Assembly (NCBI GenBank): GCA_944325215.1
Contig: CALUZC010000016.1
Location: 4,231 to 68,230 of the forward strand
Direction: 5' to 3'
Length of the DNA: 64,000 nt
From: an uncultured Mucispirillum sp.
Lineage (GTDB): Bacteria > Chrysiogenota > Deferribacteres > Deferribacterales > Mucispirillaceae
Shown here: positions 1-64,000 of the stretch, piece after piece
How positions within the stretch are numbered: the first letter of the stretch is position 1
Layout of the letters: each line of letters opens with the position of its first letter
Translations under genes and position numbers: made by a program
Notes under the pieces: generated by a model
Told to the model about the DNA's origin: nothing
Seen by the model: only the letters and a program-made list of their open reading frames with translations
Databases searched by the model: none

Positions 1-2107
1 AAGGTGCGCTAAGTAATGCAAATACCATTATAGCAAAACCAACTAAAGGAGTGTAATTTTCCTGTAATTTTGCTCGTAATGCATCTGAATCTTCGCCTAC
101 TTCACCTAATGAATAAACAATACCCATTTGTGCAACAAAAACTTCTTTTGCAGCAAAGGCACCAATTAATGCCGTTCCTATTTTCCAGTCAAAACCAAGT
201 GGAGCAATTACTGGTTCAATAAACTTGCCTATCCTTCCTGCTGCACTATATTCTAACTCTGCTTCTGATAAGTTATATAAAACTTCATCAATTTTACCAT
301 TTGTTTCATCAATTTGTGCAACAAGTTCTTGGGCTTTTTCTCTATCACTGTCATTTAATTTTTTATTAGAAGCTTCTGCTTCTGAAAAGTTTTCTTCAGT
401 TGGAATAATATATCCAAGAGATGAAAGCTCTTTAGTTTGTTCATTTAAAGTCTGCTCCAACTCTGGCAACTGGGCAGCAAACTGTTCTGCCTTTTCATCA
501 GGAAACTGTGGAAATACTGTTAAAGCCCACATTACAATAGATATAAATAATATTATTGTTCCTGCTTTTTTAAGGTATAACCAACTGCGTTCCCACATTT
601 GAGTTAATACACCTTTAAGTGTTGGAATACGGTATGGTGGAAGTTCCATAACAAATGGAGCAGATTCACCTTTTAAAACTGTCATACCTAAAATTTTAGC
701 AATTATAATGGCCATTATAATGCCTATTAAATATATTATCCAAAGAACTAATGCCTGATTTTTATCAAAAAATGCAGGTATTATTAAAAGATATATTGGA
801 AGCCTTGCCCCACAACTCATAAATGGTGTTACAAGCATTGTTATTATTCTATCTCTTTGATTATCTAACGTTCTTGTAGCCATAATAGCAGGAACAGAAC
901 AACCAAACCCTATTAAAAACGGAATAAAACTTTTACCATGAAGCCCAATTTTATGCATTATTTTATCCATAATAAAAGCAACACGAGCCATGTAACCACT
1001 GGCTTCTAAAACAGCAATTGCAATAAAAAGAAATATAATATTTGGTAAAAATACTATTACACCACCTACACCACCGATTATACCATCAACAATTAACGAA
1101 CGCAGTAAGTCATGACTAATTGCAACACTTGCTTTATCCCCTAAAAAGCTGAAAAACTGCTCTATCCATCCCATAAATGGGTCGCCTAAGGTAAAAGTCA
1201 ATTGGAAAACAAGATACATTAATCCTAAAAATATTGGAATACCAAGCACCCTGTTTACTAAAACGGAATCAATAGCATCACTCATATTATGACGTGCTTC
1301 AACAGTAGCTGTAACACATTCCTGACATGCTCCTGAAATAAAACCATATCTCGCACTTGCAATTGCAGTTTCTGGCACATCACCTAAAATTTGTTCTACA
1401 TCGTGCTCTGCTCTTTTAACTTCTTCATCAACTATTGGTGATGGAACAAGACTTTTGACATCTTTATCCCCTTCTAACAATTTAACAGCAAGCCATCTAC
1501 TGTTGTAATTTTCTATACCTGATGAATGCTTTTTAACAAGAGATTCTATTGATGATAAATATTTTTCAATAATGGAATCATAAGTTATCAACGGATAATT
1601 AATATTCTTTTCTTTTGCAACCCTTATTGCTTCATCAAGAATATTTTTTACGCCATCACCTTTACTGCCAACTGTTTCTATTATAGGTACACCAAGAAGC
1701 TTGGAAAGTTTATCCACATCTATTTTTATACCCATTTCCTGGGCCATATCTTTCATATTAAATACAAAAACTAAAGGAATACGAAGTTCCATAAGCTGAA
1801 CAGCAAGATAGAGATTTCTCTCAAGGTTTGATGAATCTATAATGTCAACAACCACATCTGGTTTCTCATTTATAATAACATTTCTTGCAACAACTTCTTC
1901 AACAGAATAAGCAGTTAAACTATAAGTTCCAGGCAAATCTATTACTTTTAAAGTTTTACCGTTATATGTTATAACACTTTCTTTTTTTTCAACTGTAACA
2001 CCGGGATAGTTACCAATATGCTGTCTTGCCCCTGTTAGTGCATTATATATAGTAGTCTTACCGGCATTAGGATTACCAGCAAGAGCAATTGTAATATTAT
2101 CTTTCAT
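1..2107 (-). CDS. feoB: Ferrous iron transporter FeoB (N-terminal GTPase plus permease domains). The gene runs off the window start, so the C-terminus is missing.
   Basis: ATG at 2107. The translation begins MKDNITIALAGNPNAGKTTIYNALTG, with a G-protein Walker A followed by polytopic membrane domains typical of FeoB. Reading frame is continuous to position 1. Confidence 0.9.
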   Translation of the reverse strand, partial: MKDNITIALAGNPNAGKTTIYNALTGARQHIGNYPGVTVEKKESVITYNGKTLKVIDLPGTYSLTAYSVEEVVARNVIINEKPDVVVDIIDSSNLERNLYLAVQLMELRIPLVFVFNMKDMAQEMGIKIDVDKLSKLLGVPIIETVGSKGDGVKNILDEAIRVAKEKNINYPLITYDSIIEKYLSSIESLVKKHSSGIENYNSRWLAVKLLEGDKDVKSLVPSPIVDEEVKRAEHDVEQILGDVPETAIASARYGFISGACQECVTATVEARHNMSDAIDSVLVNRVLGIPIFLGLMYLVFQLTFTLGDPFMGWIEQFFSFLGDKASVAISHDLLRSLIVDGIIGGVGGVIVFLPNIIFLFIAIAVLEASGYMARVAFIMDKIMHKIGLHGKSFIPFLIGFGCSVPAIMATRTLDNQRDRIITMLVTPFMSCGARLPIYLLIIPAFFDKNQALVLWIIYLIGIIMAIIIAKILGMTVLKGESAPFVMELPPYRIPTLKGVLTQMWERSWLYLKKAGTIILFISIVMWALTVFPQFPDEKAEQFAAQLPELEQTLNEQTKELSSLGYIIPTEENFSEAEASNKKLNDSDREKAQELVAQIDETNGKIDEVLYNLSEAELEYSAAGRIGKFIEPVIAPLGFDWKIGTALIGAFAAKEVFVAQMGIVYSLGEVGEDSDALRAKLQENYTPLVGFAIMVFALLSAP

Positions 2108-2170
2108 CTTCGTCCCCATAAAATAAAATTTAGGAATACCTAAACTTAATAATAAAAAAATTTCAGTAAA

Positions 2171-2923
2171 TTATATCATTTCAACTTCAATTTTTGATGC
2201 TTCATCTTTTCTTAAGGAAAGATGATATCCTTTCACTTTCATTTCAACAGGATCACCAAGCGGTGCAACTCGTTCCACTTCAATAACAGTTCCTGTTGTA
2301 AGCCCCATTTCCGTTATACGTTTAAAAAGATTACCTTTTGATGTAATCTTTACAACTTTACAACGCTCTCCAGGACGCACATCGTTTAATTTCTTCACAA
2401 TACGACCTCCTTCAAGTTGTCTGCTATAATTTTCATGAACTTTATCTGAAACTGATGTTATACAATTTTTACAAACATCTAATGAGATAGCTTTATCACA
2501 GTGATTTATCCTGCCATGCGCCCACTCTATTCCACCACGTGGACATATTTCTATAAATTCAGCAAATTTCGCTAATTTATCAAGCACTTCTGGCGATATA
2601 CCATGCTCCATAGCACAAGCAGCCTTATCTGCTTCCTCTTTTGATACACCTAATACATTTGTAAAAAAATCATGCAGCAGTTCATGACGCCTTAAAACGT
2701 CCATTGCTGCCATTCTACCTTCATTAGTTAATGTAATAGCATCATAAGGTGCATAATTAATCATTCCTTTATCAGATAGTGTTTTTAATGCACCTGTAAC
2801 TGAAGCATTAGATACATTTAACCTTTTTGCAATATCTTTTGGTCTAACTGCTTCTTTTTCAGAAATTATAAGATAGATTGTTTCCAAATAGTCTTCTAAA
2901 CTAGAAGTTAATTCATCTCTCAC
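2171..2923 (-). CDS. DtxR/MntR-family metal-dependent transcriptional regulator with a C-terminal FeoA-like (SH3-like) domain and a Cys/His-rich insert
   Basis: N-terminus SSLEDYLETIYLI...RPKDIAKRLNVSNASVTGALKTLSDKGMI is the DtxR HTH. C-terminus GERCKVVKITSKG...GTVIEVER is FeoA-like. The middle carries CPRGG..HCD..CKNC. The start is GTG (no in-frame ATG upstream). It lies directly upstream of feoB on the same strand. Confidence 0.75.
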   Translation of the reverse strand: MRDELTSSLEDYLETIYLIISEKEAVRPKDIAKRLNVSNASVTGALKTLSDKGMINYAPYDAITLTNEGRMAAMDVLRRHELLHDFFTNVLGVSKEEADKAACAMEHGISPEVLDKLAKFAEFIEICPRGGIEWAHGRINHCDKAISLDVCKNCITSVSDKVHENYSRQLEGGRIVKKLNDVRPGERCKVVKITSKGNLFKRITEMGLTTGTVIEVERVAPLGDPVEMKVKGYHLSLRKDEASKIEVEMI

Positions 2924-3175
2924 AAAAATAACCCATGCACAATTTTAATATCATATAAATATACTATTTATAAAAGCAAGTCAATAAAAATTTTATTGAT
3001 AATAAATATTCATAAATTTTATATTACTGTTAAAAATAAAGTATATATTAAAGTTTATAATCTCTTTTTATTGATAAATAATATTAATAAAAAACACATT
3101 AGTAAAACTTTTATGAACTTTTTCATTATTTATTTTTCTTTTAAATAAAAAAAGAGATAAAAGAGGTATTTAATT

Positions 3176-3733
3176 ATGAAAAAAATTTTTAGGAAAATCC
3201 ATCTTTACATGGCTTTATTTACAATCCCTGTCGGTATTATGATAGCATTAACTGGGGCATTATATGTGCTTGGAGCTAATCAGGATACTGGTGCTGTAAA
3301 AAAAACTTATACAGTAAACCAAATAATACCAGCTGGTGAAGAATTTGCATTTTTAGAAAAATGGACTGCTGAAAACAATATTAAAATGCCTAAAAAGAAT
3401 TTATCTAAAGATAAAAGCGGATTAAATAGACAAATAGGAAGTGCATCATATTCCATGATTTTAAAAGAAAAAGATGGTATTACAGAAATAAGCACTACAA
3501 AAAGAAGCCTTTTAGGTAATATGATTATGCTACACAAAGCTAAAGGTGGCATACTTTTTAAAATAATGCTTGTAATGTATGGCATAGTTCTAATTGGTTT
3601 TTATATTTCTGGATTAATAATTACTGTATATAAGAAAAATGTTAATGGAAAATTAGTCCCAAAAACAGAAAACTACATTGTTATTGCAGCAGGATTTATT
3701 GTAACAATTATTTTTGCAATTCTATCACTATAA
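3176..3733 (+). CDS. Small membrane protein with a PepSY-associated-TM-like N-terminus (RKIHLYMALFTIPVGIMIALTGALYV). Hypothetical.
   Basis: ATG with an upstream AGAGG SD. Hydrophobic helices at both ends. The N-terminal motif resembles PepSY_TM (PiuB-like) proteins. Confidence 0.45.
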   Translation: MKKIFRKIHLYMALFTIPVGIMIALTGALYVLGANQDTGAVKKTYTVNQIIPAGEEFAFLEKWTAENNIKMPKKNLSKDKSGLNRQIGSASYSMILKEKDGITEISTTKRSLLGNMIMLHKAKGGILFKIMLVMYGIVLIGFYISGLIITVYKKNVNGKLVPKTENYIVIAAGFIVTIIFAILSL

Positions 3734-3737
3734 AAAA

Positions 3738-3769
3738 TAATCCTGCTTAATGCAGGATTATATTTTTTT
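3738..3769. terminator. Bidirectional rho-independent terminator (hairpin taatcctgc-ttaat-gcaggatta followed by a T7 run)
   Basis: Perfect 9-bp stem read directly from the sequence. It is flanked by a T-run on the + side and an A-run on the other side. It sits between convergent genes 3176..3733 (+) and 3758..4021 (-). Confidence 0.6.
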
Positions 3770-4021
3770 CTTTCGTCTTTTTTTTAAATTTGCAGGTATA
3801 ACTTCTATTTTTCTACCAGCTATTACAAAATTATTTAATTTTTCGATAGCTTTTTGGGCATCTTCATCATTCATATTAATAAAACAAAACCCTTTAAACC
3901 TTCCATTTTCCTTATCTTTTATAAAAGCAATAGATTCTATCTTTCCATATTTAGAAAAAAGTTCTTTAATACTGCTTTCAGATACACCATAATCTAAATT
4001 ACCAACATATAACCTTTTCAT
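3758..4021 (-). CDS. RRM-type RNA-binding protein (RNP-1 motif KGFCFINM)
   Basis: 87 aa with RNP-2 (LYVGNL) and RNP-1 (KGFCFINM) motifs and a basic C-terminal tail. Confidence 0.8.
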   Translation of the reverse strand: MKRLYVGNLDYGVSESSIKELFSKYGKIESIAFIKDKENGRFKGFCFINMNDEDAQKAIEKLNNFVIAGRKIEVIPANLKKRRKKKI

Positions 4022-4177
4022 ATACCCTCATATTTTAATATAAAGCAAGAATATATATGTTTATAACAAAAAAAACAACAATTTTATTAAAAATATGCAA
4101 AAAATACTTGTATAATAGTAATATTACTGATAGTATTAAGTATTTAGAACTGCTATATATATTTTTGGAGGTATTAT

Positions 4178-6238
4178 ATGGAAACCAGTATGATAAGAAA
4201 TGTTGCTTTTATTTCCCATGGTGGAGCGGGAAAAACTAGTTTGATAGAAGCTGTTTTATATAATACAGGTGCTACCCAAAAAATTGGAAATATAGAATCT
4301 GGAACTAGCGTTATGGATTTTGACCAGATTGAAATAGAAAGAAAATTCTCTATCAATGCAAAAGTTGCTTCAGTGACATGGAATAAAAATTTATTAAATA
4401 TTATAGATACGCCAGGATATACCAACTTTCTTCATGAAACAAAATGTGCACTGTCATCAGTTGATGGTGCAGTTATTATAGCTTCTGCCATTACTGGGGT
4501 AAAAGCAGAAACTGTAAGAGTTTGGCAGTATGCTGAAGAATATAATTTATCCAAACTTATTTTCATAAATAAAATGGATAAAGAAAGAGCAGATTTTTAC
4601 AAAGCACTTGGAGATATTGAAAAAGCTTTTGGTATTATACCATTACCAATATTTCTACCTATTGGAAAAGAAAATACTTTTACAGGTATTATTGATTTAG
4701 TTAGAATGAAAGCCTTAATGTATCCTAGTGAACCAACTGCTCAATATACAATAGAAGAAATTCCTGCTGAATTATTAGAAGAAGCAGAAATCCATAGACA
4801 AAAATTAATAGAAGCAGTTTCTGAAACTGATGATATATTAATTGAAAAATATCTAGAAGGTCAAGAATTTACAGAAGAAGAAATTAGAAAAGGATTGCGT
4901 GAAGGTGTTGTTACTAAAAGATTTGTACCAGTATTTTGTGGTTCAGCAATAAAAAATATAGGTTCAAAACTTTTACTAGAAGGTATTATTGATTATTTAC
5001 CTTCCCCACTGCAAAGAGAGGCTGCATTTGCTATTGATGACCACTCAGGTGAACCAGTTGATGTTACAGCAGAAGACAAAGAATTTTCTGCTTATGTATT
5101 TAAAACATTTGCAGACCCATATGCAGGAAAACTTACAGTTTTTAGAATATATTCTGGTAAAATAAAAAATGATTCATCTATATTTAATGTAAACAAAAAA
5201 GAATATGAAAAAATTTCTCAGCTTTATATTTTACAAGGTAAAAACTTTGTAAAATGTGATGAGCTTACTGCTGGGCAAGTAGGAATGACAACCAAATTAA
5301 AATATACCGAAACATTTGATACATTATCTTCAGATGTGGACCCTATTACCTTCCCTGCTGTCAGCCTGCCTGAACCTGTGATATCATTTTCTATTACACC
5401 TAAATCTAAAGAAGATGAAGATAAAGTATTAACAGCACTTCACAAATTAATGGAGGAAGATAAAGGTATTAAATTAAAAAGAGATGATAAAACTGGTGAT
5501 TTATTACTCTCTGGTATGGGGCAAATGCATGTTGAAGTTGTTGCTGAAAAATTAACAAAAAAATTTAATGTTCATGTTGAATTAAATACACCAAAAGTTC
5601 CATATATGGAAACAATTAAAATTAAAGCTAATGGGCAAGGTAAATATAAAAAACAATCTGGTGGCAAAGGTCAGTATGGTGATGTATGGCTTGAGCTTTC
5701 ACCATTAGAACGTGGTGCTGGTTTTGAATTTGAAGACAGAATTGTTGGTGGTGTTGTGCCACGAAATTTTATTCCTGCTGTTGAAAAAGGTATTATTGAA
5801 GCTGCCCAGGAAGGTGTTTTAGCAGGCTATCCTATGGTTGATTTTAAAGCATCATTGTATGACGGCTCATATCATTCTGTAGATAGTTCTGAAATGGCTT
5901 TTAAAATTGCAGCATCAATGGCGTTTAAAAAAATAGCATCAGAAGCAAAACCTGTTATTTTAGAGCCAATTATGATATTAGATGTGTATTCTCCAGAACA
6001 ATATATTGGTGCAATTGTTGGTGATTTAAATTCTAGACGTGGAAGAATTACTAATGTTGAACCACAGACAGCTGGTCAACATATTAGTGCTGCTGTCCCA
6101 ATGGCAGAAATATTAAAATATGCTCCTGATTTAAGAAGTATGACTGGTGGTCATGGAATGTTTACTATGGAATTTAGCCATTATGAAGAATTACCAAGCC
6201 ATCTGGCTAATAAACTAATTAATGAGAAAAAGGATTAG
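4178..6238 (+). CDS. Elongation factor G family GTPase (EF-G paralog, EF-G2-like)
   Basis: GGAGGT SD 5 nt upstream of the ATG. N-terminus NVAFISHGGAGKTSL is the G1 motif, with DTPGYTNF (G3) and NKMD (G4). 686 aa with an EF-G domain II-V layout. Confidence 0.85.
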   Translation: METSMIRNVAFISHGGAGKTSLIEAVLYNTGATQKIGNIESGTSVMDFDQIEIERKFSINAKVASVTWNKNLLNIIDTPGYTNFLHETKCALSSVDGAVIIASAITGVKAETVRVWQYAEEYNLSKLIFINKMDKERADFYKALGDIEKAFGIIPLPIFLPIGKENTFTGIIDLVRMKALMYPSEPTAQYTIEEIPAELLEEAEIHRQKLIEAVSETDDILIEKYLEGQEFTEEEIRKGLREGVVTKRFVPVFCGSAIKNIGSKLLLEGIIDYLPSPLQREAAFAIDDHSGEPVDVTAEDKEFSAYVFKTFADPYAGKLTVFRIYSGKIKNDSSIFNVNKKEYEKISQLYILQGKNFVKCDELTAGQVGMTTKLKYTETFDTLSSDVDPITFPAVSLPEPVISFSITPKSKEDEDKVLTALHKLMEEDKGIKLKRDDKTGDLLLSGMGQMHVEVVAEKLTKKFNVHVELNTPKVPYMETIKIKANGQGKYKKQSGGKGQYGDVWLELSPLERGAGFEFEDRIVGGVVPRNFIPAVEKGIIEAAQEGVLAGYPMVDFKASLYDGSYHSVDSSEMAFKIAASMAFKKIASEAKPVILEPIMILDVYSPEQYIGAIVGDLNSRRGRITNVEPQTAGQHISAAVPMAEILKYAPDLRSMTGGHGMFTMEFSHYEELPSHLANKLINEKKD

Positions 6239-6276
6239 TAAATTATGTTGTATTACTAATATTGTGATGACGTAAA

Positions 6277-7149
6277 ATGCATAATCTAAACCTTTATAAC
6301 TATTACGATAAATCACTTGCTGATATTAACAAAGAATATCTTGAGTCTTTAAAATACAAGCCAAAAAAAGTGAGTAAAAAACACTTTGATAGAAGGCATG
6401 TATTGACTCTTGCTATTACTGTTTTAACTGGTTTAGGTATTGCGAACCATTTTGGTGTATTTGATGAGCCAGTTGTTGAAACTGTTCAAGCTCCACCACC
6501 TGTTGATACGAGAACAGAAGAAGAAAAACAAGGATATGTTCAAATTCAAATATTTGAATTTGCTGACACTCCAGTGGAAACTGTAACAGAAAAAATAAAA
6601 ACTGATAATGAAACAATAAAATCTATTGACAATAATTCAATTGCAATGAATAATACAAGTAGTGCAGTTGATAAAGTAAATATCAAACCAATAGAAAAAA
6701 AAGAACAGACTGCAGCTGTAAAACCAAAACAAAAGGAAAATAAAGCTCCCGCTCCTGTTGTTGTAAAAGAATACGCAGTTTTGTTTGAAAACATAAATGA
6801 GAATCAATATACAAAAGTTAAAGATTTAAGTAAAAAATACAATACCAAATTAGAAGTGGTTGATGCTTACTCTAATACTTATTCTATTTGGAAAGTATAT
6901 GAACAAAATGATGCAGGCAGTGAAGTTGTAGATGCTGTTGCTGTTACTCATGTTGAAGATTTTTTAACTCAAGAAGATGCGGTGGAATTTGCTGCTAAAA
7001 GAAATATTAAGGCAGTAATTAAACAGATTGGTGTTACTGAAAAATCATACAATATAAAATTGTGTTGCACAAATATTGATAATGCAAAAAAAATAGCTAA
7101 TGGTAGCAGCATTACTGACAAAATTATCAAAATAATTCGTCAGAAATAA
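6277..7149 (+). CDS. Hypothetical bitopic membrane protein with a Pro-rich linker and a possible C-terminal SPOR-like repeat
   Basis: Single TM segment (VLTLAITVLTGLGIANHF) followed by a PPPVDTRTEEE linker. The C-terminal approximately 140 aa show two alpha/beta repeats resembling SPOR domains. No strong SD. Confidence 0.45.
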   Translation: MHNLNLYNYYDKSLADINKEYLESLKYKPKKVSKKHFDRRHVLTLAITVLTGLGIANHFGVFDEPVVETVQAPPPVDTRTEEEKQGYVQIQIFEFADTPVETVTEKIKTDNETIKSIDNNSIAMNNTSSAVDKVNIKPIEKKEQTAAVKPKQKENKAPAPVVVKEYAVLFENINENQYTKVKDLSKKYNTKLEVVDAYSNTYSIWKVYEQNDAGSEVVDAVAVTHVEDFLTQEDAVEFAAKRNIKAVIKQIGVTEKSYNIKLCCTNIDNAKKIANGSSITDKIIKIIRQK

Positions 7150-7235
7150 TTTTTAAATATATTTAAGTTATTACTTGTTACACTTGCATAATATTTTTTA
7201 AAAATTATAAATAATCATATTTAAGGGGGCACAGA

Positions 7236-7511
7236 ATGACAAAAGCAGATATGGTTGAAAGTATCCATAGGGAAATTGGGTTAACTAAAAAAGATATTGC
7301 ATTAGTCGTTGATGAAGTTTTTGATATGATAAAGGCAGATATTTTGAAAGCAGAAAACGTAAAAATATCCGGTTTTGGTAATTTTGAAGTAAAGAAAAGA
7401 GGAAGAAGAATTGGCAGGAATCCAAAAACAGGTGAAGAAACTGTTATTGAGCCTAGGACAGTTGTTGTTTTTAGACCAAGCCAGATATTCAAAGATGATG
7501 TAAATGGTTGA
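7236..7511 (+). CDS. HU/IHF-family DNA-binding protein
   Basis: AAGGGGG SD. 91 aa with GFGNFEVKKRGRRIGRNPKTGEE, the canonical HU/IHF arm motif. Confidence 0.85.
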   Translation: MTKADMVESIHREIGLTKKDIALVVDEVFDMIKADILKAENVKISGFGNFEVKKRGRRIGRNPKTGEETVIEPRTVVVFRPSQIFKDDVNG

Positions 7512-7875
7512 AAAGTTTTATAAAATTGGTGAAGTGGCAAAAATTCTTGATTTACCACCATCTACTTTAAGATATTGGGAAAGTCATTTTAAGCATGTAA
7601 GACCTGTGAAATCTACTGGTGGACAAAGGTTTTATACAGAAAAACATATTGAGATGTTAACACAGCTTAAAGAGATGCTGTATAGCGAACGATATACAAT
7701 AGAGGGAGCAAAGCAGCGTCTTAAAGAGTTAAACATTCAAAAAGAAGCTAATATTTCTTTTAATACTGATGAAAATAGTATTGATGGCAATAATAGTTTA
7801 AATGATAGTATGATGGTAAATAAAGAAATTATAAAACGTGAATTAAAAGAAATCTTGGTAATGCTGGAGCAGTAA
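7504..7875 (+). CDS. MerR-family transcriptional regulator
   Basis: YKIGEVAKILDLPPSTLRYWE is the MerR HTH signature. Its start overlaps the HU stop by 8 nt (ATGGTTGA). Confidence 0.8.
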   Translation: MVEKFYKIGEVAKILDLPPSTLRYWESHFKHVRPVKSTGGQRFYTEKHIEMLTQLKEMLYSERYTIEGAKQRLKELNIQKEANISFNTDENSIDGNNSLNDSMMVNKEIIKRELKEILVMLEQ

Positions 7876-7981
7876 GGTTTATATAATTTGCGTAAGTTAA
7901 AAATTTATTCATAAAATAAAGTTTAAATCTACTTAATTTTATTGGATATTATGAAATATTATCTATATTTATTATAAAAAA

Positions 7982-8013
7982 ACTACCCGCTTAAATAAGC
8001 GAGTAGTTTTTTT
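7982..8013. terminator. Bidirectional rho-independent terminator (actacccgctt-aaat-aagcgagtagt, 10/11 bp stem, T7 run after it, A-run before it)
   Basis: Read directly. It sits between the merR-like gene (+) and the glpK stop (-, 8016). Confidence 0.6.
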
Positions 8014-8015
8014 AT

Positions 8016-9506
8016 TTATTCTACCCAGTTTTGAGCTCTTTTTACAGCTTTATGCCATTCATAAAGCTGTTTTTCCCTGCGTTCCTGCGTCATTTGTGGT
8101 TCAAAACATCTATCTAATTTCCACATAGAACTAACTTCTTCTTCACTTTCCCAAAATTTAACTGCCAAACCTGCAAGATATGCTGCTCCAAGTGCAGTAG
8201 TTTCTGTAATAACTGGGCGTTCTACTACAACATCTAACATATCTGCCTGGCACTGCATAAGCATGTTATTTCTACTTGCTCCACCATCAACTCTTAATGT
8301 GGACATTTTTATTCCTGCATCTTTTTCCATACAGCGAACAATATCCAGTGATTGATACGCAATAGATTCCAGCCCAGCACGAGCAATATGTGCTTTAGTT
8401 GTTCCTCTTGTAATACCAACAATTGTTCCTCTTGCATAAGGGTCCCAGTATGGTGCACCAAGTCCAGTAAATGCTGGCACAATATATACTCCCCCATTAT
8501 CTGGAACAGTTTTACCAAGCGCTTCTGTATCTGAAGTATTTTTTATAATCTGTAAACCATCGCGAAGCCATTGAACAACAGCCCCTCCAATATATACAGA
8601 ACCTTCAAAAGCATAATGAAGCCCATTACCAGAATTCCAAGCAACAGTTGTAAGAAGGTTATTTGCACTTAATTTACTTACCCTACCTGTATTCATAAGT
8701 AAAAAACAACCTGTTCCATAGGTATTTTTCGCCATACCCTCTTTAGTACATGCATTACCATATGTGGCAGCCTGCTGGTCACCGGCATCACCTGCAATAG
8801 GTATTGGAGCACCTAGAAATTCAGGGTGCATCTCTCCCATTACACCAGATGATGGCATAACTTTTGGTAAAAGTGATTCTGGAATTTGAAAAAGTTCCAA
8901 CAACTCTTTATCCCATTCACCTGTATTAATATTAAACAATAAAGTTCTACTGGCATTAGATGGGTCTGTTGCATGAACAGAACCTTTTGTAAAATTCCAT
9001 ATTAACCAAGTATCAATATTACCAAAAAGTAACTCACCTTTTTCTGCTAACTCTCTTGCACCCTTCACATTATCTAATATCCATTTAATTTTTGTTCCAG
9101 AAAAATATGAATCTAAAATAAGCCCTGTTTTTTCCCTAATTAAATCAGTCTTACCTTCTTCTTTTAATTTATCACAATATGCAGATGTCCTTCTATCCTG
9201 CCAAACAATAGCATTATATACTGGGGCACCAGTTTTTTTATTCCAAACAACAGTTGTTTCCCTTTGATTTGTCACACCAATAGCAGCAATATCTTTAGAA
9301 GAAATACCAGAGTTTTTCACACACTCCCTTACAACAGCCGACTGAGTATCAAATATTTCATTTGGATTGTGCTCTACCCAGCCATCTTGTGGAAATATTT
9401 GAGAAAATTCCTGTTGAGCAATTTGTATAATATTACTTTCTCTATCAAATAATATTGCTCTTGAACTTGTTGTTCCCTGGTCTAAAGCTAAAACATATTT
9501 ACCCAT
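8016..9506 (-). CDS. glpK: Glycerol kinase
   Basis: [29 protein letters not shown]... is the FGGY kinase N-terminus, and 496 aa is the typical GlpK length. Confidence 0.95.
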
Positions 9507-9524
9507 AACATAACCTCCATTGTT

Positions 9525-10508
9525 TTAGAAAAAGGAAAATAGTATATTAATAAATAGAGTATTAATAGCAATTGAAAAGGCAGGTGGATCTATATGGTTA
9601 CCACCATGATTCCAAAATACCCTTGCTCCAAACTCTTGAACAGCCATACCCATAACACCACCTAAAATACCAAATAAAATGGCAATATCTGCACCAAAAA
9701 TAGGTTCTGTATGTAAGAACATTAATGCCCCCACTAAACTAATAGCATGTGTTACAGGAACTTTACCTGTTGCACCTTGACCTAAAGCCATCATAGTAAG
9801 CATAATACCAGATATACCCCATGTAAAAAATAAAGGAACTGTCCATGCAGCTGCACTTGAAATCTTACCACTATCTACAAGTGGGCGTAAAACATCTAAT
9901 GTTCCAGCAGCAATAGCAGCAGAAACTCCACCCATAGATATACCTATCATCATTAACAGTGGTTTTGGTGTCATATAACCACACCACGATAACTCATAAT
10001 GATTTGTTCCAAAAATACCATGTTTTTCAATAGATGCTTTATTGCCAAAAGGACTTTCTTTTAAGAAAACTACTCTAGAAAGCAAAGAAATAATTATAAT
10101 AGAAATTGCACCAGTATCACCCTTTGCTATATATGGTATTTTTCCAAGAAATACAGCTAAATAGAATGATATAACAGCTGCTAATCCACCAACAAATAAT
10201 ACGTCCCAAGAGGTTCCCATAAGTGGTGTTACTATATCTTTTGCATTATTTGTAGGATGGTTGCCTCTTACTCCATGTGCATAAGTTGCAGCAACCACAC
10301 CTGATAAAAATCCACCTGCTGCAGGTCCAAAAATAGGTCCTAAAGCTACTTGCATTAATATAAAATCTGAACCGCCTGCAAGCACAACTAGTGCACCCAT
10401 AACAGCAATTGTTGTGCATAAAATGAATGCCCATAAAGCACCAATACTCGCTCCAAAAATACCACCACAAAAAGCATAAATAATGGTTAATATAACGCTG
10501 CTACTCAT
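9525..10508 (-). CDS. Polytopic integral membrane protein of unknown family (Gly/Ala-rich helices) embedded in the glp operon. It is not an MIP/GlpF-type channel.
   Basis: GGAGGT SD. About 8-9 predicted TM helices. No NPA motifs. It lies between glpC and glpK on the same strand with 16- to 70-bp gaps. Confidence 0.6.
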   Translation of the reverse strand: MSSSVILTIIYAFCGGIFGASIGALWAFILCTTIAVMGALVVLAGGSDFILMQVALGPIFGPAAGGFLSGVVAATYAHGVRGNHPTNNAKDIVTPLMGTSWDVLFVGGLAAVISFYLAVFLGKIPYIAKGDTGAISIIIISLLSRVVFLKESPFGNKASIEKHGIFGTNHYELSWCGYMTPKPLLMMIGISMGGVSAAIAAGTLDVLRPLVDSGKISSAAAWTVPLFFTWGISGIMLTMMALGQGATGKVPVTHAISLVGALMFLHTEPIFGADIAILFGILGGVMGMAVQEFGARVFWNHGGNHIDPPAFSIAINTLFINILFSFF

Positions 10509-10579
10509 ATAAACCTCCGTTATTTTATTTTTGAAATACTGCTACATATTAAATCCTCTTCCATTATATATTTGTAACT

Positions 10580-11782
10580 TTATAATGAATTATTTTCTAC
10601 CATATGCCTAATAACAGATACAGGATGATAAGCTTTTTGATTAGTTCCATGCTGAATCTGAACTTGGCATGTTCCACATTCTGTTGTAACTATTTCACAA
10701 TTACTATTTTTAATTGTATTAAATAATTCACTCCCAATTTCCATACCAATTTTATACTTCTCTTTTTTAAACCCATAGCTTCCAGAAATACCACAGCAAC
10801 CAGCTTGTGCATTCTGCACTTTGTTACCTGTTAATATCTCTATTAAATCAATACTTGGAAGACCTATGCCTTGTGCCCTTAAATGACATGGAGAATGGTA
10901 TATTATAGATTTTTTAGGCATATTGTATTCAAACTTAAGTTCACCACGTTCAACACAGCCCATTAAAAATTCTTGTGCGTCCATCAAACCACCAGAATAG
11001 TTTTCAAATATGGCTTCAGGAAACATTTCTGGAACATCTTTTTTAAACATTAATGCACAACTAGGACACCCTGTTACTATTGGAATATTTTTTTCTTTAT
11101 ATTCTTTTATTATTGATACATTAATTTTTGCATTTTTAGCTGCATCTTTCTTAAATCCATTAGAAACGAGTGGAAGCCCGCAACATACAAATTTTTCTGG
11201 AACAATTACTTCGTATCCTGCCTGATTAAATATCCATATCATATCAAGGCCTATTTGATAATCATAATCATCAACATAACAGCCGGGAAAATATACTATT
11301 TTCTTATCTAATTTAGGTTGTTTTAACTTTTTATAAACAAGCCTAAAATGTTTATCAAATTTAGGAACAGGTGCTTTTTTAGATATACCTATTCCATCTA
11401 AAATTAATCTTGTTACAGGATTATGCATACCAAAGTTTTTCAAAAATGTTGGTATATATTTAAAAATATCTGCCAAAAGTCCACCGTGACTTAATACCCA
11501 GTCACGTAATTTACCACCATTTTGAGCAGTATAATCACAACGTGCTTCCATATTTAATGTTGCAATTGCAACACCTTGTGGGCATGCTATATCACAGTTT
11601 TTGCAGTTTGCACAGTAATGCAGTGACTCTTCTTCTGCCACATCTAATAATCTAAACCTTTCATATGCTGGTCCTATAAGTCTTGGTCCTAAAAAATTAG
11701 GGGTAACTTTTGCTACTGGACAATGAACCTGGCATATTGTACATGCTATACATTTATCAGGATTAATATGTTCTGATGACAT
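10580..11782 (-). CDS. glpC: Anaerobic glycerol-3-phosphate dehydrogenase subunit C (Fe-S, CCG domains)
   Basis: AAGGAGA SD. It has two 4Fe-4S ferredoxin motifs (CIACTICQVHCP and CANCKNCDIACP) plus two cysteine-rich CCG-type motifs. Confidence 0.9.
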   Translation of the reverse strand: MSSEHINPDKCIACTICQVHCPVAKVTPNFLGPRLIGPAYERFRLLDVAEEESLHYCANCKNCDIACPQGVAIATLNMEARCDYTAQNGGKLRDWVLSHGGLLADIFKYIPTFLKNFGMHNPVTRLILDGIGISKKAPVPKFDKHFRLVYKKLKQPKLDKKIVYFPGCYVDDYDYQIGLDMIWIFNQAGYEVIVPEKFVCCGLPLVSNGFKKDAAKNAKINVSIIKEYKEKNIPIVTGCPSCALMFKKDVPEMFPEAIFENYSGGLMDAQEFLMGCVERGELKFEYNMPKKSIIYHSPCHLRAQGIGLPSIDLIEILTGNKVQNAQAGCCGISGSYGFKKEKYKIGMEIGSELFNTIKNSNCEIVTTECGTCQVQIQHGTNQKAYHPVSVIRHMVENNSL

Positions 11783-11796
11783 AATACATCTCCTTA

Positions 11797-13065
11797 TTAT
11801 TTACTATTTACTGCTGACAATGCAGCAGTGTAACCTGTAGAGCAGGCAACGCCATACCCTGATTTTTCAGTTGGAAAATCATAATTTCCTAATGTATTTC
11901 CTGCAAAAAATACATTTTCATATAATGGTTTACCATCTGCTCCCACAGCCTGTAATTTATCATTAACATTAACACCAAATTTGGTAAACTCATGATTTCC
12001 AAATACATTTTTTTCAGACCTATCCTCCACAGTTTTTGGAGCATCTAACTCTATTTTAAAAATTGATTCATAAACCTTTTCTGGTGTTGATAATATACCG
12101 CCACCTATTACACCACCAGTAGCAATAATATATTGTTCTGCTGTATATTCAGTTTCAACAGCACCTGCAATATTATTATGTAGTGCAACTAAACCAACAC
12201 ATTTATTATTCTGAACAACAGCACGTTGAACATTGCAGTTTTCAATAAATTTAACATGCAGTTTTTTTGCTTCACTAACCAATGCATCTCTTAATCTATA
12301 ACCGCCTACACCGGGTGGAATAGATAAGGATTCAACAACAGTTATACCCTCTTCAATTAATTGTTCATAATTTCTTGCGTAGTTTATAGTTCCACATATT
12401 GGTGGAATAATAACAGCATCATAGCCTTCTGTATATTTTAATAATTCATTTTTTAACCAGTTAAAACCTTCCTCTTTATCTGTATATCTTGCAATATCAA
12501 GGCAGTTTAATACCCTGTGAGTTTTACCAAAAGGTGATTTTAACACAGCATGTGAAATCTCCGCATCGGAAAATACTTTATAATGTTTTACCTGTTTGAC
12601 AGCCAAAGCAGTTTGAGCATCTTTTAAATATTCAACACCAATAAAAAGTATTTTTTTCGCATTTAATACTTTTGATGCATTATTAGATTCACTGCAAATA
12701 TAAGTAGGTTTTGTTGTGCCTACAATAGATATAGCTGTTTGGTTATTGCCATCATCACTTATTTTAATTTTATAACCATTGTTACTGGAAATATCTATTA
12801 AACTATTAAATGCATTTTTTATATTTGTTTCACCAATAATATTATATGGGTGATTTTCTGGTAATTCTTTTAAATGGTTATACGGTGAATCTGTTATTTT
12901 TTTACCATTAATATAACCTAAAAAATCTACTGCTCCACTGCCAATAGATAATACACCAGCACCTTCTGATAACACGCTTACAGATTTACCTGCCTTTGCT
13001 GCTGTAATTGCAGCCATAAGCCCTGCCATACCGGCACCAACTACGATTATATCACTATGCCTCAT
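11797..13065 (-). CDS. glpB: Anaerobic glycerol-3-phosphate dehydrogenase subunit B
   Basis: FAD-binding motif IIVVGAGMAGLMAAITAA. I chose the start at the ATG at 13065 (GGAGAAGG SD) rather than the track start at 13137. It overlaps the glpA 3' end by 11 nt. Confidence 0.88.
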   Translation of the reverse strand: MRHSDIIVVGAGMAGLMAAITAAKAGKSVSVLSEGAGVLSIGSGAVDFLGYINGKKITDSPYNHLKELPENHPYNIIGETNIKNAFNSLIDISSNNGYKIKISDDGNNQTAISIVGTTKPTYICSESNNASKVLNAKKILFIGVEYLKDAQTALAVKQVKHYKVFSDAEISHAVLKSPFGKTHRVLNCLDIARYTDKEEGFNWLKNELLKYTEGYDAVIIPPICGTINYARNYEQLIEEGITVVESLSIPPGVGGYRLRDALVSEAKKLHVKFIENCNVQRAVVQNNKCVGLVALHNNIAGAVETEYTAEQYIIATGGVIGGGILSTPEKVYESIFKIELDAPKTVEDRSEKNVFGNHEFTKFGVNVNDKLQAVGADGKPLYENVFFAGNTLGNYDFPTEKSGYGVACSTGYTAALSAVNSK

Positions 13066-14659
13066 AACCTTCTCCATCAAAATTAAGTGTAGAAATATAA
13101 ATCGCCCTTGTAAGTTCAGCTTCACGAAGCTGACCACCCCATAACGCAGGCCTTAAACCATTCCAGCGTTCCTGCAAGAAGTTTTTAATGTTATCTGTTG
13201 GTTTAAGTTTCATCTCAATATTTTCATTTTCAAGGGCTGCAATAGCTCTTAAAGAACAAAATGTTCCTTGACATGTACCCATACCAAGCCTTGTTCTAAG
13301 GCGTATATCATTTAAATAGTATGAAGCATCGTCGCCAGCAACATATTTTATTTCTGATAATGTTACCATTTCACATTCACATACTATTTCATTTTTTTCT
13401 TGATTTTTTTCCATATTATCAAGAACTTTAACAAAATCAGCTCCTATTCTGTCTGCAACTATTTTAACTGCACCTTGTGGAAAATATTTTTTTGCTTTAT
13501 TTATAGTTTTTTCTGTAATATCAGGAATAATTGGCTCAACTGCTGTTCTACATTTTGTACTTACACCAGCCATATTTGCAACAACATCAGTCACTTTTTC
13601 AGCCATAAGCCTATATGTTGTCAACTTGCCACCAAAAATAGATACAAAACCATATAAACCTTCATCGGTATGATTTACTATATTAAAATTACGACTTGCA
13701 TTTCTACCTGCCCCTTTTGCACCGTATAATGGTCGTGTTCCTGCAAATGCACGTAAAATCCTATAATCATCTACATAAGGAAAAACTGCTCTTCCTATAT
13801 CTAATAATTTTACTATTTCCTGGCTTGTAGGTGTTTTATCATCTGGAGTATTAGCTTCTGCTGATGTTGTTCCAAGAATTGTAACAGAGCCATGTGGAAC
13901 AAAAATATCTCCATCAGAACTTTTATGCAGCCTGTTGATTACTCTTGATGTGAACCTGTGGTTAAAAACAAGCAGTGTTCCTCTATCTGGAGATATAGGT
14001 AGTGGAGCAAGACCTGATAATGCAACCATTTCCCCAGCCCATGAACCTGATGCATTAATTATATAATCACAGCCAAACTCTACTACTTCATTTGTAACTC
14101 TGTTTAATGCCTTTACACCTTTAATCTTGCCACTTTCTGTCACTATTTCAATTACTTTATGGTATGTATATAATTCACCACCATATTTTCTTGCACTCAT
14201 CGCATTTTGCCATACTAAACGGAAACCATCTATGCATGAGTCCGGCACTCTATAAACTTTTGAAATATCTCTTGATAAATTAGGTTCTAAACGAAAGGCT
14301 TCATCTAATGGAACTTCTTCTGTTTTAATACCAGCTGTTTTACAACCTTCCAGCCATTTTGGAATAAATTCTGAATCATCTTGAGGGGTTTGAACAAAAA
14401 AACCTTCTGTCAACTCAACACACTGCTTACCAATTTGACGAAGAATCATATTTTCTTCAATACATTCTTTGGCAGAGTCATTATCATTTACAGCATACCT
14501 TGCTCCACTGTGCAAAAGACCATGAAATCTGGAACTTGTGCCGTATGCTAACCCACCCTGTTCAAGCATTATGGCAGGTATACCACGCATACTTAAATCC
14601 CGTAAGACTCCACTACCAGTTGCACCCCCACCAATTATAATAACTGTGGTAGTAATCAT
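13055..14659 (-). CDS. glpA: Anaerobic glycerol-3-phosphate dehydrogenase subunit A (FAD, with a C-terminal BFD-like 2Fe-2S domain)
   Basis: GTGAGGT SD. N-terminal dinucleotide-binding motif VIIIGGGATGSGVLRDL, and a C-terminal BFD-like cysteine cluster CECE...C..C. Confidence 0.9.
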   Translation of the reverse strand: MITTTVIIIGGGATGSGVLRDLSMRGIPAIMLEQGGLAYGTSSRFHGLLHSGARYAVNDNDSAKECIEENMILRQIGKQCVELTEGFFVQTPQDDSEFIPKWLEGCKTAGIKTEEVPLDEAFRLEPNLSRDISKVYRVPDSCIDGFRLVWQNAMSARKYGGELYTYHKVIEIVTESGKIKGVKALNRVTNEVVEFGCDYIINASGSWAGEMVALSGLAPLPISPDRGTLLVFNHRFTSRVINRLHKSSDGDIFVPHGSVTILGTTSAEANTPDDKTPTSQEIVKLLDIGRAVFPYVDDYRILRAFAGTRPLYGAKGAGRNASRNFNIVNHTDEGLYGFVSIFGGKLTTYRLMAEKVTDVVANMAGVSTKCRTAVEPIIPDITEKTINKAKKYFPQGAVKIVADRIGADFVKVLDNMEKNQEKNEIVCECEMVTLSEIKYVAGDDASYYLNDIRLRTRLGMGTCQGTFCSLRAIAALENENIEMKLKPTDNIKNFLQERWNGLRPALWGGQLREAELTRAIYISTLNFDGEGYEA

Positions 14660-14895
14660 AATAGAACCTCACTTAAATATTTATTACCTTTTAAATATAT
14701 ATAAAGTTTAAAAATATTTCAAGAATTTATTTAATAATTATAACAATATTTTAAAAGATTATTAAACAATTATAAATAAAATGTTTTTTTATTAAATTAA
14801 ATTAAAAATAATTGTTATTTAAGATAAAAAAATAATAAAAAAACATAATTTAAAAGAAATTTTTAGTATAAAATAAAACAAGGTTTATAATTATT

Positions 14896-17214
14896 TTAAT
14901 TTTGTAATATATCTACTGTAAAATTAACTGATGAAGAACGCCCTAAATTATCTGTAACAGTTAAAGTATGAGCACCTATATCTGCATACCAAAAAAATGG
15001 CTCACCTGCAGCTTTGGTTCCAAGAAATCTATTATCAACAAAGTAGTATAAAATTTTTGCATCATTATCTGATGTAACTCTAAAATATATATCTTTTTTT
15101 TCACGAGTAATACTGTATACTGAATTTTCTGAAGGCAATAAAATATTTGGTGGATTACCTGTATTTGCAATATAATTAATTTTACAGCCAGGCATAAATT
15201 GTGGTGGCTGCTTTTTTTGAATACCAGACTGTTTAAAAAGCTTATTAATATCTGATGGCCAAAATTCAAATACCTGCATTTCTGTAGTTTCTTCATTGTA
15301 GCTGCATGCTCTAAGTCCTGTTGCTTTATCTATAGGTATACTTCTATATACATCTGTTACTTTTATAGGTGAGACACCTGGTATAAAATAACCAAGCTCT
15401 TTATGGGGGCAGTATTTATTTGGTAAATCCCCAGTGGGAGCACATATTTCCACTTTTTTTATATTAAGTTTACCTTTAGGAAATATTCTAGTATATTTTT
15501 CATTCATGGTATACTTTAAAGCTGATGCTGTTTGAAAAAAAAGTTTACCTGCAGATGTCCTACCTAAAAATACATTATTACCTTGTCCGTTAAAGTTACC
15601 AACCCAAACTACAAGAATGTATTTACCTAAAATACCAGCACTCCATGCATCTCTAAATGCATATGATGTGCCTGTTTTCCATGGTATAAAATCATTTTGA
15701 AAAGCATCTGTAACAGGTGGATTATATGATAGCATATCCATAACTAAAAAAGATGCTTCTTTTGAAAACATTCTATAACTATCTTCTTCGCATTTTAAAT
15801 CTGTTTGGTAATTTATACATTTTTCTTCTCCAAAATTGGCAAGCCCAGCATACATTTTTGCAATATTTTCCATTGTAACTTCAAATCCACCAATTGCTAA
15901 AGATGTTCCATAATATTCTTCTGGTTGTAACTTCTCTACCCCTGAATAGTATAGTAAATCATAAAAAGATGATTTTGGAAGCTTAGTTAATAGTTCAATT
16001 GCTGGTATATTTCTGGAATGTATTAAAGCATCTCTTGCAAAAAGTGGTCCTAAAAATCCTCTGTCAGAATTTTCTGGTGAATATGCTCCATACTGTCTTG
16101 GAGCATCTTTCATTAATGATTTGGGGTGAATTAACCCATTATCTATACCAAGTGCAAAAATAAATGGTTTTAGTGTAGAACCAGGTGAACGCATAGCTTC
16201 TATACCATTTACCTGCCCTTCTATTTCATTATTAAAATAATCAGCAGAACCAACATATGCAGCTACTTCCATAGTTTCATGATTTAATAAAATTGCAGAA
16301 GCATTATAAATTCCTATATTTCTATGTTCTATTATAAAATGTTTAACGGTATCTTCTAGTAATTCCTGCATATTAAGATTAATGGTTGTATTGATTTTAC
16401 CACGCAATCCTCTGCTTAATAGATAGTCTGTTAAATGAGGTGCTTTAAAAGGCATATGAGATGGTTGACGAACCATTATTTCCATGTTAATTACAGACTT
16501 TAAGTCTTCATCTTCTTTATGTTTTTCTAACCATAGAGGAAATATACGTTTACGGCTGTTGATGCTTTCTGCCATACCATAACTTGTAGTAGGTGCCCTG
16601 TTGTTAGGATTTTGCGGAATAATAACAAGAGCAAAACTTTCAAATAAAGTCATATCTTTAGATGGTATATTGTAATAAATTGCAGAAGCTGCCTCTGCTC
16701 CTTCTATATTATGACCATAAGGCGCTAAGTTAAGGTATGCCTCAAGAATTTCTTTTTTACTATACTTTATTTCAAGTAAAACAGCATGAAACATTTGATT
16801 TATTTTGCCAAAAAATGATTTTGAATTGATTTTATATTTTAATCTTGCTAGCTGCATAGTAATAGTAGAGGCACCATACGGGCGACCATTATCTTGAAAT
16901 AAAGAATATACTGCCCTTAACACTGAAATTGGATTGATACCAAAATGATAATAAAAATATCTATCTTCATACATTAAGGTAGATTCTTTAAGATACGGCG
17001 AAATTTCATCAAGTGGAGAATAAATCCTATAAATTCCATCTTGAGCAAGAGTAAGCCTTAAAAGATTACTTTCATTATCATAAAAAGCAGTGGAAAAGCT
17101 TACATCTTCAAGAATTGGTTTAGCAGTTATCTTTAAAATGATTGATGTTAGTATTAATAACATACCTATAAAGATAACTGCATAATTAATATAATATATT
17201 TTATTCCGCATCAT
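14896..17214 (-). CDS. pbpC: Penicillin-binding protein 1C (bifunctional GT51 transglycosylase / transpeptidase, PbpC-type)
   Basis: N-terminal TM segment. GT51 motifs EDRYFYYHFGINP and RLKY. Transpeptidase motifs STLKPF and KTGTS. It has the PBP1C-specific C-terminal domain. The start ATGATG overlaps the stop of the alpha-2-macroglobulin gene. Confidence 0.85.
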   Translation of the reverse strand: MMRNKIYYINYAVIFIGMLLILTSIILKITAKPILEDVSFSTAFYDNESNLLRLTLAQDGIYRIYSPLDEISPYLKESTLMYEDRYFYYHFGINPISVLRAVYSLFQDNGRPYGASTITMQLARLKYKINSKSFFGKINQMFHAVLLEIKYSKKEILEAYLNLAPYGHNIEGAEAASAIYYNIPSKDMTLFESFALVIIPQNPNNRAPTTSYGMAESINSRKRIFPLWLEKHKEDEDLKSVINMEIMVRQPSHMPFKAPHLTDYLLSRGLRGKINTTINLNMQELLEDTVKHFIIEHRNIGIYNASAILLNHETMEVAAYVGSADYFNNEIEGQVNGIEAMRSPGSTLKPFIFALGIDNGLIHPKSLMKDAPRQYGAYSPENSDRGFLGPLFARDALIHSRNIPAIELLTKLPKSSFYDLLYYSGVEKLQPEEYYGTSLAIGGFEVTMENIAKMYAGLANFGEEKCINYQTDLKCEEDSYRMFSKEASFLVMDMLSYNPPVTDAFQNDFIPWKTGTSYAFRDAWSAGILGKYILVVWVGNFNGQGNNVFLGRTSAGKLFFQTASALKYTMNEKYTRIFPKGKLNIKKVEICAPTGDLPNKYCPHKELGYFIPGVSPIKVTDVYRSIPIDKATGLRACSYNEETTEMQVFEFWPSDINKLFKQSGIQKKQPPQFMPGCKINYIANTGNPPNILLPSENSVYSITREKKDIYFRVTSDNDAKILYYFVDNRFLGTKAAGEPFFWYADIGAHTLTVTDNLGRSSSVNFTVDILQN

Positions 17215-20200
17215 TTATAGCAAAGTTAAAGTTATTACCAACTGCATAAATATCCCTGTTATATAAGCTTTCACCATATGTTGGAGGGACTAAATATTCA
17301 CCAGAGGAAAGCATTTTTAGTTTATAAGTAATAGTTTCATCATAATCATTATACATATTTAAATATATTATTGCTCTATCTTCTCTAAATTCATGAAACT
17401 CATAAGCCCTTGGAACATTTACACCATTTTTAGTAAGAATTTCTGTTCCACCAGGAATTAAATCTGTTATTGCTATCATGGTTTTTTCACCATAATGACT
17501 ATCATTTCTAGATATTTTTATAGATACTGTAACTTCATCGCCTTGTTTAGCACTAGTTATTTTCTCACCATTTTTATCATAAAATGTTTTTGTAATATTT
17601 AATCCCTTAGATTGTTTAGATGGCAACTCTTTATCATAACCAGTGGTCGTAATATGGTAATAATAGCCAACTGGATTATTCTCTTTAAATGAAACATTTA
17701 TTTCTTTTATTTTTGCATCAAACTCAGCTTTATTTTTATTTGTTTTATCAACAGTAATTCCTTTTCCTGCATCTGCATATGTAGGCATATCGTCTGCAGA
17801 TTTGCCCAAACCATAAAGAGCAGCAAATGAAAATGCACTAGAAAATGAATTATAATAACCTTCATTAATATCATCAAGTAACCGTTTTACTAATATTGGA
17901 TTCGCCTTAACAATATCTGGTGCATGGCGGCCTGCAAGGTAAATATATCTTGCAGTATTAGTTAATGAATCATCAAAATCGTATCTAAATAAATATTTAG
18001 TATATTCTGGAATTGATGACTCCAGTAATTTTCTACCTTTTTCTTCATTTTTATAAAGTATATATGTAGCACCCATATAAGCTGCTGTTAATGAGCTTTC
18101 CCAGTTATCATATTTTTTAGATAAATAATCTTCTAAAACATTTAATGCTCTTGCAGAAACAATACCATTTCTTGCAAGCAGATATGTGGCAAAAGCTATA
18201 TCTTGAGCATCTTCAAGATATTCAGGTCTGCTGTTGCTTATACTTTTTAAATAATCAATAGCATTATTATAAAGGCTGTTTGGCACATTATAACCAAGCT
18301 CTCTAGCATCAATTAAAAACTGTGTTGCATATATTGCTGGTAAATCATAAACATAGGAGCCACCATTCCAATATGTAAATCCATTTTTACCTTTTTGTCT
18401 TGATGTTAATTCTTTAATATAAGCTTCATAAACATCTTGGACTTCTTTTGTATTTACATTTTTATCAGTAGTTGCAAGCATTACAACAGGGTATATTTTA
18501 CTTGTAATTTGCTCTGTGCAGCCATATGGGTAGTATTTTAAATAACTTCCAATACCTGCAACCGCATACAATGGATTAGCTGATACCATAACTTCCCTTT
18601 TAGCAGCTAAGTTATGCATATTACGATTAGGAACTTTAAGAGAAGCATCTTTACTTTTAAATGAACCTACTGCAATTTCTGTTCTATATGGAACAACAGG
18701 ACGAATAGATGATGTTATTTTAGTCTGCAGTGGTTTTTCTAAATTTTTATTTTCAACTTTTAAGGTAATCTCACCACTTCCAAGCTCATCTGTTACTACA
18801 ACATCAAAAATAACTAAAGCCTCGCCACCTTCTTTTACTGTTACTGTCTTAAAGTTATCTCCAACTATATTAAAATGTTTAGATGGAACAGCTGTAATTT
18901 TAATATCTTCCTGTGCCTGCTTTCCTATAAGATTTGTTACTCCAACAGACATTCTAAACTTATCACCTTGAACTGCAGCATAAGGCATATTAGGTGTCAA
19001 AACAACCGGTGAACGTGATATAAATGAAGTTTCACTACTTCCTACACCATCTTTAGAAACAGCAACTGCCATAACTTTAATAGAACCATGAAAATGTGAT
19101 GGAACTTTTACTGTATATTTATTTTTATCACCTGCTTTCACATCAATAATTTTAGACCAAAAAACTGCAGGTTTTTCAACAACTCTTGCAAATGGATTTA
19201 GTCTTTTTGCTGCCATTTTTGCCATTACTGCATCTTCACCACCACCAACACCATACACATCGCTTAAAATATTATAATCTGGTAGAATTAAATCTGCAGT
19301 TTGAGTTGTTCTAACAGATAAGGCAACCTTTCTCATAAAATAATTTAATGGATCAGGTAATTTATAACCTGCCACTTGAAGAATACCTTCATCTACACCA
19401 TAAATAATAATTTTACCATTTTTAGCAGCACTGTATTCTACTGTTATATTATCTCCCGGCATAACTATCTCTGGTGTTTTTAAAGTTATATCTATTTTTC
19501 TTTTTGATTTATCAATAGAAAATGGCATTACTGCATAACTTAATGGCTTTGTAAAAATATCTTTAGAAGTAATATCTCGAACAAATGTTACATTAATATA
19601 TCCGTTACCTTCTAAATCATTTGGAATTTTTATACTTTGTGTCATGGTATTAGTATTACTTTTAAACCATTTATACGTATATACTTTTTCTTTTTCAATT
19701 GTTATTAAACCATAACCTGAATAAGGAGCTGTTATACTTAAGTTAACAGTATCGCCTGCCTTATACTCTTCTTTATCAAGTTTTAATAAAAGTTCTGATT
19801 CTTGTGCAACACTTGTATCAATATCTTCATTACCTGCAACATAATAATCAACCTTGCCTACAACAATATTATCTTCATTAATGACTTCATACACAAAGTC
19901 GCCTGCAATATTTGTTGGAAGATTTATATTTGTTCCCTGTTCTGTAATAGAAATATTACCACTATTTATAACATTATAACGTTTAACATTGCTGTATCTG
20001 TATCTACCATATGAATCTTTTATTAACTGGCTTGAATAAGTTATTTGAGATACTCTATACCGCATATCTGGCTTACTAATTTTATTTAAATTGCTATCTA
20101 CTGCAATAAAATTAACAGATGCTTTTTCATTAGTATTTAAAAAATATAAATAACTATCAGTAGTATATCCAACCAAATAATCAGATGGCGATACTTTTAC

Positions 20201-22900
20201 ACTGGTATATCCTGTAACACCATCACCACTTCCAGCTTCAAAGACTTCACTGCTAAACTCTAATAAATAAGTTCCATGTGTATATTGAGTAAATAAATCT
20301 GATAAATCAAACTGAGCAATACCCTTTTCATTTGTTTGAGTATCACTAATATCTGGAGTGTATGCTTTTCTAATACTGCTTACACTATCTACATAAGGAT
20401 CTGTAAATGAATATTTTTTTAGTTCTGGAAAATAATACCGTGTAGGAGCAAATGATACTTCTGATTTAACTCTTCTGTTTGCAGCAGGAGTTCCAATCAT
20501 ATTATCCGCTTTCACTTCAATATTAATTTTATCTGGGTTTATCCAGCCTTTTGATTTATTTTCTTTTACAGAAGCATTCACACGTATTGTATCTGTATCA
20601 AACTCTTTTAATTCAAAAGATACAGCACCTAAAGATGATTCAAAATCACCTTTATTATTAAGAAGATAAACTCTTACATAATAATTACCAGTAGTAAAGT
20701 ATGGCTGAGTTTTTAAAACAGTTTCAAAAAAACCTGAACTATCAAGAGAGTAACTTTCTTTTAAAACCACTTCATCTTTTGGGGAAGTAATACTTATTTC
20801 AACAGGAACACCTGCTAATTCTTTTTTCCATGCAGTATCTTTTATAATGCTTGCAATGTTTACATCTTCTCCCGGTCTATAAATTCCTCTGTCTGTAAAC
20901 ACCATTGCTTTTAAAGCATCTGCATTTGATATATACTCGCCACCAATATCAAACTTAGAATACTCTATTTCTCTTTTATAATCAAAAGGCAAATAAGTAA
21001 AATCATTATCCTTTCTTGCCACTATTGCAATTGGTGCGTTGTTATCATTTGCAATCTCATATTGAAAATGACCATTACCATCTGTTTGACCTGATACAAT
21101 AGGAAGACCATTTTTACCAATAACTTGAATTTTAGCATTCTTTACAGCTTCACCTTTTGATATAGAAGCAATAAATACATCTGTCTTATTACTTTTATTG
21201 CTTTTTGCAATAATATACATATCCGTAACAAGAATAAATTTGGACATTTCAACATAACTACTATATCTATTATCGTAGTAATCATCATAATAATAATCAT
21301 CATAGTCATTATAACTACTATTACGTATTTTTTTACCTTCTTTATCTAAAGATAATGCTTTAATATAATATAAACCTGGCTGTCCACCTAAATATTCAGC
21401 AATATTTATTGTTGCATAACTAGGATATATTTTATCTGAAGATGCAAGTGGAAGTTTTGTATTTTTATATTCTGAAAAATTAGTTTCATCTATTGAACTC
21501 GAATTAAAATTAACTTCCCCTAATCCTTTACTTGTAGAGAAATTAATAATATGCTGTATTTGCTCTGGAAGTATTTTCCCAATAGATATATCTAATGCAC
21601 TAGCGCCACGGGATTCAAAAGTAATGTTTTTTTCACTGTTTAATGAAAGCAGTGTTCCTTTTTGTAAAATACTTAATGTTGGTTTTATTGGGTCTAATGT
21701 AACTTTATCTTCAATATCTGTTCTTAAAGCAATCCCTGAAACTGATTTTAAATTTTTATTTATAACTAAATGTAATGATGTGCTTTCTTCTACATCACAA
21801 TTTATTTTAAATGAATGAACAACATCTGCATTATTACCTGTATCAATTGGTGTAACAGTAACTTCTATATCTCTATCATAATCATAAAGTTTTAAGTTTT
21901 CTATTAAATCAGCCATATTTACTGCTTCGGAAAAAGTTAAAACAAGTGTATGTCTAGGGTTATTTTTTTCATCTCGAACTATTGGTGCTGAAGCTGTATC
22001 AAGATAAAACCTTGCCCCTTCACTTATTTTTTCCACAACATAAGAATGGCTTATTTCATAAAGCAGCTTACTGCTGCCTGTAGCACTTTCTATTCTTGGC
22101 AGCGAAAACATTAATACCTGCTGTTTATTATCAACCATTTTAAATTCATCAGAAACTATCTTTGCACCATACCCATCTTTATCAAATATGACTTTAAATT
22201 TTAATTTATCTTTGTTAAGCATTAAGGAAGATTCTTTTTTAAACTGTTTTTGGTTAAATAAATAATTAAATTTTATATTAAGAATATACTGTTGCTCATT
22301 ATTATTAAAATCATTATTGATATTTTCAGAATTTATATAATAAGTAAATGGTTCTGTTCTAAAATTTGTGGATAGTTTACTTAATTTATAATATGTATTA
22401 AATAATGACTTATCCATACTAATAGTATATTTAGTATCAGCAGTCCATTCTGATGATGGCATAAAAGTAATATTTTTACCATTATTACTACCTACCCATT
22501 TACCTTTAATTTCGGGGCTTATTTTAATAAAATCACTGAGTTCTTTTCCCTTATACTTATTTAAAAGTGCAGGATTTGCATCATCAGATGAAAAAATTAT
22601 TTTTAAATTAGAATCTTTATTTTTAATATTACTTGATTTAGGTGTTTCAAGATTATAAGTTAATAATACATTATGCTTTATTTTATTACTATCATGTTCT
22701 GATGTAGCAGTGGCTTGCGATGATATATCCACCTGAACAGAAGATACTGCTTCATTTGATACACTTGCATTATTATCTGCTGTTTGCCCAGATATAGTCT
22801 CCTGCTGGCTGTTATCAGAAGTGTTGCTATCATCATTTTTTCTACAACCAGAAAATACTAATAAAAAAATAAATATAATTAAATAAATCTTTTTTGCCAT
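17201..22900 (-). CDS. Bacterial alpha-2-macroglobulin family lipoprotein (YfhM-like) with an intact thioester motif
   Basis: I chose the start at ATG 22900 (MAKKIYLIIFIFLLVFSGC, a lipoprotein signal), not the track start at 22942. About 1900 aa with the thioester YGCTEQ present. It is adjacent to pbpC and co-directional with it. Confidence 0.9.
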   Translation of the reverse strand: MAKKIYLIIFIFLLVFSGCRKNDDSNTSDNSQQETISGQTADNNASVSNEAVSSVQVDISSQATATSEHDSNKIKHNVLLTYNLETPKSSNIKNKDSNLKIIFSSDDANPALLNKYKGKELSDFIKISPEIKGKWVGSNNGKNITFMPSSEWTADTKYTISMDKSLFNTYYKLSKLSTNFRTEPFTYYINSENINNDFNNNEQQYILNIKFNYLFNQKQFKKESSLMLNKDKLKFKVIFDKDGYGAKIVSDEFKMVDNKQQVLMFSLPRIESATGSSKLLYEISHSYVVEKISEGARFYLDTASAPIVRDEKNNPRHTLVLTFSEAVNMADLIENLKLYDYDRDIEVTVTPIDTGNNADVVHSFKINCDVEESTSLHLVINKNLKSVSGIALRTDIEDKVTLDPIKPTLSILQKGTLLSLNSEKNITFESRGASALDISIGKILPEQIQHIINFSTSKGLGEVNFNSSSIDETNFSEYKNTKLPLASSDKIYPSYATINIAEYLGGQPGLYYIKALSLDKEGKKIRNSSYNDYDDYYYDDYYDNRYSSYVEMSKFILVTDMYIIAKSNKSNKTDVFIASISKGEAVKNAKIQVIGKNGLPIVSGQTDGNGHFQYEIANDNNAPIAIVARKDNDFTYLPFDYKREIEYSKFDIGGEYISNADALKAMVFTDRGIYRPGEDVNIASIIKDTAWKKELAGVPVEISITSPKDEVVLKESYSLDSSGFFETVLKTQPYFTTGNYYVRVYLLNNKGDFESSLGAVSFELKEFDTDTIRVNASVKENKSKGWINPDKINIEVKADNMIGTPAANRRVKSEVSFAPTRYYFPELKKYSFTDPYVDSVSSIRKAYTPDISDTQTNEKGIAQFDLSDLFTQYTHGTYLLEFSSEVFEAGSGDGVTGYTSVKVSPSDYLVGYTTDSYLYFLNTNEKASVNFIAVDSNLNKISKPDMRYRVSQITYSSQLIKDSYGRYRYSNVKRYNVINSGNISITEQGTNINLPTNIAGDFVYEVINEDNIVVGKVDYYVAGNEDIDTSVAQESELLLKLDKEEYKAGDTVNLSITAPYSGYGLITIEKEKVYTYKWFKSNTNTMTQSIKIPNDLEGNGYINVTFVRDITSKDIFTKPLSYAVMPFSIDKSKRKIDITLKTPEIVMPGDNITVEYSAAKNGKIIIYGVDEGILQVAGYKLPDPLNYFMRKVALSVRTTQTADLILPDYNILSDVYGVGGGEDAVMAKMAAKRLNPFARVVEKPAVFWSKIIDVKAGDKNKYTVKVPSHFHGSIKVMAVAVSKDGVGSSETSFISRSPVVLTPNMPYAAVQGDKFRMSVGVTNLIGKQAQEDIKITAVPSKHFNIVGDNFKTVTVKEGGEALVIFDVVVTDELGSGEITLKVENKNLEKPLQTKITSSIRPVVPYRTEIAVGSFKSKDASLKVPNRNMHNLAAKREVMVSANPLYAVAGIGSYLKYYPYGCTEQITSKIYPVVMLATTDKNVNTKEVQDVYEAYIKELTSRQKGKNGFTYWNGGSYVYDLPAIYATQFLIDARELGYNVPNSLYNNAIDYLKSISNSRPEYLEDAQDIAFATYLLARNGIVSARALNVLEDYLSKKYDNWESSLTAAYMGATYILYKNEEKGRKLLESSIPEYTKYLFRYDFDDSLTNTARYIYLAGRHAPDIVKANPILVKRLLDDINEGYYNSFSSAFSFAALYGLGKSADDMPTYADAGKGITVDKTNKNKAEFDAKIKEINVSFKENNPVGYYYHITTTGYDKELPSKQSKGLNITKTFYDKNGEKITSAKQGDEVTVSIKISRNDSHYGEKTMIAITDLIPGGTEILTKNGVNVPRAYEFHEFREDRAIIYLNMYNDYDETITYKLKMLSSGEYLVPPTYGESLYNRDIYAVGNNFNFAINDAE

Positions 22901-22916
22901 AATATAACTCCACTTA

Positions 22917-24959
22917 TTAAAACTCTTTACTACTTGCATCATTCAAAATATCGTTTGAAATTCTCCCGACTTTATCTGATACTTCTTTTGTTGAAACAGC
23001 TACTTTCAATGTGCTCTCTGTTACAGACTGTAACTCAAGAATTGAGTTTCTCATTTCCTGCATTTCCATTGTCTGTGTAGTAATTGCAGTATCCATATGA
23101 TTAATAGCTTCCACTAATGCATTTGTATTATCTGAAATCTCATGCAGATTTTTTTGTGTTCGTTCAGCAAGTTTTCTCACCTCATCTGCAACAACTGCAA
23201 AGCCTCTACCATGCTCACCAGCACGAGCTGCTTCAATTGCAGCATTTAATGCCAGCAAATCTGTTTGGTCTGCCACATCATGTATAACTTCAATAATACT
23301 TCTTATGGCTTCTGAATGCTCTACAACCTCTTTTGCTCTTGTATTCACTGATTCCATAGATTCATTTAAATGATTTAATGATGAAATATTCTTAGACAAA
23401 TGGCTGGACTGAGTTTGAGCACTACTTTCTAAGGTATCAACATGATTTTTTAATTCATCAGATGAACCCATAAGATTTTCACAGGTATTCATTGATATAT
23501 GAAGCATTTCACGTATTCTTTCACCCATCAAATTAATACCTTTTATTACAGATAATAATTCACCATCAAGCATACCTTCATCAATTGATGCTCTAAAATC
23601 ATTATTTGAATATTTAGCTACAACTTGTAAAATTTCCTGCATTGTAGTATTTAAGTTATTAAATGTTTCATTAATATTATCTTTTAACATATTTAAAGCA
23701 GGGTTGCTGGTATATGCATGAATTTTTACATTTAAAAATCCACTTTTAACTTTTGCTGATACTTCTAAAGATTCCTCTATTAGTTTTTTATCTTCATCTA
23801 ACCCTTTTTGCAGTAAATCCACCTGTTCTGTAATTGCATTTGAAACAGCTAATATCTCATCATTACTTTTTGATTTATATGATATTTTATTGCTTTTATC
23901 CCTATAGCTTATACTATCAAAAAAATCAAACAATGAAACAGTCATTTTTCTAAGTGGTATAATAATAGCAAATCTAATTACAATATTAATAGAAAAAAAT
24001 AATACTAATAAAAAGACGATAACACTTGCGAATATTATTGTTCTTAGAAATAAAATATCATTAATATAATCACTTTCTAAAGCACTAATAATAATATTCC
24101 AGCCTAAATCACTATGAAAAATATCTTGTGCTATATAGTCATTGTTATCATATTTATAGTGAAATGTTTGGTTTTCCTTAATTACATTATAAAAAGAAAG
24201 GCTGCTTGGTTTATCTGCTAAACTCCCTATTGTAAATGCATCATTTTTTTTATCAAAAGCCATAATATAGCCATTTGTTCCTATTTTAATACTTTCAATA
24301 CTTTCTCTTAAAACTTTATATGCAGGAGTAAGATTATAGCCTATAAATAATATACCTGTAACATTATTACTTGTATCTTTTATTGGCTCATAAAAAGTCA
24401 TATAGTCATTACCAAAAAGAGTTGCCTTACCTATATAAATTTCACCTTTCAAAACAAGATTATATGCAGGATGATTATGGTCTAATTTAGTCCAAATAGC
24501 ACGGTTGCCATCTGCATCCTTTAAAGATGTTGTTATTCGTATGAAATCATCACCATCTCTTGCAAATACAGTAGCAACATCAAATGTTGTAGATGAAAAT
24601 TTATCTAAAACTTCTGTATTACCAGTAAGTAAATTATCATATAAGTAATATTCTGGATAGCCATCAGCATTTTTTCCTCTTATTTCAAACTCGGTAGAAC
24701 TACCATAATTTGATTCAAGAAAATATTTAAATACAGACATGGAGTTTTTGCTGTTTTCTTTTAACTGACCTATTAAATTATTAAAAGAACTATTAACTAA
24801 AAGTGCAGCTTCTTTAATGTTCATTTCAGCACTAGACTGGGCACTTTTTGAAGCATAAATACTAATGAAAAAAAATAGCACTATTACTAAAATAGCAATT
24901 ATTGGTGCATTAGTAATAAGAATTTTTCTTGCAATTGAAGCATTTTTTAGAGTAAACAT
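22917..24959 (-). CDS. Methyl-accepting chemotaxis protein with a periplasmic double-Cache-like sensor
   Basis: AGGTGA SD. The N-terminal TM segment is followed by a periplasmic domain of about 270 aa, a second TM, a HAMP domain, and the conserved MCP signalling domain ([38 protein letters not shown]). Confidence 0.9.
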
Positions 24960-25130
24960 CTTATCACCTACTATACAAAATTTATTTTGTCATTATAAAT
25001 CAACTATAAAAATAATGCAACTAATTAATAATCCTATTGATTTACTATGATATAGAATATGTTTTTTAAAAAAATACTAGTATTTATAAAAATAATAATG
25101 TATTTTATTTGAAAACATATGGAGAAATAT

Positions 25131-26105
25131 ATGACTGCTAAAAACGCATTAGAACTTGTAAAAGATGATATCAATAAAGTGGAACAGTTTCTAAAAGATG
25201 ATATTAAAACCTCTGTCCCTCTTATAAATGAAGTAATTATATACCTGCTTTCAAGTGGTGGCAAAAGATTACGCCCTGTTTTTCTGGCATTAAGTGCTAG
25301 AATGTGTGATTATAGTGGGGATAAAATCCCTGCAATGAGTGCAGTAATTGAATATATTCATACAGCAACACTTTTACATGATGACATTATAGATGGTGCA
25401 AAATATAGAAGAAATCGTCCTACTGCAAATAGTTTATATGGTAATGATATAGCTGTTTTATGTGGTGATTTTTTGTATTCTAGAAGCTATATTACATTAA
25501 CAGAGTATGGGGCCAAAGATGTTCAAATGATTTTATCATCTGCTGCCCTTACTATGAGTGAAGGTGAAGTTATACAGCTTTTAAAAACTGGTGATATTAA
25601 CATTACTTTTGATGATTATATTCAGATTATTACTCGTAAAACAGCAGTCCTTTTTTCTGCTGCTTGTGAAATTGGCGGTAGAATTGCACAGGTTAATGAA
25701 GATAAAATAAAGGCATTAAAAGATTTTGGCTATTATCTAGGGCTTGGTTTTCAAATGACAGATGATATTTTAGATTATATGGGTGATGAAAAAGTTACTG
25801 GTAAAAAAAATGGAACAGACTTATATGAAGGTAAACTTACTTTACCTGTTATAAAACTGCTGGAATATGTTAATGAAAATGAAAAAAATATAATTACAGA
25901 AATGTTTAGTAAACATGAAAGAAATGAAAATGATTTAAAAATTTTAAAAGATATTATGGAAAAATATAATATAAAAGAAATATCTGAACAAACGGCTGAT
26001 GAATATATTAATAAATCACTTACTTCATTAGATGTATTTCATGATAATGAGTATAAAAAAGCTTTAATTGCATTAGCTCTTGCCATGGTTGGCAGAGATG
26101 CATAA
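25131..26105 (+). CDS. trans-Polyprenyl diphosphate synthase (IspB-like)
   Basis: FARM motif LLHDDIIDGAKYRRNRP and SARM motif FQMTDDILDY. The start was moved to ATG 25131, which has a GGAGAAA SD (track start is 25119). Confidence 0.85.
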   Translation: MTAKNALELVKDDINKVEQFLKDDIKTSVPLINEVIIYLLSSGGKRLRPVFLALSARMCDYSGDKIPAMSAVIEYIHTATLLHDDIIDGAKYRRNRPTANSLYGNDIAVLCGDFLYSRSYITLTEYGAKDVQMILSSAALTMSEGEVIQLLKTGDINITFDDYIQIITRKTAVLFSAACEIGGRIAQVNEDKIKALKDFGYYLGLGFQMTDDILDYMGDEKVTGKKNGTDLYEGKLTLPVIKLLEYVNENEKNIITEMFSKHERNENDLKILKDIMEKYNIKEISEQTADEYINKSLTSLDVFHDNEYKKALIALALAMVGRDA

Positions 26106-26108
26106 TAT

Positions 26109-27038
26109 ATGAAAAAGTTTTTGTATTTATTATCGTTTACAGCTATATTTTCTTTATGTAATAAAAAAGAATTTGAAACTTATCACTTTTTTGCACTTGG
26201 CACATTAATAGATATTACTATACCATCATATGAAAGAGATAAGTTGTATATGATAAATGAATATGTAAATAAATTATCTAACACAATTAGTTTAGACGAA
26301 AATAAAATAAATAATGCACTGATAAACCAGAGTATAAATATTTCAGTTGATACAGTCTCAATATATAACAGAGCATTATTTTATAATAGTATTGATAATG
26401 TATATAATCCTGCAGAACATACTGTTTTAAAACTTTATGGTTTTCCAGAAGGTCCATATAAGATACCAGATAATAATACACTTGAAAATGCCAAAAAAAA
26501 TGCAGTTTTTAAAAATTTAGTTCTAAAAGATAAAAAGATGTATAAAACCACTAATTTATCAGTAGATTTTAGTGCAAATGCAAAAGGATATATAGTTGAT
26601 AAAACAGTAGAATATATGAAAAATTTAAATATTAAAAATTTTATTATTAATGCAGGTGGAGATTTATATGTAAATGGCTCTAATAATAATGGTAATTTCA
26701 AAATTGGTATAAAAGCACCTGATAACAACATCTTAAATATAGTAAAAATTAAAAATAAAGCTTTAGCAACAAGTGGTAATTATGAACGTTATTTTATAAA
26801 AGATGGAAAAAAATACAATCATATTTTTTCAGGTGTAAAGCATTTATCTGAAGAAAAATATCAATCTATATCTATTATTGCAGATAAAGTAGAATATGCC
26901 GATGGATTTGCCACATTATTTTATTTATTAGATATTGATAAAATAGAAAAATATTGTAAATTATATAATGTTGCAGTATTAATCTTGACAAATAATAATA
27001 AAATTGTCAAACTTTGTAATTGGGAACAATATGAATAA
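26109..27038 (+). CDS. apbE: ApbE-family FAD:protein FMN transferase (probable lipoprotein)
   Basis: Signal peptide MKKFLYLLSFTAIFSLC. ApbE motifs ANAKGYIVDK and INAGGDLYVNG. Confidence 0.8.
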   Translation: MKKFLYLLSFTAIFSLCNKKEFETYHFFALGTLIDITIPSYERDKLYMINEYVNKLSNTISLDENKINNALINQSINISVDTVSIYNRALFYNSIDNVYNPAEHTVLKLYGFPEGPYKIPDNNTLENAKKNAVFKNLVLKDKKMYKTTNLSVDFSANAKGYIVDKTVEYMKNLNIKNFIINAGGDLYVNGSNNNGNFKIGIKAPDNNILNIVKIKNKALATSGNYERYFIKDGKKYNHIFSGVKHLSEEKYQSISIIADKVEYADGFATLFYLLDIDKIEKYCKLYNVAVLILTNNNKIVKLCNWEQYE

Positions 27039-27624
27039 AAATTATAATTTTATTTTAGCTAGTGCTTCGCCTAGAAGAAAGGAACTTTTATCAATTTATA
27101 CTAACAACTTTAAGATTATGCCAGCTGATATTGATGAAAGTTTTCCTGAAAATATGGATATAGATGCTATACCATTGTATATAGCAAAAAAGAAAGCAGA
27201 AACATTAAAAAATGAAATAAATGATAATGATATAATTATTACAGCAGATACTGTTGTTATATTAGATGATACAATATATGGCAAACCAAAAAGTAAAGAT
27301 AATGCTTTTTGTATGCTAAACAAATTATCTAATAAAGAACATAAAGTTGTTACTGGCGTTTGCTGTTATAGTGGTGATGATACTATTTGTATAGAATTTA
27401 CCGATACTACATTTGTTAAATTTATTACGTTAGATGATGATATAATATATAATTATCTTTCAAAAAATGAGTATATAGATAAAGCTGGAGCATATGCTGT
27501 TCAAGGTTATGGCTCGTTATTTATAGAAAAAATTAACGGAAGTTATGATAATGTTGTAGGGCTTCCTGTTGGCAAATTAATGGTAAAATTATTAAAATAT
27601 AATATAAATATATTTGATATATAG
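27031..27624 (+). CDS. maf: Maf-like nucleoside triphosphate pyrophosphatase
   Basis: ILASASPRRKELLS is the Maf signature. The start is either the ATG at 27031 or the ATG at 27004, which are in frame. Confidence 0.8.
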   Translation: MNKNYNFILASASPRRKELLSIYTNNFKIMPADIDESFPENMDIDAIPLYIAKKKAETLKNEINDNDIIITADTVVILDDTIYGKPKSKDNAFCMLNKLSNKEHKVVTGVCCYSGDDTICIEFTDTTFVKFITLDDDIIYNYLSKNEYIDKAGAYAVQGYGSLFIEKINGSYDNVVGLPVGKLMVKLLKYNINIFDI

Positions 27625-27633
27625 GAGTTATAT

Positions 27634-29175
27634 ATGCTTGAGAGAAATCTTTATAACATGTTATATGAAAATGTAAAAAAGTACCCAAAACGAACTTTTA
27701 TATCTTTTGAAGAAAGAAGATATACGTATGCTGAAGGATTTAAAATTATTAATCAAATGGCACATTTTATGCAAAAAAAAGGTGTAAAAAAGGGAAACAA
27801 AGTAATTGTTATGCTAGGTAATTCCCCTGAGTTTGTTTTTTCTGTCTTTGCTATTTTTGCCTGTGGTGCTGTAGCTATTCCTATAAATACATTTTTTAAA
27901 GCAAATGAAGCATCATACATTGTTGAAAACAGTGAATCTACTTTTATAATTACTGAAGGTCAGTTTGAATCAATTATGGAAGAAGTGCGTGTAGAATGTC
28001 CAAAAGTGCAGGATATTTTTACTTTCGATAATGCTATAGATAATGCTTTAAATTTTTATGAACATATAAACTCTATGCCTGATACTCCTATTGACTGTAA
28101 AGCATCAGTTCATGAACTTGCAATATTTATTTATACATCAGGAACAACTGGCCACCCAAAAGGTGCAATGCTTTCCCATTACAACCTACTAGAAAATGCT
28201 GAAAGCTGCGATAAAATGATTAATGCTACTTTTAAAGATAAATTTTTAATATTGTTGCCAATGTTTCATACATATACTTTTACAACATGTATTATATACC
28301 CTGTAAATATTGGCTGTACACTTATTATTTTAAGAAGTGTTATGGATATGAAAAAAGACAGCTTTAAAAAAATACTGCTTTATCAACGCCCTACTATAAT
28401 GCTTGGTGTTCCACAGATATATTCAGTAATGGCAAAATCTTCTATGCCAAAATGGTTTATTAAATTTTTATACCCTATTAAAATACATATTTCTGGTGGG
28501 GCAGCATTACCTGCAGAAATTTTTGACCAGTTTAAGAAAAAATTTGGTATTGCAGTTATTGAAGGGTATGGGCTTTCTGAAGCATCTCCTGTTGTTGCTC
28601 TAAACCCACTTGATAAACAGAAACAGGGAACCGTTGGTGTTCCATTACCAAATGTTCAGGCAAAAATCATTGGTGATGATGAAACAGAACTGCCAAAAGG
28701 GCAAGTTGGTGAGTTAATAGTTAAAGGTCCAAATGTTATGCAGGGATACTGGCATATGCCACAGGCAACAGATGATGCAATTAAAAATGGCTGGCTTTTT
28801 ACAGGTGATTTTGCCACTATGGACGAAGATGGTTACATTACTATTGTAGACCGTAAAAAAGATTTAATTATTGCAAAAGGTATGAATGTATATCCTAGGG
28901 AAGTTGAAGAAGTTATATATAAATTCCCTGGTGTTGATGCTGTTGCCGTTATTGGCATTCCTTCTGTTGAACAAGGTGAAATTATTGCAGCATATATAAA
29001 AGCAAAAGAAAATGAAACAGTTGATGAGAAAGGGCTGCGTAATTATTTAGCAAAACATTTAGCTAACTTCAAACTGCCTCGTATAATTAAAGTAATTGAT
29101 GAAATACCACTTACTGCTACGGGTAAAGTTTTAAAAAGAGAACTTAAAGAACTTGTAAGAAATGGAAAATTGTAA
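27634..29175 (+). CDS. AMP-dependent synthetase/ligase (acyl-CoA synthetase family)
   Basis: GGAG SD. AMP-binding motif IYTSGTTGHPKGAM and a C-terminal PxxxxGKxxK. Confidence 0.85.
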   Translation: MLERNLYNMLYENVKKYPKRTFISFEERRYTYAEGFKIINQMAHFMQKKGVKKGNKVIVMLGNSPEFVFSVFAIFACGAVAIPINTFFKANEASYIVENSESTFIITEGQFESIMEEVRVECPKVQDIFTFDNAIDNALNFYEHINSMPDTPIDCKASVHELAIFIYTSGTTGHPKGAMLSHYNLLENAESCDKMINATFKDKFLILLPMFHTYTFTTCIIYPVNIGCTLIILRSVMDMKKDSFKKILLYQRPTIMLGVPQIYSVMAKSSMPKWFIKFLYPIKIHISGGAALPAEIFDQFKKKFGIAVIEGYGLSEASPVVALNPLDKQKQGTVGVPLPNVQAKIIGDDETELPKGQVGELIVKGPNVMQGYWHMPQATDDAIKNGWLFTGDFATMDEDGYITIVDRKKDLIIAKGMNVYPREVEEVIYKFPGVDAVAVIGIPSVEQGEIIAAYIKAKENETVDEKGLRNYLAKHLANFKLPRIIKVIDEIPLTATGKVLKRELKELVRNGKL

Positions 29176-31123
29176 TGAAATAAATTATTATAATATACTC
29201 CTTCCTGTTCCTACAGAAGGAGTATATACATACTTTTCCCAAGGATATCTTCAAATCGGTGAAAGAGTTATTGTTCCCTTTGGTAATAGAACTTTAACTG
29301 GTATTGTAATAGAAAAAACTACAAAACCAGATTTTGAATGTAAAGAAATATTAATGTGCTATAATGAAGCACCACTCTTTTCTGAAAAATATATTAATTT
29401 TTTAAAACAAATATCATCATATTATGTCTGCCCATTAGGGCTTGTTTTACATGGAGTAATTTCTGACAAACTGCTAAACACAGAAATTACAGAAACAGAA
29501 GATATTAAATGTCATGAACAACATAATATAGAACTAACACAAACACAAAAAAATATTGCTGAAAGTGTCAATCTAAATAAATATTCCTGCCATTTAATAA
29601 AAGGTGTTACAGGTAGTGGTAAAACTGAAATATACCAGGAAGTTGTTAAAAAAGTAATTGCTAGTGGAAAACAAGTTTTATATATTGTTCCAGAAATATC
29701 TTTGACACCACAATTAATAAAAAGAATGTCTATAAGGCTTGGTATGGAGCCATCTATATTTCATTATCAATTAAATGATAAAATAAGAAAAAAACATTTT
29801 ATAGATTTTGCAACAGGTAAATCCTCATTTATGCTTGGAGCAAGAAGTGCATTATTTATTCCAGCAAAAAATATAGGGCTGATTATTGTAGATGAAGAAC
29901 ATGAATCATCATATAAACAAGATGAATCCCCTGCTTATAATCTGCGTGATATGGCTGTTTTATATGCTAATATATTAAATATACCAATTATTTTAGGAAG
30001 TGCAACTCCATCTATTGAATCACTATATAATGCTGAAAATCAAAAATATATATTACATGAACTAAAAAGCCGACCAAATAGTGCTAAACTACCAGATATA
30101 AAAATTATTGATATAAAACAGCATGAACTAATTGGTTCACTAATTTCAGAACCAATTTATGATGAATTATCTAATGTTGTGAAAAATAATCAACAGGCAA
30201 TACTACTTTTAAACAGGCTTGGTTATTCTACATACTTATACTGTCAGCAGTGTGGTCAAATTGCAACATGCCTAAACTGCTCTGTTGGACTAATCACATC
30301 AAAATCGAAACAAAAAATATTCTGTAGATATTGTGATACTGATTATACAAATCTTACATGCCCATGCTGTGGTTCAGCTTTATTTAAAGAATATGGAGCA
30401 GGCACTGAAAAATTAGAAGAATTTCTTGAAAATATGTTTCCAGATAAAGTTATACGTATTGATACTGAAAGTGCATCTTCCCTAAAATTATTAGATAAAA
30501 ATATAAAACGTTTTGAAAATAAGGAAGCAAATGTATTAATTGGAACTCAATTAATAGCAAAAGGATTACATTTTCCAAATGTTACATTTGTTGGTGTGTT
30601 AGGCATAGATAATATTATGGCGCTGCCTGATTTTAGAGCTGCAGAAAAAGCATACCAGTTACTTATTCAAGTAGCTGGGAGAGCTGGAAGAGAATATTTA
30701 AGTGGTAAAGTTTATATACAAACAACTAATCCTGAAAATAATATATTTCATATGATAAATGACTTTAATAAAGAATTTTATAAATGGGAAATAAATAGAA
30801 GAAAAATAACTTTATATCCACCTTTTACAAAAATGGCTAGGCTAATATTTAGTTACATCAATCATGAAGATTGTTACAATACTGCAAAAATAGTATATAA
30901 TAATTTAAAAAATCTTTGTAATGGAGAAAATATCAAAATATACCCTTTAAAAGATGCCTTTCTTGCAAAATTGCAAAATAAATTTAGATATGAAATATTA
31001 ATAAAATCTACAAGTAATAATCAATTAAATACATCATTAATTTATGCACAGCAAATTTTTAATAAATATAAAAAAGGTGCAATGAAATTAAAAATTGATA
31101 AAGATCCTTATTTTATGATGTAG
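29162..31123 (+). CDS. priA: Primosomal protein N' (PriA helicase)
   Basis: Walker A motif GVTGSGKTE and a DEEHE box. A Cys-rich zinc-binding insert (CQQCGQIATCLNCSVGL...CRYCDT...CPCCGS) is diagnostic of PriA. Confidence 0.9.
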   Translation: MENCNEINYYNILLPVPTEGVYTYFSQGYLQIGERVIVPFGNRTLTGIVIEKTTKPDFECKEILMCYNEAPLFSEKYINFLKQISSYYVCPLGLVLHGVISDKLLNTEITETEDIKCHEQHNIELTQTQKNIAESVNLNKYSCHLIKGVTGSGKTEIYQEVVKKVIASGKQVLYIVPEISLTPQLIKRMSIRLGMEPSIFHYQLNDKIRKKHFIDFATGKSSFMLGARSALFIPAKNIGLIIVDEEHESSYKQDESPAYNLRDMAVLYANILNIPIILGSATPSIESLYNAENQKYILHELKSRPNSAKLPDIKIIDIKQHELIGSLISEPIYDELSNVVKNNQQAILLLNRLGYSTYLYCQQCGQIATCLNCSVGLITSKSKQKIFCRYCDTDYTNLTCPCCGSALFKEYGAGTEKLEEFLENMFPDKVIRIDTESASSLKLLDKNIKRFENKEANVLIGTQLIAKGLHFPNVTFVGVLGIDNIMALPDFRAAEKAYQLLIQVAGRAGREYLSGKVYIQTTNPENNIFHMINDFNKEFYKWEINRRKITLYPPFTKMARLIFSYINHEDCYNTAKIVYNNLKNLCNGENIKIYPLKDAFLAKLQNKFRYEILIKSTSNNQLNTSLIYAQQIFNKYKKGAMKLKIDKDPYFMM

Positions 31124-31126
31124 CAC

Positions 31127-32341
31127 TTAATTATTTCTTTTTTCATTGAGCAGAATAGCACTTTCAGTTAAAATAATTTTTGCAATATCACTTTTACTTT
31201 GTTTACCAGTATTTCTTTTGTCCCCATTTTTAAAGTAAAGAGTTATTTCATTATTATCACTATCAAACCCAATATCCTTTCTTGATACATCGTTTGCTGC
31301 AATTATATCAGCATTTTTTTTAGAAAGTTTATCTTTTGCATATTCTTCCATATTATCTGTTTCAGCAGCAAAACCAACTAATACCTGATTATCGGTTTTG
31401 TTATGCCCTGCATATGCTAAAATATCTTTAGTTTTAATGAGTTTCAATTCCATTACTTCATCTTTTTTCTTGATTTTATTATTATGCTTGTAATCTGGAG
31501 TATAATCTGCAACTGCAGCAGCCATAATAATTATATCTGCTCCATTAAAGTTATCAAGAAATAAATTATACATATCATCAGCACTTGTAACAAATTTAAT
31601 ATCAGGCAAACTTGAGCTTATATTTACTTCACCAGAAATTAATGTAATATTTGCTCCCATTTTATAAGCTTCTTCAGCTAGTGCATATCCCATTTTTCCA
31701 CTGGATTTATTTGTAATATAACGAACTGGATCTATATATTCTTTTGTAGGACCAGCTGTTATTAATATATTTATACCATTTAATAAATCATTTTCTATTT
31801 GCAGGTTATTTTTTCTATTACTAAGTATATAAATAACTTTTTCTGCAATTTGAGAAGGCTCTGCCATTTTTCCTTCTCCAGTTGTTTGGCAGGCAAGCAA
31901 CCCACTTTCTGTATCTATTATATTAACACCTTTTGACTTTAAAGACTTAATATTTTCCTGAACTGCAATATTATGAAACATATTAGTATTCATAGCAGGT
32001 GCCAGCACTAATGGACATGTAAGAGCCAGCACTGTAGATAAAAGCTCATTATCTGCTATACCTGCATTTATTTTACCGATTATATTTGCAGTAGCTGGTG
32101 CAATAATACATATATCTGCCCATAATGCATAATCTATATGACTAATAGGGGTGGGAGTATCATCATCTCTTAAAACTTTATTTAATGAGAGAGCTTCAAA
32201 TGTAGTATGCCCAACAAACTTTTCAGCATTTTTGGTCATCATTACTTTTACATTATGCCCTGCCCTAACAAATTCTCTAACAAGATATGCTGCTTTATAA
32301 CAGGCAATACCACCTGTTACACCAACTAATATATTACTCAT
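31127..32341 (-). CDS. coaBC: Bifunctional phosphopantothenoylcysteine decarboxylase / phosphopantothenate-cysteine ligase
   Basis: I chose the start at ATG 32341 (AAGGTGG SD), giving MSNILVGVTGGIACYK, the flavoprotein N-terminus. The C-terminal CoaB domain is present. It is convergent with priA, with only 3 bp between the two stops. Confidence 0.9.
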   Translation of the reverse strand: MSNILVGVTGGIACYKAAYLVREFVRAGHNVKVMMTKNAEKFVGHTTFEALSLNKVLRDDDTPTPISHIDYALWADICIIAPATANIIGKINAGIADNELLSTVLALTCPLVLAPAMNTNMFHNIAVQENIKSLKSKGVNIIDTESGLLACQTTGEGKMAEPSQIAEKVIYILSNRKNNLQIENDLLNGINILITAGPTKEYIDPVRYITNKSSGKMGYALAEEAYKMGANITLISGEVNISSSLPDIKFVTSADDMYNLFLDNFNGADIIIMAAAVADYTPDYKHNNKIKKKDEVMELKLIKTKDILAYAGHNKTDNQVLVGFAAETDNMEEYAKDKLSKKNADIIAANDVSRKDIGFDSDNNEITLYFKNGDKRNTGKQSKSDIAKIILTESAILLNEKRNN

Positions 32342-32389
32342 TATCCACCTTATGAAAATGCCCTTTTGTATATACAAAAGGGCTTAGTA

Positions 32390-33142
32390 TTATTCTCCTA
32401 AAACTGATTTTATTAAATCTATTGGTATAGGAATAATCGTTGATTTATTATTATCTTTTGATGTAATTTCAGATAATGTTTGTAAATAACGAAGCTGTAA
32501 AGTTACTGGATTTTCACCAATAATACGAGATGCTTCTGCTAATTTTTCTGCTGCCTGGTATTCACCTTCAGCTAAAATTACTTTTGCACGCCTTTCCCTT
32601 TCTGATTCTGCTTGACGGCTCATTGCTTTTTGCATTTCAACTGGTAAATCAATATGCTTTAATTCGACTGATGAAATTTTAACACCCCATGAATCTGTTT
32701 GAGTATCAATAATAGACTGTATTTCTTTATTTATCTTTTCTCTACTTGAAAGTAAATCATCAAGTTCAAATTGACCAACAATACTTCTTAATGTTGTTTG
32801 TGAAATTAAGCTGATTGCCTCGCCAACATTTTCAACAACTAAAACAGCTTTGTCTGGTGCAATAACTCTGAAATAAACAACTGCATTAACTTTAACAGAA
32901 ATATTATCTTTTGTAATAATATCTTGAGAAGGAACGTCCATAACCATAAGTTGCGTATTAACGCGTTTCATAGTCTCAAGAAAAGGTATTAATAGAATAA
33001 TTCCAGGCCCTCTAACTCCCGCAAAACGACCAAGCCTTAAAACAACAGCTCTCTCATATTCCATAAGTATTTTTACACTGCTAAATAAAACCATAAGTAT
33101 GAATATTATAAATAGTCCTAATATAATAAATGGTGTTTCCAT
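32390..33142 (-). CDS. SPFH/band-7 (stomatin/HflC-like) membrane protein
   Basis: I chose the start at ATG 33142 (GGAGGA SD), not the track start at 33178. N-terminal TM segment, then an SPFH domain and a coiled-coil tail ([17 protein letters not shown]). Confidence 0.8.
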
Positions 33143-33249
33143 GTGTCCTCCATAAACAATAAATTCTAGAATGGTCATTATATAAAATTATTTTTTTTTT
33201 TGCAACGATATATTATATCTTATGTATTAAAAAAATTTCAAACATATCC

Positions 33250-33278
33250 TTGCAATATTAAAAAAAATATTATAGAAT
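33250..33278 (+). promoter_or_regulatory. Candidate sigma70-type promoter (TTGCAA - 17 nt - TAGAAT) for the yicC-like gene
   Basis: Read from the sequence, 33 nt upstream of the ATG at 33311. AT-rich context lowers specificity. Confidence 0.25.
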
Positions 33279-33310
33279 TTCTTGATTTTAAATAAAAAGG
33301 TGTGTAATTT

Positions 33311-34183
33311 ATGATTAAAAGTATGACAGGTTTTGGTAAATACTCAATATCAAATGAAAAATATGATATTTTTATTGAAATGAAATCTATTAACAGTAAA
33401 TATTTTGATGTTAATTTTAGGCTTCCAAAAACTGTTTCTACTCTTGAAATCTCAGCAAGAAGTCCTTTACAGGAAATTCTACTTCGCGGTAAAATTGATA
33501 TTAGAATAGAAATAAATATCCACACAGTAACAAAGCACCCTCATGTAAATTTAGAAGTAGTAAATGAGTATAAGAAAATATTTACCGATATTGCAAATAC
33601 AGCAAATATTGAAGATAAACCAAAGTTAGACCACTATCTTCGTATGCCTGATGTTCTTGATTACACAACAGATAATGCCATTGAAGAAGAATTAGAAAAA
33701 ACCACATTAGGTGCATTAATTGAATGTGCAAAACAAGTTGACCAAATGAGAGTAACTGAAGGACAAGCCTTAGAAAATGATATAAAAAATAGAATAAATA
33801 ACTTGTATAATCAAGTATGCCTTATTGAAAATAGTAAAAATGATGTATTTGAGTTATGGAAAAATAAATTTATTAAACGAATGGAAGAAATGGGTGTAGG
33901 CAGCCAGTATGAAGAAAGAATTATACAAGAAGCTTCTATAATGGGAGAAAAAGCAGATATTACTGAAGAGATTACACGTTTAAAATCTCACTTTGAACAG
34001 TTTAACAATATATTAGATAACGAATACCCTGTAGGAAAAAAACTTGATTTCTTAAGCCAGGAAATACATAGAGAACTAAATACTATTGCATCAAAAAGTT
34101 CAAAACAGGTAATTATTACAACTATTGTGGAAGCAAAAGCTGAAATTGATAGAATAAGAGAACAAGTTCAAAATATTGTTTAA
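33311..34183 (+). CDS. yicC: YicC-family stress-induced protein
   Basis: MIKSMTGFGK is the characteristic YicC N-terminus. 290 aa with the conserved YicC_N and DUF1732 layout. Confidence 0.85.
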   Translation: MIKSMTGFGKYSISNEKYDIFIEMKSINSKYFDVNFRLPKTVSTLEISARSPLQEILLRGKIDIRIEINIHTVTKHPHVNLEVVNEYKKIFTDIANTANIEDKPKLDHYLRMPDVLDYTTDNAIEEELEKTTLGALIECAKQVDQMRVTEGQALENDIKNRINNLYNQVCLIENSKNDVFELWKNKFIKRMEEMGVGSQYEERIIQEASIMGEKADITEEITRLKSHFEQFNNILDNEYPVGKKLDFLSQEIHRELNTIASKSSKQVIITTIVEAKAEIDRIREQVQNIV

Positions 34184-34227
34184 TATGATTTATAGTGCAT
34201 TATTATGTGTTATAAAATTATATATAT

Positions 34228-34710
34228 TCATTTTATAATCAATGTTTTATTATTATGGTCAAGTTCAACATTATTTGATTTATAGCCTTTTTCAAAAGCT
34301 TTTTTACAGTATTCATATGCTTTTTTATTATTTTTTTTAACACCTGCTCCGTCATAATACATTATACCAATAATATAAAATGCTGGAGCAAAATCAAAAT
34401 CTGATGAACGTTCAAAATAATCATATGCCATTAAATAATTTTGTGCTACACCTTCGCCGTATAGATACATATATCCTAAATCATATAGTGCATGAGCATG
34501 GTTTTGCTCTGCTGCTATTTCAAGATAATATTTTGCTTTTTCATAATCTACTGCAACACCATCACCATTTAAATATCTAGCCCCTAACCTAAAAGCCGCA
34601 CCAATATTTCCAAGTAATGCAAGCTCTTCATCACTTTTAATGGTAGCCTGTGAAAATAATACAGTTGGAAATATAAGTAAAACTATTAATAAAACTATAA
34701 ATTTATTCAT
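34228..34710 (-). CDS. Secreted Sel1-like repeat (TPR-family) protein
   Basis: Signal peptide MNKFIVLLIVLLIFPTVLFS. Repeats such as AxxYLxIAAEQNHAHALYDLGYMYLYGEGVAQN match the Sel1 consensus. Confidence 0.7.
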   Translation of the reverse strand: MNKFIVLLIVLLIFPTVLFSQATIKSDEELALLGNIGAAFRLGARYLNGDGVAVDYEKAKYYLEIAAEQNHAHALYDLGYMYLYGEGVAQNYLMAYDYFERSSDFDFAPAFYIIGIMYYDGAGVKKNNKKAYEYCKKAFEKGYKSNNVELDHNNKTLIIK

Positions 34711-34770
34711 AAATATTCCTTTGGCATTTATTTTGCTATCACATCTGTAGTGAATTTAAGAGGTGATAAA

Positions 34771-34887
34771 ATGAGAAAAAATACGATTGCATTTGCTTCC
34801 ATATTTATGATTTTAGCTACACTTACAAACTCTACAATAACAAACCATCTCGCATATTTATTAAATGAACTATTAAAAATGTGGTAA
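34771..34887 (+). CDS. Possible small membrane or secreted peptide (38 aa, MRKNTIAFASIFMILATLTNSTITNHLAYLLNELLKMW). Below the ORF-track length cutoff.
   Basis: Strong GAGGTGA SD 6 nt upstream of the ATG. Positive N-terminus followed by a hydrophobic stretch. It sits in an intergenic gap that is otherwise empty. Confidence 0.25.
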   Translation: MRKNTIAFASIFMILATLTNSTITNHLAYLLNELLKMW

Positions 34888-34901
34888 TATACTCGCAAAA
34901 T

Positions 34902-35360
34902 TTAAGCAGGGTTATTATTATAAGTAAAGTTTAACTTGTGGTATTTATAAGTAGTGGCTTTATCGTCATTATTGTATATAAATTTAAGCTTAATCGAACC
35001 AGCACTGCCTTCTGTTGGTGTATTATTCATTTTTATAGAAAGCTTACACTTATTACCTTTGCCTATATTCTGCAAACATGTGTTTGGCTCAAAAACAGGT
35101 TCATTAACAAAGTTATTATTGTTATAGTCAACAGAAGTTTCATCAATACCTATTAAAGTAATAATATTTGTATCAATTACTAATTCAAAATCTTTTGATG
35201 TATTAATATCTTGAGATGTAAAATTTAATGTATTAGAAGGCAGGACAGTAAGCCCTAGTGTGCTTGATTCATTATTATAATCATACACCACCCCATTACT
35301 ATCAGCACAAGAAATAATGAAAATATTTAAAAACATTATTACAAAAATGTATTTTTTCAT
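34902..35360 (-). CDS. Hypothetical small lipoprotein (beta-rich)
   Basis: I chose the start at ATG 35360 (TGAGGTA SD), giving MKKYIFVIMFLNIFIISCADS, a lipoprotein signal. The longer track ORF (start 35417) has no SD. Confidence 0.5.
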   Translation of the reverse strand: MKKYIFVIMFLNIFIISCADSNGVVYDYNNESSTLGLTVLPSNTLNFTSQDINTSKDFELVIDTNIITLIGIDETSVDYNNNNFVNEPVFEPNTCLQNIGKGNKCKLSIKMNNTPTEGSAGSIKLKFIYNNDDKATTYKYHKLNFTYNNNPA

Positions 35361-35403
35361 TAATACCTCATAAATATAAAAAGGGGAAACAAATCCCCCT
35401 TTT

Positions 35404-35748
35404 CTATTCAATAACATAAGTGTTGTTTGATAAATATTCTGAAACTATTATATGGTCATTCTCAGGTGATAATTCATATAATTTTTTTTCAGATGCAGCA
35501 ATAGTATCATCATGTGATACTAGCCTAACCATTTCATTTGATATAATATCATACACATCATTAGATGATGCATACATAACATCTCTTAACTGCCAAATTT
35601 CATCAAAATCAACTACTTTCTCTAAACCAACATTCTCCAACACATTAGCAAATAATGCACTCTTCTTTTCAAGGTAACCAGCTGGTGCATTTTTACAATT
35701 ATCAAGTTTTAATATTACATAAAAGCTGTGAGTTTCATGAACAAACAT
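35404..35748 (-). CDS. Hypothetical cytoplasmic protein (114 aa, acidic)
   Basis: ORF with good coding character. No recognisable motifs. Confidence 0.4.
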   Translation of the reverse strand: MFVHETHSFYVILKLDNCKNAPAGYLEKKSALFANVLENVGLEKVVDFDEIWQLRDVMYASSNDVYDIISNEMVRLVSHDDTIAASEKKLYELSPENDHIIVSEYLSNNTYVIE

Positions 35749-35824
35749 ATAATACCCCTAACAATAAAAAATGATAATTAGACTAATACATTTTTTATAA
35801 TTATGCAATGTTTATTTCATAATT

Positions 35825-37045
35825 TTAGCTTTTTATTTCATTTTCTAAAAATTCTACCCATTCTTGTTTGTTGAAAATTGGTGCAGTTATAAATATATCT
35901 TTATCTCCCCTGCCACTCATATTTACTATAATAGCTTTATTTTTATCAATTGTTGGAGCAACTTTTAAAAGTTCAGCCAAAGCATGAGATGATTCAAGAG
36001 CAAATAAAATACCTTCATTTTTAGCAATAAAAGCAAGTGCATCTGTAACTTCACTATCTCTAGCAGAAGTCATGGTTAATCTTCCAGTTTGCTGTAAATA
36101 TGCAAGTTCTGGACCTACACCTGGATAATCAAGTCCTGCTGAAATTGAGTGAGTTGGCTCAACATTGCCATCTTTATCAAGTAAAAACTTACTTTTAAAA
36201 CCATGATGAACTCCAGTAACTGCACCAGAATTTGGAGCCAATCTTTTAGCATGTTCCCCAACATTATCACCTGTGCCACCACCTTCAACACCTATTAATT
36301 TAACTGTTTCTTCATCTAAAAACCCAGAGAATATACCCATAGCATTAGAACCACCACCAACAGCTGCAATTACTGCTGCTACATCTAAATTAGCATCTTT
36401 TGCCTGTTTGTTAGCTTCTTTACCTATAACAGATTGAAACTCTCTTACAATAGCAGGAAATGGTGCAGGTCCTACTGCCGAACCTAAAAGATAATGTGTA
36501 TCTTTTAAAGATTTAACCCAGTAATTTAGTGCTTCATCAACAGCATCTGCAAGACCACGATTTCCTGATTCGACAGATACAACATTAGCACCAAACATCT
36601 GCATAGTTAATACATTAGGATGCTGGCGTTTAACATCTATGGCACCCATATAAATATCACAGCCTAAACCTAATTTAGCAGCAGCTGAAGCTGTTGCAAC
36701 ACCGTGCTGCCCTGCTCCAGTTTCTGCTACAACCTTTGTTTTACCCATTCTTTTAGCAAGTAGACACTGTCCTATTGCATTATTTATTTTATGAGCACCA
36801 GTATGTGCAAGCCCTTCACACTTAAAGTATATTTTTGCACCACCTAATGCTTTTGTTAAATTTTCTGCATAATAAAGTGGCGTTGGTCTGCCTATAAATG
36901 TTTTTTGTAGATATTCAAGTTCGTCTGTAAAACTTTTATCTTTCATAGCATCTAAAAATGCACTTTCAAGTTCATCTAATGCTGGTTGTAATAATTCAGG
37001 AACATAACTTCCACCAAATTCTCCATATGTTTTGGAATATCGCAT
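35825..37045 (-). CDS. trpB: Tryptophan synthase beta chain (PLP-dependent)
   Basis: GAGGTG SD. Motif GGAKIYFKCEGLAHTGAHKINNAIGQ contains the PLP-binding Lys, and GGGSNAMG is the phosphate-binding loop. Confidence 0.9.
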   Translation of the reverse strand: MRYSKTYGEFGGSYVPELLQPALDELESAFLDAMKDKSFTDELEYLQKTFIGRPTPLYYAENLTKALGGAKIYFKCEGLAHTGAHKINNAIGQCLLAKRMGKTKVVAETGAGQHGVATASAAAKLGLGCDIYMGAIDVKRQHPNVLTMQMFGANVVSVESGNRGLADAVDEALNYWVKSLKDTHYLLGSAVGPAPFPAIVREFQSVIGKEANKQAKDANLDVAAVIAAVGGGSNAMGIFSGFLDEETVKLIGVEGGGTGDNVGEHAKRLAPNSGAVTGVHHGFKSKFLLDKDGNVEPTHSISAGLDYPGVGPELAYLQQTGRLTMTSARDSEVTDALAFIAKNEGILFALESSHALAELLKVAPTIDKNKAIIVNMSGRGDKDIFITAPIFNKQEWVEFLENEIKS

Positions 37046-37059
37046 AATTGCACCTCAAT

Positions 37060-38178
37060 TTATTGTTTATATTTTATCTTTTTAATTAATTCTTTTATTT
37101 TATCTGTTGTTTTATAGTTTTGTATATTAAACTCGATAAGTTCAATATTGTGTAATTTTATTATACTTGTCATATCTTCGCCTTCCATAAAGGAAAGCCA
37201 TGGTGTATATATATTATTATCTTTTATAAATACAGCATTATCTACAAGTAATGGTGTAATATTATTTATATTGTTATTAAAAGCTGAAGCTAATTTATAG
37301 CTGCATGGTATATATAAATTACTATCTGTATGATTTTCTATACAGTCTGCCATACCACTGCTGACTAATTCTTCTGCAATAATAATTGAATTACTATCAT
37401 ATACTTCTATAGCAGTAATTTTATTATTATTTTTACATATTTTTAATAAATTTATAGTTTTATCTATACTGTTTTCATGTAACCTTATACCAACCATATC
37501 TATACCATTTTCAATACATAAATTTATCTCTTCCTGCAATGTAATATTAGATGCTTTAAGTAATGGTCTAATAGATGATTTTTTTATATATAATTTGTCT
37601 AAATAATTAACGGCATACACTTTATCTTTTGATACACATAAATTTTCATCTATAAAAGATTCTGCATATAACCCTGAAAAACCATATTCATTAATATATG
37701 CCATACTAATATTAGTTTTAGGATTTAATATACAGCTGCACTGCCAGTCAATATTTAATTTTACTGCAACAGGGTTTTGAATTGTGTTTTGGCTTATAAT
37801 TACAACTTTAGGTTTTAAAAATCGTATTTTTATAATATCATTTGTATTAGATATATTATATATTACAGATATATTATTATTTGCAAACAGTTGTGAGAAA
37901 ATTTTTATTTCATCTTTAGAAAATTCCAAAACATTAAGGATAACACCATCGAAATGTTTTAACTGATTAATACTTACACTTCTTATATCTCCATTATATA
38001 TTGATGGTATATTATTAATAATACATGCAATATCTTTCACTAATACAGCTGAAATATTAGTATTTATTTTTTCTGTAAGCATTATATCACATATAACGTT
38101 TTGCTTATTATTTGTAAGTTTATCTATTAAATTTGTTTTTATATTATTTTTTATCATAACGCACCTATTTCCTATCAT
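37060..38178 (-). CDS. Hypothetical Asn/Ile-rich protein. The C-terminal half has weak TIM-barrel / PRAI(TrpF)-like features. It is translationally coupled to trpB.
   Basis: Its stop lies 13 nt upstream of the trpB ATG. The alternative start ATG 38157 has an AGGTG SD. The annotation is low-confidence and based only on weak motif resemblance (GIDMVGIRLHENS ... ITAIEVYDS ... ADCIENHTD). Confidence 0.45.
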   Translation of the reverse strand: MIGNRCVMIKNNIKTNLIDKLTNNKQNVICDIMLTEKINTNISAVLVKDIACIINNIPSIYNGDIRSVSINQLKHFDGVILNVLEFSKDEIKIFSQLFANNNISVIYNISNTNDIIKIRFLKPKVVIISQNTIQNPVAVKLNIDWQCSCILNPKTNISMAYINEYGFSGLYAESFIDENLCVSKDKVYAVNYLDKLYIKKSSIRPLLKASNITLQEEINLCIENGIDMVGIRLHENSIDKTINLLKICKNNNKITAIEVYDSNSIIIAEELVSSGMADCIENHTDSNLYIPCSYKLASAFNNNINNITPLLVDNAVFIKDNNIYTPWLSFMEGEDMTSIIKLHNIELIEFNIQNYKTTDKIKELIKKIKYKQ

Positions 38179-38412
38179 AATAATATCAAGCCCATAAAGG
38201 CGTAAAAAAGAAAAATATTAAATTGTATGGTTAAAGTATTAAAATATTATTTGACGCTTGAGCGCCAAAAATAGATAGAAAAATATTGTGCAGTATAAGA
38301 ACTGTTAGAAAAAGAATCAGAAAGTATAGTTTGATTATGTAATATACTATTCATAATGTAATCTTGTATATCAAGTTAAATATTTTGTCAAGCAAAAATT
38401 TTAAATATTTTT

Positions 38413-39036
38413 TTATATAGATATAAATGGGTTACACAGCTTTTCATGTTTTATAGTCGTATGAAAACCATGCCCTGGATATACAACAGTATCATCTGGC
38501 AAAATATATAATTTATTTCTAATGGAACTTTCTATATCTTCATAAGAACCAGTTGGGAAATCTGTTCTTCCAATAGATTCTAAAAATAAAGTATCGCCAC
38601 TTATTAAAATATTATCCTGCTCTATATAATAACAAACACTGCCTGTTGAATGACCAGGTGTATGTATTACTTTTATAGATGCACCTTCAAATTCTATAAC
38701 TTCATTATCACTAACAAATGCATCAATTTCTGGTATTTTAACTGGCTCTAGTCCATAATATTTTGCACTATTATTGGCAGATTCAAGGTTATACAAATCT
38801 TCCTTATGACATAAAATTTTAGTTTTAAAAAAATCTTTTAAATCGCTTGCTGCTCCCACATGGTCAAAATGGCAGTGTGTTAGTAATATAAATGAAACAG
38901 TTAATTTTTTTGAAAGAATAAACTCTTTAATCCTTTCATAATCACTGCCTGGGTCAAATATAACACATGTATTTTCATTATGATATATATAGCAATTTTC
39001 TGATAAAAGTCTTAATGTTAAACGTTCTAATTTCAT
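38413..39036 (-). CDS. MBL-fold metallo-hydrolase (hydroxyacylglutathione hydrolase-like)
   Basis: AGAGGT SD. It has the THCHFDHVGA motif (HxHxDH), with downstream His and Asp ligands. Confidence 0.85.
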   Translation of the reverse strand: MKLERLTLRLLSENCYIYHNENTCVIFDPGSDYERIKEFILSKKLTVSFILLTHCHFDHVGAASDLKDFFKTKILCHKEDLYNLESANNSAKYYGLEPVKIPEIDAFVSDNEVIEFEGASIKVIHTPGHSTGSVCYYIEQDNILISGDTLFLESIGRTDFPTGSYEDIESSIRNKLYILPDDTVVYPGHGFHTTIKHEKLCNPFISI

Positions 39037-39038
39037 AT

Positions 39039-39479
39039 TTACCTCTTTATAATCAATGTAACAGGACCGTCATTAACAAGGGCTACTTTCATATCTGCTC
39101 CAAACTGACCTTGAGCAACTTTACCATTGATTACTTTTCCTACCTCACTAATAAATTTTTCATATATTGGTTTTGCAATGTCTGATTTTGCTGCACCTGT
39201 AAAATCTGGTCTTCTTCCTTTTTGAGTATTACCTGATAATGTAAACTGGCTTATTATAAGCATATCACCATTAATATCCTGCAGGCTCTTACTCATTTTA
39301 CCATTTTCATCTTCAAATATACGAAGATTTAAAATTTTTTCAACCATATAAGATATTTTTTCATCAGTATCCCCATTTTCTACACAAAAAAATACCAATA
39401 ATCCTTGATTTATACTACCAACTATTTCATTATTAATTTTAACAGATGACTCTAATACTCTTTGTATAACTGCTATCAT
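39039..39479 (-). CDS. dtd: D-aminoacyl-tRNA deacylase
   Basis: The start ATG at 39479 overlaps the murJ stop (ATGA). MIAVIQRV...SQFTL...GxRP is the Dtd signature. 146 aa. Confidence 0.85.
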   Translation of the reverse strand: MIAVIQRVLESSVKINNEIVGSINQGLLVFFCVENGDTDEKISYMVEKILNLRIFEDENGKMSKSLQDINGDMLIISQFTLSGNTQKGRRPDFTGAAKSDIAKPIYEKFISEVGKVINGKVAQGQFGADMKVALVNDGPVTLIIKR

Positions 39480-40990
39480 CTTAATATCCTTAATACATTT
39501 ATATTCATTATTTTTAAAGCAAGAAAATATACTGCAATGCATATTATTATATTATATACAACATATATTCCATAATGCTGGCATAAAATTAAAAATAATG
39601 TCATTATTATATTTGCAAATATTACTTTTAATATAACTTTACCATTCTTTTTAAAATCAAACTTAAAATCTTTTATATGGTAAAATAAAAATAAAGCATT
39701 TACAACAGCTGCCAAAGAACCAGCTAATGCAATACCTGCATGAGCCAAAAACTGCATTAAAATAAGGCTAAATATTACATTTGCAATGAATGCAAAAAAT
39801 GCACATTTTACTGGTGTTTTAGTATTTTTTTCTGAATGAAATACTCTTGTTAATAGATTTGCTAAAGAGAAAAATATTAAACCTGAAGCATACATTTTTA
39901 AAGCAATTGATGTTTGCATAACAGAATTATCAGAAAATTCACTTTGTCTATTAAGAAAAAAAGTAGATAAATCTTGGAATACAAATTTGATAAGTTCATA
40001 GGACAACCCAATAAGCCCAATAGTAGCAGGAATAATAATAATAATTAATGATAAAAATGCTTTATTAATAATCTCATTTCTTTTTACCATATCATTATCA
40101 GCCCTTGCTCTGGATAATTCTGTAAGGCTTACAACACCTAAAGTAACAGAAAATACACCTAGTGGGAACTGAAAAAGCCTGGAAGCATAAAAAAGCCATG
40201 AAATACTTCCTTGAGCCAAATAAGAAGTTAAAATACGCCCTATTACAAAGTTAAGCTGGCTAATACTCACACCTGCTAAAGATGGAATAAGTAAAAGATA
40301 TGTTTTTTTCACATCTTCATCGAATTTCTTCCTAAAAACTGGTCTATATCCATAATAAATTGATACAATATAAACAATAATTAACTGTAAAATACCACCA
40401 GCTATTACACCATAAGCTAAAAACATAATATCTTTTGTGTTTTTATAAGCAAGCCATGCACCAATAATCATACATATATTAAATAATGCACTTGAGGCGT
40501 ATGAAATAAAATAACTTCTATTTATATTTAAAAAGCCGGAAAACATACCTATTATACATATTAAAATAAGAAATGGCATCATAATATGTATTAAATCAAC
40601 ACCCATACTCATAAGTGCCGTATCTGAAATGTAATCTTTACCACGCAGGAATATTCTTAAAACAAAATCTGCAAACACCATTATTATAATACTTATTATA
40701 GTAACAAGAACAGTCTGCATTATGACAATTTGAGTAAGATATAAATTTTGTGCTACTTTTCCACCTTTTTTATATTTTTCTGCTAGAAATGGCATAAATG
40801 CAGATGACATAGCACCTTCTACAAAAAACTCTCTAAAGAGATTTGGAATAGCAAGTGCCACAAAAAATACATCAGTAACAGCAGTTGCACCAAAGACAAT
40901 ACCTATTGCAACATCTCTAATTAACCCAAAAACACGGCTTATTAATACCCCTGCACTTGAACGTATAAAATTAAATATAAAATTTGTCAT
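39476..40990 (-). CDS. murJ: Lipid II flippase MurJ/MviN
   Basis: 504 aa with about 14 TM helices. The N-terminal motif VLISRVFGLIRDVAIGIVFGA is typical of MurJ. Confidence 0.9.
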   Translation of the reverse strand: MTNFIFNFIRSSAGVLISRVFGLIRDVAIGIVFGATAVTDVFFVALAIPNLFREFFVEGAMSSAFMPFLAEKYKKGGKVAQNLYLTQIVIMQTVLVTIISIIIMVFADFVLRIFLRGKDYISDTALMSMGVDLIHIMMPFLILICIIGMFSGFLNINRSYFISYASSALFNICMIIGAWLAYKNTKDIMFLAYGVIAGGILQLIIVYIVSIYYGYRPVFRKKFDEDVKKTYLLLIPSLAGVSISQLNFVIGRILTSYLAQGSISWLFYASRLFQFPLGVFSVTLGVVSLTELSRARADNDMVKRNEIINKAFLSLIIIIIPATIGLIGLSYELIKFVFQDLSTFFLNRQSEFSDNSVMQTSIALKMYASGLIFFSLANLLTRVFHSEKNTKTPVKCAFFAFIANVIFSLILMQFLAHAGIALAGSLAAVVNALFLFYHIKDFKFDFKKNGKVILKVIFANIIMTLFLILCQHYGIYVVYNIIICIAVYFLALKIMNINVLRILR

Positions 40991-41078
40991 AAAAATCCTT
41001 TATTATTACTTTACATTTCTTAATCTGTAAGTTATATTTTATTTAGAGAGAAAAGTAAAGAGAAATGGGGGCCTTGCT

Positions 41079-41360
41079 ATGACAAAATCTGAATTAATTG
41101 AATCTATTGCATCTCAACATCCTAATATGACTAAAAAACATATTGAATTTATTATTAATTCTGTTTTTAAGTCTATTAAAGAATCTCTACAAAAAGGTGA
41201 TAAAGTTGAAATTCGTGGTTTTGGCAGTTTCAAAATTAGGGAAAAAAGTTCTAAAGTAGGTAGAAACCCTAAGACAGGTGATAAAGTAAATGTGCCTGAT
41301 AAAAAGGTCCCATACTTTAAGCCTGGTAAAGAAATTAAAGAGTTGCTTATTAATTATTAA
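41079..41360 (+). CDS. hup: HU-family DNA-binding protein (second paralog in the window)
   Basis: 93 aa with GFGSFKIREKSSKVGRNPKTGDKV. Confidence 0.85.
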   Translation: MTKSELIESIASQHPNMTKKHIEFIINSVFKSIKESLQKGDKVEIRGFGSFKIREKSSKVGRNPKTGDKVNVPDKKVPYFKPGKEIKELLINY

Positions 41361-43126
41361 TGGAAACTAGTGTTAATAAATATTATAAAGAAAAATTAGA
41401 ACATTTAGAAAAATACGTTAATAAATATAACAATATTAATAGAAATATTGCAATATCTAAACTTATTGCATTTATTATTTCTATAACTGTTTTAGTGGTG
41501 TGGTATTTTAATGATGGGCTGCATGCTTCCATTATCTTTGCCGCACCACTTATTTTTATACTTTTAATTATTTTTGGTCAAAAATATATTGATTTATTTA
41601 GCTATTACTCAAATTTATATTCCTTTATAAAAGATGAATTAACCTTTAACCGTGGTGATTTTAGTGTTTTTCGTTCAAGGGAAGATTTTATAGACTATAA
41701 CCATGATTACTCGTATGATTTAGATATATTTGAGCGTGGCTCTATTTTTCATAGTATTAATAGATGCACTACTTTAGAAGGTGAAGAGTTACTTAAAAAT
41801 ATGATTTTAAGTCCAATACTTTCCCCTAATGAAATAATAAAATTTCAAAATGCTGTTAAAGAAATGGTTTCATATAGAGATATAAGCCATGAAATATCAG
41901 CTATATCTTATAAATCACCTAATTCACTAGATACTTTTATTTCTTTTTTAAAGCACATAAATCCTATAAAATATTCAACAATAATTGCTGCATATATATC
42001 TAGTGCTGTTACAATTTTATCAGTTATTTTATATGCCTTTAATATTGTCCCATCATTTGTTCCTATGGGTTTATTTACTTTACAATTTGCTGCTGCTTCA
42101 ATATTTACTAAAAAAACAAATGATGAATATGCACGTCTAAATAAGGCAAATAAAACATCTAAAACATATTTAGCTGTTAGTAAAGCTATAAAAGATAATG
42201 AATTTCAGTCTGAAATATTAAAAGAGATAAAAGAAAACTTAAATGGAATGTATAATAAAATAGCTGCACTTCAAAAAATAAATATGGAATTTGACCAAAG
42301 AAACAGTGGGTTATATTTTTTACTTTCCAATGGGTTATTTTTAAAAGATATTTTTTTAAATTATAAAATGAATAAATGGATTATGGAAAATAAAGAATAT
42401 ATTCCACTTTGGAGCAAAACAATTGCAAGATTAGATGTAATAAACAGCATATCTTCATATGCTTATAATAATAATGATTTTATTTTTCCTGAAATAAGTG
42501 ATGAATATATATTAAAAGCAGAAAATTTATCACACCCTTCTATAGATATAAATAAGCGTATAGGAAATAATATTGAAATATTAAAATCTCATAATTTCTT
42601 TATTGTAACAGGGGCTAATATGGCAGGAAAAAGCACTTTTATTCGTGCTGTTGGTATAAACTTGATACTTGCTTCTGCTGGTGCTCCAGTTTGTGCATCA
42701 AAATTTTTATTTCACCCTGTTCATATTTTTTCAAGTATGAGGACCAGTGATAAGCTAATGGACAGCACCTCATATTTTCATGCAGAATTAAAAAGACTTA
42801 AAATGCTTAAAGATAAAGCATCTTCTGGAAATGAAATGCTGATACTTCTTGATGAAATATTAAAAGGAACAAACTCACAAGATAAATTAAATGGTTCCAA
42901 ATTAGTATTAATGAAGTTTATTACTTATAATATGGCTGGTATTTTAGCAACCCATGATACAGCTTTAGGCGAACTTCAAAAAGAATATCCTAATAACTTT
43001 GAAAATTACTATTTTGATTTTAATATTGATGAAAACGGAGAATTAATATTTGATTATAAACTAAAAAAAGGCGTATCAAAAAACATGAACGCCTCCATAT
43101 TAATTAATAAAATGCTTGAAAGTTAA
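41360..43126 (+). CDS. MutS-related protein (ATPase domain V only) with an N-terminal membrane anchor
   Basis: The C-terminal region has FFIVTGANMAGKSTFIRAVG (Walker A) and LLDEILKGTNSQD (Walker B), as in MutS domain V. There is no mismatch-binding domain and no Smr domain. 2-4 TM helices at the N-terminus. Its ATG overlaps the HU stop (TAATGG). Confidence 0.75.
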   Translation: METSVNKYYKEKLEHLEKYVNKYNNINRNIAISKLIAFIISITVLVVWYFNDGLHASIIFAAPLIFILLIIFGQKYIDLFSYYSNLYSFIKDELTFNRGDFSVFRSREDFIDYNHDYSYDLDIFERGSIFHSINRCTTLEGEELLKNMILSPILSPNEIIKFQNAVKEMVSYRDISHEISAISYKSPNSLDTFISFLKHINPIKYSTIIAAYISSAVTILSVILYAFNIVPSFVPMGLFTLQFAAASIFTKKTNDEYARLNKANKTSKTYLAVSKAIKDNEFQSEILKEIKENLNGMYNKIAALQKINMEFDQRNSGLYFLLSNGLFLKDIFLNYKMNKWIMENKEYIPLWSKTIARLDVINSISSYAYNNNDFIFPEISDEYILKAENLSHPSIDINKRIGNNIEILKSHNFFIVTGANMAGKSTFIRAVGINLILASAGAPVCASKFLFHPVHIFSSMRTSDKLMDSTSYFHAELKRLKMLKDKASSGNEMLILLDEILKGTNSQDKLNGSKLVLMKFITYNMAGILATHDTALGELQKEYPNNFENYYFDFNIDENGELIFDYKLKKGVSKNMNASILINKMLES

Positions 43127-44013
43127 AGCCCTTGAATATCTAAATATTCTTTTTTAGCCACCCAGTTTTCTTTTACCTTAACAAGTATATTCAAACGAAC
43201 ATTTTTCTCAAAAAATGATTCTAAATTTTTACGAGCGGCTGTTCCAATTTTTTTAAGCATAGAGCCACCCTCACCTATTACTATACCTTTTTGAGAATCT
43301 CTATTTACATAAATAATAGCATCTATTTCCATTACTTTTGATTTATCTCTATAATCTTCAATATAAACAAGTGTATCATGCGGCACTTCGTTTCTAAGCC
43401 TTATAAAAAGCTGTTCTCTAATATATTCTGATATTAGAAATTTTTCAGGCTGAGTTGTAATTAAATCTTCATCATACTGCATAATATTTTCTGGAAGCTC
43501 ATCGTATAAAAGATTCATTAATGTATCAACATTGATATTTTTTTGTGCAGAAACAGGCAGCACATGCTTAAATTTGCATAATGGAAAAATTTCTTCTGCT
43601 GTTTTATACACAACTTCTTTAGAAACTGCATCTATTTTTGTAATAATCAATATTTTTTCCTGTGGTGCATCTTTTATAAGGCTTATCAAATTATTAAAAT
43701 CTTTTCCTCTTTTACCACCTGCTTCCACTAATAAGCATATAACATCAACAATAGAAAGGCTGTCTACTGCCTGCTGAACTATTGCTTTATTTAAAGAGTT
43801 TTTTGGAGAATGAAAACCGGGAGTATCTACAAAAATAGCCTGATATTCATCTGTTGTTTTAATACCATAAATTGCATTTCTTGTAGTCTGTGGAGTTCTA
43901 GAAACTATGGCTATTTTTTCACCAATGATAGTATTAAGTAATGTTGATTTTCCAGCATTAGGAAGCCCAGCAAGAGCAATAAGACCTGCATGAAAAGGTT
44001 TTGCATCACTCAT
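43123..44013 (-). CDS. era: GTPase Era
   Basis: I chose the start at ATG 44013 (AGAGGG SD). The track start at 44034 is a GTG. Motifs GLIALAGLPNAGKSTL (G1) and DTPG, plus a C-terminal KH domain. Confidence 0.9.
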   Translation of the reverse strand: MSDAKPFHAGLIALAGLPNAGKSTLLNTIIGEKIAIVSRTPQTTRNAIYGIKTTDEYQAIFVDTPGFHSPKNSLNKAIVQQAVDSLSIVDVICLLVEAGGKRGKDFNNLISLIKDAPQEKILIITKIDAVSKEVVYKTAEEIFPLCKFKHVLPVSAQKNINVDTLMNLLYDELPENIMQYDEDLITTQPEKFLISEYIREQLFIRLRNEVPHDTLVYIEDYRDKSKVMEIDAIIYVNRDSQKGIVIGEGGSMLKKIGTAARKNLESFFEKNVRLNILVKVKENWVAKKEYLDIQGL

Positions 44014-45298
44014 TTGAACCCTCTGTTTCTTCACTTACATTATTTAATATTTCCATTTCTAAAACATCTATTCTTCTATTTTCCATAGCTTTGATTATAA
44101 ATTTAAAATTATTCCAGCTAAATTCATCACCTATTTTTGGAACTTCCCCTGCCAAGTTAAATACAAAACCTGCAATAGTGTCATAATCATCATCTTCTGC
44201 AAAATCATCGATATTAAAGTAATCACAAAAATCTGTAACGGTCATTCTGCCATTAATGATATATTTAGTATCATTAATTTTCTTTATTTCTTCACTATCA
44301 ATATCATATTCATCAAGAATATCGCCTACTATTTCTTCTAATATATCTTCCATAGTAATAATACCTGCTGTGCCACCATATTCATCTACAACAACAGCAA
44401 TATGAAGCTTACATTTTTGAAACTCTTTAAGCATTAAATCAATTTTTTTAGTTTCTGGTACAAAAAGTGGTTTTCTAATTAGTTTAAGTAAATCATCTCT
44501 ACTGTAATCTGTACCTTTTAACCTGATTAAATCTTTAACGTATAATATACCTACGATATTATCTAAAGAATTTCTATAAACTGGGATACGCGAAAATTCA
44601 GATGTTCTTACAATTTCTTTTATTTCTTCAATTGTAGCACTTTCACTTACTGCAGTAACTTCTGTTCTTGGCACCATGATTTCTTTAACATCAATATCTG
44701 CAATATCAAAAATATTATTTATCATCTCGCCTTTATCATGTTGTAATACTCCTTCCTGTTCTCCTGCATTAATTAAAAACTCTAGTTCATCTTCAGAAAA
44801 GGTTGAGTCTTTTTTAAGGCTTTTACCAAATAATTTTAATGTAAATTCAGTAATTGTATCTGAAATTAAAATAAATGGAGAAAATAAATAATAAAATTTA
44901 CCTAAAATACTAAGGTTAAATTCTGAAAAACATAAAACATCATACCTTGCAAGAGTTTTAGGAATTGTTTCTCCAAAAATTAGGACTAAAAAGAAAATAA
45001 TAACAGCAGCAATTAATAATGAATAATTAATAAAATACTTATCAGCTATATCAATAATAATAAAAGCACAAATAATATTAAATAAAGTATTTCCTAAAAA
45101 TATAGTATTTAATACTCTATTACGCCTTTTTATCCATATATTTGAAACAGAGTTTTCATCTACTTGATCACCTAAAAAAATATGTTTTACTTTTACTTCA
45201 CTAAGTAAAGAAAGAGCAGTTTCCATTGCTGAAAAATAAGATGACAACATCAGTGCAGCAACCAATACAGCAATTTCCCACCAAATACTAATATCCAC
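44006..45298 (-). CDS. CorC/HlyC-family (CNNM) transporter-associated protein: DUF21 + CBS pair + CorC_HlyC domains (TlyC-like hemolysin family)
   Basis: GTG start with a GGAGA SD. Four N-terminal TM helices, a CBS pair, and a C-terminal transporter-associated domain. Confidence 0.85.
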   Translation of the reverse strand: MDISIWWEIAVLVAALMLSSYFSAMETALSLLSEVKVKHIFLGDQVDENSVSNIWIKRRNRVLNTIFLGNTLFNIICAFIIIDIADKYFINYSLLIAAVIIFFLVLIFGETIPKTLARYDVLCFSEFNLSILGKFYYLFSPFILISDTITEFTLKLFGKSLKKDSTFSEDELEFLINAGEQEGVLQHDKGEMINNIFDIADIDVKEIMVPRTEVTAVSESATIEEIKEIVRTSEFSRIPVYRNSLDNIVGILYVKDLIRLKGTDYSRDDLLKLIRKPLFVPETKKIDLMLKEFQKCKLHIAVVVDEYGGTAGIITMEDILEEIVGDILDEYDIDSEEIKKINDTKYIINGRMTVTDFCDYFNIDDFAEDDDYDTIAGFVFNLAGEVPKIGDEFSWNNFKFIIKAMENRRIDVLEMEILNNVSEETEGSNE

Positions 45299-45437
45299 AA
45301 TTCATCTCCATAAATAAATATTGAAAAATAAGACAAAAATATAAGACTAAAAAGAAAGGTAATAAAAAATAATTAATACGACGACAATAACAATCCATAA
45401 ATAAAAATACACCCAGTATATATTTGTTATATAATAA

Positions 45438-45872
45438 CTATGAAACCACTTTATAGTCAATAAGTTTTTTTAAAATTTCTTCCTGTAATGTAAACATTTC
45501 TTTTTCATCTTCAGCACTTGTTTCATGGTCATACCCTAAAAGATGCAGTAAACCATGTATAAATAAAAACGCCACTTCCCTATCCACATTAATATCTCTT
45601 TCTAATGCCTGTTTTTTTGCAGTATCTAAAGAAATAACAATATCACCAAGCATAATATCATCTTCCATTGGAAAAGATAAAACATCTGTTGGTTTATCTT
45701 TCTGCCTGTATTCTTTATTTAACAAGTGTATTGTTTCATCATTAGTTATAAGTAAGGATATTTCATACTGGTTTTCTTTATTATTTAAATAATCAAAAAC
45801 AGCCTCAGCAATTTTCATGAAAAATTCATATGTTAAATGGCTGTTTTCTTCATCAGTATAAAGTAGTTTCAT
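45438..45872 (-). CDS. ybeY: rRNA maturation endoribonuclease YbeY
   Basis: HGLLHLLGYDHE is the zinc-binding H3xH5xH motif. 144 aa. Confidence 0.9.
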   Translation of the reverse strand: MKLLYTDEENSHLTYEFFMKIAEAVFDYLNNKENQYEISLLITNDETIHLLNKEYRQKDKPTDVLSFPMEDDIMLGDIVISLDTAKKQALERDINVDREVAFLFIHGLLHLLGYDHETSAEDEKEMFTLQEEILKKLIDYKVVS

Positions 45873-45876
45873 ATAA

Positions 45877-46833
45877 TTAATCCTTTTGCATAGCTTTATC
45901 GTATGCTCTTACAATTTTTGAAACTAACGGGTGGCGAACAACATCTTTATCGCTAAATTTTATAAAAGCTATTTCATCAATACTATTTAATACATTCATA
46001 GCTGTAACAAGCCCAGAGCGTTTATCTGGTGGTAAATCTATTTGAGTAATATCTCCAGTAATTACAGCTTTTGAGTTAAAACCAAGACGAGTTAAAAACA
46101 TTTTCATTTGTTCTTCTGTAGTATTTTGTGCCTCATCTAAAATAACAAATGAGTCATTTAAGGTTCTGCCACGCATAAAAGCAAGCGGTGCAACTTCTAT
46201 TATACTTTTTTCTATTAGTTTTGTAACATAATCTATATCCATCATAGTATATAATGCATCATATAATGGTCTTAAATAAGGGTTTATTTTATCAGCAATA
46301 TCGCCCGGTAAAAACCCAAGTTTTTCACCAGCTTCCACAGCAGGTCTTGCTAAAATAATGCGGGAAACTTTTTTAGATAAAAACTGGTTTACAGCCATAG
46401 CCATAGCAAGATATGTTTTTCCAGTGCCTGCAGGGCCTATTCCAAAAATCATATCTTTTTCACTCATAGCTTTTATATATTCCTTTTGAGATGGTGATTT
46501 AGCTGTTACAATTTTTGCCCAGCCACCAACCTTAATATGTTCTGTTAAAACGCTGCTAATATCGATTTTTTCGCCTTTTGAAGCCATTTTTAAAGCATAT
46601 GCCACATCTTCTGATGATAACTCTCTTTTAGATGCAGTCTTAATTAATTCCTCAAAAAGATTAACTGTTCTTTCAATATTTTCACTATCTTCTGAAACAA
46701 TGGTAACATTTTCTCCCAGTGCTGATAAATGAACTTTCATACTTTTTTCAATATGCTTAATATTAGAATCCTGCCTGCCAAATATATAAGGCTGAATAGC
46801 TGCTGGAACTATAATCTCTTTTTGGATATTCAA
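45877..46833 (-). CDS. phoH: PhoH-like ATPase
   Basis: GPAGTGKTYLAMA Walker A motif. The N-terminus aligns with E. coli YbeZ. Apparent TTG start overlapping the upstream stop (TTGA). Confidence 0.88.
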   Translation of the reverse strand: MNIQKEIIVPAAIQPYIFGRQDSNIKHIEKSMKVHLSALGENVTIVSEDSENIERTVNLFEELIKTASKRELSSEDVAYALKMASKGEKIDISSVLTEHIKVGGWAKIVTAKSPSQKEYIKAMSEKDMIFGIGPAGTGKTYLAMAMAVNQFLSKKVSRIILARPAVEAGEKLGFLPGDIADKINPYLRPLYDALYTMMDIDYVTKLIEKSIIEVAPLAFMRGRTLNDSFVILDEAQNTTEEQMKMFLTRLGFNSKAVITGDITQIDLPPDKRSGLVTAMNVLNSIDEIAFIKFSDKDVVRHPLVSKIVRAYDKAMQKD

Positions 46834-49460
46834 AACCTGCCTCCAATTTCATTTTTTATAAACTTTATTTCATCATCTTTTGTATTTACTATATTATCTA
46901 ACTTAGCTTTTAATAACATATCAAGATATTTTTTTACTTCAGGTCCTTTTTTTACACCAAGATTTAATAAATCATTACCATTTAATGATATTTTTACATT
47001 TTTATAAACTGTTAAATAATCTTTTATAATATCCTGTTTGCTTTCCCCCATAACAGTAGCCAGTGCCAAAGCACTTTCATCTGTTAAATTAGAGCATATA
47101 CCATAAATAAAAGATGGTTTATGGTCTTTATATCTTTTAAACAGTCCATTAGCATATTCCATATATTTATGGTCATTCTTTAGTAAAACAGATTTTTTTA
47201 AAGGAATATCAAGATTATCAATAAATTGAATATATTCTTCCCCTTTAATTATAAAGAATAAAATATTAAACCTTACTCTCCAAATCTCCACATCTTTTTC
47301 AAACTGTATTTTATACCAATTATAAAGGTTTTCCCCTCTTTTAAATTTTGCTGCAAGTTCATCATCATATTTAATCTTACTGCTGTATATTTTTAGAATA
47401 TTATATTTATTTAAAAGCTGTAAAGCCTGCAAATAATTTTCTTCCTGCAAAATATATTTTAACTCTAAAAATTTTCTAGAGCCTATAATCCTATTATATA
47501 AATCAAGGCTTTGGGCGTGTTTTAAAAGCCTTTCAGTATGGCTGCCTATTTCAAAACCAAAACGGACGGCAAACCTGATTGCTCTTAAAGCACGTGATGG
47601 GTCATCAACTATACTTAATGAATGGAGTACTCTTATTTTTTTATCCTGAATATCTTTCTGCCCCATGAAAAAATCAAGCAGATTTCCAAACTGCTCGCCA
47701 TCAAGCCTTACAGCCATTGCATTAATAGTAAAATCTCTGCGAAACAGGTCACTTTTAACAGAAGATTCTACAACTTCTGGAGCAGCAGCTGGAGTTATAT
47801 AATATTCTGTTCTTGCTGTTGCAAAATCTATTTTAAACCCATTCTCCATTGTAACAACAGCTGTTTTAAACTTTTGATGAATAAATACTTTGCCACCATA
47901 TTTTTTAGCATAGGCAGATGCAAACTTTGTGCCGTCCCCTTCTATAACTATATCTATATCAAAATTTTTCTTATCCATTAATAAATCACGGACAAAACCA
48001 CCAACAACATATGCTTTATAGTTTAATTCTTCTGCTAATGCACCAATATTTTTTAAAATAGATAATATATGTTTATCTAAATTATCCTGCATTAGATTAT
48101 TTACATTTCTATTTTTAAGTATTCCAAACTGGCTTCGTTTTTTATCTGCATACTTAGACTGTAAAATAATATCTTCATGCATTAGCCTTAAAAGGTCAGT
48201 TCGTGTTACAACACCAACTATTCCTTTATTATTTTCAACTGGTAAAAGTTTTTGGTTTTCATATACCATTATGGCTTCTGCTTCATAAAAAGGAGTTTCA
48301 GGGTGAACTGTTTCAAATTCTGTCTGCATTATATTATTTATGCTTTCATATTCTAACCCGTGTTTTACCCCATGGAGTATATCTTTTCTTGATATTATAC
48401 CTATAGTTTTATTATTTTCTATAACAGGCATATAGTTTAAATTAAACTTCATAGTTAAATCAACTGCATCTTTTAATATGGCATTACTTTCCACATACTT
48501 TACATGGGTTGTCATTATTTCTTGTATAGTTTTAACAGGCTTAACTGTTTCTCTTATAACATATTTAAGCATTTCTAAAGTTTCAGCTATCATTTTATCT
48601 TTAATAATAGCACTGCCTGCAACACTGTGTCCCCCGCCACCAAATTGGGATACAATACTTAAAACATTAACTCTTTCATCGTTACTTCTGCCAATTAAAA
48701 CAAGCCTGCCACCTGTGGAAATCAATGTAAATAATGAGCTTAACCCTTCTATTGCCATAAGTTTATGGGTAATAAGAGCTGCTTCGTCAATATAATCATC
48801 CACTGTGGCAAATGAATAAGCAACATCAACACCGCCAACAGTTATAATTGATAAATTAAGTAACAGTTCATTTAAAAGCATAACTTGAATATTACTTAAT
48901 TCTCGCTGAATATAATCATTAGCTGAAGTAGTATCTGCTTTTTTTGAAATTAAATATGCTAAAGATAGAGCATCTATTTCTTTTGTTTTACTAAATGTTA
49001 AAAGCCCAGTATCTTCATATATGCCTAAAGCTAAAAATGTGGCTTCTTCTTTTGAAATATTTATATTTTCTTTTTTTAAAATCTCTACCATTAAGCTTGT
49101 TACTGCACCAATTTCTTGTATATTTTTATTATCTGTTTCTATATCGCAGCTGCTTTTATTATGGTGGTCATATATAATAATATTATCTGCTATATCAATT
49201 AAGCATGCAAGTTTTCCAAGCCTTGCTGTTTGGTTACAGTCTGTAATTATTAGATTATCTATTTTTGTAATCTCTTTATATGTTTTATCGTTATACTGTT
49301 TTATATTAATACTAAACTCATTATCTTTTATAAACTTAAAAACATTGTTTTCCATATTAGAGCATAAAGCAATATGGTCGCAGTTATAAAGTTTATAAGC
49401 AGCGTAAGCACTGGCAACAGCATCAAAATCTGGGTTGATATGTGTAATTACTATATTCAT
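46830..49460 (-). CDS. Multidomain protein: DHH/DHHA1 phosphoesterase (NrnA-like) + CBS pair + poly(A) polymerase / CCA-adding nucleotidyltransferase head domain
   Basis: N-terminal DHH motif (ITHINPDFDAVAS), GGGH motif of DHHA1, two CBS motifs, then GGFVRDLLMDKKNFDIDIVIEGDG (nucleotidyltransferase GGxVRD and DxD). Its ATG overlaps the xerD stop. Confidence 0.75.
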   Translation of the reverse strand: MNIVITHINPDFDAVASAYAAYKLYNCDHIALCSNMENNVFKFIKDNEFSINIKQYNDKTYKEITKIDNLIITDCNQTARLGKLACLIDIADNIIIYDHHNKSSCDIETDNKNIQEIGAVTSLMVEILKKENINISKEEATFLALGIYEDTGLLTFSKTKEIDALSLAYLISKKADTTSANDYIQRELSNIQVMLLNELLLNLSIITVGGVDVAYSFATVDDYIDEAALITHKLMAIEGLSSLFTLISTGGRLVLIGRSNDERVNVLSIVSQFGGGGHSVAGSAIIKDKMIAETLEMLKYVIRETVKPVKTIQEIMTTHVKYVESNAILKDAVDLTMKFNLNYMPVIENNKTIGIISRKDILHGVKHGLEYESINNIMQTEFETVHPETPFYEAEAIMVYENQKLLPVENNKGIVGVVTRTDLLRLMHEDIILQSKYADKKRSQFGILKNRNVNNLMQDNLDKHILSILKNIGALAEELNYKAYVVGGFVRDLLMDKKNFDIDIVIEGDGTKFASAYAKKYGGKVFIHQKFKTAVVTMENGFKIDFATARTEYYITPAAAPEVVESSVKSDLFRRDFTINAMAVRLDGEQFGNLLDFFMGQKDIQDKKIRVLHSLSIVDDPSRALRAIRFAVRFGFEIGSHTERLLKHAQSLDLYNRIIGSRKFLELKYILQEENYLQALQLLNKYNILKIYSSKIKYDDELAAKFKRGENLYNWYKIQFEKDVEIWRVRFNILFFIIKGEEYIQFIDNLDIPLKKSVLLKNDHKYMEYANGLFKRYKDHKPSFIYGICSNLTDESALALATVMGESKQDIIKDYLTVYKNVKISLNGNDLLNLGVKKGPEVKKYLDMLLKAKLDNIVNTKDDEIKFIKNEIGGRF

Positions 49461-50356
49461 TTTCTATGGTATCTCGGGTGAAAATTCATTATTGTATTTC
49501 TTTTATCATCATCTGTAACATGAGTATATATTTCTGTGGTAGAAATATTTGAATGCCCCAAAAATATTTGCAGCGTTCTTAAATCTGCACCATTTGAAAG
49601 CATATGAGTTGCAAATGAATGACGCATAGTATGTGGGGATACATGTTTTGTAATATTATTTTCAGCACATTTTGCTTTTACCATATTCCATATATGCTGC
49701 CTTGTAAGCATTTTCCCATGCTGGTTTAAAAATAAATATCCTTCATCGCTTCCTTTTACAAAATATTCCTGCCTAATAGGAAGATAGTCTTCTAGTTTTT
49801 GTAATAATGCTGCATAAAGTGGCACAATTCGTTGTTTTGAGCCTTTACCTATTACCTTGATTATACCCCTTTTAAAATCAATATCTCTAAGTTTTACAGC
49901 AATTAACTCACTAACACGCATACCTGTTGCATATAATGTTTCCATTATAAGACAATCTCTTTGTTTAATTGGGGTAGAACAATCATTGCAGGTAATCAAT
50001 TTTTCCACTTCAAAAAAATCAAGAAAATCAGGCAGTTTATGCCACTGTCTAGGCTTTGATATAAATTCAACAGGGTTTACCTGAACATCTTTTTCTATTA
50101 TTAAAAAATCATAATACTGGGAAAGCCCAGACAGCCTGCGTAATATAGTTTCTATGGACTGGTTATTTTTACGCATAAAAGACATAAAGGATACAATATC
50201 TGTTGGGCTAATATTTACAAGATTACCTTTATAAAATTTAAAAAGAGTTTCCAAATCCTGCAAATAAGATACAACAGAATTATCACTCATACCAAGTTCA
50301 AACCGTAAATACTGCTTAAATTCATTATATTTATAAGGTTTATCTTTATCTGCCAT
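49457..50356 (-). CDS. Tyrosine site-specific recombinase XerC/XerD
   Basis: The catalytic residues R...HxxR...Y are embedded in HTMRHSFATHMLSNGADLRTLQIFLGHSNISTTEIYTHV. 299 aa. Confidence 0.85.
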   Translation of the reverse strand: MADKDKPYKYNEFKQYLRFELGMSDNSVVSYLQDLETLFKFYKGNLVNISPTDIVSFMSFMRKNNQSIETILRRLSGLSQYYDFLIIEKDVQVNPVEFISKPRQWHKLPDFLDFFEVEKLITCNDCSTPIKQRDCLIMETLYATGMRVSELIAVKLRDIDFKRGIIKVIGKGSKQRIVPLYAALLQKLEDYLPIRQEYFVKGSDEGYLFLNQHGKMLTRQHIWNMVKAKCAENNITKHVSPHTMRHSFATHMLSNGADLRTLQIFLGHSNISTTEIYTHVTDDDKRNTIMNFHPRYHRK

Positions 50357-50361
50357 ATATA

Positions 50362-51195
50362 TTATACCATTTTTAATCTTTCATAAATTGGTTTTAGTAT
50401 ATCATCATCTGTAAATTCTAAAGTATTTGCCCCAAGGGAGCTTACTTTCCCATTTTCACCGTGAAAATCGCTGCCACCAGATATTAAAAGCCCTGTTTCT
50501 TTTGCAATATCTACATATATATTCTTTTTATCTTCTGGATTATGGCTTGAAAACGCCTCTATTCCGTCTAAGCCTATATTTTTATATTCTTTCATTAATG
50601 ATAATAATTCATTATCTGATAATTTTAAAGTATATGGATGAGCCACAAATGAAAGCCCGCCAGCATTTTTTATAACGCTTAATGCTCTTTCAACTTCTAC
50701 CTGCTGTTTTTTATAGGCAAGTGGTGCACCATTTTGTAAATATTTTTCAAATGCTTCTTGAATAGAAGTTACCACATTATTTTTTAAAAGGTATTTAGCC
50801 ACATGGGGTCTTCCCAGTTGAGCGTTTGGGTTGCTTATTAAATCACTTATTTTTACATTCTTTTTAACTAATTTAGAAAGCCCTGCAAGCATTTTTTCAT
50901 TACGCTTTATTCTATAATATTTAACTTCTTCTTCCATATCTTTTAGGTCTTTGTTATTTATATCTATAAAAAGCCCTACTATATGAAGCTCTCCTTTTGG
51001 GATTTCTACACTTATTTCAATACCGGGTATTCTTTTAATATCACTTTTAGTATTTATAAATTCACTAATTCCGTCAGTTGTATCATGGTCTGTTAAAGCA
51101 AAATGAGTAATATTTAATTTTTCAGCCATTTTAATAAGCTCACTTGGAGCATAGCTTCCGTCAGATGCTGTAGAGTGGCAGTGTAAATCTATCAT
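50362..51195 (-). CDS. PHP-domain phosphoesterase (TrpH/YciV-like)
   Basis: MIDLHCHSTASDGS is the PHP motif I, with further His/Asp motifs downstream. Confidence 0.8.
   Translation of the reverse strand: MIDLHCHSTASDGSYAPSELIKMAEKLNITHFALTDHDTTDGISEFINTKSDIKRIPGIEISVEIPKGELHIVGLFIDINNKDLKDMEEEVKYYRIKRNEKMLAGLSKLVKKNVKISDLISNPNAQLGRPHVAKYLLKNNVVTSIQEAFEKYLQNGAPLAYKKQQVEVERALSVIKNAGGLSFVAHPYTLKLSDNELLSLMKEYKNIGLDGIEAFSSHNPEDKKNIYVDIAKETGLLISGGSDFHGENGKVSSLGANTLEFTDDDILKPIYERLKMV
51038..51072. repeat. Copy A of a 35-bp exact direct repeat (atatcacttttagtatttataaattcactaattcc), inside the PHP-domain CDS
   Basis: Exact match to 52021..52055, read directly from the sequence. Degenerate similarity extends about 12 nt further 5'. 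Confidence 0.6.
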
Positions 51196-51349
51196 ATATT
51201 TATCCTAATAAGTTTCATTATACTATTTAATATATCTATACCATTTAGATTAAAAAATAAAGATAAATTTATACTATAATTACACTGTTGTATAATAGAT
51301 AATATATTATATAATCAAAATATTTTAGATAATACATTATAAATATAAA

Positions 51350-51949
51350 CTATTTTTCTCCTGCAATCATATTTTTAGTAAAAGATTTAGAATAAAGAGA
51401 TATATTTTTAAAACCACTGCACTCCATAGCATATTTTATCTCCTCATAACTATATTCTTTCATATTTTTAATAAATTTTTCCCAAAAAACATTTTTCTTT
51501 CTTAAAACTTCCATAAAAATATATATTTTGCTATTAGGTTTCATAATTCTATATATTTCTTTAAATGCATTATGTAAATCTTTCCAAAAGTATATGGATT
51601 CAAAAGATACAACAATATCAAAATAATCATTTTTATAGGGAGTATTAAGCACACTGCTTTTGTTTAAATATACCTGTTTATTTAATTTTTCTTGATTTAA
51701 AATACTGGCTTTTTCAATGCTTTTTTCTGATATATCAATACCATATATATTACAACTGCTGTATTTTTCACTTATTATTTTTATTGCTGAACCACCACCG
51801 CATCCTATATCTAATATATTATCACCATCATTCACATTTAAATAAGATATACCCCACAAATGAAGTTTTCTATGACCTTTATTCATCATTTTGATTAATA
51901 AACTGCCTAATTTACCTTTAGGGTTTCCAAAATTTTCTAAAATATACAT
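51350..51949 (-). CDS. Class I SAM-dependent methyltransferase
   Basis: Motif I ILDIGCGGGSAI. 199 aa. Confidence 0.8.
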   Translation of the reverse strand: MYILENFGNPKGKLGSLLIKMMNKGHRKLHLWGISYLNVNDGDNILDIGCGGGSAIKIISEKYSSCNIYGIDISEKSIEKASILNQEKLNKQVYLNKSSVLNTPYKNDYFDIVVSFESIYFWKDLHNAFKEIYRIMKPNSKIYIFMEVLRKKNVFWEKFIKNMKEYSYEEIKYAMECSGFKNISLYSKSFTKNMIAGEK

Positions 51950-51966
51950 ATTATCACCAAGTTATT

Positions 51967-51995
51967 ATACAGAGCTGTTTAAAACAGCTCTGTAT
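51967..51995. terminator. Perfect 29-nt palindrome (atacagagctgttt-a-aaacagctctgtat) followed by a T-rich tract. Probable terminator.
   Basis: Read directly. A 12-14 bp stem. It lies between the methyltransferase start and repeat copy B. Confidence 0.5.
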
Positions 51996-52020
51996 TTATT
52001 GTTTGTTAGGGATTTTTTTT

Positions 52021-52055
52021 ATATCACTTTTAGTATTTATAAATTCACTAATTCC
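52021..52055. repeat. Copy B of the 35-bp exact direct repeat, in an intergenic position
   Basis: Identical to 51038..51072. Confidence 0.6.
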
Positions 52056-52110
52056 AAATGAAAAAATAAATATATTTATAAGATTTTTAATATTTAAAAT
52101 ATTTTTTACT

Positions 52111-52133
52111 CCCAGACTGATAATCAGTCTGGG
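52111..52133. terminator. Inverted repeat cccagactga-taa-tcagtctggg, 8 nt past the stop of the lipoprotein gene. Putative terminator or stabilising hairpin.
   Basis: Perfect 10-bp stem. The flanking runs are A/T-rich but not a classic T-run. Confidence 0.4.
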
Positions 52134-52141
52134 AAATATTA

Positions 52142-53416
52142 TTAATTTGATTGTGCACTAGGTAAATTTGCAGCTGCAGCATTATAGTTATCTTTTAAAG
52201 TTGTGCCTGCTGCTGTTGGAGTAGTATCATTAAAAAATTTACTTACTACATTTGTAGTAAATGATGCACTATCTGTATTAAAATCACTGTAATTATTTAC
52301 TCCACTTTTTTGTAATTCTGTAATAATCACTGGTACTATACTTGCGTTTGCATAAGCTGCATCTGATGCTGGATTAAATGTTGCAAGTTTAGTTCCACCA
52401 GCTTTTATTAATGCTCTATAAAATTCTAATGCTCTATTTTTAGATTTTTGAGTTGCAGTAGTTGACTCATAACCTGTTAAGCCAGATAATATCATTGTCG
52501 GAAAAATCATTTCATCCATTCCACTTGTTGAGATTGCTTCTTCATCTTGATTTCCGCTTGAAGAACTTTCAGCATAACCATATTTTTCAAAAATACCAGT
52601 TAATTTAGCCATTAATGCCATCATAGTAGGAAGAGCACTTGGCATACTGCCACCGTTTGCTAAAATAGGCATAACTTTAAATTCTGGTGTTGGTTTATCA
52701 TAGTTTACAATATTACTAGAATAATCACCTTGAGCAATAAAAGCCTGTGCTATTTCATCAAGCATTGCTTTCTCATTTGGTAAAACATATTCGTTCTTAA
52801 TACCTTGAATACCAGTTGAACTGTTGTTTAAATAACCTATTAATGATGAATTAAGATAAACAATATTTGCTCTTGCATTTGCTCTTGCATTTGCACTTAT
52901 ATTAGTGGCATTAAGAGCAGATTGTAATGAATCAGAAAGTGTAATAATACTTTGACTGTTATCATTAACTCTTTTTAATGTTGTAATTAAAGTTGACCCA
53001 CTGCCAGACATAAATATCTGCATAACAGATTGTAAAAAACTACTAGTAGGTTGGCTAAGAATACTATATTTTAATACTTCAGCACTAACAGGATTCTCTG
53101 CGATTATTTTTGCAATTGCTGTTGCTATTTCTTCATTTGCTACTTCACCAATCCCTGAAGCTGCTGGCATTCCACCTCTGCCAGTAATGTTTTGAAGCAG
53201 ACTTTTAATATTTGTTTCTGCTTGGCTGGAAAATGTGCCAGTATAAGCTGCACTTCCTGTGTCATCTGTTACATATTTTTTAAATTCATTAGTAAAAGCA
53301 TCATCAACTTTATTAAGCTGCTCTTGGGATGTCTGTCCATCTGTAGGCTTTGTAGTATCTTCAGCACAACCTGCTACTAAAAATACTAAAAAAGCAAATA
53401 ATAAAAATTTTTTCAT
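52142..53416 (-). CDS. Ala/Ser/Thr-rich surface lipoprotein containing an in-frame tandem repeat
   Basis: AGAGGT SD. Lipoprotein signal MKKFLLFAFLVFLVAGCAED. Low-complexity A/S/T/N composition, with the repeat ANARANARAN. Confidence 0.6.
   Translation of the reverse strand: MKKFLLFAFLVFLVAGCAEDTTKPTDGQTSQEQLNKVDDAFTNEFKKYVTDDTGSAAYTGTFSSQAETNIKSLLQNITGRGGMPAASGIGEVANEEIATAIAKIIAENPVSAEVLKYSILSQPTSSFLQSVMQIFMSGSGSTLITTLKRVNDNSQSIITLSDSLQSALNATNISANARANARANIVYLNSSLIGYLNNSSTGIQGIKNEYVLPNEKAMLDEIAQAFIAQGDYSSNIVNYDKPTPEFKVMPILANGGSMPSALPTMMALMAKLTGIFEKYGYAESSSSGNQDEEAISTSGMDEMIFPTMILSGLTGYESTTATQKSKNRALEFYRALIKAGGTKLATFNPASDAAYANASIVPVIITELQKSGVNNYSDFNTDSASFTTNVVSKFFNDTTPTAAGTTLKDNYNAAAANLPSAQSN
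52865..52900. repeat. 12-bp tandem repeat (atttgctcttgc x2 plus a degenerate third copy) encoding (ANAR)n inside the lipoprotein CDS
   Basis: Read directly. The unit length is a multiple of 3, so copy-number change would keep the frame. Confidence 0.5.
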
Positions 53417-53487
53417 TTTTTTACCTCTAATTAAAATTTTTTGATATTGAAAATCTTTATCAAATATCTCTCAAAAAAATTTGAATA

Positions 53488-54210
53488 TTATTTTAAGTAA
53501 AAATCCACAGGGACTGTTACTTTTAAATATTCATTATAAGAATTATTGTTTACAGCATTTAAGCCAACAATTTTTTGTGCTGCTTTTAGTGCAGCATTAT
53601 CAAGTACAGTATAACCAGAGCTTTTAGTTATTTCTGCACCTTGTACCACCCCATTTTTTTCTATAGAAAATGTAATATTTGTAATACCTTCTGCATTTAA
53701 CCTTCTAGCCTGCTTAGGGTATTCTTTATAACGCTCCATCATATAAACAATATTGGCAGCAGCTTCGTTTTTCATATCTTTTATTTTACTTACTTCACTA
53801 CCTGCTACTGCTTTTTGTGATGATTTTGCAACTTTTACATTTTCATTTTTGGGTTTAATTTTCTTAACTTCCTTTTTATCTTTTTCTTTTCTTGTTTCCT
53901 GTTTTGTTTCCTCCTTCTTTTTAATTTCTTTGTAACCATTATAGATTATAAATTCGCTGTAATCTGCTAGTAACCTCCTTTTTTCTTGGTTATTTATTTT
54001 TATATACTCAGTAGTATCTATACTCTCCTTTAAAAACTCTGCTTTTGCTACTTCAAGCACTTTTTGCGATACAAAACTTATATTTAGTATAAAAAGTACT
54101 AAAAATAATATAATAAGCATAAAAAAAGATATTCTTTTGCTTTTTATATATTCTTTCTCTCTCTCAAAATAGTTATGTATTGGATATGCTTTTTTTGCTT
54201 TAATATTCAT
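53488..54210 (-). CDS. tonB: TonB energy-transducer (N-terminal TM, Lys/Glu-rich spacer, C-terminal TonB domain)
   Basis: TM segment FFMLIILFLVLFILNISFV, spacer KKKEETKQETRKEKDKKEVKKIKPK, and a C-terminal domain of about 90 aa. Confidence 0.8.
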   Translation of the reverse strand: MNIKAKKAYPIHNYFEREKEYIKSKRISFFMLIILFLVLFILNISFVSQKVLEVAKAEFLKESIDTTEYIKINNQEKRRLLADYSEFIIYNGYKEIKKKEETKQETRKEKDKKEVKKIKPKNENVKVAKSSQKAVAGSEVSKIKDMKNEAAANIVYMMERYKEYPKQARRLNAEGITNITFSIEKNGVVQGAEITKSSGYTVLDNAALKAAQKIVGLNAVNNNSYNEYLKVTVPVDFYLK

Positions 54211-54216
54211 AATTTT

Positions 54217-54603
54217 TTATTCCACTACATCAGTGCTTATTATAAATTTTCCATTCCTTTCTTTTTTTGCAATATCAATAATATTTACAAATGATTGAAA
54301 AGGTGCTGATTTATCAATATAAAGATTTAACATCTTATCAGTATTTGCATCTAATATACTTTTAATTTCTTCTTCTTTTATTAATGTATTATTATAATAA
54401 ACATTACCGTCCTTTGTAACGGATATTAAAATTTCCTGTGTCTGAGTTTCCTTACCTTCTGCCATTTTAGATGCAGGAAGTATTACATCAAGCACAGGTT
54501 TTGAAAATGTGGTAGTCATTATAAAAAATATTAAAAGCATAAATACAACATCTATTAATGGTGTCAAATCAATATTTATTTCTTCATCAATATCAAATTT
54601 CAT
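54217..54603 (-). CDS. exbD: ExbD/TolR biopolymer transport protein
   Basis: AGGTGA SD. N-terminus INIDLTPLIDVVFMLLIFFIMTTTF is the ExbD signature. 128 aa. Confidence 0.85.
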   Translation of the reverse strand: MKFDIDEEINIDLTPLIDVVFMLLIFFIMTTTFSKPVLDVILPASKMAEGKETQTQEILISVTKDGNVYYNNTLIKEEEIKSILDANTDKMLNLYIDKSAPFQSFVNIIDIAKKERNGKFIISTDVVE

Positions 54604-54611
54604 AATATCAC

Positions 54612-55220
54612 CTAACCATTAGCATTATGTTTTTTACAAATGTCTAATGCTCTGTAACTGTGCTCAATAGCTTCAAAATTAAATGCTCTAAATTTTAGCA
54701 TTAAATAGTAATATATAATAAGTACTGGTATAGCAACCGTTAGCCCCATAATAGTTGTAAGCAATGCTTCCCATATACCACTTGCAAGGGAAGCAGCATC
54801 TGGGCTTTGCTCTACTGCTATCACCTGAAATACGCCAACCATACCTAAAACTGTACCTAAAAGCCCTAATAGTGGGGAAATAACTGAAATTAACCTAAGC
54901 CATACTAATGATTTTGATACATGCTCAAAATTTCTATGGAAAAGGTATGCAACCTCACTTCTTATATCTTCAGAATGTTCTCCATGTATGTTTATTATAT
55001 CCCTAATAATAGCTATTAATGGATTATTGGTATTATTACACGCTGAAATAATATCATTACGGCTTTCATAATCTTTATTTAAAAAGTTATGTTTAAACCC
55101 ACGCCATACAATATTTAGGTATATTAATATTCTAAGCCCTATAAATAGAGCAGCTACAGCACATATAATTAAAGCTATACCTGCATAACCTATTTGATTA
55201 TAAATAGTTACAATATCCAT
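54612..55220 (-). CDS. exbB: ExbB/TolQ (MotA family) proton channel
   Basis: Three TM helices and a conserved C-terminal MotA/TolQ/ExbB region. Confidence 0.85.
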   Translation of the reverse strand: MDIVTIYNQIGYAGIALIICAVAALFIGLRILIYLNIVWRGFKHNFLNKDYESRNDIISACNNTNNPLIAIIRDIINIHGEHSEDIRSEVAYLFHRNFEHVSKSLVWLRLISVISPLLGLLGTVLGMVGVFQVIAVEQSPDAASLASGIWEALLTTIMGLTVAIPVLIIYYYLMLKFRAFNFEAIEHSYRALDICKKHNANG

Positions 55221-55223
55221 AAC

Positions 55224-56441
55224 CTATAACCCTAAACGGTTTACAAACCCTGTAAATACATTTTTTGCCATTTCTAAATCATTATTATCTGGGTGAGTTT
55301 GAGCTTCTAAAAGCCTTTCTTTTCTTTCTGGAGTCATAGGGTGGCTGTCCCCCATAAATTTACCCATATAATCAATTAATTTTTCATCTATTTTCCCAAG
55401 ACATAAAAAGCTGCCTAACACATTATTATTTTTGCCAGAGATTTTAAGCATATTTTCACTATCTCTTATACAGCCTTTTGCATGTGGTGAATCAGGATAA
55501 GCTCCAAGAGTACCAAATAACCCTATATTCATATTTTTAATAGAGTTTATAAACTTTTTACTTTTTGCATCAGGAAGCCCTCTATCTACCCAGTAACCTA
55601 TGGCAAGAAAATAATATTCATCTATGTTTTCAGGCAAATTATCAATAGAGCATATATCACAGTTTGGTATAACGCTTTTAACTGCTTCTGCTACTTTTTT
55701 AGTATTACCTGTTAGAGATGAATAAACCACAAGGCTTTTTCTATCCAGCGATTTTTCCAGTGCAAACCCATCTTTCATTTTATAAAATGATGTTTTTACA
55801 CTTTCTATAATCTGCCTGTTTTGTCTGCCTGCATAAACTGAAAAAATTAATCCGCCTGATTTATCAAAAAATAATACAGAACAGCTTTCAAGAGTCATAA
55901 ATGGCATAGTTGAAAAGGCAATACTGTATATATTATCTGCTTTAATATGACCACCTAAAGCAGATTCACCCATTATATTATAATATCCATGAGCATTTGT
56001 GCCTTCATCTATTTTTGTAGATATTTCAAAAGCAGAGCCTTTATACTCTACTATAACTGTTGCTTTTTCCCAAGTGGCAAGTTCTTTCCAAATCATTTCA
56101 AAATGACTGCCTTTTGTAATAGTGCATATTTCTTTAGGCAGTGCATAACATACTTCAAGGTCACTTACACCATACATCTTTGCAAAAGCAGAAATAGTAA
56201 AGGGTTTTTTCTCCTGTAGTAAATTTGGTAAATCCTGTTTTAGTTTTTCAAACCCTAGCACTTTTTCTTCTATTATCTCCTCTATTTGAGGTTTATAATC
56301 AAAAGGTAATGGTGGTTTCCCACCTGCCATTTTATTTTCACTATTAGGGTGTTTTTCACCATGAGAATGTTCCCCTTTATGACCGTGGTTTTTTCCATGC
56401 TGATGTTTATGACCGTGTTGATTTTCTTCTTTATGGCTCAT
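55224..56441 (-). CDS. Three-part fusion: His-rich N-terminal tail + ChuX/HutX-like haem-binding domain + flavodoxin-like domain
   Basis: N-terminus MSHKEENQHGHKHQHGKNHGHKGEHSHGEKH. The middle (HGYYNIMGESALGGHIKADNIYSIAF...SVLFFDKSGGLIFSVYAGR) aligns with E. coli ChuX (HGYFNLRGKHGMSGHIKAEN...SILFFNKEGSAMLKIFLGRD). The C-terminus (LVVYSSLTGNTKKVAEAV...) is a flavodoxin fold. Confidence 0.7.
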   Translation of the reverse strand: MSHKEENQHGHKHQHGKNHGHKGEHSHGEKHPNSENKMAGGKPPLPFDYKPQIEEIIEEKVLGFEKLKQDLPNLLQEKKPFTISAFAKMYGVSDLEVCYALPKEICTITKGSHFEMIWKELATWEKATVIVEYKGSAFEISTKIDEGTNAHGYYNIMGESALGGHIKADNIYSIAFSTMPFMTLESCSVLFFDKSGGLIFSVYAGRQNRQIIESVKTSFYKMKDGFALEKSLDRKSLVVYSSLTGNTKKVAEAVKSVIPNCDICSIDNLPENIDEYYFLAIGYWVDRGLPDAKSKKFINSIKNMNIGLFGTLGAYPDSPHAKGCIRDSENMLKISGKNNNVLGSFLCLGKIDEKLIDYMGKFMGDSHPMTPERKERLLEAQTHPDNNDLEMAKNVFTGFVNRLGL

Positions 56442-56456
56442 ATTATCTCCTTTTTA

Positions 56457-57890
56457 TTAAACTGCCTGTTGCTTTAAACTGTCACTAAATGGCAGTCTAA
56501 TAGCATACTGGCATATATTATTTATTAATTCTAAATCATGGGTAATAACTACTACAGCCACCCCTTTATTCGCTAAATTTTGCAAAATATTTGTTATACG
56601 CATCATATTTCTTCCATCAAGCCCACTGGTTGGCTCATCAAGTATTATAATGCTTGGCTCTTTTGCAACGGCACAGGCTATTACAAGACGCTGTTTTTCT
56701 CCACCTGAAAGTGACTGCGGATGCCTTTCTTTTAAATGATATAAATCAAACTGGTTAAGCAGATTATTTGTTATTTCTTTTTTTTCATCTTCTGTAATAT
56801 TATTATGAGAAACATCTACACTCATATATATTTCATCATAAGTAGATTTCATATAAAGCTGAAAATCTGCATTTTGCAGCACAAGTGATGCAGTTTTTAC
56901 AAGTATTTTTTTATCTATCTCTTTATTATTTATAGTTATTTTTCCCGTAATATTTTTATTTATACCCGTTAAAAGTTTTGCAAGTGTGGTTTTACCTGCC
57001 CCATTTTCACCAAGAATGGCAGTTACTCCAAAAGGAACAGTAAATGATGCATTATTAAAAAGATTTTCTTTACCCTTATAGTTAAATGAAAGGTTTTCAA
57101 TATTAATAATATTTTTACTGCTGTTTTTATAATCTGCCAGCGTGCTGCGATTATCAGTAATTTCTATATCTCTTAAACCATATATTTTTCTAAATTCATT
57201 ATTAAGTAAAATACTAAAATCACCTTCTTTTACTATTTCACCTTTACTCATAACTATAAATCTATCTGCTATATCTTTTGTCCAGTAAAGCCTGTGGTCT
57301 ACAATTAAAATGGCATAGCCTTGTAATTTTAAATATTTTATTTTCTCTGCTAATTCATCAGTTGATTCCACATCTAAATTAGCAGTAGGTTCATCTAAAA
57401 TAATGACTTTTGCTTTTTGTAATATTATACCTGCAAGCCCAACTTTTTGTTTCTGCCCTTCTGATAAATCATTTACAGATGATGATAAAATATGCTGTAT
57501 TTTAAATTCATGAGCTGTTTTATTTATTTCTTTTTTTATTGTATCTGCATCTAATCCCTTGCACTCTAAAGCAAATGCAAGCTCATCATCCACATTTAAT
57601 GCGAAAAACTGCTGTTCTGGGTCTTGAAAAAGTGAGCCTGTATAATTTGAAAGCTCTCCTATGGTTTTTTCTTTTGTATTTTCATTACAGATAAATACAT
57701 CACCACTTAATTCGCCTTTATAATAATGAGGGCAAAGCCCATTAATAAGCCTAATAAGTGTAGTTTTGCCACATCCGCTGACACCAGTACAAACCACCAA
57801 TTCACCAGATTTAACTGATAAATTAATATTTTTTACAGCCTCTTTATTTTGATATGGGTATTTGTATGTTACATTTTCTAACCTTATCAT
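56457..57890 (-). CDS. ECF-type transporter ATPase, fused duplicated A/A' subunits
   Basis: Two ABC cassettes: GVSGCGKTT ... LSEGQKQKV and GENGAGKTT ... LSGGEKQRL. 477 aa. The stop overlaps the T-component start. Confidence 0.85.
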   Translation of the reverse strand: MIRLENVTYKYPYQNKEAVKNINLSVKSGELVVCTGVSGCGKTTLIRLINGLCPHYYKGELSGDVFICNENTKEKTIGELSNYTGSLFQDPEQQFFALNVDDELAFALECKGLDADTIKKEINKTAHEFKIQHILSSSVNDLSEGQKQKVGLAGIILQKAKVIILDEPTANLDVESTDELAEKIKYLKLQGYAILIVDHRLYWTKDIADRFIVMSKGEIVKEGDFSILLNNEFRKIYGLRDIEITDNRSTLADYKNSSKNIINIENLSFNYKGKENLFNNASFTVPFGVTAILGENGAGKTTLAKLLTGINKNITGKITINNKEIDKKILVKTASLVLQNADFQLYMKSTYDEIYMSVDVSHNNITEDEKKEITNNLLNQFDLYHLKERHPQSLSGGEKQRLVIACAVAKEPSIIILDEPTSGLDGRNMMRITNILQNLANKGVAVVVITHDLELINNICQYAIRLPFSDSLKQQAV

Positions 57891-58690
57891 CTATGTAAAC
57901 TCCTTAAGCTTTCAGGCACTTCAATATAGCTTTGTACAAAAAATGCACTTACTAATACTGTTGCAAAACTTATAAGAAGCAATAAATCATTTATAGAAAA
58001 CGATAATCTCTTATACGGTGTTACTTTTACATCGTTTCCTATTCCTTTTAATTCAGCAGCTATTCCCAATTCTTCTGAAGCTCTTAAAGACCTAAAAAGC
58101 AGTGGCATAAAAAGGTAGCGTCCCATTTTTACAGGTTGCTTTAAAAGAGTAATAAATTTTACTTCAATACCCCTTGTTGCAAGCGACTGCATTATCTGCT
58201 TTATATCGTTTATAAAAGCAGGAATAAACCTTATCATTACAGCTACTGGCAGGTAGATAAATAATGGCAGATTAAAACTTTTTAGTGCTGTTAATATACT
58301 TTGTATATTTGTAGTAAAAGCTAAGGGAAGCACTACATTTACCATAGTGACCATACGCATAAAAGGAACTGTTATGGCAAAATATGACCTGCCCTGCATA
58401 AAATTTGTAAAATAATTTATTATATATATGCTTGTAACAGCGATTATCATAATAATAGTTACAAAAAGATAAGTAAGAACCATTACTTTTGGTTTTCTCA
58501 TATATAATGCATATATAAATGAAGCAGCTAAAAGCACTATTTGAGCATATATACTGCTTAATATAATAGCAGCAAGCGAAGTCAGTGCTGTAATAATAAG
58601 CTTTGTTCTAACATCTATTAAATATAAGCCTTTTAATTGAATATTATTTTTAACAGATAAACTTGTATTAACTGCGAACGATTCCTGCAT
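57887..58690 (-). CDS. ECF transporter transmembrane (T) component, CbiQ/EcfT family
   Basis: 267 aa with 5-6 TM helices and a C-terminal coupling region, RSLRASEELGIAAELKGIG. The ends overlap with neighbouring genes on both sides. Confidence 0.75.
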   Translation of the reverse strand: MQESFAVNTSLSVKNNIQLKGLYLIDVRTKLIITALTSLAAIILSSIYAQIVLLAASFIYALYMRKPKVMVLTYLFVTIIMIIAVTSIYIINYFTNFMQGRSYFAITVPFMRMVTMVNVVLPLAFTTNIQSILTALKSFNLPLFIYLPVAVMIRFIPAFINDIKQIMQSLATRGIEVKFITLLKQPVKMGRYLFMPLLFRSLRASEELGIAAELKGIGNDVKVTPYKRLSFSINDLLLLISFATVLVSAFFVQSYIEVPESLRSLHR

Positions 58691-59213
58691 ACCTTAACTC
58701 CTTAACAGCTTTTATTCCTGTATATAACCCAATTATAGCCCCTAGATATCCTATAGCAATAATAGGTATAACAGCATATACAATTTCAGGTGTTTCTCTC
58801 ATAACCATATAAGCTAAAAACATAGAAAGCACTCTGTAAGATAAATCAAAAGCTGCTACACCAATAATTGGAGCATATTTATTCTTCATACCACCAAAAA
58901 GAAGTATAAAAAATTCACCAATAAATGAAGCCATAAACATTCCTAAAGAGGTGGAAGCTTCTGCCCCCATTAAAAGCAGTGATACTATTAATGATACAAA
59001 TGTAAAAAGCATAATCGTTCCACTTTTTCTTACCTTGTAAAGCATAACTATGAAAAAAGTAGTAAATATAAGGTTTTTAATAAGCAGAGTAACAGGGTTC
59101 ATTCCACCACCTGCTAAAGCAACAACCATTGTAATAACTTTTGCAGCAGCTGCAAAAACACCTATTGTTACAAGCTCTTGTATACTCCAGTGATGTTTTA
59201 AGTTTTTATACAT
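58668..59213 (-). CDS. Putative ECF substrate-capture (S) component of unknown specificity (haem inferred from context)
   Basis: 181 aa with 5-6 TM helices and a size typical of S components. It is positioned immediately upstream of the T component and ATPase. Confidence 0.55.
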   Translation of the reverse strand: MYKNLKHHWSIQELVTIGVFAAAAKVITMVVALAGGGMNPVTLLIKNLIFTTFFIVMLYKVRKSGTIMLFTFVSLIVSLLLMGAEASTSLGMFMASFIGEFFILLFGGMKNKYAPIIGVAAFDLSYRVLSMFLAYMVMRETPEIVYAVIPIIAIGYLGAIIGLYTGIKAVKELRYAGIVRS

Positions 59214-59229
59214 TTTTTCTCCTTTATTC

Positions 59230-61320
59230 TTAAAAAGCTGCCGAAAATTTTACGGCTCCATATAAGCCCGGTTCATATATATCTACAGATGTTTTATATA
59301 GTGTATTCAACAGGTTATAAACTTCTGTAGACAAGCTATATTGTCTATCCTTACCAAAATCTACACTTATTGCTATATTTGCAGTGCCCCATGGTGCATA
59401 ATATAAGTCTGATGTAAACTCTGAATGGATAGAATCAAGACTGTCTATGGTTTCACTTGAAAACCTGCTAAATAAATCAATGGATAAATCAACATAATCA
59501 TTAAATGTATGTAAATAAGCAAGACCTGCCCTGCCTGATACTAAAGGAACTCCTGTTTTCCATGTATAAACCCCATTATCACTATATCTTCTTTGCATTA
59601 TAGTAAGTGAAGTATATGGTTTTAGCCCAATAGGCGATGTATAAGATAAAGAAAGCTCTGCTCCATGAGTTAATGCGTTTGATACATTTTTATATTTTGT
59701 AGCAGAAGAACCTGTACTAACTGGCACTTGTGCTATATAGTTATCTGCCAGTGATACAAAGTACACAGCATCTAAACCAACACCGTAATCATTATATCTA
59801 ATACCAAACTCAAAATTATTGCTTGTTTCAGATTTTAAATCAGGGTTAGGGTAAATGGTGCCACCACCCATTGATGATAATAGATACCGTTCCTGTAAAT
59901 TAGGTGAACGAAAGCCTTGTGAAAAATTAAACCTTATACTAAAATTTTCTATTCCAGACCACATAATACCTGCTGCAAATACTGGAGCGTTGGTTGATGA
60001 TATACCTGTATTTCCTATATCTTCAACACTTAATGGCGTTGAACTTCCTGTAATTTTATCTATTCTAACCCCTGCTGCTTTTTCCATATTTGCAATGTTA
60101 TATGTCCATCTTACACCATAGAATAATGTAAAATCCAAAGGCAGGTAAGATTCAGCTTGAGCATATAAAGCATGTATCTGTTCATAACCATAGTTTTTTA
60201 CATGTTTATTGTAATTCATAACATCTAAAATAGTGCTTGTGGAATCAACACTTGTATCAGCATCTAGAATATTATAATTAAAATCATAACCTGCTATAAT
60301 ATATGTATGGTCACTTATTGCCCAGTCTGTTTGAAGCTGCAACCCCCACTGGTTATTATAATTATCTGCATAGTTATCCATTGTAGCAGGCATAAATACT
60401 ACATTTGGGTCAAGCTCCACATGGTTATGCATTTTTTTATGGCTTTGCTGGTAAAATAAATCAAGCCTTAGTTTTGGCATAAAAGATACAGCTTCTTTTA
60501 CTTCAAAAAATAATGCTGCTTTTTGGCGAGACCATAATGGTAAATCTACATAAAATTTTTCATATCCTACAGCCTGACTGCCTGAAGATATATCTGAAGT
60601 AAAATAATCATAACTTGCACCTAGTTTATAGTTATCATTAAAATTATACGCTAAATATGCACTATAATTTTGCTGTTCAAAAGCAGAATACGGCACTAAA
60701 CCAATAGGTGTTCTTAGCTGCTGCTGCATATTATTTGATGCTGTAACTCTGTATTCTACTCCATGAGTTTTACCAAAAATAGAAGCAGATTCAGAATGCC
60801 CTTGAGAAGCACCGTTATAGGAAAGATTAATAGAGCCTTCTATTGGTTTTTTACCACCTTTTTTTGTGATGATATTAATAACACCACCAATAGCGTTGGA
60901 GCCATAAAGCACAGATGATGGCCCACGAATAATTTCTATACGTTCAATTAATGCAGTATCTATCATTAATGCTGTGCCGTCCATAGATTTATTTTCAACT
61001 ATCTGTTGTCCATCAATTAATATTAAAGTTCTATTAACTCCCTCACCACGAAGAGATATTCTTTTTAGCCCCTGCCCTCCAGAATTTGATATCTGCACTC
61101 CAGGAACATCTTGTAAAAGTTCACCAACTGTTCTAGCTGATGATTTTTTAATATCTTCTTCTGTTACTATAGAAACAGAAGAAGGCACTTCTAAAAGCTC
61201 TTTTTCAACTTTTGTGGCTGTCACCTTTACTGCCGTTGTTTTAATATGGTTTTCTTCTTGAGCATAACTATTAAAACTTACAAATAATATTAAAACAGTA
61301 CAAACGACTATCTTTATCAT
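59230..61320 (-). CDS. TonB-dependent outer-membrane receptor
   Basis: Signal peptide ...SYA/QEE. Plug-domain motifs (VTATKVEKE...VPGVQISNSGG...ISLRGEG...ILIDGQ). Barrel of about 600 aa ending in the aromatic terminus ...FSAAF. Confidence 0.85.
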   Translation of the reverse strand: MIKIVVCTVLILFVSFNSYAQEENHIKTTAVKVTATKVEKELLEVPSSVSIVTEEDIKKSSARTVGELLQDVPGVQISNSGGQGLKRISLRGEGVNRTLILIDGQQIVENKSMDGTALMIDTALIERIEIIRGPSSVLYGSNAIGGVINIITKKGGKKPIEGSINLSYNGASQGHSESASIFGKTHGVEYRVTASNNMQQQLRTPIGLVPYSAFEQQNYSAYLAYNFNDNYKLGASYDYFTSDISSGSQAVGYEKFYVDLPLWSRQKAALFFEVKEAVSFMPKLRLDLFYQQSHKKMHNHVELDPNVVFMPATMDNYADNYNNQWGLQLQTDWAISDHTYIIAGYDFNYNILDADTSVDSTSTILDVMNYNKHVKNYGYEQIHALYAQAESYLPLDFTLFYGVRWTYNIANMEKAAGVRIDKITGSSTPLSVEDIGNTGISSTNAPVFAAGIMWSGIENFSIRFNFSQGFRSPNLQERYLLSSMGGGTIYPNPDLKSETSNNFEFGIRYNDYGVGLDAVYFVSLADNYIAQVPVSTGSSATKYKNVSNALTHGAELSLSYTSPIGLKPYTSLTIMQRRYSDNGVYTWKTGVPLVSGRAGLAYLHTFNDYVDLSIDLFSRFSSETIDSLDSIHSEFTSDLYYAPWGTANIAISVDFGKDRQYSLSTEVYNLLNTLYKTSVDIYEPGLYGAVKFSAAF

Positions 61321-62720
61321 AAACTCACCTTTTCACCTGTTAAATTATTACTACTGTTAAACTGCAAAGTCAGTTTAATATATTCCTGCAAAAGCTGTGA
61401 AAGGTTTACAAACCAAAACTGACCTGCAAGTGTTAAAATAATTTTATTATTTTCATATTTAATAACACCTGCATTTTCCCACTGTTTTAATAATCTGCTG
61501 CAAATATCAGTAAGTGGAAGGTTATATTTATTTTCTAAATATGCCAAATCTAAATAACCTGTTTCAAAATATTCACTTATTTCTTTATACATGCTGTAAT
61601 TTTCACCTGGTATGCTTATACCCATAATTGGTTTTACGCCATTTTTCACAGCTGCTAAATAGCCTTGATAATCACGCAGTATCATATAACTGTGACCATT
61701 AATATTTCCACCTGCTCCTGCACCAAAAGAAAGGCAGCTGGCATAACCACGAGCAAGCCTGTTATATATATTTCTTTCTCTTGTAGTTCTTTGCCAATGG
61801 TTTACACTAATTCTTGTGTATAGTGCCTTCTGCATAAGCTCTACACTTTTTATAAACAGCTCTGTTTTCTCTTTAACATTTAAGGCAGGGTTCATACTGC
61901 CATCTGCAATACGTTTACCAAGAGGGGTGTTTGGAAATACATTTAACTGGTAGCAGTCAAACCCATCTATTTCTAAACTTTGAGCAAGTTTTATATCATC
62001 AACCCAAATATCCATAGTCTGATTAGGAAACCCATATATTAAATCAAGCACAACAGCAGCCTGATTATATTCTTTTATCATATTAATTCTTTCTATAATT
62101 GTATCTCTGTCACTTCTTCTACCCATTGAGCGTCTTAAATCAGTATTAAAACTTTGCACTCCTAAAGAAAACCTGTTTACACCACCTTGAAGGTATGCTT
62201 CAACTTTTTCTTTTGTCATATTAGAAATTCTACCTTCCATAGTAATTTCACAATCATTGGCAAGAGGAAATGTATTATGAATATAAGTTAAAAGCCTTGA
62301 TATATCTTCCACTTCTAAGGCTGTAGGTGTGCCACCACCAAAATAAAGTGCATTTATAGGTTTTGTTTTAAATGCAGTAGTATTTTCCCAAAGTTTAATT
62401 TCCTGAATTAAAACATCTGTATATATTCTACTCTGCTCTTTTCTATAAGGCTGATTATAAAATCCACAGTATAAACAGTGGGTTTCACAAAATGGAACAT
62501 GAATATATGCAGCAGTTCTATTATTCCTTTCTTGGTTTAAAACACTTTTTAAAACTTCCTGAGTCTGCTCTTTTGGTGCAAAGCTATCCATAAGTCCTGC
62601 ATGCACTGCCGACTTTTTACTAAAAGCATCAACAATAACATTATCACTTTCATTTACACAATATCTTTCAAAATTATCTTCTGGATTTATATTTTCTATT
62701 TTTTTATGAAAAGTATCCAT
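61317..62720 (-). CDS. HemN-family radical SAM enzyme, HutW/ChuW-like (candidate anaerobic haem-degrading methyltransferase)
   Basis: I chose the start at ATG 62720 (AAGGAAG SD). Radical SAM cluster motif CETHCLYCGF, with a HemN_C-like C-terminal domain. It is the first gene of the operon that contains the TonB-dependent receptor and the ChuX-like gene. Confidence 0.75.
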   Translation of the reverse strand: MDTFHKKIENINPEDNFERYCVNESDNVIVDAFSKKSAVHAGLMDSFAPKEQTQEVLKSVLNQERNNRTAAYIHVPFCETHCLYCGFYNQPYRKEQSRIYTDVLIQEIKLWENTTAFKTKPINALYFGGGTPTALEVEDISRLLTYIHNTFPLANDCEITMEGRISNMTKEKVEAYLQGGVNRFSLGVQSFNTDLRRSMGRRSDRDTIIERINMIKEYNQAAVVLDLIYGFPNQTMDIWVDDIKLAQSLEIDGFDCYQLNVFPNTPLGKRIADGSMNPALNVKEKTELFIKSVELMQKALYTRISVNHWQRTTRERNIYNRLARGYASCLSFGAGAGGNINGHSYMILRDYQGYLAAVKNGVKPIMGISIPGENYSMYKEISEYFETGYLDLAYLENKYNLPLTDICSRLLKQWENAGVIKYENNKIILTLAGQFWFVNLSQLLQEYIKLTLQFNSSNNLTGEKVSL

Positions 62721-62793
62721 GCTCACTTCCTTTATATTGATTTTATTTCTCAATAACATATACATCATTTAATAATTATTTGCAAGAGATTTT

Positions 62794-62810
62794 TTGATAT
62801 TTATTATCAA
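62794..62810. promoter_or_regulatory. Imperfect AT-rich palindrome ttgatatttattatcaa in the divergent promoter region. Candidate Fur-like operator.
   Basis: Read directly. 13/17 positions are symmetric and it resembles GATAAT-type Fur half-sites. Specificity is low in an AT-rich genome. Confidence 0.2.
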
Positions 62811-63003
62811 TATATTTTAAACATCATATACTATTTATAATATAACTAATTTATAATTAAAGAATATTTATTATTAATTCAAAAAAATACTATATCAAAT
62901 TTTTTAATTTTTTAGTCTAATCTAAAATATGAAATTAAAAAGAATATATTGACTTTTCCAAGATAATATATATAATATGCCATCAAAAAATTGGAGGATA
63001 GAG

Positions 63004-63906
63004 ATGAGATTTTCATTTGCACTTGTACCTGCTGTTATTTTATTAGTTGTTGTAGTCATTATCATTGGTATGTTTACATTAACAGAAAAAATAGATGCAG
63101 GTTACACTGGTATTAGGGTTAATTTATATGGTTCTGAAAGAGGGGTTGACGATGTAGCAATCGTTTCAGGTAGAGTATGGTATAACCCACTTACACAAGA
63201 AATTTATAAATTTCCTATTTTCATGCAAAATGCTGTATATGATAATGAAAATATGATGCAGTTTCAAACAAAAGAAGGGCTTACAACATCTGTTCCTGTT
63301 GGTGTAAACTATACAATAAACAGCGAGAAAGTGCCTGAATTATTTAAAAAATTTAGAAAACCATTAGAAGATATTCAAGCTGGTTATTTAAGAACACAAA
63401 TTCGTAATATTTTAATTGAAAATGCCAATAAATATTCTGTAGAAGAATTAATTGAAAAACAAACTGAATTTTTATCAGAATTAAATACTGCAGCTAAAGC
63501 AAAACTTGAACCAGAAGGTTTTATGATTGATACTATTACATTTGTTCGCCCACCAAAGTATGACCAAAAAATAGTTGATAGAATTAATGAAAAAGTAGAA
63601 AAAACTCAAGAAGCTGAAAAAGTAAAAAGGGAGCTTGATATTACTTTAGCAGAAAATGCTAAAAAAGAAGCAGTTGCTCAAAATGAAGCTAATATGAGAA
63701 TTATTGAAGCAAAAGGTAAAGCTGAAGCTTTAAGAATTGAAGCAGAATCTCAAGCTCAAGCAAATGAACTGATTTCAAAATCATTAACTAAAAACCTTGT
63801 AAGGTATTATGAAATACAAAAATGGAATGGTATACTCCCATATGTTTCATCATCTAATGCTTTACCTGTTATTGATTTAAGAAATAATAGTAATAACAAC
63901 GAATAA
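63004..63906 (+). CDS. SPFH/band-7 (prohibitin-like) membrane protein
   Basis: Strong GGAGGA SD 5 nt before the ATG at 63004 (track start is 62977). N-terminal TM segment, then an SPFH domain and a coiled-coil tail. Confidence 0.8.
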   Translation: MRFSFALVPAVILLVVVVIIIGMFTLTEKIDAGYTGIRVNLYGSERGVDDVAIVSGRVWYNPLTQEIYKFPIFMQNAVYDNENMMQFQTKEGLTTSVPVGVNYTINSEKVPELFKKFRKPLEDIQAGYLRTQIRNILIENANKYSVEELIEKQTEFLSELNTAAKAKLEPEGFMIDTITFVRPPKYDQKIVDRINEKVEKTQEAEKVKRELDITLAENAKKEAVAQNEANMRIIEAKGKAEALRIEAESQAQANELISKSLTKNLVRYYEIQKWNGILPYVSSSNALPVIDLRNNSNNNE

Positions 63907-63934
63907 TACAAAAAGGCTGCCTTTATGATGCGAA

Positions 63935-63968
63935 CCCCATTTATTGGACAAATAAATGGGGTGTTTTT
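63935..63968 (+). terminator. Rho-independent terminator (ccccatttat-tggacaa-ataaatgggg followed by TGTTTTTAT)
   Basis: Perfect 10-bp stem with a 7-nt loop, then a T-run. It lies 29 nt after the SPFH stop. Confidence 0.65.
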
Positions 63969-64000
63969 ATGTCACGTAGAACAAAGTATTCTTATGAATT
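63969..64000 (+). CDS. Start of a downstream ORF (MSRRTKYSYE...) truncated by the window end
   Basis: ATG immediately after the terminator. Only 10 codons are visible. Confidence 0.15.
   Translation, partial: MSRRTKYSYE

Follow-up and report, generated by a model that had tools for sequence, protein, structure and literature searches.

The DNA analysed here, called the window throughout, is a stretch of 64,000 nucleotides from Mucispirillum (Deferribacterota); its closest genomes are those of Mucispirillum, at 93-100% amino-acid identity, which rules out the spirochaete origin that had been implied by an earlier reading of the sequence alone (the sequence-only reading). Nine minus-strand ORFs lie at 53488-62768, and in the order of the operon they encode a HutW/ChuW protein, a TonB-dependent receptor, the S and T components and the fused AA' ATPase of an ECF transporter, a fusion protein of the form His-rich::HutX::flavodoxin, ExbB, ExbD and TonB. 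Family HMM searches (Pfam, NCBIfam) bore out the assignments of all nine ORFs. The features of the locus are as follows.

62795 to 62809, strand unassigned: Fur-box-like palindrome, reading TGATAATAAATATCA on the minus strand, predicted iron-responsive operator
61317 to 62768, minus strand: hutW/chuW, class C radical SAM methyltransferase, predicted anaerobic haem ring opening (TIGR04107, Radical_SAM)
59230 to 61320, minus strand: TonB-dependent outer-membrane receptor, predicted haem uptake (Plug and TonB_dep_Rec_b-barrel)
58668 to 59213, minus strand: ECF S component for substrate capture, predicted haem-specific (PF09605, predicted S-component fold)
57887 to 58690, minus strand: ECF T component of the EcfT/CbiQ type (PF02361 CbiQ, 70.3 bits)
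56457 to 57890, minus strand: fused ECF ATPase A-A' with two ABC_tran domains
56322 to 56441, minus strand: His-rich tract at the N-terminus of the fusion protein (10 of its first 45 residues are His)
55785 to 56225, minus strand: HutX/ChuX domain, cytoplasmic haem carrier, fusion residues ~73-219
55254 to 55742, minus strand: HmuF/FldH-type flavodoxin domain, fusion residues ~234-396
54612 to 55220, minus strand: exbB (PF01618, 89.9 bits)
54217 to 54603, minus strand: exbD (PF02472, 83.8 bits)
53488 to 54210, minus strand: tonB (TonB_C PF03544, 59.2 bits; TIGR01352, 54.7 against 27.1)
52142 to 53416, minus strand: possible accessory gene for an all-alpha lipoprotein, 71 bp downstream of tonB, membership uncertain

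Neighbouring ORFs overlap or are at most 16 bp apart, the junctions being, in order, -4, +16, -23, -4, +15, +3, +8 and +6 bp; the overlap is 23 bp between the S and T genes and 4 bp between T and AA'. It had been proposed that ten genes are packed here on the minus strand, with gaps of at most 16 bp, up to position 62810. The packing was confirmed, and all the ORFs lie where they had been placed, but the window holds nine of them rather than ten, and the operon does not extend as a coding region to 62810: the furthest possible start of the hutW ORF is 62768, and translation more likely begins at 62720 (M17), preceded by the RBS AAGGAAG. Position 62810 lies upstream of the ORF and coincides with the Fur-box-like site. 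Among all 49 listed ORFs of at least 120 aa in the 64-kb window, together with the overlapping S ORF, Pfam searches found neither Peripla_BP_2 nor FecCD, so that a hidden binding-protein importer is ruled out within the window and the previously claimed absence of a binding protein and of an HmuU/V-type permease holds over that range. The lipoprotein gene that follows tonB is restricted to Mucispirillum, and a strong hairpin (52110-52134) was seen just past its stop codon. A downstream methyltransferase gene was rejected as a member of the cassette because it lacks conservation, being found only in the same species and in Bilophila (28% identity).

The operon is not peculiar to this genome. 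A related set of 80 loci was compiled from Mucispirillum (Deferribacterota), Desulfovibrionaceae (including Bilophila wadsworthia) and Sutterellaceae, in which each part was scored only where the locus was long enough to test for it. HutW was present in 64/64 testable loci, the receptor in 71/71, T in 77/77, AA' in 76/76 and the flavodoxin in 69/69, while exbB (51-67% identity across phyla) was found in 61/68, exbD in 57/63 and the divergent tonB in 51/61. The neighbourhood comparison that had been suggested as a check, on the co-occurrence of ChuW with ECF genes, thus gave HutW in every one of these loci that could be tested. Gene order was collinear in all 60 loci having at least nine of the ten parts, and since the core parts also occur in all testable loci, the arrangement cannot be put down to chance. 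In most of these loci HutX and the flavodoxin are encoded by two genes, which is why the gene count in the other phyla is ten. In Sutterella additional ABC genes lie downstream; they form an ABC-2 exporter pair and were ruled out as a haem importer. The recurrence of similar cassettes in gut bacteria of three phyla suggests spread by horizontal transfer, and the near identity of their organisation is consistent with transfer driven by the niche.

The HutW protein scores 497.9 bits against the curated equivalog model TIGR04107 (cut-off 400) and 78.1 bits against Radical_SAM PF04055, and stays below the cut-offs of its paralogues (HemW, 174.9 against 205.4; HemN, 172.9 against 325). It carries the [4Fe-4S] motif CxxxCxxC as C94-E-T-H-C98-L-Y-C101 and a GGGTP motif at residue 144; its nearest solved structure is HemN (1OLT), and the HemN-type SAM-binding core is present. 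A radical SAM protein of the HemW/HemN type had been named in the sequence-only reading as the finding that would speak against its proposal; in this comparison the protein scores as ChuW/HutW instead. It might still be argued that the operon serves the salvage of intact haem as a cofactor, with the radical SAM protein acting as a HemW-like chaperone and iron release not being the main purpose, as HutW, HemW and HemN are homologous, M. schaedleri has been cultured in hemin-supplemented medium (PMC5285517), and imported haem could serve both uses. We regard this as very improbable, given the scores on either side of the equivalog and paralogue cut-offs, the constant company of an HmuF-type anaerobilin reductase, which would be without a role unless the ring were opened, and a Fur-type operator that fits iron acquisition. 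HutW is instead predicted from its sequence to convert haem to anaerobilin, releasing the iron.

The receptor is less readily placed. Its best NCBIfam model is TonB-hemin TIGR01785, and because 196.5 bits falls below the cut-off of 316.85, the score does not place it among the haem receptors; its PDB matches lie mostly over the plug domain and are non-discriminating. Bracken et al. in 1999 reportedly described haem receptors as carrying a conserved His in the stretch that separates their FRAP and NPNL boxes. In the operon's receptor the corresponding FRSP (residue 470) and NPDL (residue 492) boxes are kept across 71 orthologues, in which no conserved His was found between the two boxes and Met484, which lies between them, is 99% conserved.

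The fusion protein begins with the His-rich tract, which varies within Mucispirillum from 0 to 15 His, in some cases with Cys, and is absent outside the genus. The HutX domain that follows scores 138.3 bits against TIGR04108 (cut-off 110), is also matched by PF06228, and aligns over residues 64-227 with the PDB entries 2PH0, 5EXV, 2OVI and 6U9J (E 1e-22 to 2e-26). The flavodoxin domain belongs to PF12641 (Flavodoxin_3, 163 bits) and aligns with the haem-bound FldH structure 8G64 at E 1.4e-24 (residues 234-394 against 4-164 of the chain), the helical cap included, whereas the BilS model gives 95, below its cut-off of 155. An alignment of 75 sequences, made up of the window's domain and its cassette homologues, showed that the columns of the SxTGNT FMN phosphate loop (residue 241) and of the HP..D part of the A..HP...D linker (A380, H383, P384, D388) are at least 97% conserved; His367, which aligns with the proximal FldH haem ligand His134, lies in a column that is 59% His. 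Both the linker and this ligand have been described in a study of the Fusobacterium nucleatum HmuF/FldH family, whose members cycle between oxidised FMN and the hydroquinone, traffic haem and reduce anaerobilin (PMC10404700).

The flavodoxin had earlier been taken as the electron donor of HutW. On such an account it would act mainly as a one-electron donor to the HutW [4Fe-4S] cluster and the module would be redox self-sufficient; flavodoxin is indeed the reductant of ChuW (PMC10114669), and the domain is encoded in the operon, occurs in all 69 testable loci and keeps its FMN phosphate-binding loop. Nevertheless we consider it unlikely. The domain is a Flavodoxin_3 homologue of HmuF/FldH in which the cap that binds haem is retained together with its His; in HmuF and FldH the FMN semiquinone is not stabilised, and these proteins donate hydride to anaerobilin and carry haem (PMC10404700). 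Flavodoxins also failed to reconstitute Vibrio cholerae HutW, which worked with NADPH directly (PMC10035031). Because of this homology and the known chemistry of the family, a donor role is not the best supported one, and the domain is predicted to be a haem- and FMN-binding anaerobilin reductase of the HmuF/FldH type. In a distant locus (L081), which also encodes a receptor, a radical SAM protein, S and AA', Flavodoxin_3 and HutX are fused in the reverse order; fusion of the two domains in two independent ways and in opposite orders supports the joint haem trafficking and anaerobilin reduction proposed for them.

Iron control was also examined. The site TGATAATAAATATCA has one mismatch to TGATAATNATTATCA and precedes the likely hutW start by ~75 bp, but the number of Fur boxes in this AT-rich window, 6 where 2.5 would be expected, does not exceed chance. 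In most related loci of the three phyla, hutW is preceded at a distance of 13-142 bp by boxes with 0-3 mismatches, often the sole such site in 20 kb of the locus, and the match is perfect in Sutterella, Parasutterella, Dakarella and Mesosutterella. As the count in the window is not significant by itself, the case for iron regulation is built on this conservation across loci. A FUR-family gene lies directly upstream of the cassette in Bilophila; it was seen only there, and was rejected as a cassette member. A DtxR-type repressor is also encoded in the window, which counts against settling on Fur; a Fur-type iron control of the operon is put forward as a prediction.

The only Pfam family matched by the S component is PF09605 (35.3 against a gathering score of 28.7), and its score against the MptD family model TIGR02185 of NCBIfam is 26.2, far below the cut-off of 76.45; judged by these scores it is a peripheral member of PF09605 (Trep_Strep). 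It is predicted to have the six-helix fold of ECF S components, and its likeness to the vitamin and metal S families is structural only, at 8-16% identity. Membership in a family such as BioY, RibU or CbiM, which had been set out as evidence against a haem transporter, was looked for and only PF09605 was matched: there was no Pfam or NCBIfam match at E<=0.01 to BioY, RibU, CbiM, ThiT, FolT and the like, so that the vitamin and metal families were rejected, and a profile search of PDB sequences (maximum E 10) returned no match at all. Among the named distant matches looked up from a profile search of 1.84 billion representatives, all were 'MptD family' or hypothetical proteins, and LhaS, SiaF and the L. 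sakei S component were absent from them. The subfamily is tight (116 representatives at 50% identity) and has as invariant motifs GGGMNP in loop 1, R139-E140-x-P142 and a C-terminal ELRxAGIVR; no invariant His was found across it, and the conserved Met38, Tyr156 and Arg139 are candidates for haem ligands. Next to the S gene lie the T gene and two ATPase domains, which is the arrangement of a dedicated Group I ECF transporter. The AA' ATPase scores 245.2 against TIGR01166 cbiO (211.8) and 310.2 against ECF_ATPase_1, just below the cut-off of 315, and has Walker A motifs at residues 36 and 294 and signature motifs at 142 and 394.

No characterised substrate was found for the wider PF09605 family, and the contexts of its other members are mixed (an NRPS cluster, an mpt-like locus and a CobN/corrinoid-like locus), so that family membership alone does not imply haem. 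It could thus be supposed that the ECF transporter imports a corrinoid, a metal-free porphyrin or another iron chelate, with the haem importer encoded elsewhere. The occurrence of PF09605 members in the NRPS cluster and in a locus with CbiK, CobN and Peripla_BP_2 would agree with this, as would the receptor score below the haem-family cut-off and the lack of an invariant His in the S component. Non-haem cargo nevertheless seems quite unlikely, for the genes of S, T and AA' always lie between the receptor gene and hutX in the 80 loci, as overlapping or nearly abutting ORFs; no riboswitch was found anywhere in the window at Rfam gathering thresholds, which speaks against a cobalamin system; the Fur boxes point to iron control; and no second importer is present in the locus or the 64-kb window. 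Furthermore, in two distant loci (L082 and L083) the S relatives stand in the order receptor, HmuY, S, CbiQ, AA', HmuY and HemS/ChuX, and distant members of the S family thus keep a haem context with different partners.

With the gene content and compactness of the locus, the HutW, HutX and HmuF-like families, the S fold, the three-phylum cassette and the conservation of the Fur boxes established, the operon probably serves the iron-regulated anaerobic use of haem iron across both membranes of a diderm cell, as judged from sequence and gene context. In this system a dedicated ECF transporter most likely replaces the usual binding-protein ABC importer. Haem would be taken over the outer membrane by the TonB-dependent receptor, with energy from the operon's own ExbB-ExbD-TonB, and would then be captured directly from the periplasm by the membrane-embedded S component, with no soluble binding protein. 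ATP hydrolysis by EcfT/EcfAA' would cause the S component to topple and free haem into the cytoplasm, where the HutX domain of the fusion protein may receive it and hand it over to HutW. HutW would methylate and open the porphyrin by radical SAM chemistry, yielding Fe2+ and anaerobilin, and the fused HmuF-type FMN domain may bind the tetrapyrrole and reduce anaerobilin to a less toxic product. The core of the sequence-only reading, a self-contained module for anaerobic haem uptake and degradation with an ECF importer, is thereby supported by the protein families, the context of the 80 loci, the Fur boxes and the relatives linked to HmuY and HemS.

Of the host's iron sources in the gut, haem is the main one. 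To our knowledge, Gram-negative bacteria bring it over the inner membrane by binding-protein ABC systems, and import of haem by ECF transporters has been shown only in a few Firmicutes. A wider proposal, to which we give an even chance, is that in the ten-gene cassette of the three phyla the S component takes periplasmic haem, possibly handed over at the receptor/TonB complex, making soluble binders unnecessary, and that it would be both the first Gram-negative ECF iron or haem importer and a new haem-binding S family lacking an invariant His. If this is true, a conserved receptor-fed route would extend ECF iron acquisition to diderms and give the proteins annotated as 'MptD family putative S component' a concrete functional hypothesis. 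Inflammation-associated gut bacteria are among the hosts of the cassette, including Mucispirillum, Bilophila wadsworthia, Desulfovibrio and Sutterella, and the system would, if real, account for their use of haem without oxygen, as when there is bleeding or the diet is rich in red meat.

Compared with PF09605 at large, the operon's S component has in common the six-helix layout and a basic C-terminal KEL+xAG motif, but forms its own tight subfamily with its own invariant motifs. The known ECF haem importers, all of Firmicutes, are LhaSTA of Staphylococcus lugdunensis, SiaFGH of group A Streptococcus and the L. sakei system, whose S components are mutually dissimilar in sequence (PMC7299338). 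They resemble the present case in being dedicated ECF transporters within haem-acquisition loci, with iron regulation that is predicted for the Mucispirillum operon too; in LhaSTA the S component is the high-affinity haem binder (PMC7299338). However, the hosts of these three systems are monoderms, with no outer membrane, TonB-dependent receptor or Ton complex, and the systems are tied to Isd/Shr surface receptors and not to radical SAM degradation.

ECF-type haem import coupled to a TonB-dependent receptor had been held to be without example in diderms. For S-type transporters in general such a pairing has a precedent, as in some Gram-negatives BtuB feeds the S-component-type B12 transporter BtuM with no binding protein (PMC6072759), although BtuM transports cobalamin by itself, with no ECF T/AA' module, and no degradation enzymes are linked to it. 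For haem, no published description of a diderm ECF haem importer was found in the literature on ECF together with anaerobic haem breakdown, HmuY, Mucispirillum or TonB, a coverage outside which the 2009 ECF census of Rodionov et al. falls. The closest known counterparts include the anaerobic haem loci F. nucleatum hmuTRUVWF, E. coli O157 chu and V. cholerae hut, whose breakdown proteins are ChuW/HutW/HmuW, ChuX/HutX and HmuF or ChuY. They share with the Mucispirillum operon the TonB-dependent receptor, the ChuW/HutW equivalog, the HutX carrier, the HmuF-type flavoprotein and iron control, which for Mucispirillum is predicted (PMC10404700, PMC12670364). They differ from it at the inner membrane, where hmu, chu and hut use a periplasmic binding protein and a type II ABC importer (HmuTUV, ChuTUV) and the Mucispirillum operon has ECF S, T and AA', as well as in its HutX::HmuF-like fusion and in the Ton complex encoded in the same operon.

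The operon at 53488-62768 on the minus strand is likely to encode an ECF-based system for haem uptake and degradation, and in this the sequence-only reading was largely right, while its host, its gene count and the role it gave to the flavodoxin need revision. The families of its nine ORFs, all on the minus strand, were assigned with Pfam and NCBIfam models and agree with the gene identities proposed before.

Genes of the operon, in operon order (scores in bits)
61317-62768, minus strand: hutW/chuW, ChuW/HutW radical SAM methyltransferase (TIGR04107, 497.9 against a cut-off of 400; C94xxxC98xxC101 present)
59230-61320, minus strand: TonB-dependent receptor (plug and barrel; best model TonB-hemin, score under its cut-off)
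58668-59213, minus strand: S component, the membrane protein for substrate capture (PF09605, 35.3 against 28.7)
57887-58690, minus strand: T component, CbiQ type (70.3)
56457-57890, minus strand: AA' ATPase (two ABC domains, above the cbiO subfamily cut-off; two Walker A motifs)
55224-56441, minus strand: three-part fusion protein (His-rich tract, HutX domain, Flavodoxin_3 domain)
54612-55220, minus strand: ExbB (89.9)
54217-54603, minus strand: ExbD (83.8)
53488-54210, minus strand: TonB (TonB_C, 59.2)

The junctions, in operon order, measure -4, +16, -23, -4, +15, +3, +8 and +6 bp, bearing out the close packing claimed earlier (overlaps, or gaps of at most 16 bp) with gaps of +3 to +16 bp and overlaps of -4 to -23 bp, and AG-rich ribosome-binding sites lie ahead of most of the ORFs. 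The minus-strand gene set and order of the operon first described as ten genes stand, the count in the window being nine, and the end then placed at 62810 falls in the promoter region, outside any gene. It was also found that the radical SAM protein, which passes the TIGR04107 cut-off, stays below those of the paralogues HemW (174.9 against 205.4 bits) and HemN (172.9 against 325 bits), supporting its assignment to ChuW/HutW. The true start of hutW is probably M17 at 62720, which AAGGAAG precedes.

Using the S-component profile, 80 genomic loci were fetched and searched by tblastn with the window proteins. The gene order was constant (hutW, receptor, S, T, AA', hutX, flavodoxin, exbB, exbD, tonB), and collinearity held in every locus that had nine or all ten of the parts (60/60). 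Among loci long enough to test, we found HutW in 64/64, the receptor in 71/71, the T component in 77/77, AA' in 76/76, HutX in 68/72, the flavodoxin in 69/69, ExbB in 61/68, ExbD in 57/63 and TonB, a divergent protein of which tblastn may miss copies, in 51/61. The cassette arrangement is conserved far beyond chance. The hosts include Mucispirillum and other Deferribacterales, Desulfovibrionaceae (Bilophila wadsworthia ATCC 49260, Desulfovibrio, Mailhella and a Lawsonia-like bin) and Sutterellaceae (Sutterella, Parasutterella excrementihominis, Dakarella, Mesosutterella and Duodenibacillus). Between phyla the S components share 44-56% and the ExbB proteins 51-67% identity, and almost all of the hosts are associated with the gut, a pattern that horizontal transfer of the entire cassette would fit. 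L050 and L059, bins assigned to Oscillospiraceae and Acutalibacteraceae, hold a Sutterella-like copy and were probably mis-binned. The closest loci are from Mucispirillum, which is placed in Deferribacterota; one of them (L001) shows 97-100% identity for each of the cassette proteins, another (L002) is M. schaedleri, so that the spirochaete framing given before does not hold.

Further genes adjoin the cassette in some hosts. In five Sutterella-type loci (L018, L019, L022, L024, L032) an ABC-2 exporter pair (DrrA-like ATPase and permease) and an AMP-binding enzyme lie downstream, followed by another radical SAM gene, distantly HemN/HemW-like and 29-31% identical to HutW. Relative to the S gene these downstream genes are at about +5.6 kb and +9.4 kb, and they might belong to the system, for instance by exporting a tetrapyrrole. 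The window has, a short way past the end of the cassette (51350-51949, minus strand), a gene for a class I SAM methyltransferase of ~200 aa (Methyltransf_11). Such a gene also follows the cassette in Bilophila wadsworthia (L045 16115-16747, 28% identity) and was not seen beside it in the other loci; its presence in both hosts is probably a coincidence. The remainder of the window holds ordinary chromosomal genes, including those for EF-G, glycerol kinase with GlpABC-like genes, a chemoreceptor, PriA, MurJ, MutS2, Era, a XerC/D-like recombinase and a PBP1c-like protein adjoining an alpha-2-macroglobulin. The last two, at 14896-22942 (minus strand), are a 1913-aa bacterial alpha-2-macroglobulin gene and an overlapping gene for a PBP1c-like transglycosylase/transpeptidase, which we take to be the known A2M-Pbp1C pairing.

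The only family of Pfam and NCBIfam matched by the S component was PF09605; models for BioY, RibU, CbiM, ThiT and FolT gave no match, and a profile search of PDB sequences up to an E-value of 10 returned nothing. The fold predicted for it is the ECF S-component fold. Among 1.84 billion cluster representatives a profile search had just 116 matches at E <=0.001, and the S component thus belongs to a small, tight subfamily. Within it G35-G-G-M38-N-P40 in loop 1 and R139-E140-x-P142 in loop 5 are invariant, as are Y156 and a basic C-terminal ELRxAGIVR motif, and there is no invariant His. In a topology based on the usual arrangement of S components and on the positive-inside rule, loops 1 and 5 with their invariant clusters are predicted to face the periplasm, and one may speculate that Met38, Tyr156 and Arg139 take part in haem ligation and propionate binding.

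In more distant members of the S family the haem context is kept and the partner genes are changed, which adds independent support for a link of this lineage to haem. L081, on a metagenomic 'Deltaproteobacteria' contig, matched the profile at E 4e-24; it combines genes for a receptor, a radical SAM protein, S and an AA' ATPase with a Flavodoxin_3::HutX fusion (8152-9192) whose domains are reversed relative to the Mucispirillum fusion. In two MAGs (L082 and L083, 4798-15388; profile E ~2e-4) a distant PF09605 ECF system accompanies a TonB-dependent receptor, several HmuY-like lipoproteins and HemS/ChuX, in the order receptor, HmuY, S, CbiQ, AA', HmuY, HemS/ChuX. Such loci appear to form another type of ECF haem locus in diderms, one that lacks the radical SAM enzyme. 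Remote PF09605 proteins occur inside an NRPS cluster (L084 7001-7588), in an mpt-like locus that has three paralogues and also encodes an ABM-family protein and ABC exporters (L085 1258-10960), and adjoining a Peripla_BP_2/FecCD importer and CobN/ChlI/ChlD-like chelatase genes (L086 2949-14543). PF09605 as a whole is therefore not haem-specific and probably spans several metallophore or tetrapyrrole substrates, and the haem assignment is restricted to the S-component clade of the cassette.

As had been claimed, no binding-protein importer accompanies the operon, Peripla_BP_2 and FecCD being absent from the locus and from all window ORFs of at least 120 aa. This search covered the 64-kb window, and a haem importer of the usual type may be encoded in another part of the genome. 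No riboswitch, of the cobalamin type or otherwise, was found in the window. With its best match to a haem-receptor model falling below the cut-off and its PDB matches lying mostly in the plug domain, the receptor has a substrate beyond what sequence can fix; FRAP-like and NPNL-like boxes are conserved, and between them an invariant Met-Gly-Gly-Gly stands in place of His.

The fusion protein begins with 10 His in 45 residues (56322-56441, minus strand), followed by the HutX domain (TIGR04108, 138.3 bits against 110) and Flavodoxin_3 (163 bits). In a search of PDB sequences residues 234-394 matched 8G64 (E 1.4e-24), the haem-bound FldH, a paralogue of F. nucleatum HmuF (PMC10404700). His367 aligns with His134, the haem ligand of FldH, SxTGNT is kept as the phosphate loop for FMN, and A147/H150/P151/D155 of the FldH linker correspond to A380/H383/P384/D388. 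Across 75 aligned sequences, the window's flavodoxin domain and its cassette homologues, conservation reaches at least 97% in the phosphate loop and in HP...D and 59% in the His column, which agrees with the report that most, not all, homologues keep the haem-ligand His (PMC10404700). The flavodoxin had been proposed as electron donor to the radical SAM cluster; the 8G64 match and His367 are HmuF-type features that favour another main role, to which electron donation, if it occurs, would be secondary. As HmuF and FldH do not stabilise a semiquinone, deliver haem to HmuW and act on anaerobilin as hydride-donating reductases (PMC10404700), the best-supported role of the domain would be haem trafficking and anaerobilin reduction, a job that in E. 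coli is shared by ChuX/ChuS and ChuY. The HutX::flavodoxin fusion is confined to Mucispirillum and one other Deferribacterales bin, and hosts elsewhere have ten genes because the two are separate there. Two independent fusions with opposite domain orders, in Mucispirillum and L081, are classic evidence that HutX and the flavodoxin act together. The N-terminal tract has anything between 0 and 15 His across the Mucispirillum loci (L001-L009), in some with Cys (HCHGK repeats), and is absent outside the genus, other phyla included; it is thus a lineage-specific accessory that might bind metal or haem.

The palindrome TGATAATAAATATCA at 62795-62809 is one position off the 7-1-7 Fur consensus. In the AT-rich window 6 Fur-like sites within two mismatches were found against 2.5 expected, which is not above expectation, so this single site proves little. 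In most loci of all three phyla there is a box with 0-3 mismatches at 13-142 bp upstream of hutW, a perfect match in nine Sutterellaceae loci, and in many loci no other such site occurs within 20 kb. Bilophila has a FUR-family gene directly upstream of hutW (L045 5704-6165; L012 2288-2746); in other genera none was seen beside the cassette. By this comparison, iron-responsive control of the cassette appears well supported. A DtxR/IdeR-type iron-dependent repressor with a C-terminal FeoA/SH3-like domain (2171-2923, minus strand) is a second candidate iron regulator, and the box upstream of hutW may be read by more than Fur.

The analysis shows the gene identities, the S-component fold, the structure of the operon and its conservation. 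The route that we infer from them, with haem as substrate moving inward, would begin with the receptor taking haem across the outer membrane, driven by the operon's own ExbB-ExbD-TonB. The S component would capture periplasmic haem directly, and ATP-driven toppling of S on T/AA' would bring it into the cytoplasm, where it might be handed to the HutX domain; HutW radical SAM chemistry would then open the ring and release Fe2+, and the HmuF-type domain would reduce the anaerobilin. The prediction has good support, is experimentally tractable and bears on prominent gut pathobionts.

Single steps of this route have precedents: LhaSTA and further ECF haem importers of Firmicutes (PMC7299338), the Gram-negative pair of BtuB and the S-component-like BtuM, in which BtuB supplies BtuM with no binding protein between them (PMC6072759), and the HmuW/HmuF pair (PMC10404700). 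According to the LhaSTA paper no iron-acquiring ECF systems were known before 2020, and the examples it cites are all from Firmicutes (PMC7299338). We found no literature linking an ECF transporter with ChuW, HutW, HmuW or anaerobilin, and no published haem uptake in Mucispirillum; earlier mention elsewhere is possible in both cases. Two recent haem reviews (2024, 2025) do not mention an ECF haem importer, and we came upon no published account of one in a diderm. Rodionov et al. in 2006 reportedly predicted TonB-dependent receptors beside Nik/CbiMNQO ECF systems. The finding extends known parts and brings no new principle: each component class was already known, the S-component subfamily is uncharacterised, and what is new is the combination, in diderms, of an ECF importer replacing the binding-protein ABC system, a TonB-dependent receptor that supplies it and degradation by a radical SAM enzyme.

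What the first reader, a model, noticed from the sequence alone, without database searches (positions are those of the whole stretch)
55224..56441. Single polypeptide fusing a histidine-rich tail, a ChuX/HutX haem-binding domain and a flavodoxin domain
The central approximately 170 aa align with E. coli ChuX; the local motifs are HGYYNIMGESALGGHIKADN versus HGYFNLRGKHGMSGHIKAEN, and VLFFDKSGGLIFSVYAGR versus ILFFNKEGSAMLKIFLGRD. The C-terminal approximately 150 aa are a flavodoxin fold (SSLTGNT P-loop).

The first approximately 40 aa are 40% His (HGHKHQHGKNHGHKGEHSHGEKH), a likely metal- or haem-binding tail.

ChuW needs a flavodoxin to reduce its 4Fe-4S cluster, and ChuX hands haem to ChuW. 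A physical fusion of the haem carrier with the reductase partner has not, to my knowledge, been described. It would co-localise substrate delivery and electron delivery.
Basis: partly seen in the sequence, partly recalled or inferred. Interest (0 to 1): 0.72.

Follow-up and report, generated by a model that had tools for sequence, protein, structure and literature searches.

The report
Fused haem carrier and anaerobilin-reductase-type flavoprotein
A gut bacterium (Mucispirillum) has joined two neighbouring genes of its oxygen-free haem-breakdown pathway, a haem carrier and a haem-binding flavoprotein, into one protein with a histidine-rich tail, which shows the two parts work together but is a variation on a known pathway rather than a new one.

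Summary
Window 55224-56441 (-) is one intact 405-aa ORF. It has a disordered His-rich tail (about residues 1-37), a HutX/ChuX haem-carrier domain (about 60-228) and a flavodoxin-fold domain (about 234-405).

The interpretation needs correcting. The C-terminal domain is not a classical one-electron flavodoxin. It belongs to the HmuF/FldH subclass (Pfam Flavodoxin_3; best PDB match 8g64). It keeps the FMN phosphate loop, the helical cap and the haem-ligand histidine (His367 = FldH His134). Characterised members bind haem over FMN and reduce anaerobilin by hydride transfer, and a separate flavodoxin reduced the radical-SAM cluster. The likeliest reading is therefore a haem carrier fused to a product-detoxifying reductase.

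The gene lies in a tight operon: HutW, TonB-dependent receptor, ECF importer, the fusion, ExbB-ExbD-TonB. At least 62 species genomes (Bilophila wadsworthia, Desulfovibrio, Mailhella, Geobacter) carry the same cassette with hutX and the flavodoxin_3 gene separate but adjacent. The fusion occurs in Mucispirillum and one Deferribacterales MAG. It also arose elsewhere, including in the reversed domain order.

The His tail occurs in only some Mucispirillum species, and its function is unknown. I found no paper describing the fusion. Databases label it simply "HutX". Verdict: a new variant of a known kind, of moderate interest.

The parts
55224..56441 (-). Whole fusion ORF, 405 aa: His-rich tail, HutX domain and HmuF/FldH-type flavodoxin domain
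   Evidence: ORF listing. Pfam and NCBIfam domains. 99% identical to a protein of an uncultured Mucispirillum sp. MAG (L012).
56447..56452 (-). Shine-Dalgarno-like AAGGAG, 5 nt upstream of the ATG
   Evidence: Read directly from the sequence. It supports translation from the ATG that includes the His-rich tail.
56331..56441 (-). His-rich, low-complexity N-terminal tail (residues 1-37; 10 His)
   Evidence: Composition. AF2 pLDDT is below 50 for residues 1-59. No Pfam family matches. A weak 18-nt tandem repeat lies underneath it. In relatives the tail varies in length, can be His/Cys-rich or is absent.
56265..56330 (-). Pro- and acid-rich spacer (residues 38-59), predicted disordered
   Evidence: AF2 model. 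The motif P-F-x-Y...EE-I/V-IEEKV is conserved within the Mucispirillum clade.
55758..56264 (-). HutX/ChuX haem-carrier domain (residues about 60-228)
   Evidence: TIGR04108 138 bits and PF06228 82 bits. PDB 2ph0, 5exv, 2ovi and 6u9j match at E 1e-23 to 1e-27. Foldseek TM 0.82-0.86 to HutX/ChuX crystal structures.
55947..55949 (-). Codon of His165, equivalent to ChuX His98
   Evidence: Alignment to 2ovi. Invariant in all fusion variants and in the unfused L009 sequence. The role of ChuX His98 in haem binding is recalled from Suits et al. 2009, which I could not read.
55743..55757 (-). Short interdomain linker (residues 229-233), at the position of the stop/start overlap of the unfused genes
   Evidence: Co-linear alignment with the concatenated L009 HutX and Flavodoxin_3 proteins, whose genes overlap by ATGA. 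A5-nt gap separates the genes in L040.
55224..55742 (-). HmuF/FldH-type FMN domain (Pfam Flavodoxin_3; residues 234-405, plus the stop codon)
   Evidence: PF12641 163 bits. PDB 8g64 (haem-bound FldH) at E 1.4e-24 and Foldseek E 1.8e-12, TM 0.75. Residue mapping.
55701..55721 (-). FMN phosphate-binding loop S241-S-L-T-G-N-T247
   Evidence: Aligned to FldH Ser9-Thr14, which PMC10404700 describes as the phosphate loop.
55287..55394 (-). Helical cap sub-domain (residues about 350-385), equivalent to FldH Lys116-His150
   Evidence: The AF2 model has helices 353-362 and 371-379 inserted between strand 340-348 and the last helix. Their pLDDT of about 57-62 is consistent with a mobile element. Alignment to FldH.
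55341..55343 (-). Codon of His367, equivalent to the FldH haem axial ligand His134
   Evidence: Alignment. Invariant in 27 clade members and in all fusion variants aligned in A3. The codon GTG on the + strand reads CAC on the coding strand.
61317..62768 (-). HutW/ChuW anaerobic haem-degrading radical SAM methyltransferase. The true start is probably the ATG at 62720.
   Evidence: TIGR04107 497.9 bits against a cut-off of 400. An RBS precedes the internal ATG. Homologues are 465-466 aa.
62795..62809 (.). Fur-box-like 7-1-7 palindrome TGATATTTATTATCA upstream of hutW
   Evidence: One mismatch to TGATAATNATTATCA. Statistical support is weak (6 hits in the window against 2.5 expected).
59230..61320 (-). 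TonB-dependent outer-membrane receptor, closest to the haem/haemoglobin receptor subfamily
   Evidence: Plug and beta-barrel Pfam domains. TIGR01785 is the best NCBIfam hit at 196.5 bits, but below its cut-off of 316.85.
56457..59213 (-). ECF-type importer: S component (58668-59213), T component (57887-58690) and fused A-A' ATPase (56457-57890)
   Evidence: Trep_Strep, CbiQ and 2x ABC_tran Pfam domains. NCBIfam ECF models are the best hits for all three genes (MptD-family S component, ECF_T_CbiQ, ECF ATPases), all below their cut-offs. Conserved next to hutW in all related cassettes examined.
53488..55220 (-). ExbB (54612-55220), ExbD (54217-54603) and TonB (53488-54210)
   Evidence: Pfam MotA_ExbB, ExbD and TonB_C. 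Gaps between these genes are 3-8 nt.
52142..53416 (-). Lipoprotein of unknown family that follows TonB. Its membership of the system is uncertain.
   Evidence: Lipobox signal only. No PDB relative. A 427-aa counterpart occupies the same position in L002. A Fur-like box lies upstream at 53448-53462.

Best explanation
**What it is.** The ORF is a gene fusion of two neighbouring, normally translationally coupled genes of an anaerobic haem-iron acquisition cassette. One is hutX, a cytosolic haem carrier. The other is an hmuF/fldH-type flavodoxin_3 gene, which encodes an FMN protein with a helical cap that holds a tetrapyrrole against the flavin.

**Proposed pathway.**
1. Haem crosses the outer membrane through the TonB-dependent receptor, powered by ExbB-ExbD-TonB.
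2. It crosses the inner membrane through the ECF-type importer.
3. The HutX domain captures it in the cytoplasm and presents it to the radical SAM enzyme HutW.
4. HutW opens the ring, releasing Fe2+ and the reactive linear tetrapyrrole anaerobilin.
5. The tethered HmuF-type domain binds anaerobilin (or haem, through His367) in its cap cleft and reduces it by hydride transfer from FMNH-.
6. The FMN is recharged by an unidentified external reductase.

The fusion fixes a 1:1 ratio and keeps substrate delivery next to product detoxification.

**The tail.** The disordered His-rich N-terminal tail is a recent, lineage-specific add-on that probably binds a metal (Fe2+ or another divalent ion) or extra haem.

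**Shown here.** Domain identities, conserved cofactor and ligand residues, operon context, unfused ancestors and recurrent fusion.

**Inferred.** All binding and catalytic steps, the order of hand-over, and the role of the tail.
For: **Domain assignment.** HMMs are. The AF2 model has pTM 0.73, and its fold matches are TM 0.85 to HutX/ChuX and TM 0.75 to haem-bound FldH 8g64. Ordinary flavodoxins are about six orders of magnitude weaker in E-value.

**FldH functional residues conserved.** These are the P-loop S242-T247, W284/D286, T311, H320 (FldH His89, flavin N3), G349-K350, H367 (haem ligand His134) and A380/H383/P384/D388. Their roles are described in PMC10404700.

**Biochemistry of the characterised relatives (PMC10404700).**
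- There is no semiquinone, and the two-electron potential is -323 mV.
- They bind haem and anaerobilin.
- They traffic haem to HmuW.
- They reduce anaerobilin.

**Operon.** Ten co-directional genes have overlaps or gaps of 16 nt or less from hutW to tonB. Synteny is conserved in related genomes.

**Unfused ancestor form.** L009 and Bilophila wadsworthia ATCC 49260 (L046) have the same cassette with separate hutX and flavodoxin_3 genes overlapping by ATGA. The fusion aligns co-linearly to their concatenation at 45% identity.

**Distribution.** Of the 80 best species-representative loci, 62 are split-adjacent and 9 are fused.

**Recurrent fusion.**
- P0050 is an independent HutX-to-Fld fusion.
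- P0051, P0053 and P0068 are fused in the reverse order.
- All four sit in the same HutW/ECF cassette.
- A neighbour-joining tree places the fusions in at least three separate positions.

**Tetrapyrrole link.** Flavodoxin_3 is also fused to the tetrapyrrole enzymes CbiC and CbiK.
Against: - No biochemistry exists for this protein or for any HutX-HmuF pair.
- McGregor et al. argue that HmuF alone replaces ChuX/ChuS and ChuY in Fusobacterium. Why both a HutX and a haem-binding HmuF module are kept here is therefore not explained, and the order of hand-over is a guess.
- FldH Lys92, which pairs with a haem propionate, is Gly323 here.
- ChuX His65 is Glu132.
- The position aligned to V. cholerae HutX Tyr90 alternates between Tyr, Phe and Met among relatives. 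The haem ligation of the HutX domain is therefore uncertain.
- The cap region has only moderate model confidence.
- The interdomain packing is inferred from pTM alone, because no PAE or coordinates were available.
- The reductase that recharges the FMN is not identified, and no classical flavodoxin or Fur gene lies in this 64-kb window.
Confidence: 0.65

Rival explanations
1. The flavodoxin domain is the one-electron donor that reduces the [4Fe-4S] cluster of HutW, so the fusion couples haem delivery with electron delivery. A modified version has the FMN hydroquinone passing electrons through the bound haem to the cluster.
For: - ChuW needs flavodoxin, flavodoxin reductase and NADPH in vitro (PMC10114669).
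- In V. cholerae HutW the haem substrate mediates electron transfer from a hydride donor (NADPH) to the cluster (PMC10035031). A domain that stacks haem on FMN could in principle do the same.
- BilS, a relative in the same Pfam family, is thought to be an electron-transfer partner of the bilirubin reductase BilR (PMC10769871).
- The Mucispirillum operon has no classical flavodoxin gene, and none lies in the window.
Against: - The domain fails the classical flavodoxin HMM (18.6 bits against a cut-off of 25) and belongs to the HmuF/FldH subclass.
- That subclass does not stabilise a semiquinone. In the published assays a separate flavodoxin was needed to reduce HmuW.
- The unfused cassettes in Bilophila-type genomes carry a classical Flavodoxin_1 gene as well as the Flavodoxin_3 gene, which implies distinct roles.
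- The haem ligand and cap, which are features for binding a tetrapyrrole rather than a protein partner, are conserved.
Confidence: 0.15
2. The HmuF-type domain acts mainly before ring opening. It receives haem from the HutX domain, reduces Fe3+-haem to Fe2+-haem and presents it to HutW. The HutX domain serves as a buffer, store or regulator, and anaerobilin reduction is secondary or absent.
For: - HmuF and FldH bind haem tightly through His134. The haem is reduced (-115 mV) before the FMN, and haem-loaded HmuF is a substrate donor for HmuW.
- His367 is invariant.
- ChuX has been described as a regulator of haem degradation by ChuS (title of ref. 235 listed in PMC12670364).
Against: - The same published work shows anaerobilin reduction by HmuF and FldH, so both activities probably coexist.
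- Nothing in the sequence separates the two roles.
- This is a variant of the best explanation rather than an exclusive alternative.
Confidence: 0.15
3. The long ORF is an artefact: two genes joined by a sequencing or assembly frameshift, or a pseudogene.
For: The closest non-Mucispirillum relatives have two genes that overlap by 4 nt or lie a few nt apart. A single-base error there could mimic a fusion.
Against: - The same single ORF is found in 9 species-level genomes of different origin.
- It recurs on dozens of independent contigs.
- The linker is conserved at the protein level.
- Both domains keep their functional residues.
Confidence: 0.02

Closest known systems
HmuF / FldH of Fusobacterium nucleatum (PDB 8g64; McGregor et al. 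2023, PMC10404700)
   Same: - The C-terminal 170 aa share the Pfam family Flavodoxin_3.
- They keep the FMN phosphate loop, the flavin-contact residues, the helical cap, the haem-ligand His and the linker motif A-x-x-H-P-x-x-x-D.
- The gene is encoded in a haem-uptake operon with a ChuW/HutW-type radical SAM enzyme.
   Different: - HmuF and FldH are stand-alone proteins of about 170 aa, said to replace ChuX/ChuS and ChuY. Here the module is covalently joined to a HutX domain, and in many other genomes it is encoded next to one.
- Identity is only about 33-40%.
- FldH Lys92 is Gly.
- No biochemical data exist for this protein.
HutX (Vibrio cholerae, PDB 5exv) and ChuX (E. coli O157:H7, PDB 2ovi and 6u9j)
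   Same: - Residues about 60-228 score above the NCBIfam HutX cut-off.
- The fold matches at TM about 0.85.
- The H-G-Y-x-N...G-H-I/L-K motif is conserved.
- The gene is associated with hutW.
   Different: - Those proteins are stand-alone (160-190 aa), and their operons pair them with HutZ or ChuY rather than with an HmuF-type flavoprotein.
- ChuX His65 is not conserved here.
- This protein has an N-terminal His-rich extension.
ChuY (E. coli), an NADPH-dependent anaerobilin reductase
   Same: Probable functional analogue of the C-terminal domain: it reduces the product of the radical SAM ring opening. In E. coli the gene order is chuW-chuX-chuY, so carrier and reductase are neighbours there too.
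   Different: The fold is unrelated (similar to biliverdin IX-beta reductase, according to PMC10404700) and it uses NADPH directly. There is no sequence homology, and it is not fused to ChuX.
ChuS / PhuS / HemS cytosolic haem proteins
   Same: The HutX fold is related to each half of these proteins (Foldseek E about 1e-6). They are another way of building a larger haem-handling protein from the same fold.
   Different: They are tandem duplications of the HutX-like fold, not a fusion to a flavoprotein.
LhaSTA of Staphylococcus lugdunensis, an ECF-type haem importer (PMC7299338)
   Same: The operon here also uses an ECF-type S/T/A transporter in a haem-acquisition locus.
   Different: LhaSTA is in a Gram-positive bacterium with Isd proteins. 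[quoted passage not shown] Homology of the S components was not tested.

Membership tests
HutX/ChuX cytosolic haem carrier (NCBIfam TIGR04108; Pfam PF06228) | Scores above the curated family cut-offs | tested here: met
   TIGR04108 138.3 bits against 110. PF06228 82.4 bits against 25.
HutX/ChuX cytosolic haem carrier (NCBIfam TIGR04108; Pfam PF06228) | HutX/ChuX fold (antiparallel beta-sheet with peripheral helices) | tested here: met
   The AF2 model matches 2ph0, 5exv, 6u9j and 2ovi at target-normalised TM 0.82-0.86, rmsd 2.5-2.9 A.
HutX/ChuX cytosolic haem carrier (NCBIfam TIGR04108; Pfam PF06228) | Conserved residues implicated in haem binding: ChuX His65 and His98, and V. cholerae HutX Tyr90 (roles recalled from the literature, not re-read) | tested here: inconclusive
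   The His98 equivalent (His165) is invariant. The His65 equivalent is Glu132. The Tyr90 equivalent is Tyr153 here but Phe or Met in relatives. The primary papers were not available.
HutX/ChuX cytosolic haem carrier (NCBIfam TIGR04108; Pfam PF06228) | Encoded with a ChuW/HutW haem-degrading radical SAM enzyme and haem-uptake genes | tested here: met
   It is in the same tight operon as HutW (TIGR04107, 497.9 bits) and a TonB-dependent receptor.
HutX/ChuX cytosolic haem carrier (NCBIfam TIGR04108; Pfam PF06228) | Binds haem 1:1 and delivers it to the degrading enzyme | not testable with these tools
   Needs a UV-visible haem titration and transfer assays.
HmuF/FldH subclass of the flavodoxin superfamily (Pfam PF12641 Flavodoxin_3) | Scores above the PF12641 cut-off and is closest to FldH among solved structures | tested here: met
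   163 bits against 27.5. 8g64 matches at E 1.4e-24 by sequence and E 1.8e-12 by Foldseek, while the next flavodoxin-like hit is at about 2e-6.
HmuF/FldH subclass of the flavodoxin superfamily (Pfam PF12641 Flavodoxin_3) | FMN phosphate loop and flavin-contact residues (FldH Ser9-Thr14, Lys56/Ala57, Thr80, Ala82/Ala83, His89, Gly115/Lys116) | tested here: met
   The equivalents are S242-L-T-G-N-T247, R287/G288, T311, G313/A314, H320 and G349/K350. The substituted positions make backbone contacts in FldH.
HmuF/FldH subclass of the flavodoxin superfamily (Pfam PF12641 Flavodoxin_3) | Helical cap sub-domain inserted before the last helix, with linker residues Ala147, His150, Pro151 and Asp155 | tested here: met
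   The AF2 model has helices 353-362 and 371-379. A380, H383, P384 and D388 are conserved.
HmuF/FldH subclass of the flavodoxin superfamily (Pfam PF12641 Flavodoxin_3) | Proximal haem ligand His134 | tested here: met
   His367 aligns with His134. It is invariant in 27 clade members and in the fusion variants of A3.
HmuF/FldH subclass of the flavodoxin superfamily (Pfam PF12641 Flavodoxin_3) | Lys92 ion pair with a haem propionate | tested here: not met
   The aligned residue is Gly323, and the neighbouring Lys322 (FldH Lys91) is present. The position varies across the family and the authors do not list it as conserved.
HmuF/FldH subclass of the flavodoxin superfamily (Pfam PF12641 Flavodoxin_3) | No stable semiquinone, and hydride transfer to anaerobilin | not testable with these tools
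   Needs a redox titration and an anaerobilin reduction assay.
Classical flavodoxin (Pfam PF00258), a one-electron donor to radical SAM clusters | Scores above the family cut-off | tested here: not met
   PF00258 gives 18.6 bits against 25, covering only the N-terminal 67 residues. By contrast, the separate 148-aa gene of the Bilophila cassette scores 90.3 bits.
BilS (NCBIfam NF045594), the flavodoxin-like partner of bilirubin reductase BilR | Scores above the equivalog cut-off and is encoded next to bilR | tested here: not met
   95 bits against a cut-off of 155. No bilR-like (Old Yellow Enzyme) gene is in the operon.

The most novel reading that the evidence does not exclude
HutX and the HmuF-type flavoprotein are not alternatives, as the Fusobacterium work suggested. 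Instead they are two halves of one obligate shuttle that docks on HutW and hands haem in. It takes anaerobilin out without releasing it to the cytoplasm and reduces it. In Mucispirillum it also catches the liberated Fe2+ on the His/Cys-rich tail. On this reading the fusion is a natural, structurally tractable snapshot of a substrate-channelling complex for anaerobic haem catabolism. That complex would be widespread in gut Desulfovibrionaceae (including Bilophila wadsworthia) and in Deferribacterota.
Probability: 0.3. Interest if true: 0.62.

Novelty: new variant of a known kind. Interest (0 to 1): 0.48.

Why it matters
Anaerobic haem degradation (ChuW/HutW/HmuW) is a recently discovered route by which gut and oral anaerobes extract iron. 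How the toxic substrate and product are handled around the radical SAM enzyme is still unsettled.

- **Cooperation rather than redundancy.** The recurrent fusion, in both domain orders, and the conserved adjacency in more than 60 species are strong genomic evidence that the HutX carrier and the HmuF-type haem/anaerobilin flavoprotein act together. The published view from Fusobacterium is that HmuF substitutes for ChuX.
- **Function of the flavoprotein.** The evidence points away from an 'electron donor for the cluster' role for this flavoprotein.
- **Experimental handles.** The fusion is a single-chain construct suited to structural work on the hand-over. The cassette also occurs in Bilophila wadsworthia, represented here by a culture-collection strain (ATCC 49260), where it could be tested. 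Mucispirillum is a core mouse-gut pathobiont.
- **A wider cassette.** The work exposes a conserved cassette that pairs a TonB-dependent receptor with an ECF-type importer in diderm bacteria.

It does not reveal a new chemistry or a new protein family.

Tried and rejected
- **Frameshift or assembly artefact.** Rejected.
- **Classical flavodoxin or BilS membership.** Tested and not met.
- **His-rich tail against Pfam at E up to 10.** Only insignificant resemblance to the His-rich loops of selenoprotein P and ZIP transporters. An 18-nt imperfect tandem repeat hints at slippage. No function could be assigned.
- **Word-indexed homologue search.** It returned only the close Mucispirillum clade. The exhaustive representative search was needed to find distant fusions, and it lists only the best 150 of 1075 hits, so more fusions may exist.
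- **Foldseek against AFDB50.** Not available.
- **Primary papers on ChuX (PMC2762594) and on ChuS/ChuX with ChuW (PMC7189753).** Not held. No held paper mentions HutX Tyr90. Statements about those ligands therefore rest on memory.
- **Literature search including 'BilS'.** It was swamped by 'BiLSTM' papers.
- **Searches for Mucispirillum haem uptake.** Nothing specific was found.
- **Fur box.** The 19-mer consensus gave no hit in the hutW promoter. The 7-1-7 form gave a one-mismatch hit there, but the window-wide enrichment is weak.
- **Promoter consensus scan.** Uninformative in this AT-rich DNA: 67 sites found against 74 expected.
- **Classical flavodoxin or Fur gene in the window.** tblastn found none.
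- **Interdomain geometry.** It could not be examined, because the structure tool returns no coordinates or PAE.
Full report

Yes. The ORF listing gives one uninterrupted 405-aa ORF at 55224..56441 on the minus strand. Its ATG is preceded by AAGGAG and a 5-nt spacer, and it lies 15 nt after the stop of the preceding ABC ATPase gene (sequence).

- Pfam finds ChuX_HutX at residues 87-210 (82.4 bits) and Flavodoxin_3 at 237-396 (163 bits).
- NCBIfam finds HutX (TIGR04108) at 138.3 bits, above its cut-off of 110.
- The His-rich tail is real: 10 His in residues 3-31. The '40%' figure applies only to the quoted 23-residue string.
- An AlphaFold2 model built on 27 homologues has mean pLDDT 74 and pTM 0.73. 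It shows residues 1-59 as disordered, a HutX-like domain (about 60-228), a short linker and a flavodoxin-like domain (about 234-405).
- Foldseek matches the model to HutX/ChuX crystal structures (TM 0.82-0.86) and to FldH 8g64 (TM 0.75).
- The ORF is not a frameshift artefact. Several distinct 405-aa members of its 90%-identity cluster were each seen on 2 to 32 contigs. The single ORF also occurs in nine species-level genomes.

**2. Which organism and which operon?**

The best genome match is an uncultured Mucispirillum sp. MAG (99% identity), followed by a Mucispirillum schaedleri isolate (98%). The window's G+C content of about 30% fits.

The gene is the sixth of ten co-directional genes. 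From hutW to tonB they overlap or are separated by at most 16 nt. In order:
- HutW/ChuW radical SAM methyltransferase (TIGR04107, 497.9 bits against a cut-off of 400)
- a TonB-dependent receptor closest to the haem-receptor subfamily
- an ECF-type importer: a Trep_Strep/MptD-like S component, a CbiQ-like T component and a fused A-A' ATPase
- the fusion protein
- ExbB, ExbD and TonB
- after a 71-nt gap, a lipoprotein of unknown family

A Fur-like 7-1-7 palindrome with one mismatch lies upstream of hutW (62795-62809), but its statistical support is weak. The same gene order is conserved in other Mucispirillum genomes.

**3. What is the 'flavodoxin'?**

- The domain fails the classical flavodoxin model (PF00258, 18.6 bits against a cut-off of 25) and belongs to Flavodoxin_3.
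- Its only close solved relative is 8g64, haem-bound FldH of Fusobacterium nucleatum (E 1.4e-24).

McGregor et al. (PMC10404700) report the following for FldH and its operon-encoded paralogue HmuF:
- They bind FMN and haem.
- A helical cap (Lys116-His150) holds the haem flat on the flavin, with His134 as the iron ligand.
- They form no semiquinone, and the two-electron potential is -323 mV.
- They deliver haem to HmuW.
- They then reduce the ring-opened product, anaerobilin, by hydride transfer.
- In those assays a separate classical flavodoxin (FnFld) served as the one-electron donor to the HmuW [4Fe-4S] cluster.

Mapping the FldH residues onto this protein gives:
- the phosphate loop S242-L-T-G-N-T247
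- W284/D286/R287/G288
- T311, G313 and A314
- H320 (FldH His89, which contacts flavin N3)
- G349-K350
- His367 (His134, the haem ligand)
- the linker residues A380, H383, P384 and D388

His367 is invariant in 27 clade members and in the fusion variants aligned in A3. The model shows two inserted helices (353-362 and 371-379) where the cap should be, with lower confidence, as expected for a mobile element. The only mapped contact that is not kept is FldH Lys92, which is Gly323 here. The C-terminal module is therefore best described as an HmuF/FldH-type haem- and anaerobilin-binding FMN reductase domain, not as a flavodoxin that feeds the radical SAM cluster.

**4. Where did the fusion come from?**

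The exhaustive search of 1.84 billion representatives and a scan of species-representative genomes give a clear picture.

*Unfused form.*
- The closest stand-alone HutX (P0056, 45% identity) lies in a contig (L009) with the same cassette. Its order is classical Flavodoxin_1, Fur, HutW, TonB-dependent receptor, ECF S/T/AA', HutX (177 aa), Flavodoxin_3 (170 aa), ExbB, ExbD, TonB.
- The two L009 genes overlap by ATGA. Their concatenated products align co-linearly with the window protein at 45% identity over 347 positions. The stop/start junction falls exactly at the window protein's linker.
- Bilophila wadsworthia ATCC 49260 has the same unfused arrangement (L046).

*Distribution.* Of the 80 best loci among species representatives:
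- 62 have hutX and the flavodoxin_3 gene as separate adjacent ORFs. These are Desulfovibrionaceae, Mailhella, Bilophila, Desulfoluna, Geobacter, Trichlorobacter and one Deferribacteraceae MAG (L040).
- 9 have a single fused ORF: eight Mucispirillum species and one Deferribacterales MAG (L020).
- 9 have only the flavodoxin part or are truncated.

*Other fusions.*
- P0050 is a HutX-to-Flavodoxin_3 fusion from a high-G+C metagenome contig.
- P0051 (uncultured Desulfuromonas sp.), P0053 and P0068 are Flavodoxin_3-to-HutX fusions, that is, in the reversed order.
- All four sit in the same HutW/ECF cassette.

*Tree.* A rough neighbour-joining tree of the concatenated domains shows:
- The Mucispirillum and L020 fusions are sister to the split L040.
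- P0050 falls among the split Geobacter and Trichlorobacter sequences.
- The reversed fusions lie near the base.

That implies at least three fusion events. Recurrent fusion in both orders is classical 'Rosetta stone' evidence that the two proteins function together physically.

**5. The His-rich tail.**

- It is confined to part of the Mucispirillum clade (five of eight species representatives).
- It varies from about 30 to about 70 residues and often also contains Cys (HGHCHG, ECGSH).
- It is absent from other Mucispirillum species, from L020 and from all split HutX proteins.
- It is predicted disordered, matches no family and overlies a weak 18-nt repeat.
- It always stays in frame with the domains, so it is translated sequence, but it is evolutionarily labile.
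- Desulfovibrionaceae HutX proteins often begin with a Cys pair (MTASCCQTS, MTTCPATPCQT). Soft-ligand N-termini may therefore be a recurring theme.

Binding of the released Fe2+, another metal or extra haem is plausible, but it remains only an inference.

**6. How it most likely works.**

*Shown here:* domain identities, conserved cofactor and ligand residues, operon membership, unfused ancestry and recurrent fusion.

*Inferred from the characterised families:*
1. Haem is imported by the TonB-dependent receptor and the ECF transporter.
2. The HutX domain captures it.
3. It is offered to HutW, which opens the ring and releases iron and anaerobilin.
4. The tethered HmuF-type domain binds and reduces anaerobilin, using FMN that is recharged by an unidentified reductase.

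The fusion guarantees 1:1 stoichiometry and proximity. I put this at about 0.65.

*Rivals:*
- **Electron donor to the cluster (0.15).** The flavoprotein supplies electrons to the HutW cluster, perhaps through the bound haem, as reported for NADPH-driven V. cholerae HutW (PMC10035031). This is consistent with BilS being viewed as an electron-transfer partner (PMC10769871). It is disfavoured by the subclass's lack of a semiquinone and by the extra classical flavodoxin gene in the unfused cassettes.
- **Action before ring opening (0.15).** The HmuF-type domain acts mainly as a haem reductase and presenter, with HutX as a buffer. This overlaps with the main model.
- **Artefact (0.02).**

**7. Comparison with what is known, and novelty.**

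- Each domain passes the membership tests of its family, except for features that need biochemistry.
- The pathway (ChuW/HutW/HmuW with a carrier and a reductase) is known.
- I found no paper that mentions a HutX/ChuX-flavodoxin fusion or the HutX-HmuF pairing.
- The JBC paper proposes that HmuF supplants ChuX/ChuS and ChuY.
- The sequences themselves are already in public databases with both Pfam domains recorded. NCBI names them only 'heme utilization cystosolic carrier protein HutX'.

This is therefore a new variant of a known kind. It is a useful genomic argument that the carrier and the flavoprotein cooperate, and a convenient single-chain object for experiments. It is not a new mechanism or family. 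The 'carrier plus cluster reductase' idea that motivated that score is not what the evidence supports, and the fusion is simply the joining of two adjacent genes of a widespread cassette.

**8. Limits.**

- No coordinates or PAE were available, so interdomain packing rests on pTM alone.
- Only the best 150 of the 1075 representative hits and the best 80 of the 547 genome loci were inspected.
- The tree is a quick neighbour-joining tree on BLOSUM distances.
- The haem ligands of ChuX and HutX are quoted from memory, because the primary papers were not held.

Noticed in passing
window 56457-59213 (-), with 59230-61320 and 53488-55220: An ECF-type importer (Trep_Strep-like S, CbiQ-like T, fused A-A' ATPase) stands where a periplasmic-binding-protein ABC system is usual in a diderm haem-uptake operon. 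It lies between a TonB-dependent receptor and ExbBD-TonB. The same pairing with HutW is conserved in Bilophila wadsworthia (S component 51% identical), Desulfuromonas and others. The published ECF haem importers I found (LhaSTA, L. sakei) are from Gram-positive bacteria.
   Followed up: partly
window 52142-53416 (-): A 424-aa lipoprotein follows TonB and has no Pfam domain beyond the lipobox and no PDB relative. A 427-aa counterpart holds the same position in another Mucispirillum genome (L002), and a Fur-like box lies upstream (53448-53462). It is a candidate surface haem-binding protein.
   Followed up: partly
window 62720-62768 (-): The mechanically listed HutW ORF (483 aa) probably starts 16 codons too early. 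The ATG at 62720 has an AAGGAAG ribosome-binding site, and homologues are 465-466 aa.
   Followed up: partly
window 62795-62809 and 53448-53462: Fur-box-like 7-1-7 palindromes lie in the two promoter-like gaps of the cluster (one and two mismatches). Window-wide enrichment is weak (6 found against 2.5 expected).
   Followed up: partly
L043, L046, L047, L050, L051, L053, L054, L057, L060, L065 (Desulfovibrionaceae hutX genes): Stand-alone HutX proteins of Bilophila and Desulfovibrio types begin with a Cys pair (MTASCCQTS, MTETCCRTT, MTTCPATPCQT). This may be a counterpart of the His/Cys-rich tail in Mucispirillum.
   Followed up: no
proteins P0130, P0155, P0054, P0166: Other fusions involve the same domains: Flavodoxin_3 with CbiC (precorrin-8X methylmutase), Flavodoxin_3 with CbiK (cobalt chelatase), and a tandem Flavodoxin_3. 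There is also a 679-aa protein combining PCP_red, a HutW-like radical SAM domain and HutX. Together they point to a general tetrapyrrole-handling role for Flavodoxin_3.
   Followed up: no
window 51350-51949 (-); L009 11316-11945: A SAM-dependent methyltransferase lies just downstream of the cluster. A 27%-identical counterpart (E 6e-33) lies downstream of TonB in the unfused Bilophila-type cassette, so it may be a conserved accessory gene.
   Followed up: partly
window 14896-22942 (-): A 1913-aa bacterial alpha-2-macroglobulin gene is directly followed by a PBP1C-type penicillin-binding protein (Transgly, Transpeptidase, BiPBP_C). This is a known gene pairing.
   Followed up: no
window 46830-49460 (-): An 876-aa protein combines DHH, CBS and PolyA_pol (CCA-adding / poly(A) polymerase head) domains.
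   Followed up: no
L007 3626-5182; P0166: Some HutW homologues carry an N-terminal PCP_red (protochlorophyllide-reductase 57-kD subunit-like) domain. The window's HutW lacks it.
   Followed up: no

Follow-up and report, generated by a model that had tools for sequence, protein, structure and literature searches.

The window analyzed here, a 64-kb stretch of DNA from a gut Mucispirillum (Deferribacterota), carries a minus-strand operon in the order hutW, TonB-dependent receptor, ECF S component, ECF T component, fused AA' ECF ATPase, HutX-flavodoxin fusion, exbB, exbD and tonB. The first gene, hutW/chuW (61317–62768), encodes a radical SAM methyltransferase of anaerobic haem degradation (TIGR04107), and its stop overlaps by 4 nt the start of a haem-receptor-like TonB-dependent outer-membrane receptor with plug and beta-barrel domains (59230–61320). 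The receptor is followed by S (58668–59213, 181 aa), T (57887–58690, 267 aa) and AA' (56457–57890, 477 aa, two ABC_tran domains), with S overlapping T by 23 nt and T overlapping AA' by 4 nt. Beyond these lie a gene for a cytoplasmic haem-handling fusion composed of a His-rich tail, HutX and an HmuF/FldH-like flavodoxin (55224–56441), exbB (54612–55220; MotA_ExbB, 89.9 bits), exbD (54217–54603; ExbD, 83.8 bits) and tonB (53488–54210; TonB_C, 59.2 bits). From hutW to tonB, neighboring genes overlap or are separated by gaps of 3–16 nt. A minus-strand gene on the far side of tonB (52142–53416) encodes an orphan all-alpha lipoprotein of 424 aa that may be a lineage-specific accessory. The ORF list confirms the three ECF reading frames and both of their overlaps as reported in a first-pass annotation of this DNA, and the flanking genes, with the receptor and HutW upstream and the fusion downstream, are also as that annotation described them. 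Gene calls made independently on four contigs from metagenomes return S, T and AA' with identical lengths and overlaps; the three ORFs are real genes and not chance reading frames. The true start of hutW is likely at position 62720, giving a protein of 467 aa: a GGAAG ribosome-binding site stands ahead of this ATG, and the metagenome gene calls of HutW are likewise 467 aa long.

This arrangement extends across several diderm lineages. The sample comprised 80 species-representative genomes that carry the S subfamily, covering Deferribacterales, Desulfovibrionaceae, Sutterellaceae and Succinivibrionaceae, and neighbors were counted only where the contig reaches. Across the 80 genomes the genes run in the order hutW-TBDR-S-T-AA'-hutX-fld-exbBD-tonB, and the operon is common to Mucispirillum, Desulfovibrio, Bilophila, Mailhella, Sutterella, Parasutterella and the Succinivibrionaceae (Succinivibrio relatives). 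HutW accompanies S at 68 of 68 loci, AA' at 73 of 73, HutX at 69 of 73 and a flavodoxin at 70 of 71. An S/T overlap of 20–23 nt recurs in 59 of 77 related loci, in keeping with the earlier proposal of a complete ECF module (S, T and fused AA') dedicated to this locus. The label 'Group II-style' that had been attached to the module is incorrect, since S shares an operon with its own T and A components and the system is thereby group I (dedicated), as are the Co/Ni systems; the group II layout, in which S is unlinked and the module is shared, is not what is found, with S adjoining T in 77 of 77 loci. The remark that such transporters are rare partners of TonB-dependent receptors also needs amending, because it fails for this S subfamily, which has a receptor at 72 of 72 loci, and because a Ni/Co precedent exists. 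CbiMNQO/NikMNQO and nickel-regulated TonB/outer-membrane clusters (PMC4284471, citing Rodionov 2006) provide that precedent, namely a group I ECF importer downstream of a TonB-dependent outer-membrane step in diderms; these systems differ from the one described here in having CbiM/NikM with a small N subunit and N-terminal metal-ion binding.

Gene fusions and more distant relatives also bear on the function of the module. In Mucispirillum, HutX and the flavodoxin are fused in one protein. Geothrix sp. 21YS21S-4 offers a Rosetta-stone fusion, in which a ChuX_HutX domain (84 bits) forms the C-terminal part of the AA' ATPase; neighboring genes encode S, T, a receptor and a HutW equivalog (520 bits). 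Some S relatives at 29–39% identity are still found with a receptor together with a radical SAM, ChuX_HutX or PNPOx-family (HutZ-like fold) gene. In a sister subfamily (loci L088 and L090/L091), S-T-AA' occurs without any haem genes; this counts against a haem function. Two loci assigned to Firmicutes (Oscillospiraceae and Acutalibacteraceae) encode S proteins 87–89% identical to that of Sutterella beside receptor and TonB genes and are therefore probably misbinned contigs; a spread into Firmicutes was rejected.

The genes around the ECF module supply a complete set for anaerobic haem degradation, consisting of a HutW equivalog, a HutX carrier and an HmuF/FldH-type flavodoxin. HutW scores 498 bits against TIGR04107 (cut-off 400) and has a CxxxCxxC motif at residue 94. 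The fusion scores 138 bits against TIGR04108 HutX (cut-off 110) and 163 bits against Flavodoxin_3, and its PDB matches include ChuX/HutX structures and, at 3e-25, the 172-aa 'Flavodoxin' entry 8g64, which we take to be F. nucleatum FldH. The FldH haem ligand His134 and residues A147/H150/P151/D155 are conserved in the fusion, as read from an alignment in which a 3-residue PDB tag offset is assumed. The parts of a TonB-dependent uptake system are also present (receptor, ExbB, ExbD and TonB). The receptor, whose N-terminal residues resemble a signal peptide that ends in SYA|QE, falls below the haem-receptor cut-off: its best NCBIfam match is TonB-hemin at 196 bits (cut-off 317), followed by the hemoglobin/transferrin/lactoferrin family at 180 bits, again under cut-off, the B12 (BtuB-type) family at 125 bits and the siderophore family at 118 bits. 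No His column in the receptor reaches 85% conservation among 72 sequences.

The S component matches Pfam Trep_Strep (PF09605) at 35.3 bits (gathering threshold 28.7, E = 1.5e-8) over profile positions 2–129 of 185 alone, and NCBIfam MptD (TIGR02185) at 26.2 bits, under the curated cut-off of 76.45. Based on these profile matches, S is assigned to a divergent, compact subfamily of Trep_Strep/MptD. Proteins of this family are about 190 aa long, highly hydrophobic and marked by a basic motif close to the C-terminus; S, at 181 aa, ends in KAVKELRYAGIVRS, and a KELRxAG motif is kept across the subfamily. The AF2 model of S contains six long helices and one short helix (143–147) and has the ECF S-component fold. 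A phmmer search of 1.84 billion representatives with S returned 96 relatives, and related sequences form 746 clusters at 90% identity. All named relatives belong to diderm lineages, with no staphylococcal or streptococcal members among them, and a search that started from sister-subfamily protein P0219 gave no Gram-positive relatives. A PDB sequence search with S returned nothing at E values up to 10, and tblastn of S against plasmids gave chance matches alone.

The T component matches Pfam CbiQ at 70.3 bits (threshold 25) and the EcfT chains 4huq/4hzu/5d3m at 1e-6. Its two coupling-helix motifs read x-R/K173-G174 and L-K215-G216, with an invariant Lys replacing Arg in the second. The AA' protein, in which Walker A, signature and Walker B are intact in both halves, has ECF_ATPase_1 as its best NCBIfam match (310 bits, cut-off 315); when the PDB was searched with AA', double-NBD exporters filled the top ranks and the result was uninformative. 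No gene for a solute-binding protein was found between hutW and tonB, nor in the collinear loci and the flanks that were examined. The S-component fold, the T motifs, the two ATPase domains and the lack of a solute-binding protein together describe an ECF importer.

What, then, does this importer carry? HutW, HutX and the flavodoxin are cytoplasmic, and therefore haem must cross the inner membrane to reach them. Within the conserved operon, no importer is encoded other than the ECF module, which is embedded between the receptor and HutW on one side and the HutX and flavodoxin genes on the other, and no PBP, FecCD-type or HmuTUV genes were found in the operon, in the sampled 64-kb window or in Sutterella and Desulfovibrio flanks. 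In Gram-positives, import of haem by ECF transporters is proven (PMC7299338; bioRxiv 10.1101/864751). We consider it likely, on the basis of sequence and gene context, that S, T and AA' constitute a dedicated (group I-style) ECF importer that moves haem from the periplasm to the cytoplasm for anaerobic degradation. The haem specificity implied by the first-pass annotation thus gains strong backing from genomic context, with the cargo still a prediction, as are the direction of transport and the hand-off steps. In the proposed scheme, the receptor, powered by the operon's own ExbB-ExbD-TonB, would carry haem into the periplasm, where the membrane-embedded S component would take it up directly and without a periplasmic binding protein. 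ATP hydrolysis by the fused AA' protein, acting via the T scaffold, would then release haem into the cytoplasm, and the HutX and HmuF-like flavodoxin domains would accept it and pass it to HutW. Ring cleavage by HutW would free the iron, and the flavodoxin domain would reduce the anaerobilin product.

The S component itself provides some evidence against haem as the cargo. A conserved haem-ligand His was sought in S and none was found; the protein contains no Cys at all, and His occurs only at positions 7 and 8, which are predicted to lie on the cytoplasmic side. This lack of a periplasm-side His or Cys differs from LhaS of Staphylococcus lugdunensis, for which spectra suggest His ligation (PMC7299338). 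Two candidate ligands are not universal either, as Y156 is invariant in the core clade only, P0174 and P0181, two distant relatives in a haem context, having lost it, and M38 is conserved at 86%. Because a conserved haem-ligand His is absent from both S and the receptor, no ligand is firmly proposed, and the receptor's score below cut-off weighs on the same side. A bolder form of the haem-import reading, which we offer tentatively and regard as rather unlikely, is that the operon encodes a third, binding-protein-free haem route in diderms. The His-free S component would take haem straight from the receptor, possibly within a TonB-organized trans-envelope assembly, the ATPase would hand it directly to HutX, and haem would be channeled to HutW without ever being free. 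The direct step from ATPase to HutX is hinted at because the two are fused in Geothrix.

An alternative hypothesis is that the ECF module imports some other micronutrient (corrinoid, cobalt, nickel, or flavin for the flavodoxin) and that the haem importer is encoded elsewhere. The CbiQ equivalog is the best NCBIfam match of T, and AA' passes the cbiO subfamily cut-off (245 bits against 212), but such matches are generic for ECF modules, and the CbiQ equivalog match reaches 40 bits against a cut-off of 112. The receptor's weaker BtuB-type match and the absence of a recognizable haem ligand motif from S would both fit this hypothesis, and the search for HmuTUV covered the window and two flanks, which leaves room for an importer elsewhere in the genome. 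The S component, however, bears no mark of these substrates. As the first-pass annotation had suspected, it lacks a BioY/RibU/ThiT/CbiM signature, Trep_Strep/MptD being its sole family match. The CbrT or CbiMN match that had been named as grounds for reassigning the locus was looked for and none was found: S is not CbiM, CbrT or BtuM, it has neither the N-terminal Met-His metal ligand nor the CbiN partner of CbiM/NikM-type systems, and it has no CbrT- or BtuM-like character of the corrinoid ECF type. Cobalamin, FMN and other riboswitches were absent from the window and from nine diverse loci, so that the locus shows no cobalamin riboswitch control. With CbiM/CbrT signal and riboswitch both absent, a corrinoid or cobalt reading of S was rejected. 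The strict linkage to HutW and HutX and the AA'-HutX fusion point instead to haem, and we consider import of another micronutrient improbable.

The control region of the operon also bears on its substrate. A Fur-box-like palindrome, TGATATTTATTATCA, lies upstream of hutW (62795–62809) with one mismatch to TGATAATNATTATCA, and a second site with two mismatches, TGAAAATCTTTATCA, which is weak evidence alone, lies between tonB and the lipoprotein gene (53448–53462). Equivalent sites precede hutW in related loci from many lineages, for the most part near -60 to -200; they have no mismatches in 6 loci and two or fewer in 21 of 67, and the median fraction of random windows from the same locus that score equally well is 0.04. 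The perfect 15-mer sites come from six Sutterellaceae. These sites suggest that the operon may be under the control of Fur, a mode of regulation that has been reported for chuW in its E. coli operon (PMC12077173).

Boxes of the Fur type are a sign of an iron-acquisition regulon and so argue against another hypothesis, that the module carries not haem b but a related tetrapyrrole (such as another metalloporphyrin or a porphyrin without iron), or that imported haem serves chiefly as a cofactor rather than as a source of iron. The receptor is under the haem-receptor cut-off, and in one distant relative (locus L089) HutW is missing while the receptor, S, T, AA' and HutX are retained, both of which would suit such a cargo. 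Against this, every core locus that could be counted has the HutW equivalog, and HutX and the HmuF-like domain with its conserved haem-ligand His are haem handlers; a different tetrapyrrole, or a cofactor role, therefore appears very improbable. Could the module instead act on the product side, exporting anaerobilin, its reduced derivative or excess haem as a means of detoxification? Anaerobilin and free haem are toxic (PMC10404700), and in most lineages the operon is otherwise without an obvious exporter. In Sutterellaceae, however, a separate DrrA-like ATPase and ABC-2 permease follow tonB and are better suited to an export role. To our knowledge, every ECF transporter characterized so far is an importer. 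S has the canonical S-component fold and T has canonical coupling motifs, and export by the module would leave the conserved operon without an inner-membrane haem importer, so that we give this hypothesis very little credence.

Haem import by the ECF module can be compared with known systems from both Gram-positive and Gram-negative bacteria. LhaSTA of S. lugdunensis, compared by description, resembles the Mucispirillum module in being a dedicated S-T-A set in a haem locus with a Fur box upstream (PMC7299338). It is a proven haem importer in which LhaS scavenges haem without a soluble binding protein, but it belongs to the Isd locus of a monoderm, where an outer membrane, a TonB system and HutW are all lacking (PMC7299338). 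SiaFGH of Streptococcus pyogenes and Lsa1836-1840 of Lactobacillus sakei likewise place ECF S, T and A components in haem loci, and loss of the L. sakei system, which has a fused AA' ATPase as here, impairs haem uptake (PMC6593403; bioRxiv 10.1101/864751). These Gram-positive loci differ in their additional genes, which are two transcobalamin-like soluble proteins in L. sakei and a classical SiaABC importer in the GAS operon (PMC6593403; bioRxiv 10.1101/864751). Coupling to a TonB receptor or to anaerobic cleavage of the ring is absent from both SiaFGH and Lsa1836-1840. A direct role of SiaFGH in haem import reportedly rests on the work of Chatterjee et al. in 2020. YkoEDC, an ECF transporter for HMP/thiamine precursors (YkoE structure 5EDL), differs in having only 14% identity, another substrate and no link to receptor or haem genes.

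The canonical diderm haem operons, namely F. nucleatum hmuTRUVWF, E. coli O157 chuA-chuTUV-chuWXY and V. cholerae hutWXZ, share with the Mucispirillum operon a TonB-dependent receptor, ExbBD-TonB, HutW/ChuW/HmuW, HutX/ChuX and an HmuF/FldH-type flavodoxin, as well as the overall logic of uptake followed by anaerobic degradation (PMC10404700, PMC10114669). They differ at the inner membrane, where they use an HmuT/ChuT binding protein and the type II ABC importer HmuUV/ChuUV, and S-T-AA' stands here instead with no binding protein (PMC10404700, PMC10114669). Published HmuW/HmuF clusters all have HmuTUV at this position (PMC10404700). In the searched literature, every described Gram-negative haem system combines a binding protein with a type II ABC importer at the inner membrane; no ECF and TonB haem system was found in diderms, haem ECF importers being known only from Gram-positives.

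If true, the ECF alternative would be a new module for Gram-negative haem uptake. It would also pose a mechanistic question, which is how a hydrophobic, toxic cofactor leaves a TonB-dependent receptor and reaches an S component embedded in the membrane with no shuttle protein in between. Several of the gut anaerobes that carry the operon bloom when the intestine is inflamed or bleeding and haem is plentiful, which makes the operon a plausible determinant of fitness and a plausible metagenome marker of haem scavenging. ECF transporters have no human counterpart and are therefore potential drug targets. Assignment of the substrate would, in addition, allow several hundred related sequence clusters to be better annotated.

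The ECF genes lie within a ~9.3-kb run of nine closely packed genes in the window. The run begins with hutW (TIGR04107, 498 bits against 400), followed by the gene for a TonB-dependent receptor whose best matches are haem/haemoglobin receptor families, at scores below cut-off. Next come the ORFs for S (58668-59213, minus strand, 181 aa), T (57887-58690, minus strand, 267 aa) and the fused double ATPase AA' (56457-57890, minus strand, 477 aa). The window ORFs bear out the first-pass annotation of a three-gene set in 56457-59213 with overlaps of 23 nt (S/T) and 4 nt (T/AA'), and gene calls on independent metagenome contigs recovered the same three proteins. By Pfam and NCBIfam, T belongs to CbiQ/EcfT and AA' to the ECF-type ATPases (ECF_ATPase_1, 310 bits; cbiO subfamily above cut-off). 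T matches solved EcfT chains and retains both coupling-helix motifs, with an invariant Lys in the second, and both AA' halves have intact Walker A, signature and Walker B motifs. The sole family match of S in these databases is Trep_Strep (PF09605, 35.3 bits versus a gathering threshold of 28.7), and the NCBIfam 'MptD family' model TIGR02185 falls far short (26 bits versus a cut-off of 76). Because this arrangement is that of a dedicated group I system, the label 'Group II-style' originally given to the module is incorrect.

Downstream of AA' lies a 405-aa fusion (55224-56441, minus strand) of a His-rich N-terminal tail, with 10 His within the first 45 residues, a HutX domain (TIGR04108, 138 bits versus 110) and a Flavodoxin_3 domain; exbB, exbD and tonB, identified by Pfam/NCBIfam, end the run. 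The flavodoxin domain matches PDB 8g64, a 172-aa 'Flavodoxin' (3e-25) that we take to be F. nucleatum FldH. The FldH haem ligand His134 and the linker residues A147/H150/P151/D155 (PMC10404700) are conserved in the window domain when the alignment is read with an assumed 3-residue tag offset, which suggests a haem-trafficking, anaerobilin-reducing type of flavodoxin. Of the 80 genome loci, only those of Deferribacterales (L005-L013) have HutX joined to the HmuF/FldH-like flavodoxin; a deltaproteobacterial MAG (L085) has the two domains joined the other way round, Flavodoxin_3 before ChuX_HutX. The remaining window, as sampled, holds housekeeping genes. Unrelated to the ECF finding, 14896-22942 (minus strand) holds the gene for a bacterial alpha-2-macroglobulin (1913 aa) adjoining one for a PBP1C-type penicillin-binding protein, a known pairing.

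How would haem cross the inner membrane? Since the receptor would bring haem no further than the periplasm, and HutW, HutX and the flavodoxin work in the cytoplasm, an inner-membrane haem importer is needed. In all published HmuW/HmuF or ChuW clusters consulted, this role belongs to a periplasmic binding protein and a type II ABC importer (PMC10404700), whereas the window operon carries the ECF module instead; PBP or FecCD genes were found neither in the window nor in Sutterella and Desulfovibrio flanks. In our view S-T-AA' is probably a dedicated ECF importer of haem and would occupy this slot, after the receptor and ahead of HutX, the flavodoxin domain and HutW in the pathway. The sequence data show the gene identities, architecture, conservation and fusions; cargo, direction of transport, hand-offs between components and regulation are inferred from them. 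The reverse direction, in which S-T-AA' exports a pathway product, is disfavoured. In Sutterella (L022 13601-15300), a DrrA-like ABC ATPase and an ABC-2 permease of exporter type, both assigned by Pfam, directly follow tonB, and about a dozen other Sutterellaceae loci have, at the same position, a BLAST match to the ATPase alone; the pair might serve to expel surplus haem or a product of its degradation.

Is haem the cargo? The complete Geothrix sp. 21YS21S-4 genome (CP132719.1; L092) encodes, in this order, an AraC-type regulator, HutW (520 bits), a receptor, S, T and AA', with no flavodoxin gene in the cluster and no adjacent ExbBD-TonB genes. There AA' (10309-12279, 656 aa) carries a C-terminal ChuX_HutX domain (residues 511-635, 84 bits). 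This Rosetta-stone arrangement, in which the ATPase that drives transport is joined to a carrier of haem in the cytoplasm, points to haem and would be difficult to account for with any other cargo. Another tetrapyrrole is disfavoured as the cargo. A different micronutrient is likewise disfavoured: no Rfam family was found in the window, and therefore no cobalamin, FMN or TPP riboswitch, and none of nine diverse loci has a riboswitch.

Upstream of hutW lies a Fur-box-like palindrome with one mismatch (62795-62809), and a weaker site precedes a lipoprotein gene downstream of the operon. A search with the 7-1-7 Fur consensus through 300 nt of sequence upstream of each of 67 hutW genes gave perfect matches in six loci, all Sutterellaceae, and sites with two or fewer mismatches in 21; most sites fall between roughly -60 and -200. 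Among random windows of the same locus, the median fraction scoring equally well was 0.04. From these sites we infer that the operon, S-T-AA' included, is probably under Fur control.

When species-representative genomes were scanned, 80 loci were recovered, and they belong to Deferribacterales, Desulfovibrionaceae (Desulfovibrio, Bilophila, Mailhella), Sutterellaceae and Succinivibrionaceae. S is 99% identical in an uncultured Mucispirillum, the window organism, and 93% in M. schaedleri. BLAST of the window proteins against all locus ORFs showed the operon to be collinear in all loci. Counting only loci whose contig extends far enough, S co-occurs with HutW (68/68), receptor (72/72), T (77/77), AA' (73/73), HutX (69/73), flavodoxin (70/71) and ExbB (58/69), and S and T overlap by 23 or 20 nt in 59 of 77. 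Locus G+C follows that of the host (0.31 to 0.60), and the operon is thus a long-term resident of each lineage. Two contigs of Oscillospiraceae and Acutalibacteraceae MAGs (L062, L071) carry the full diderm operon, but are probably misbinned since they include receptor and TonB genes and their S is 87-89% identical to that of Sutterella.

Exhaustive phmmer searching of 1.84 billion representatives found only 96 relatives of S, which therefore forms a compact subfamily, far removed from the classical Trep_Strep members. Haem genes still accompany some of the outliers. One (29% identity) neighbours a receptor, a radical SAM gene, AA' and a Flavodoxin_3-ChuX_HutX fusion; another (39%) a receptor, radical SAM, a gene of the PNPOx family, the fold to which HutZ belongs, T, AA', flavodoxin and ExbBD-TonB; and a third (30%) a receptor, T, AA', ChuX_HutX and ExbBD. 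A variant operon (L086/L087, 5105-8004) has a radical SAM gene bearing a PCP_red domain, then DUF2249, DUF1858, a PNPOx_N protein and S-T-AA'-flavodoxin-ExbBD-TonB. In a sister subfamily (L088, L090, L091), S-T-AA' occurs without receptor or haem genes. One sister-group protein is present on contigs of ~290 collection blocks. Sister-group protein P0219 has Leu in place of M38, a tentative candidate haem ligand of S. In a colorectal-cancer metagenome classifier, eggNOG features described as 'Integral membrane protein TIGR02185' and 'Trep_Strep', which may or may not correspond to the haem-linked subfamily, are among the top predictors (PMC8748837).

ECF haem import has been demonstrated in Gram-positive Staphylococcus lugdunensis (LhaSTA; PMC7299338) and Lactobacillus sakei (bioRxiv 10.1101/864751), and the sia haem operon of S. 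pyogenes includes SiaFGH, which carries an ECF-system annotation (PMC6593403). The proposed action of S-T-AA' would resemble these importers, but the window system is linked to anaerobic ring cleavage and to an outer-membrane receptor with a TonB system, and its S lacks the His ligation suggested for LhaS. Ni/Co systems offer a precedent for a TonB-dependent outer-membrane step before an ECF importer (PMC4284471). Full-text literature searches turned up no account of a diderm haem importer built on an ECF transporter, and the operon would represent a TonB-coupled diderm form of an ECF haem import already known in Gram-positive bacteria.
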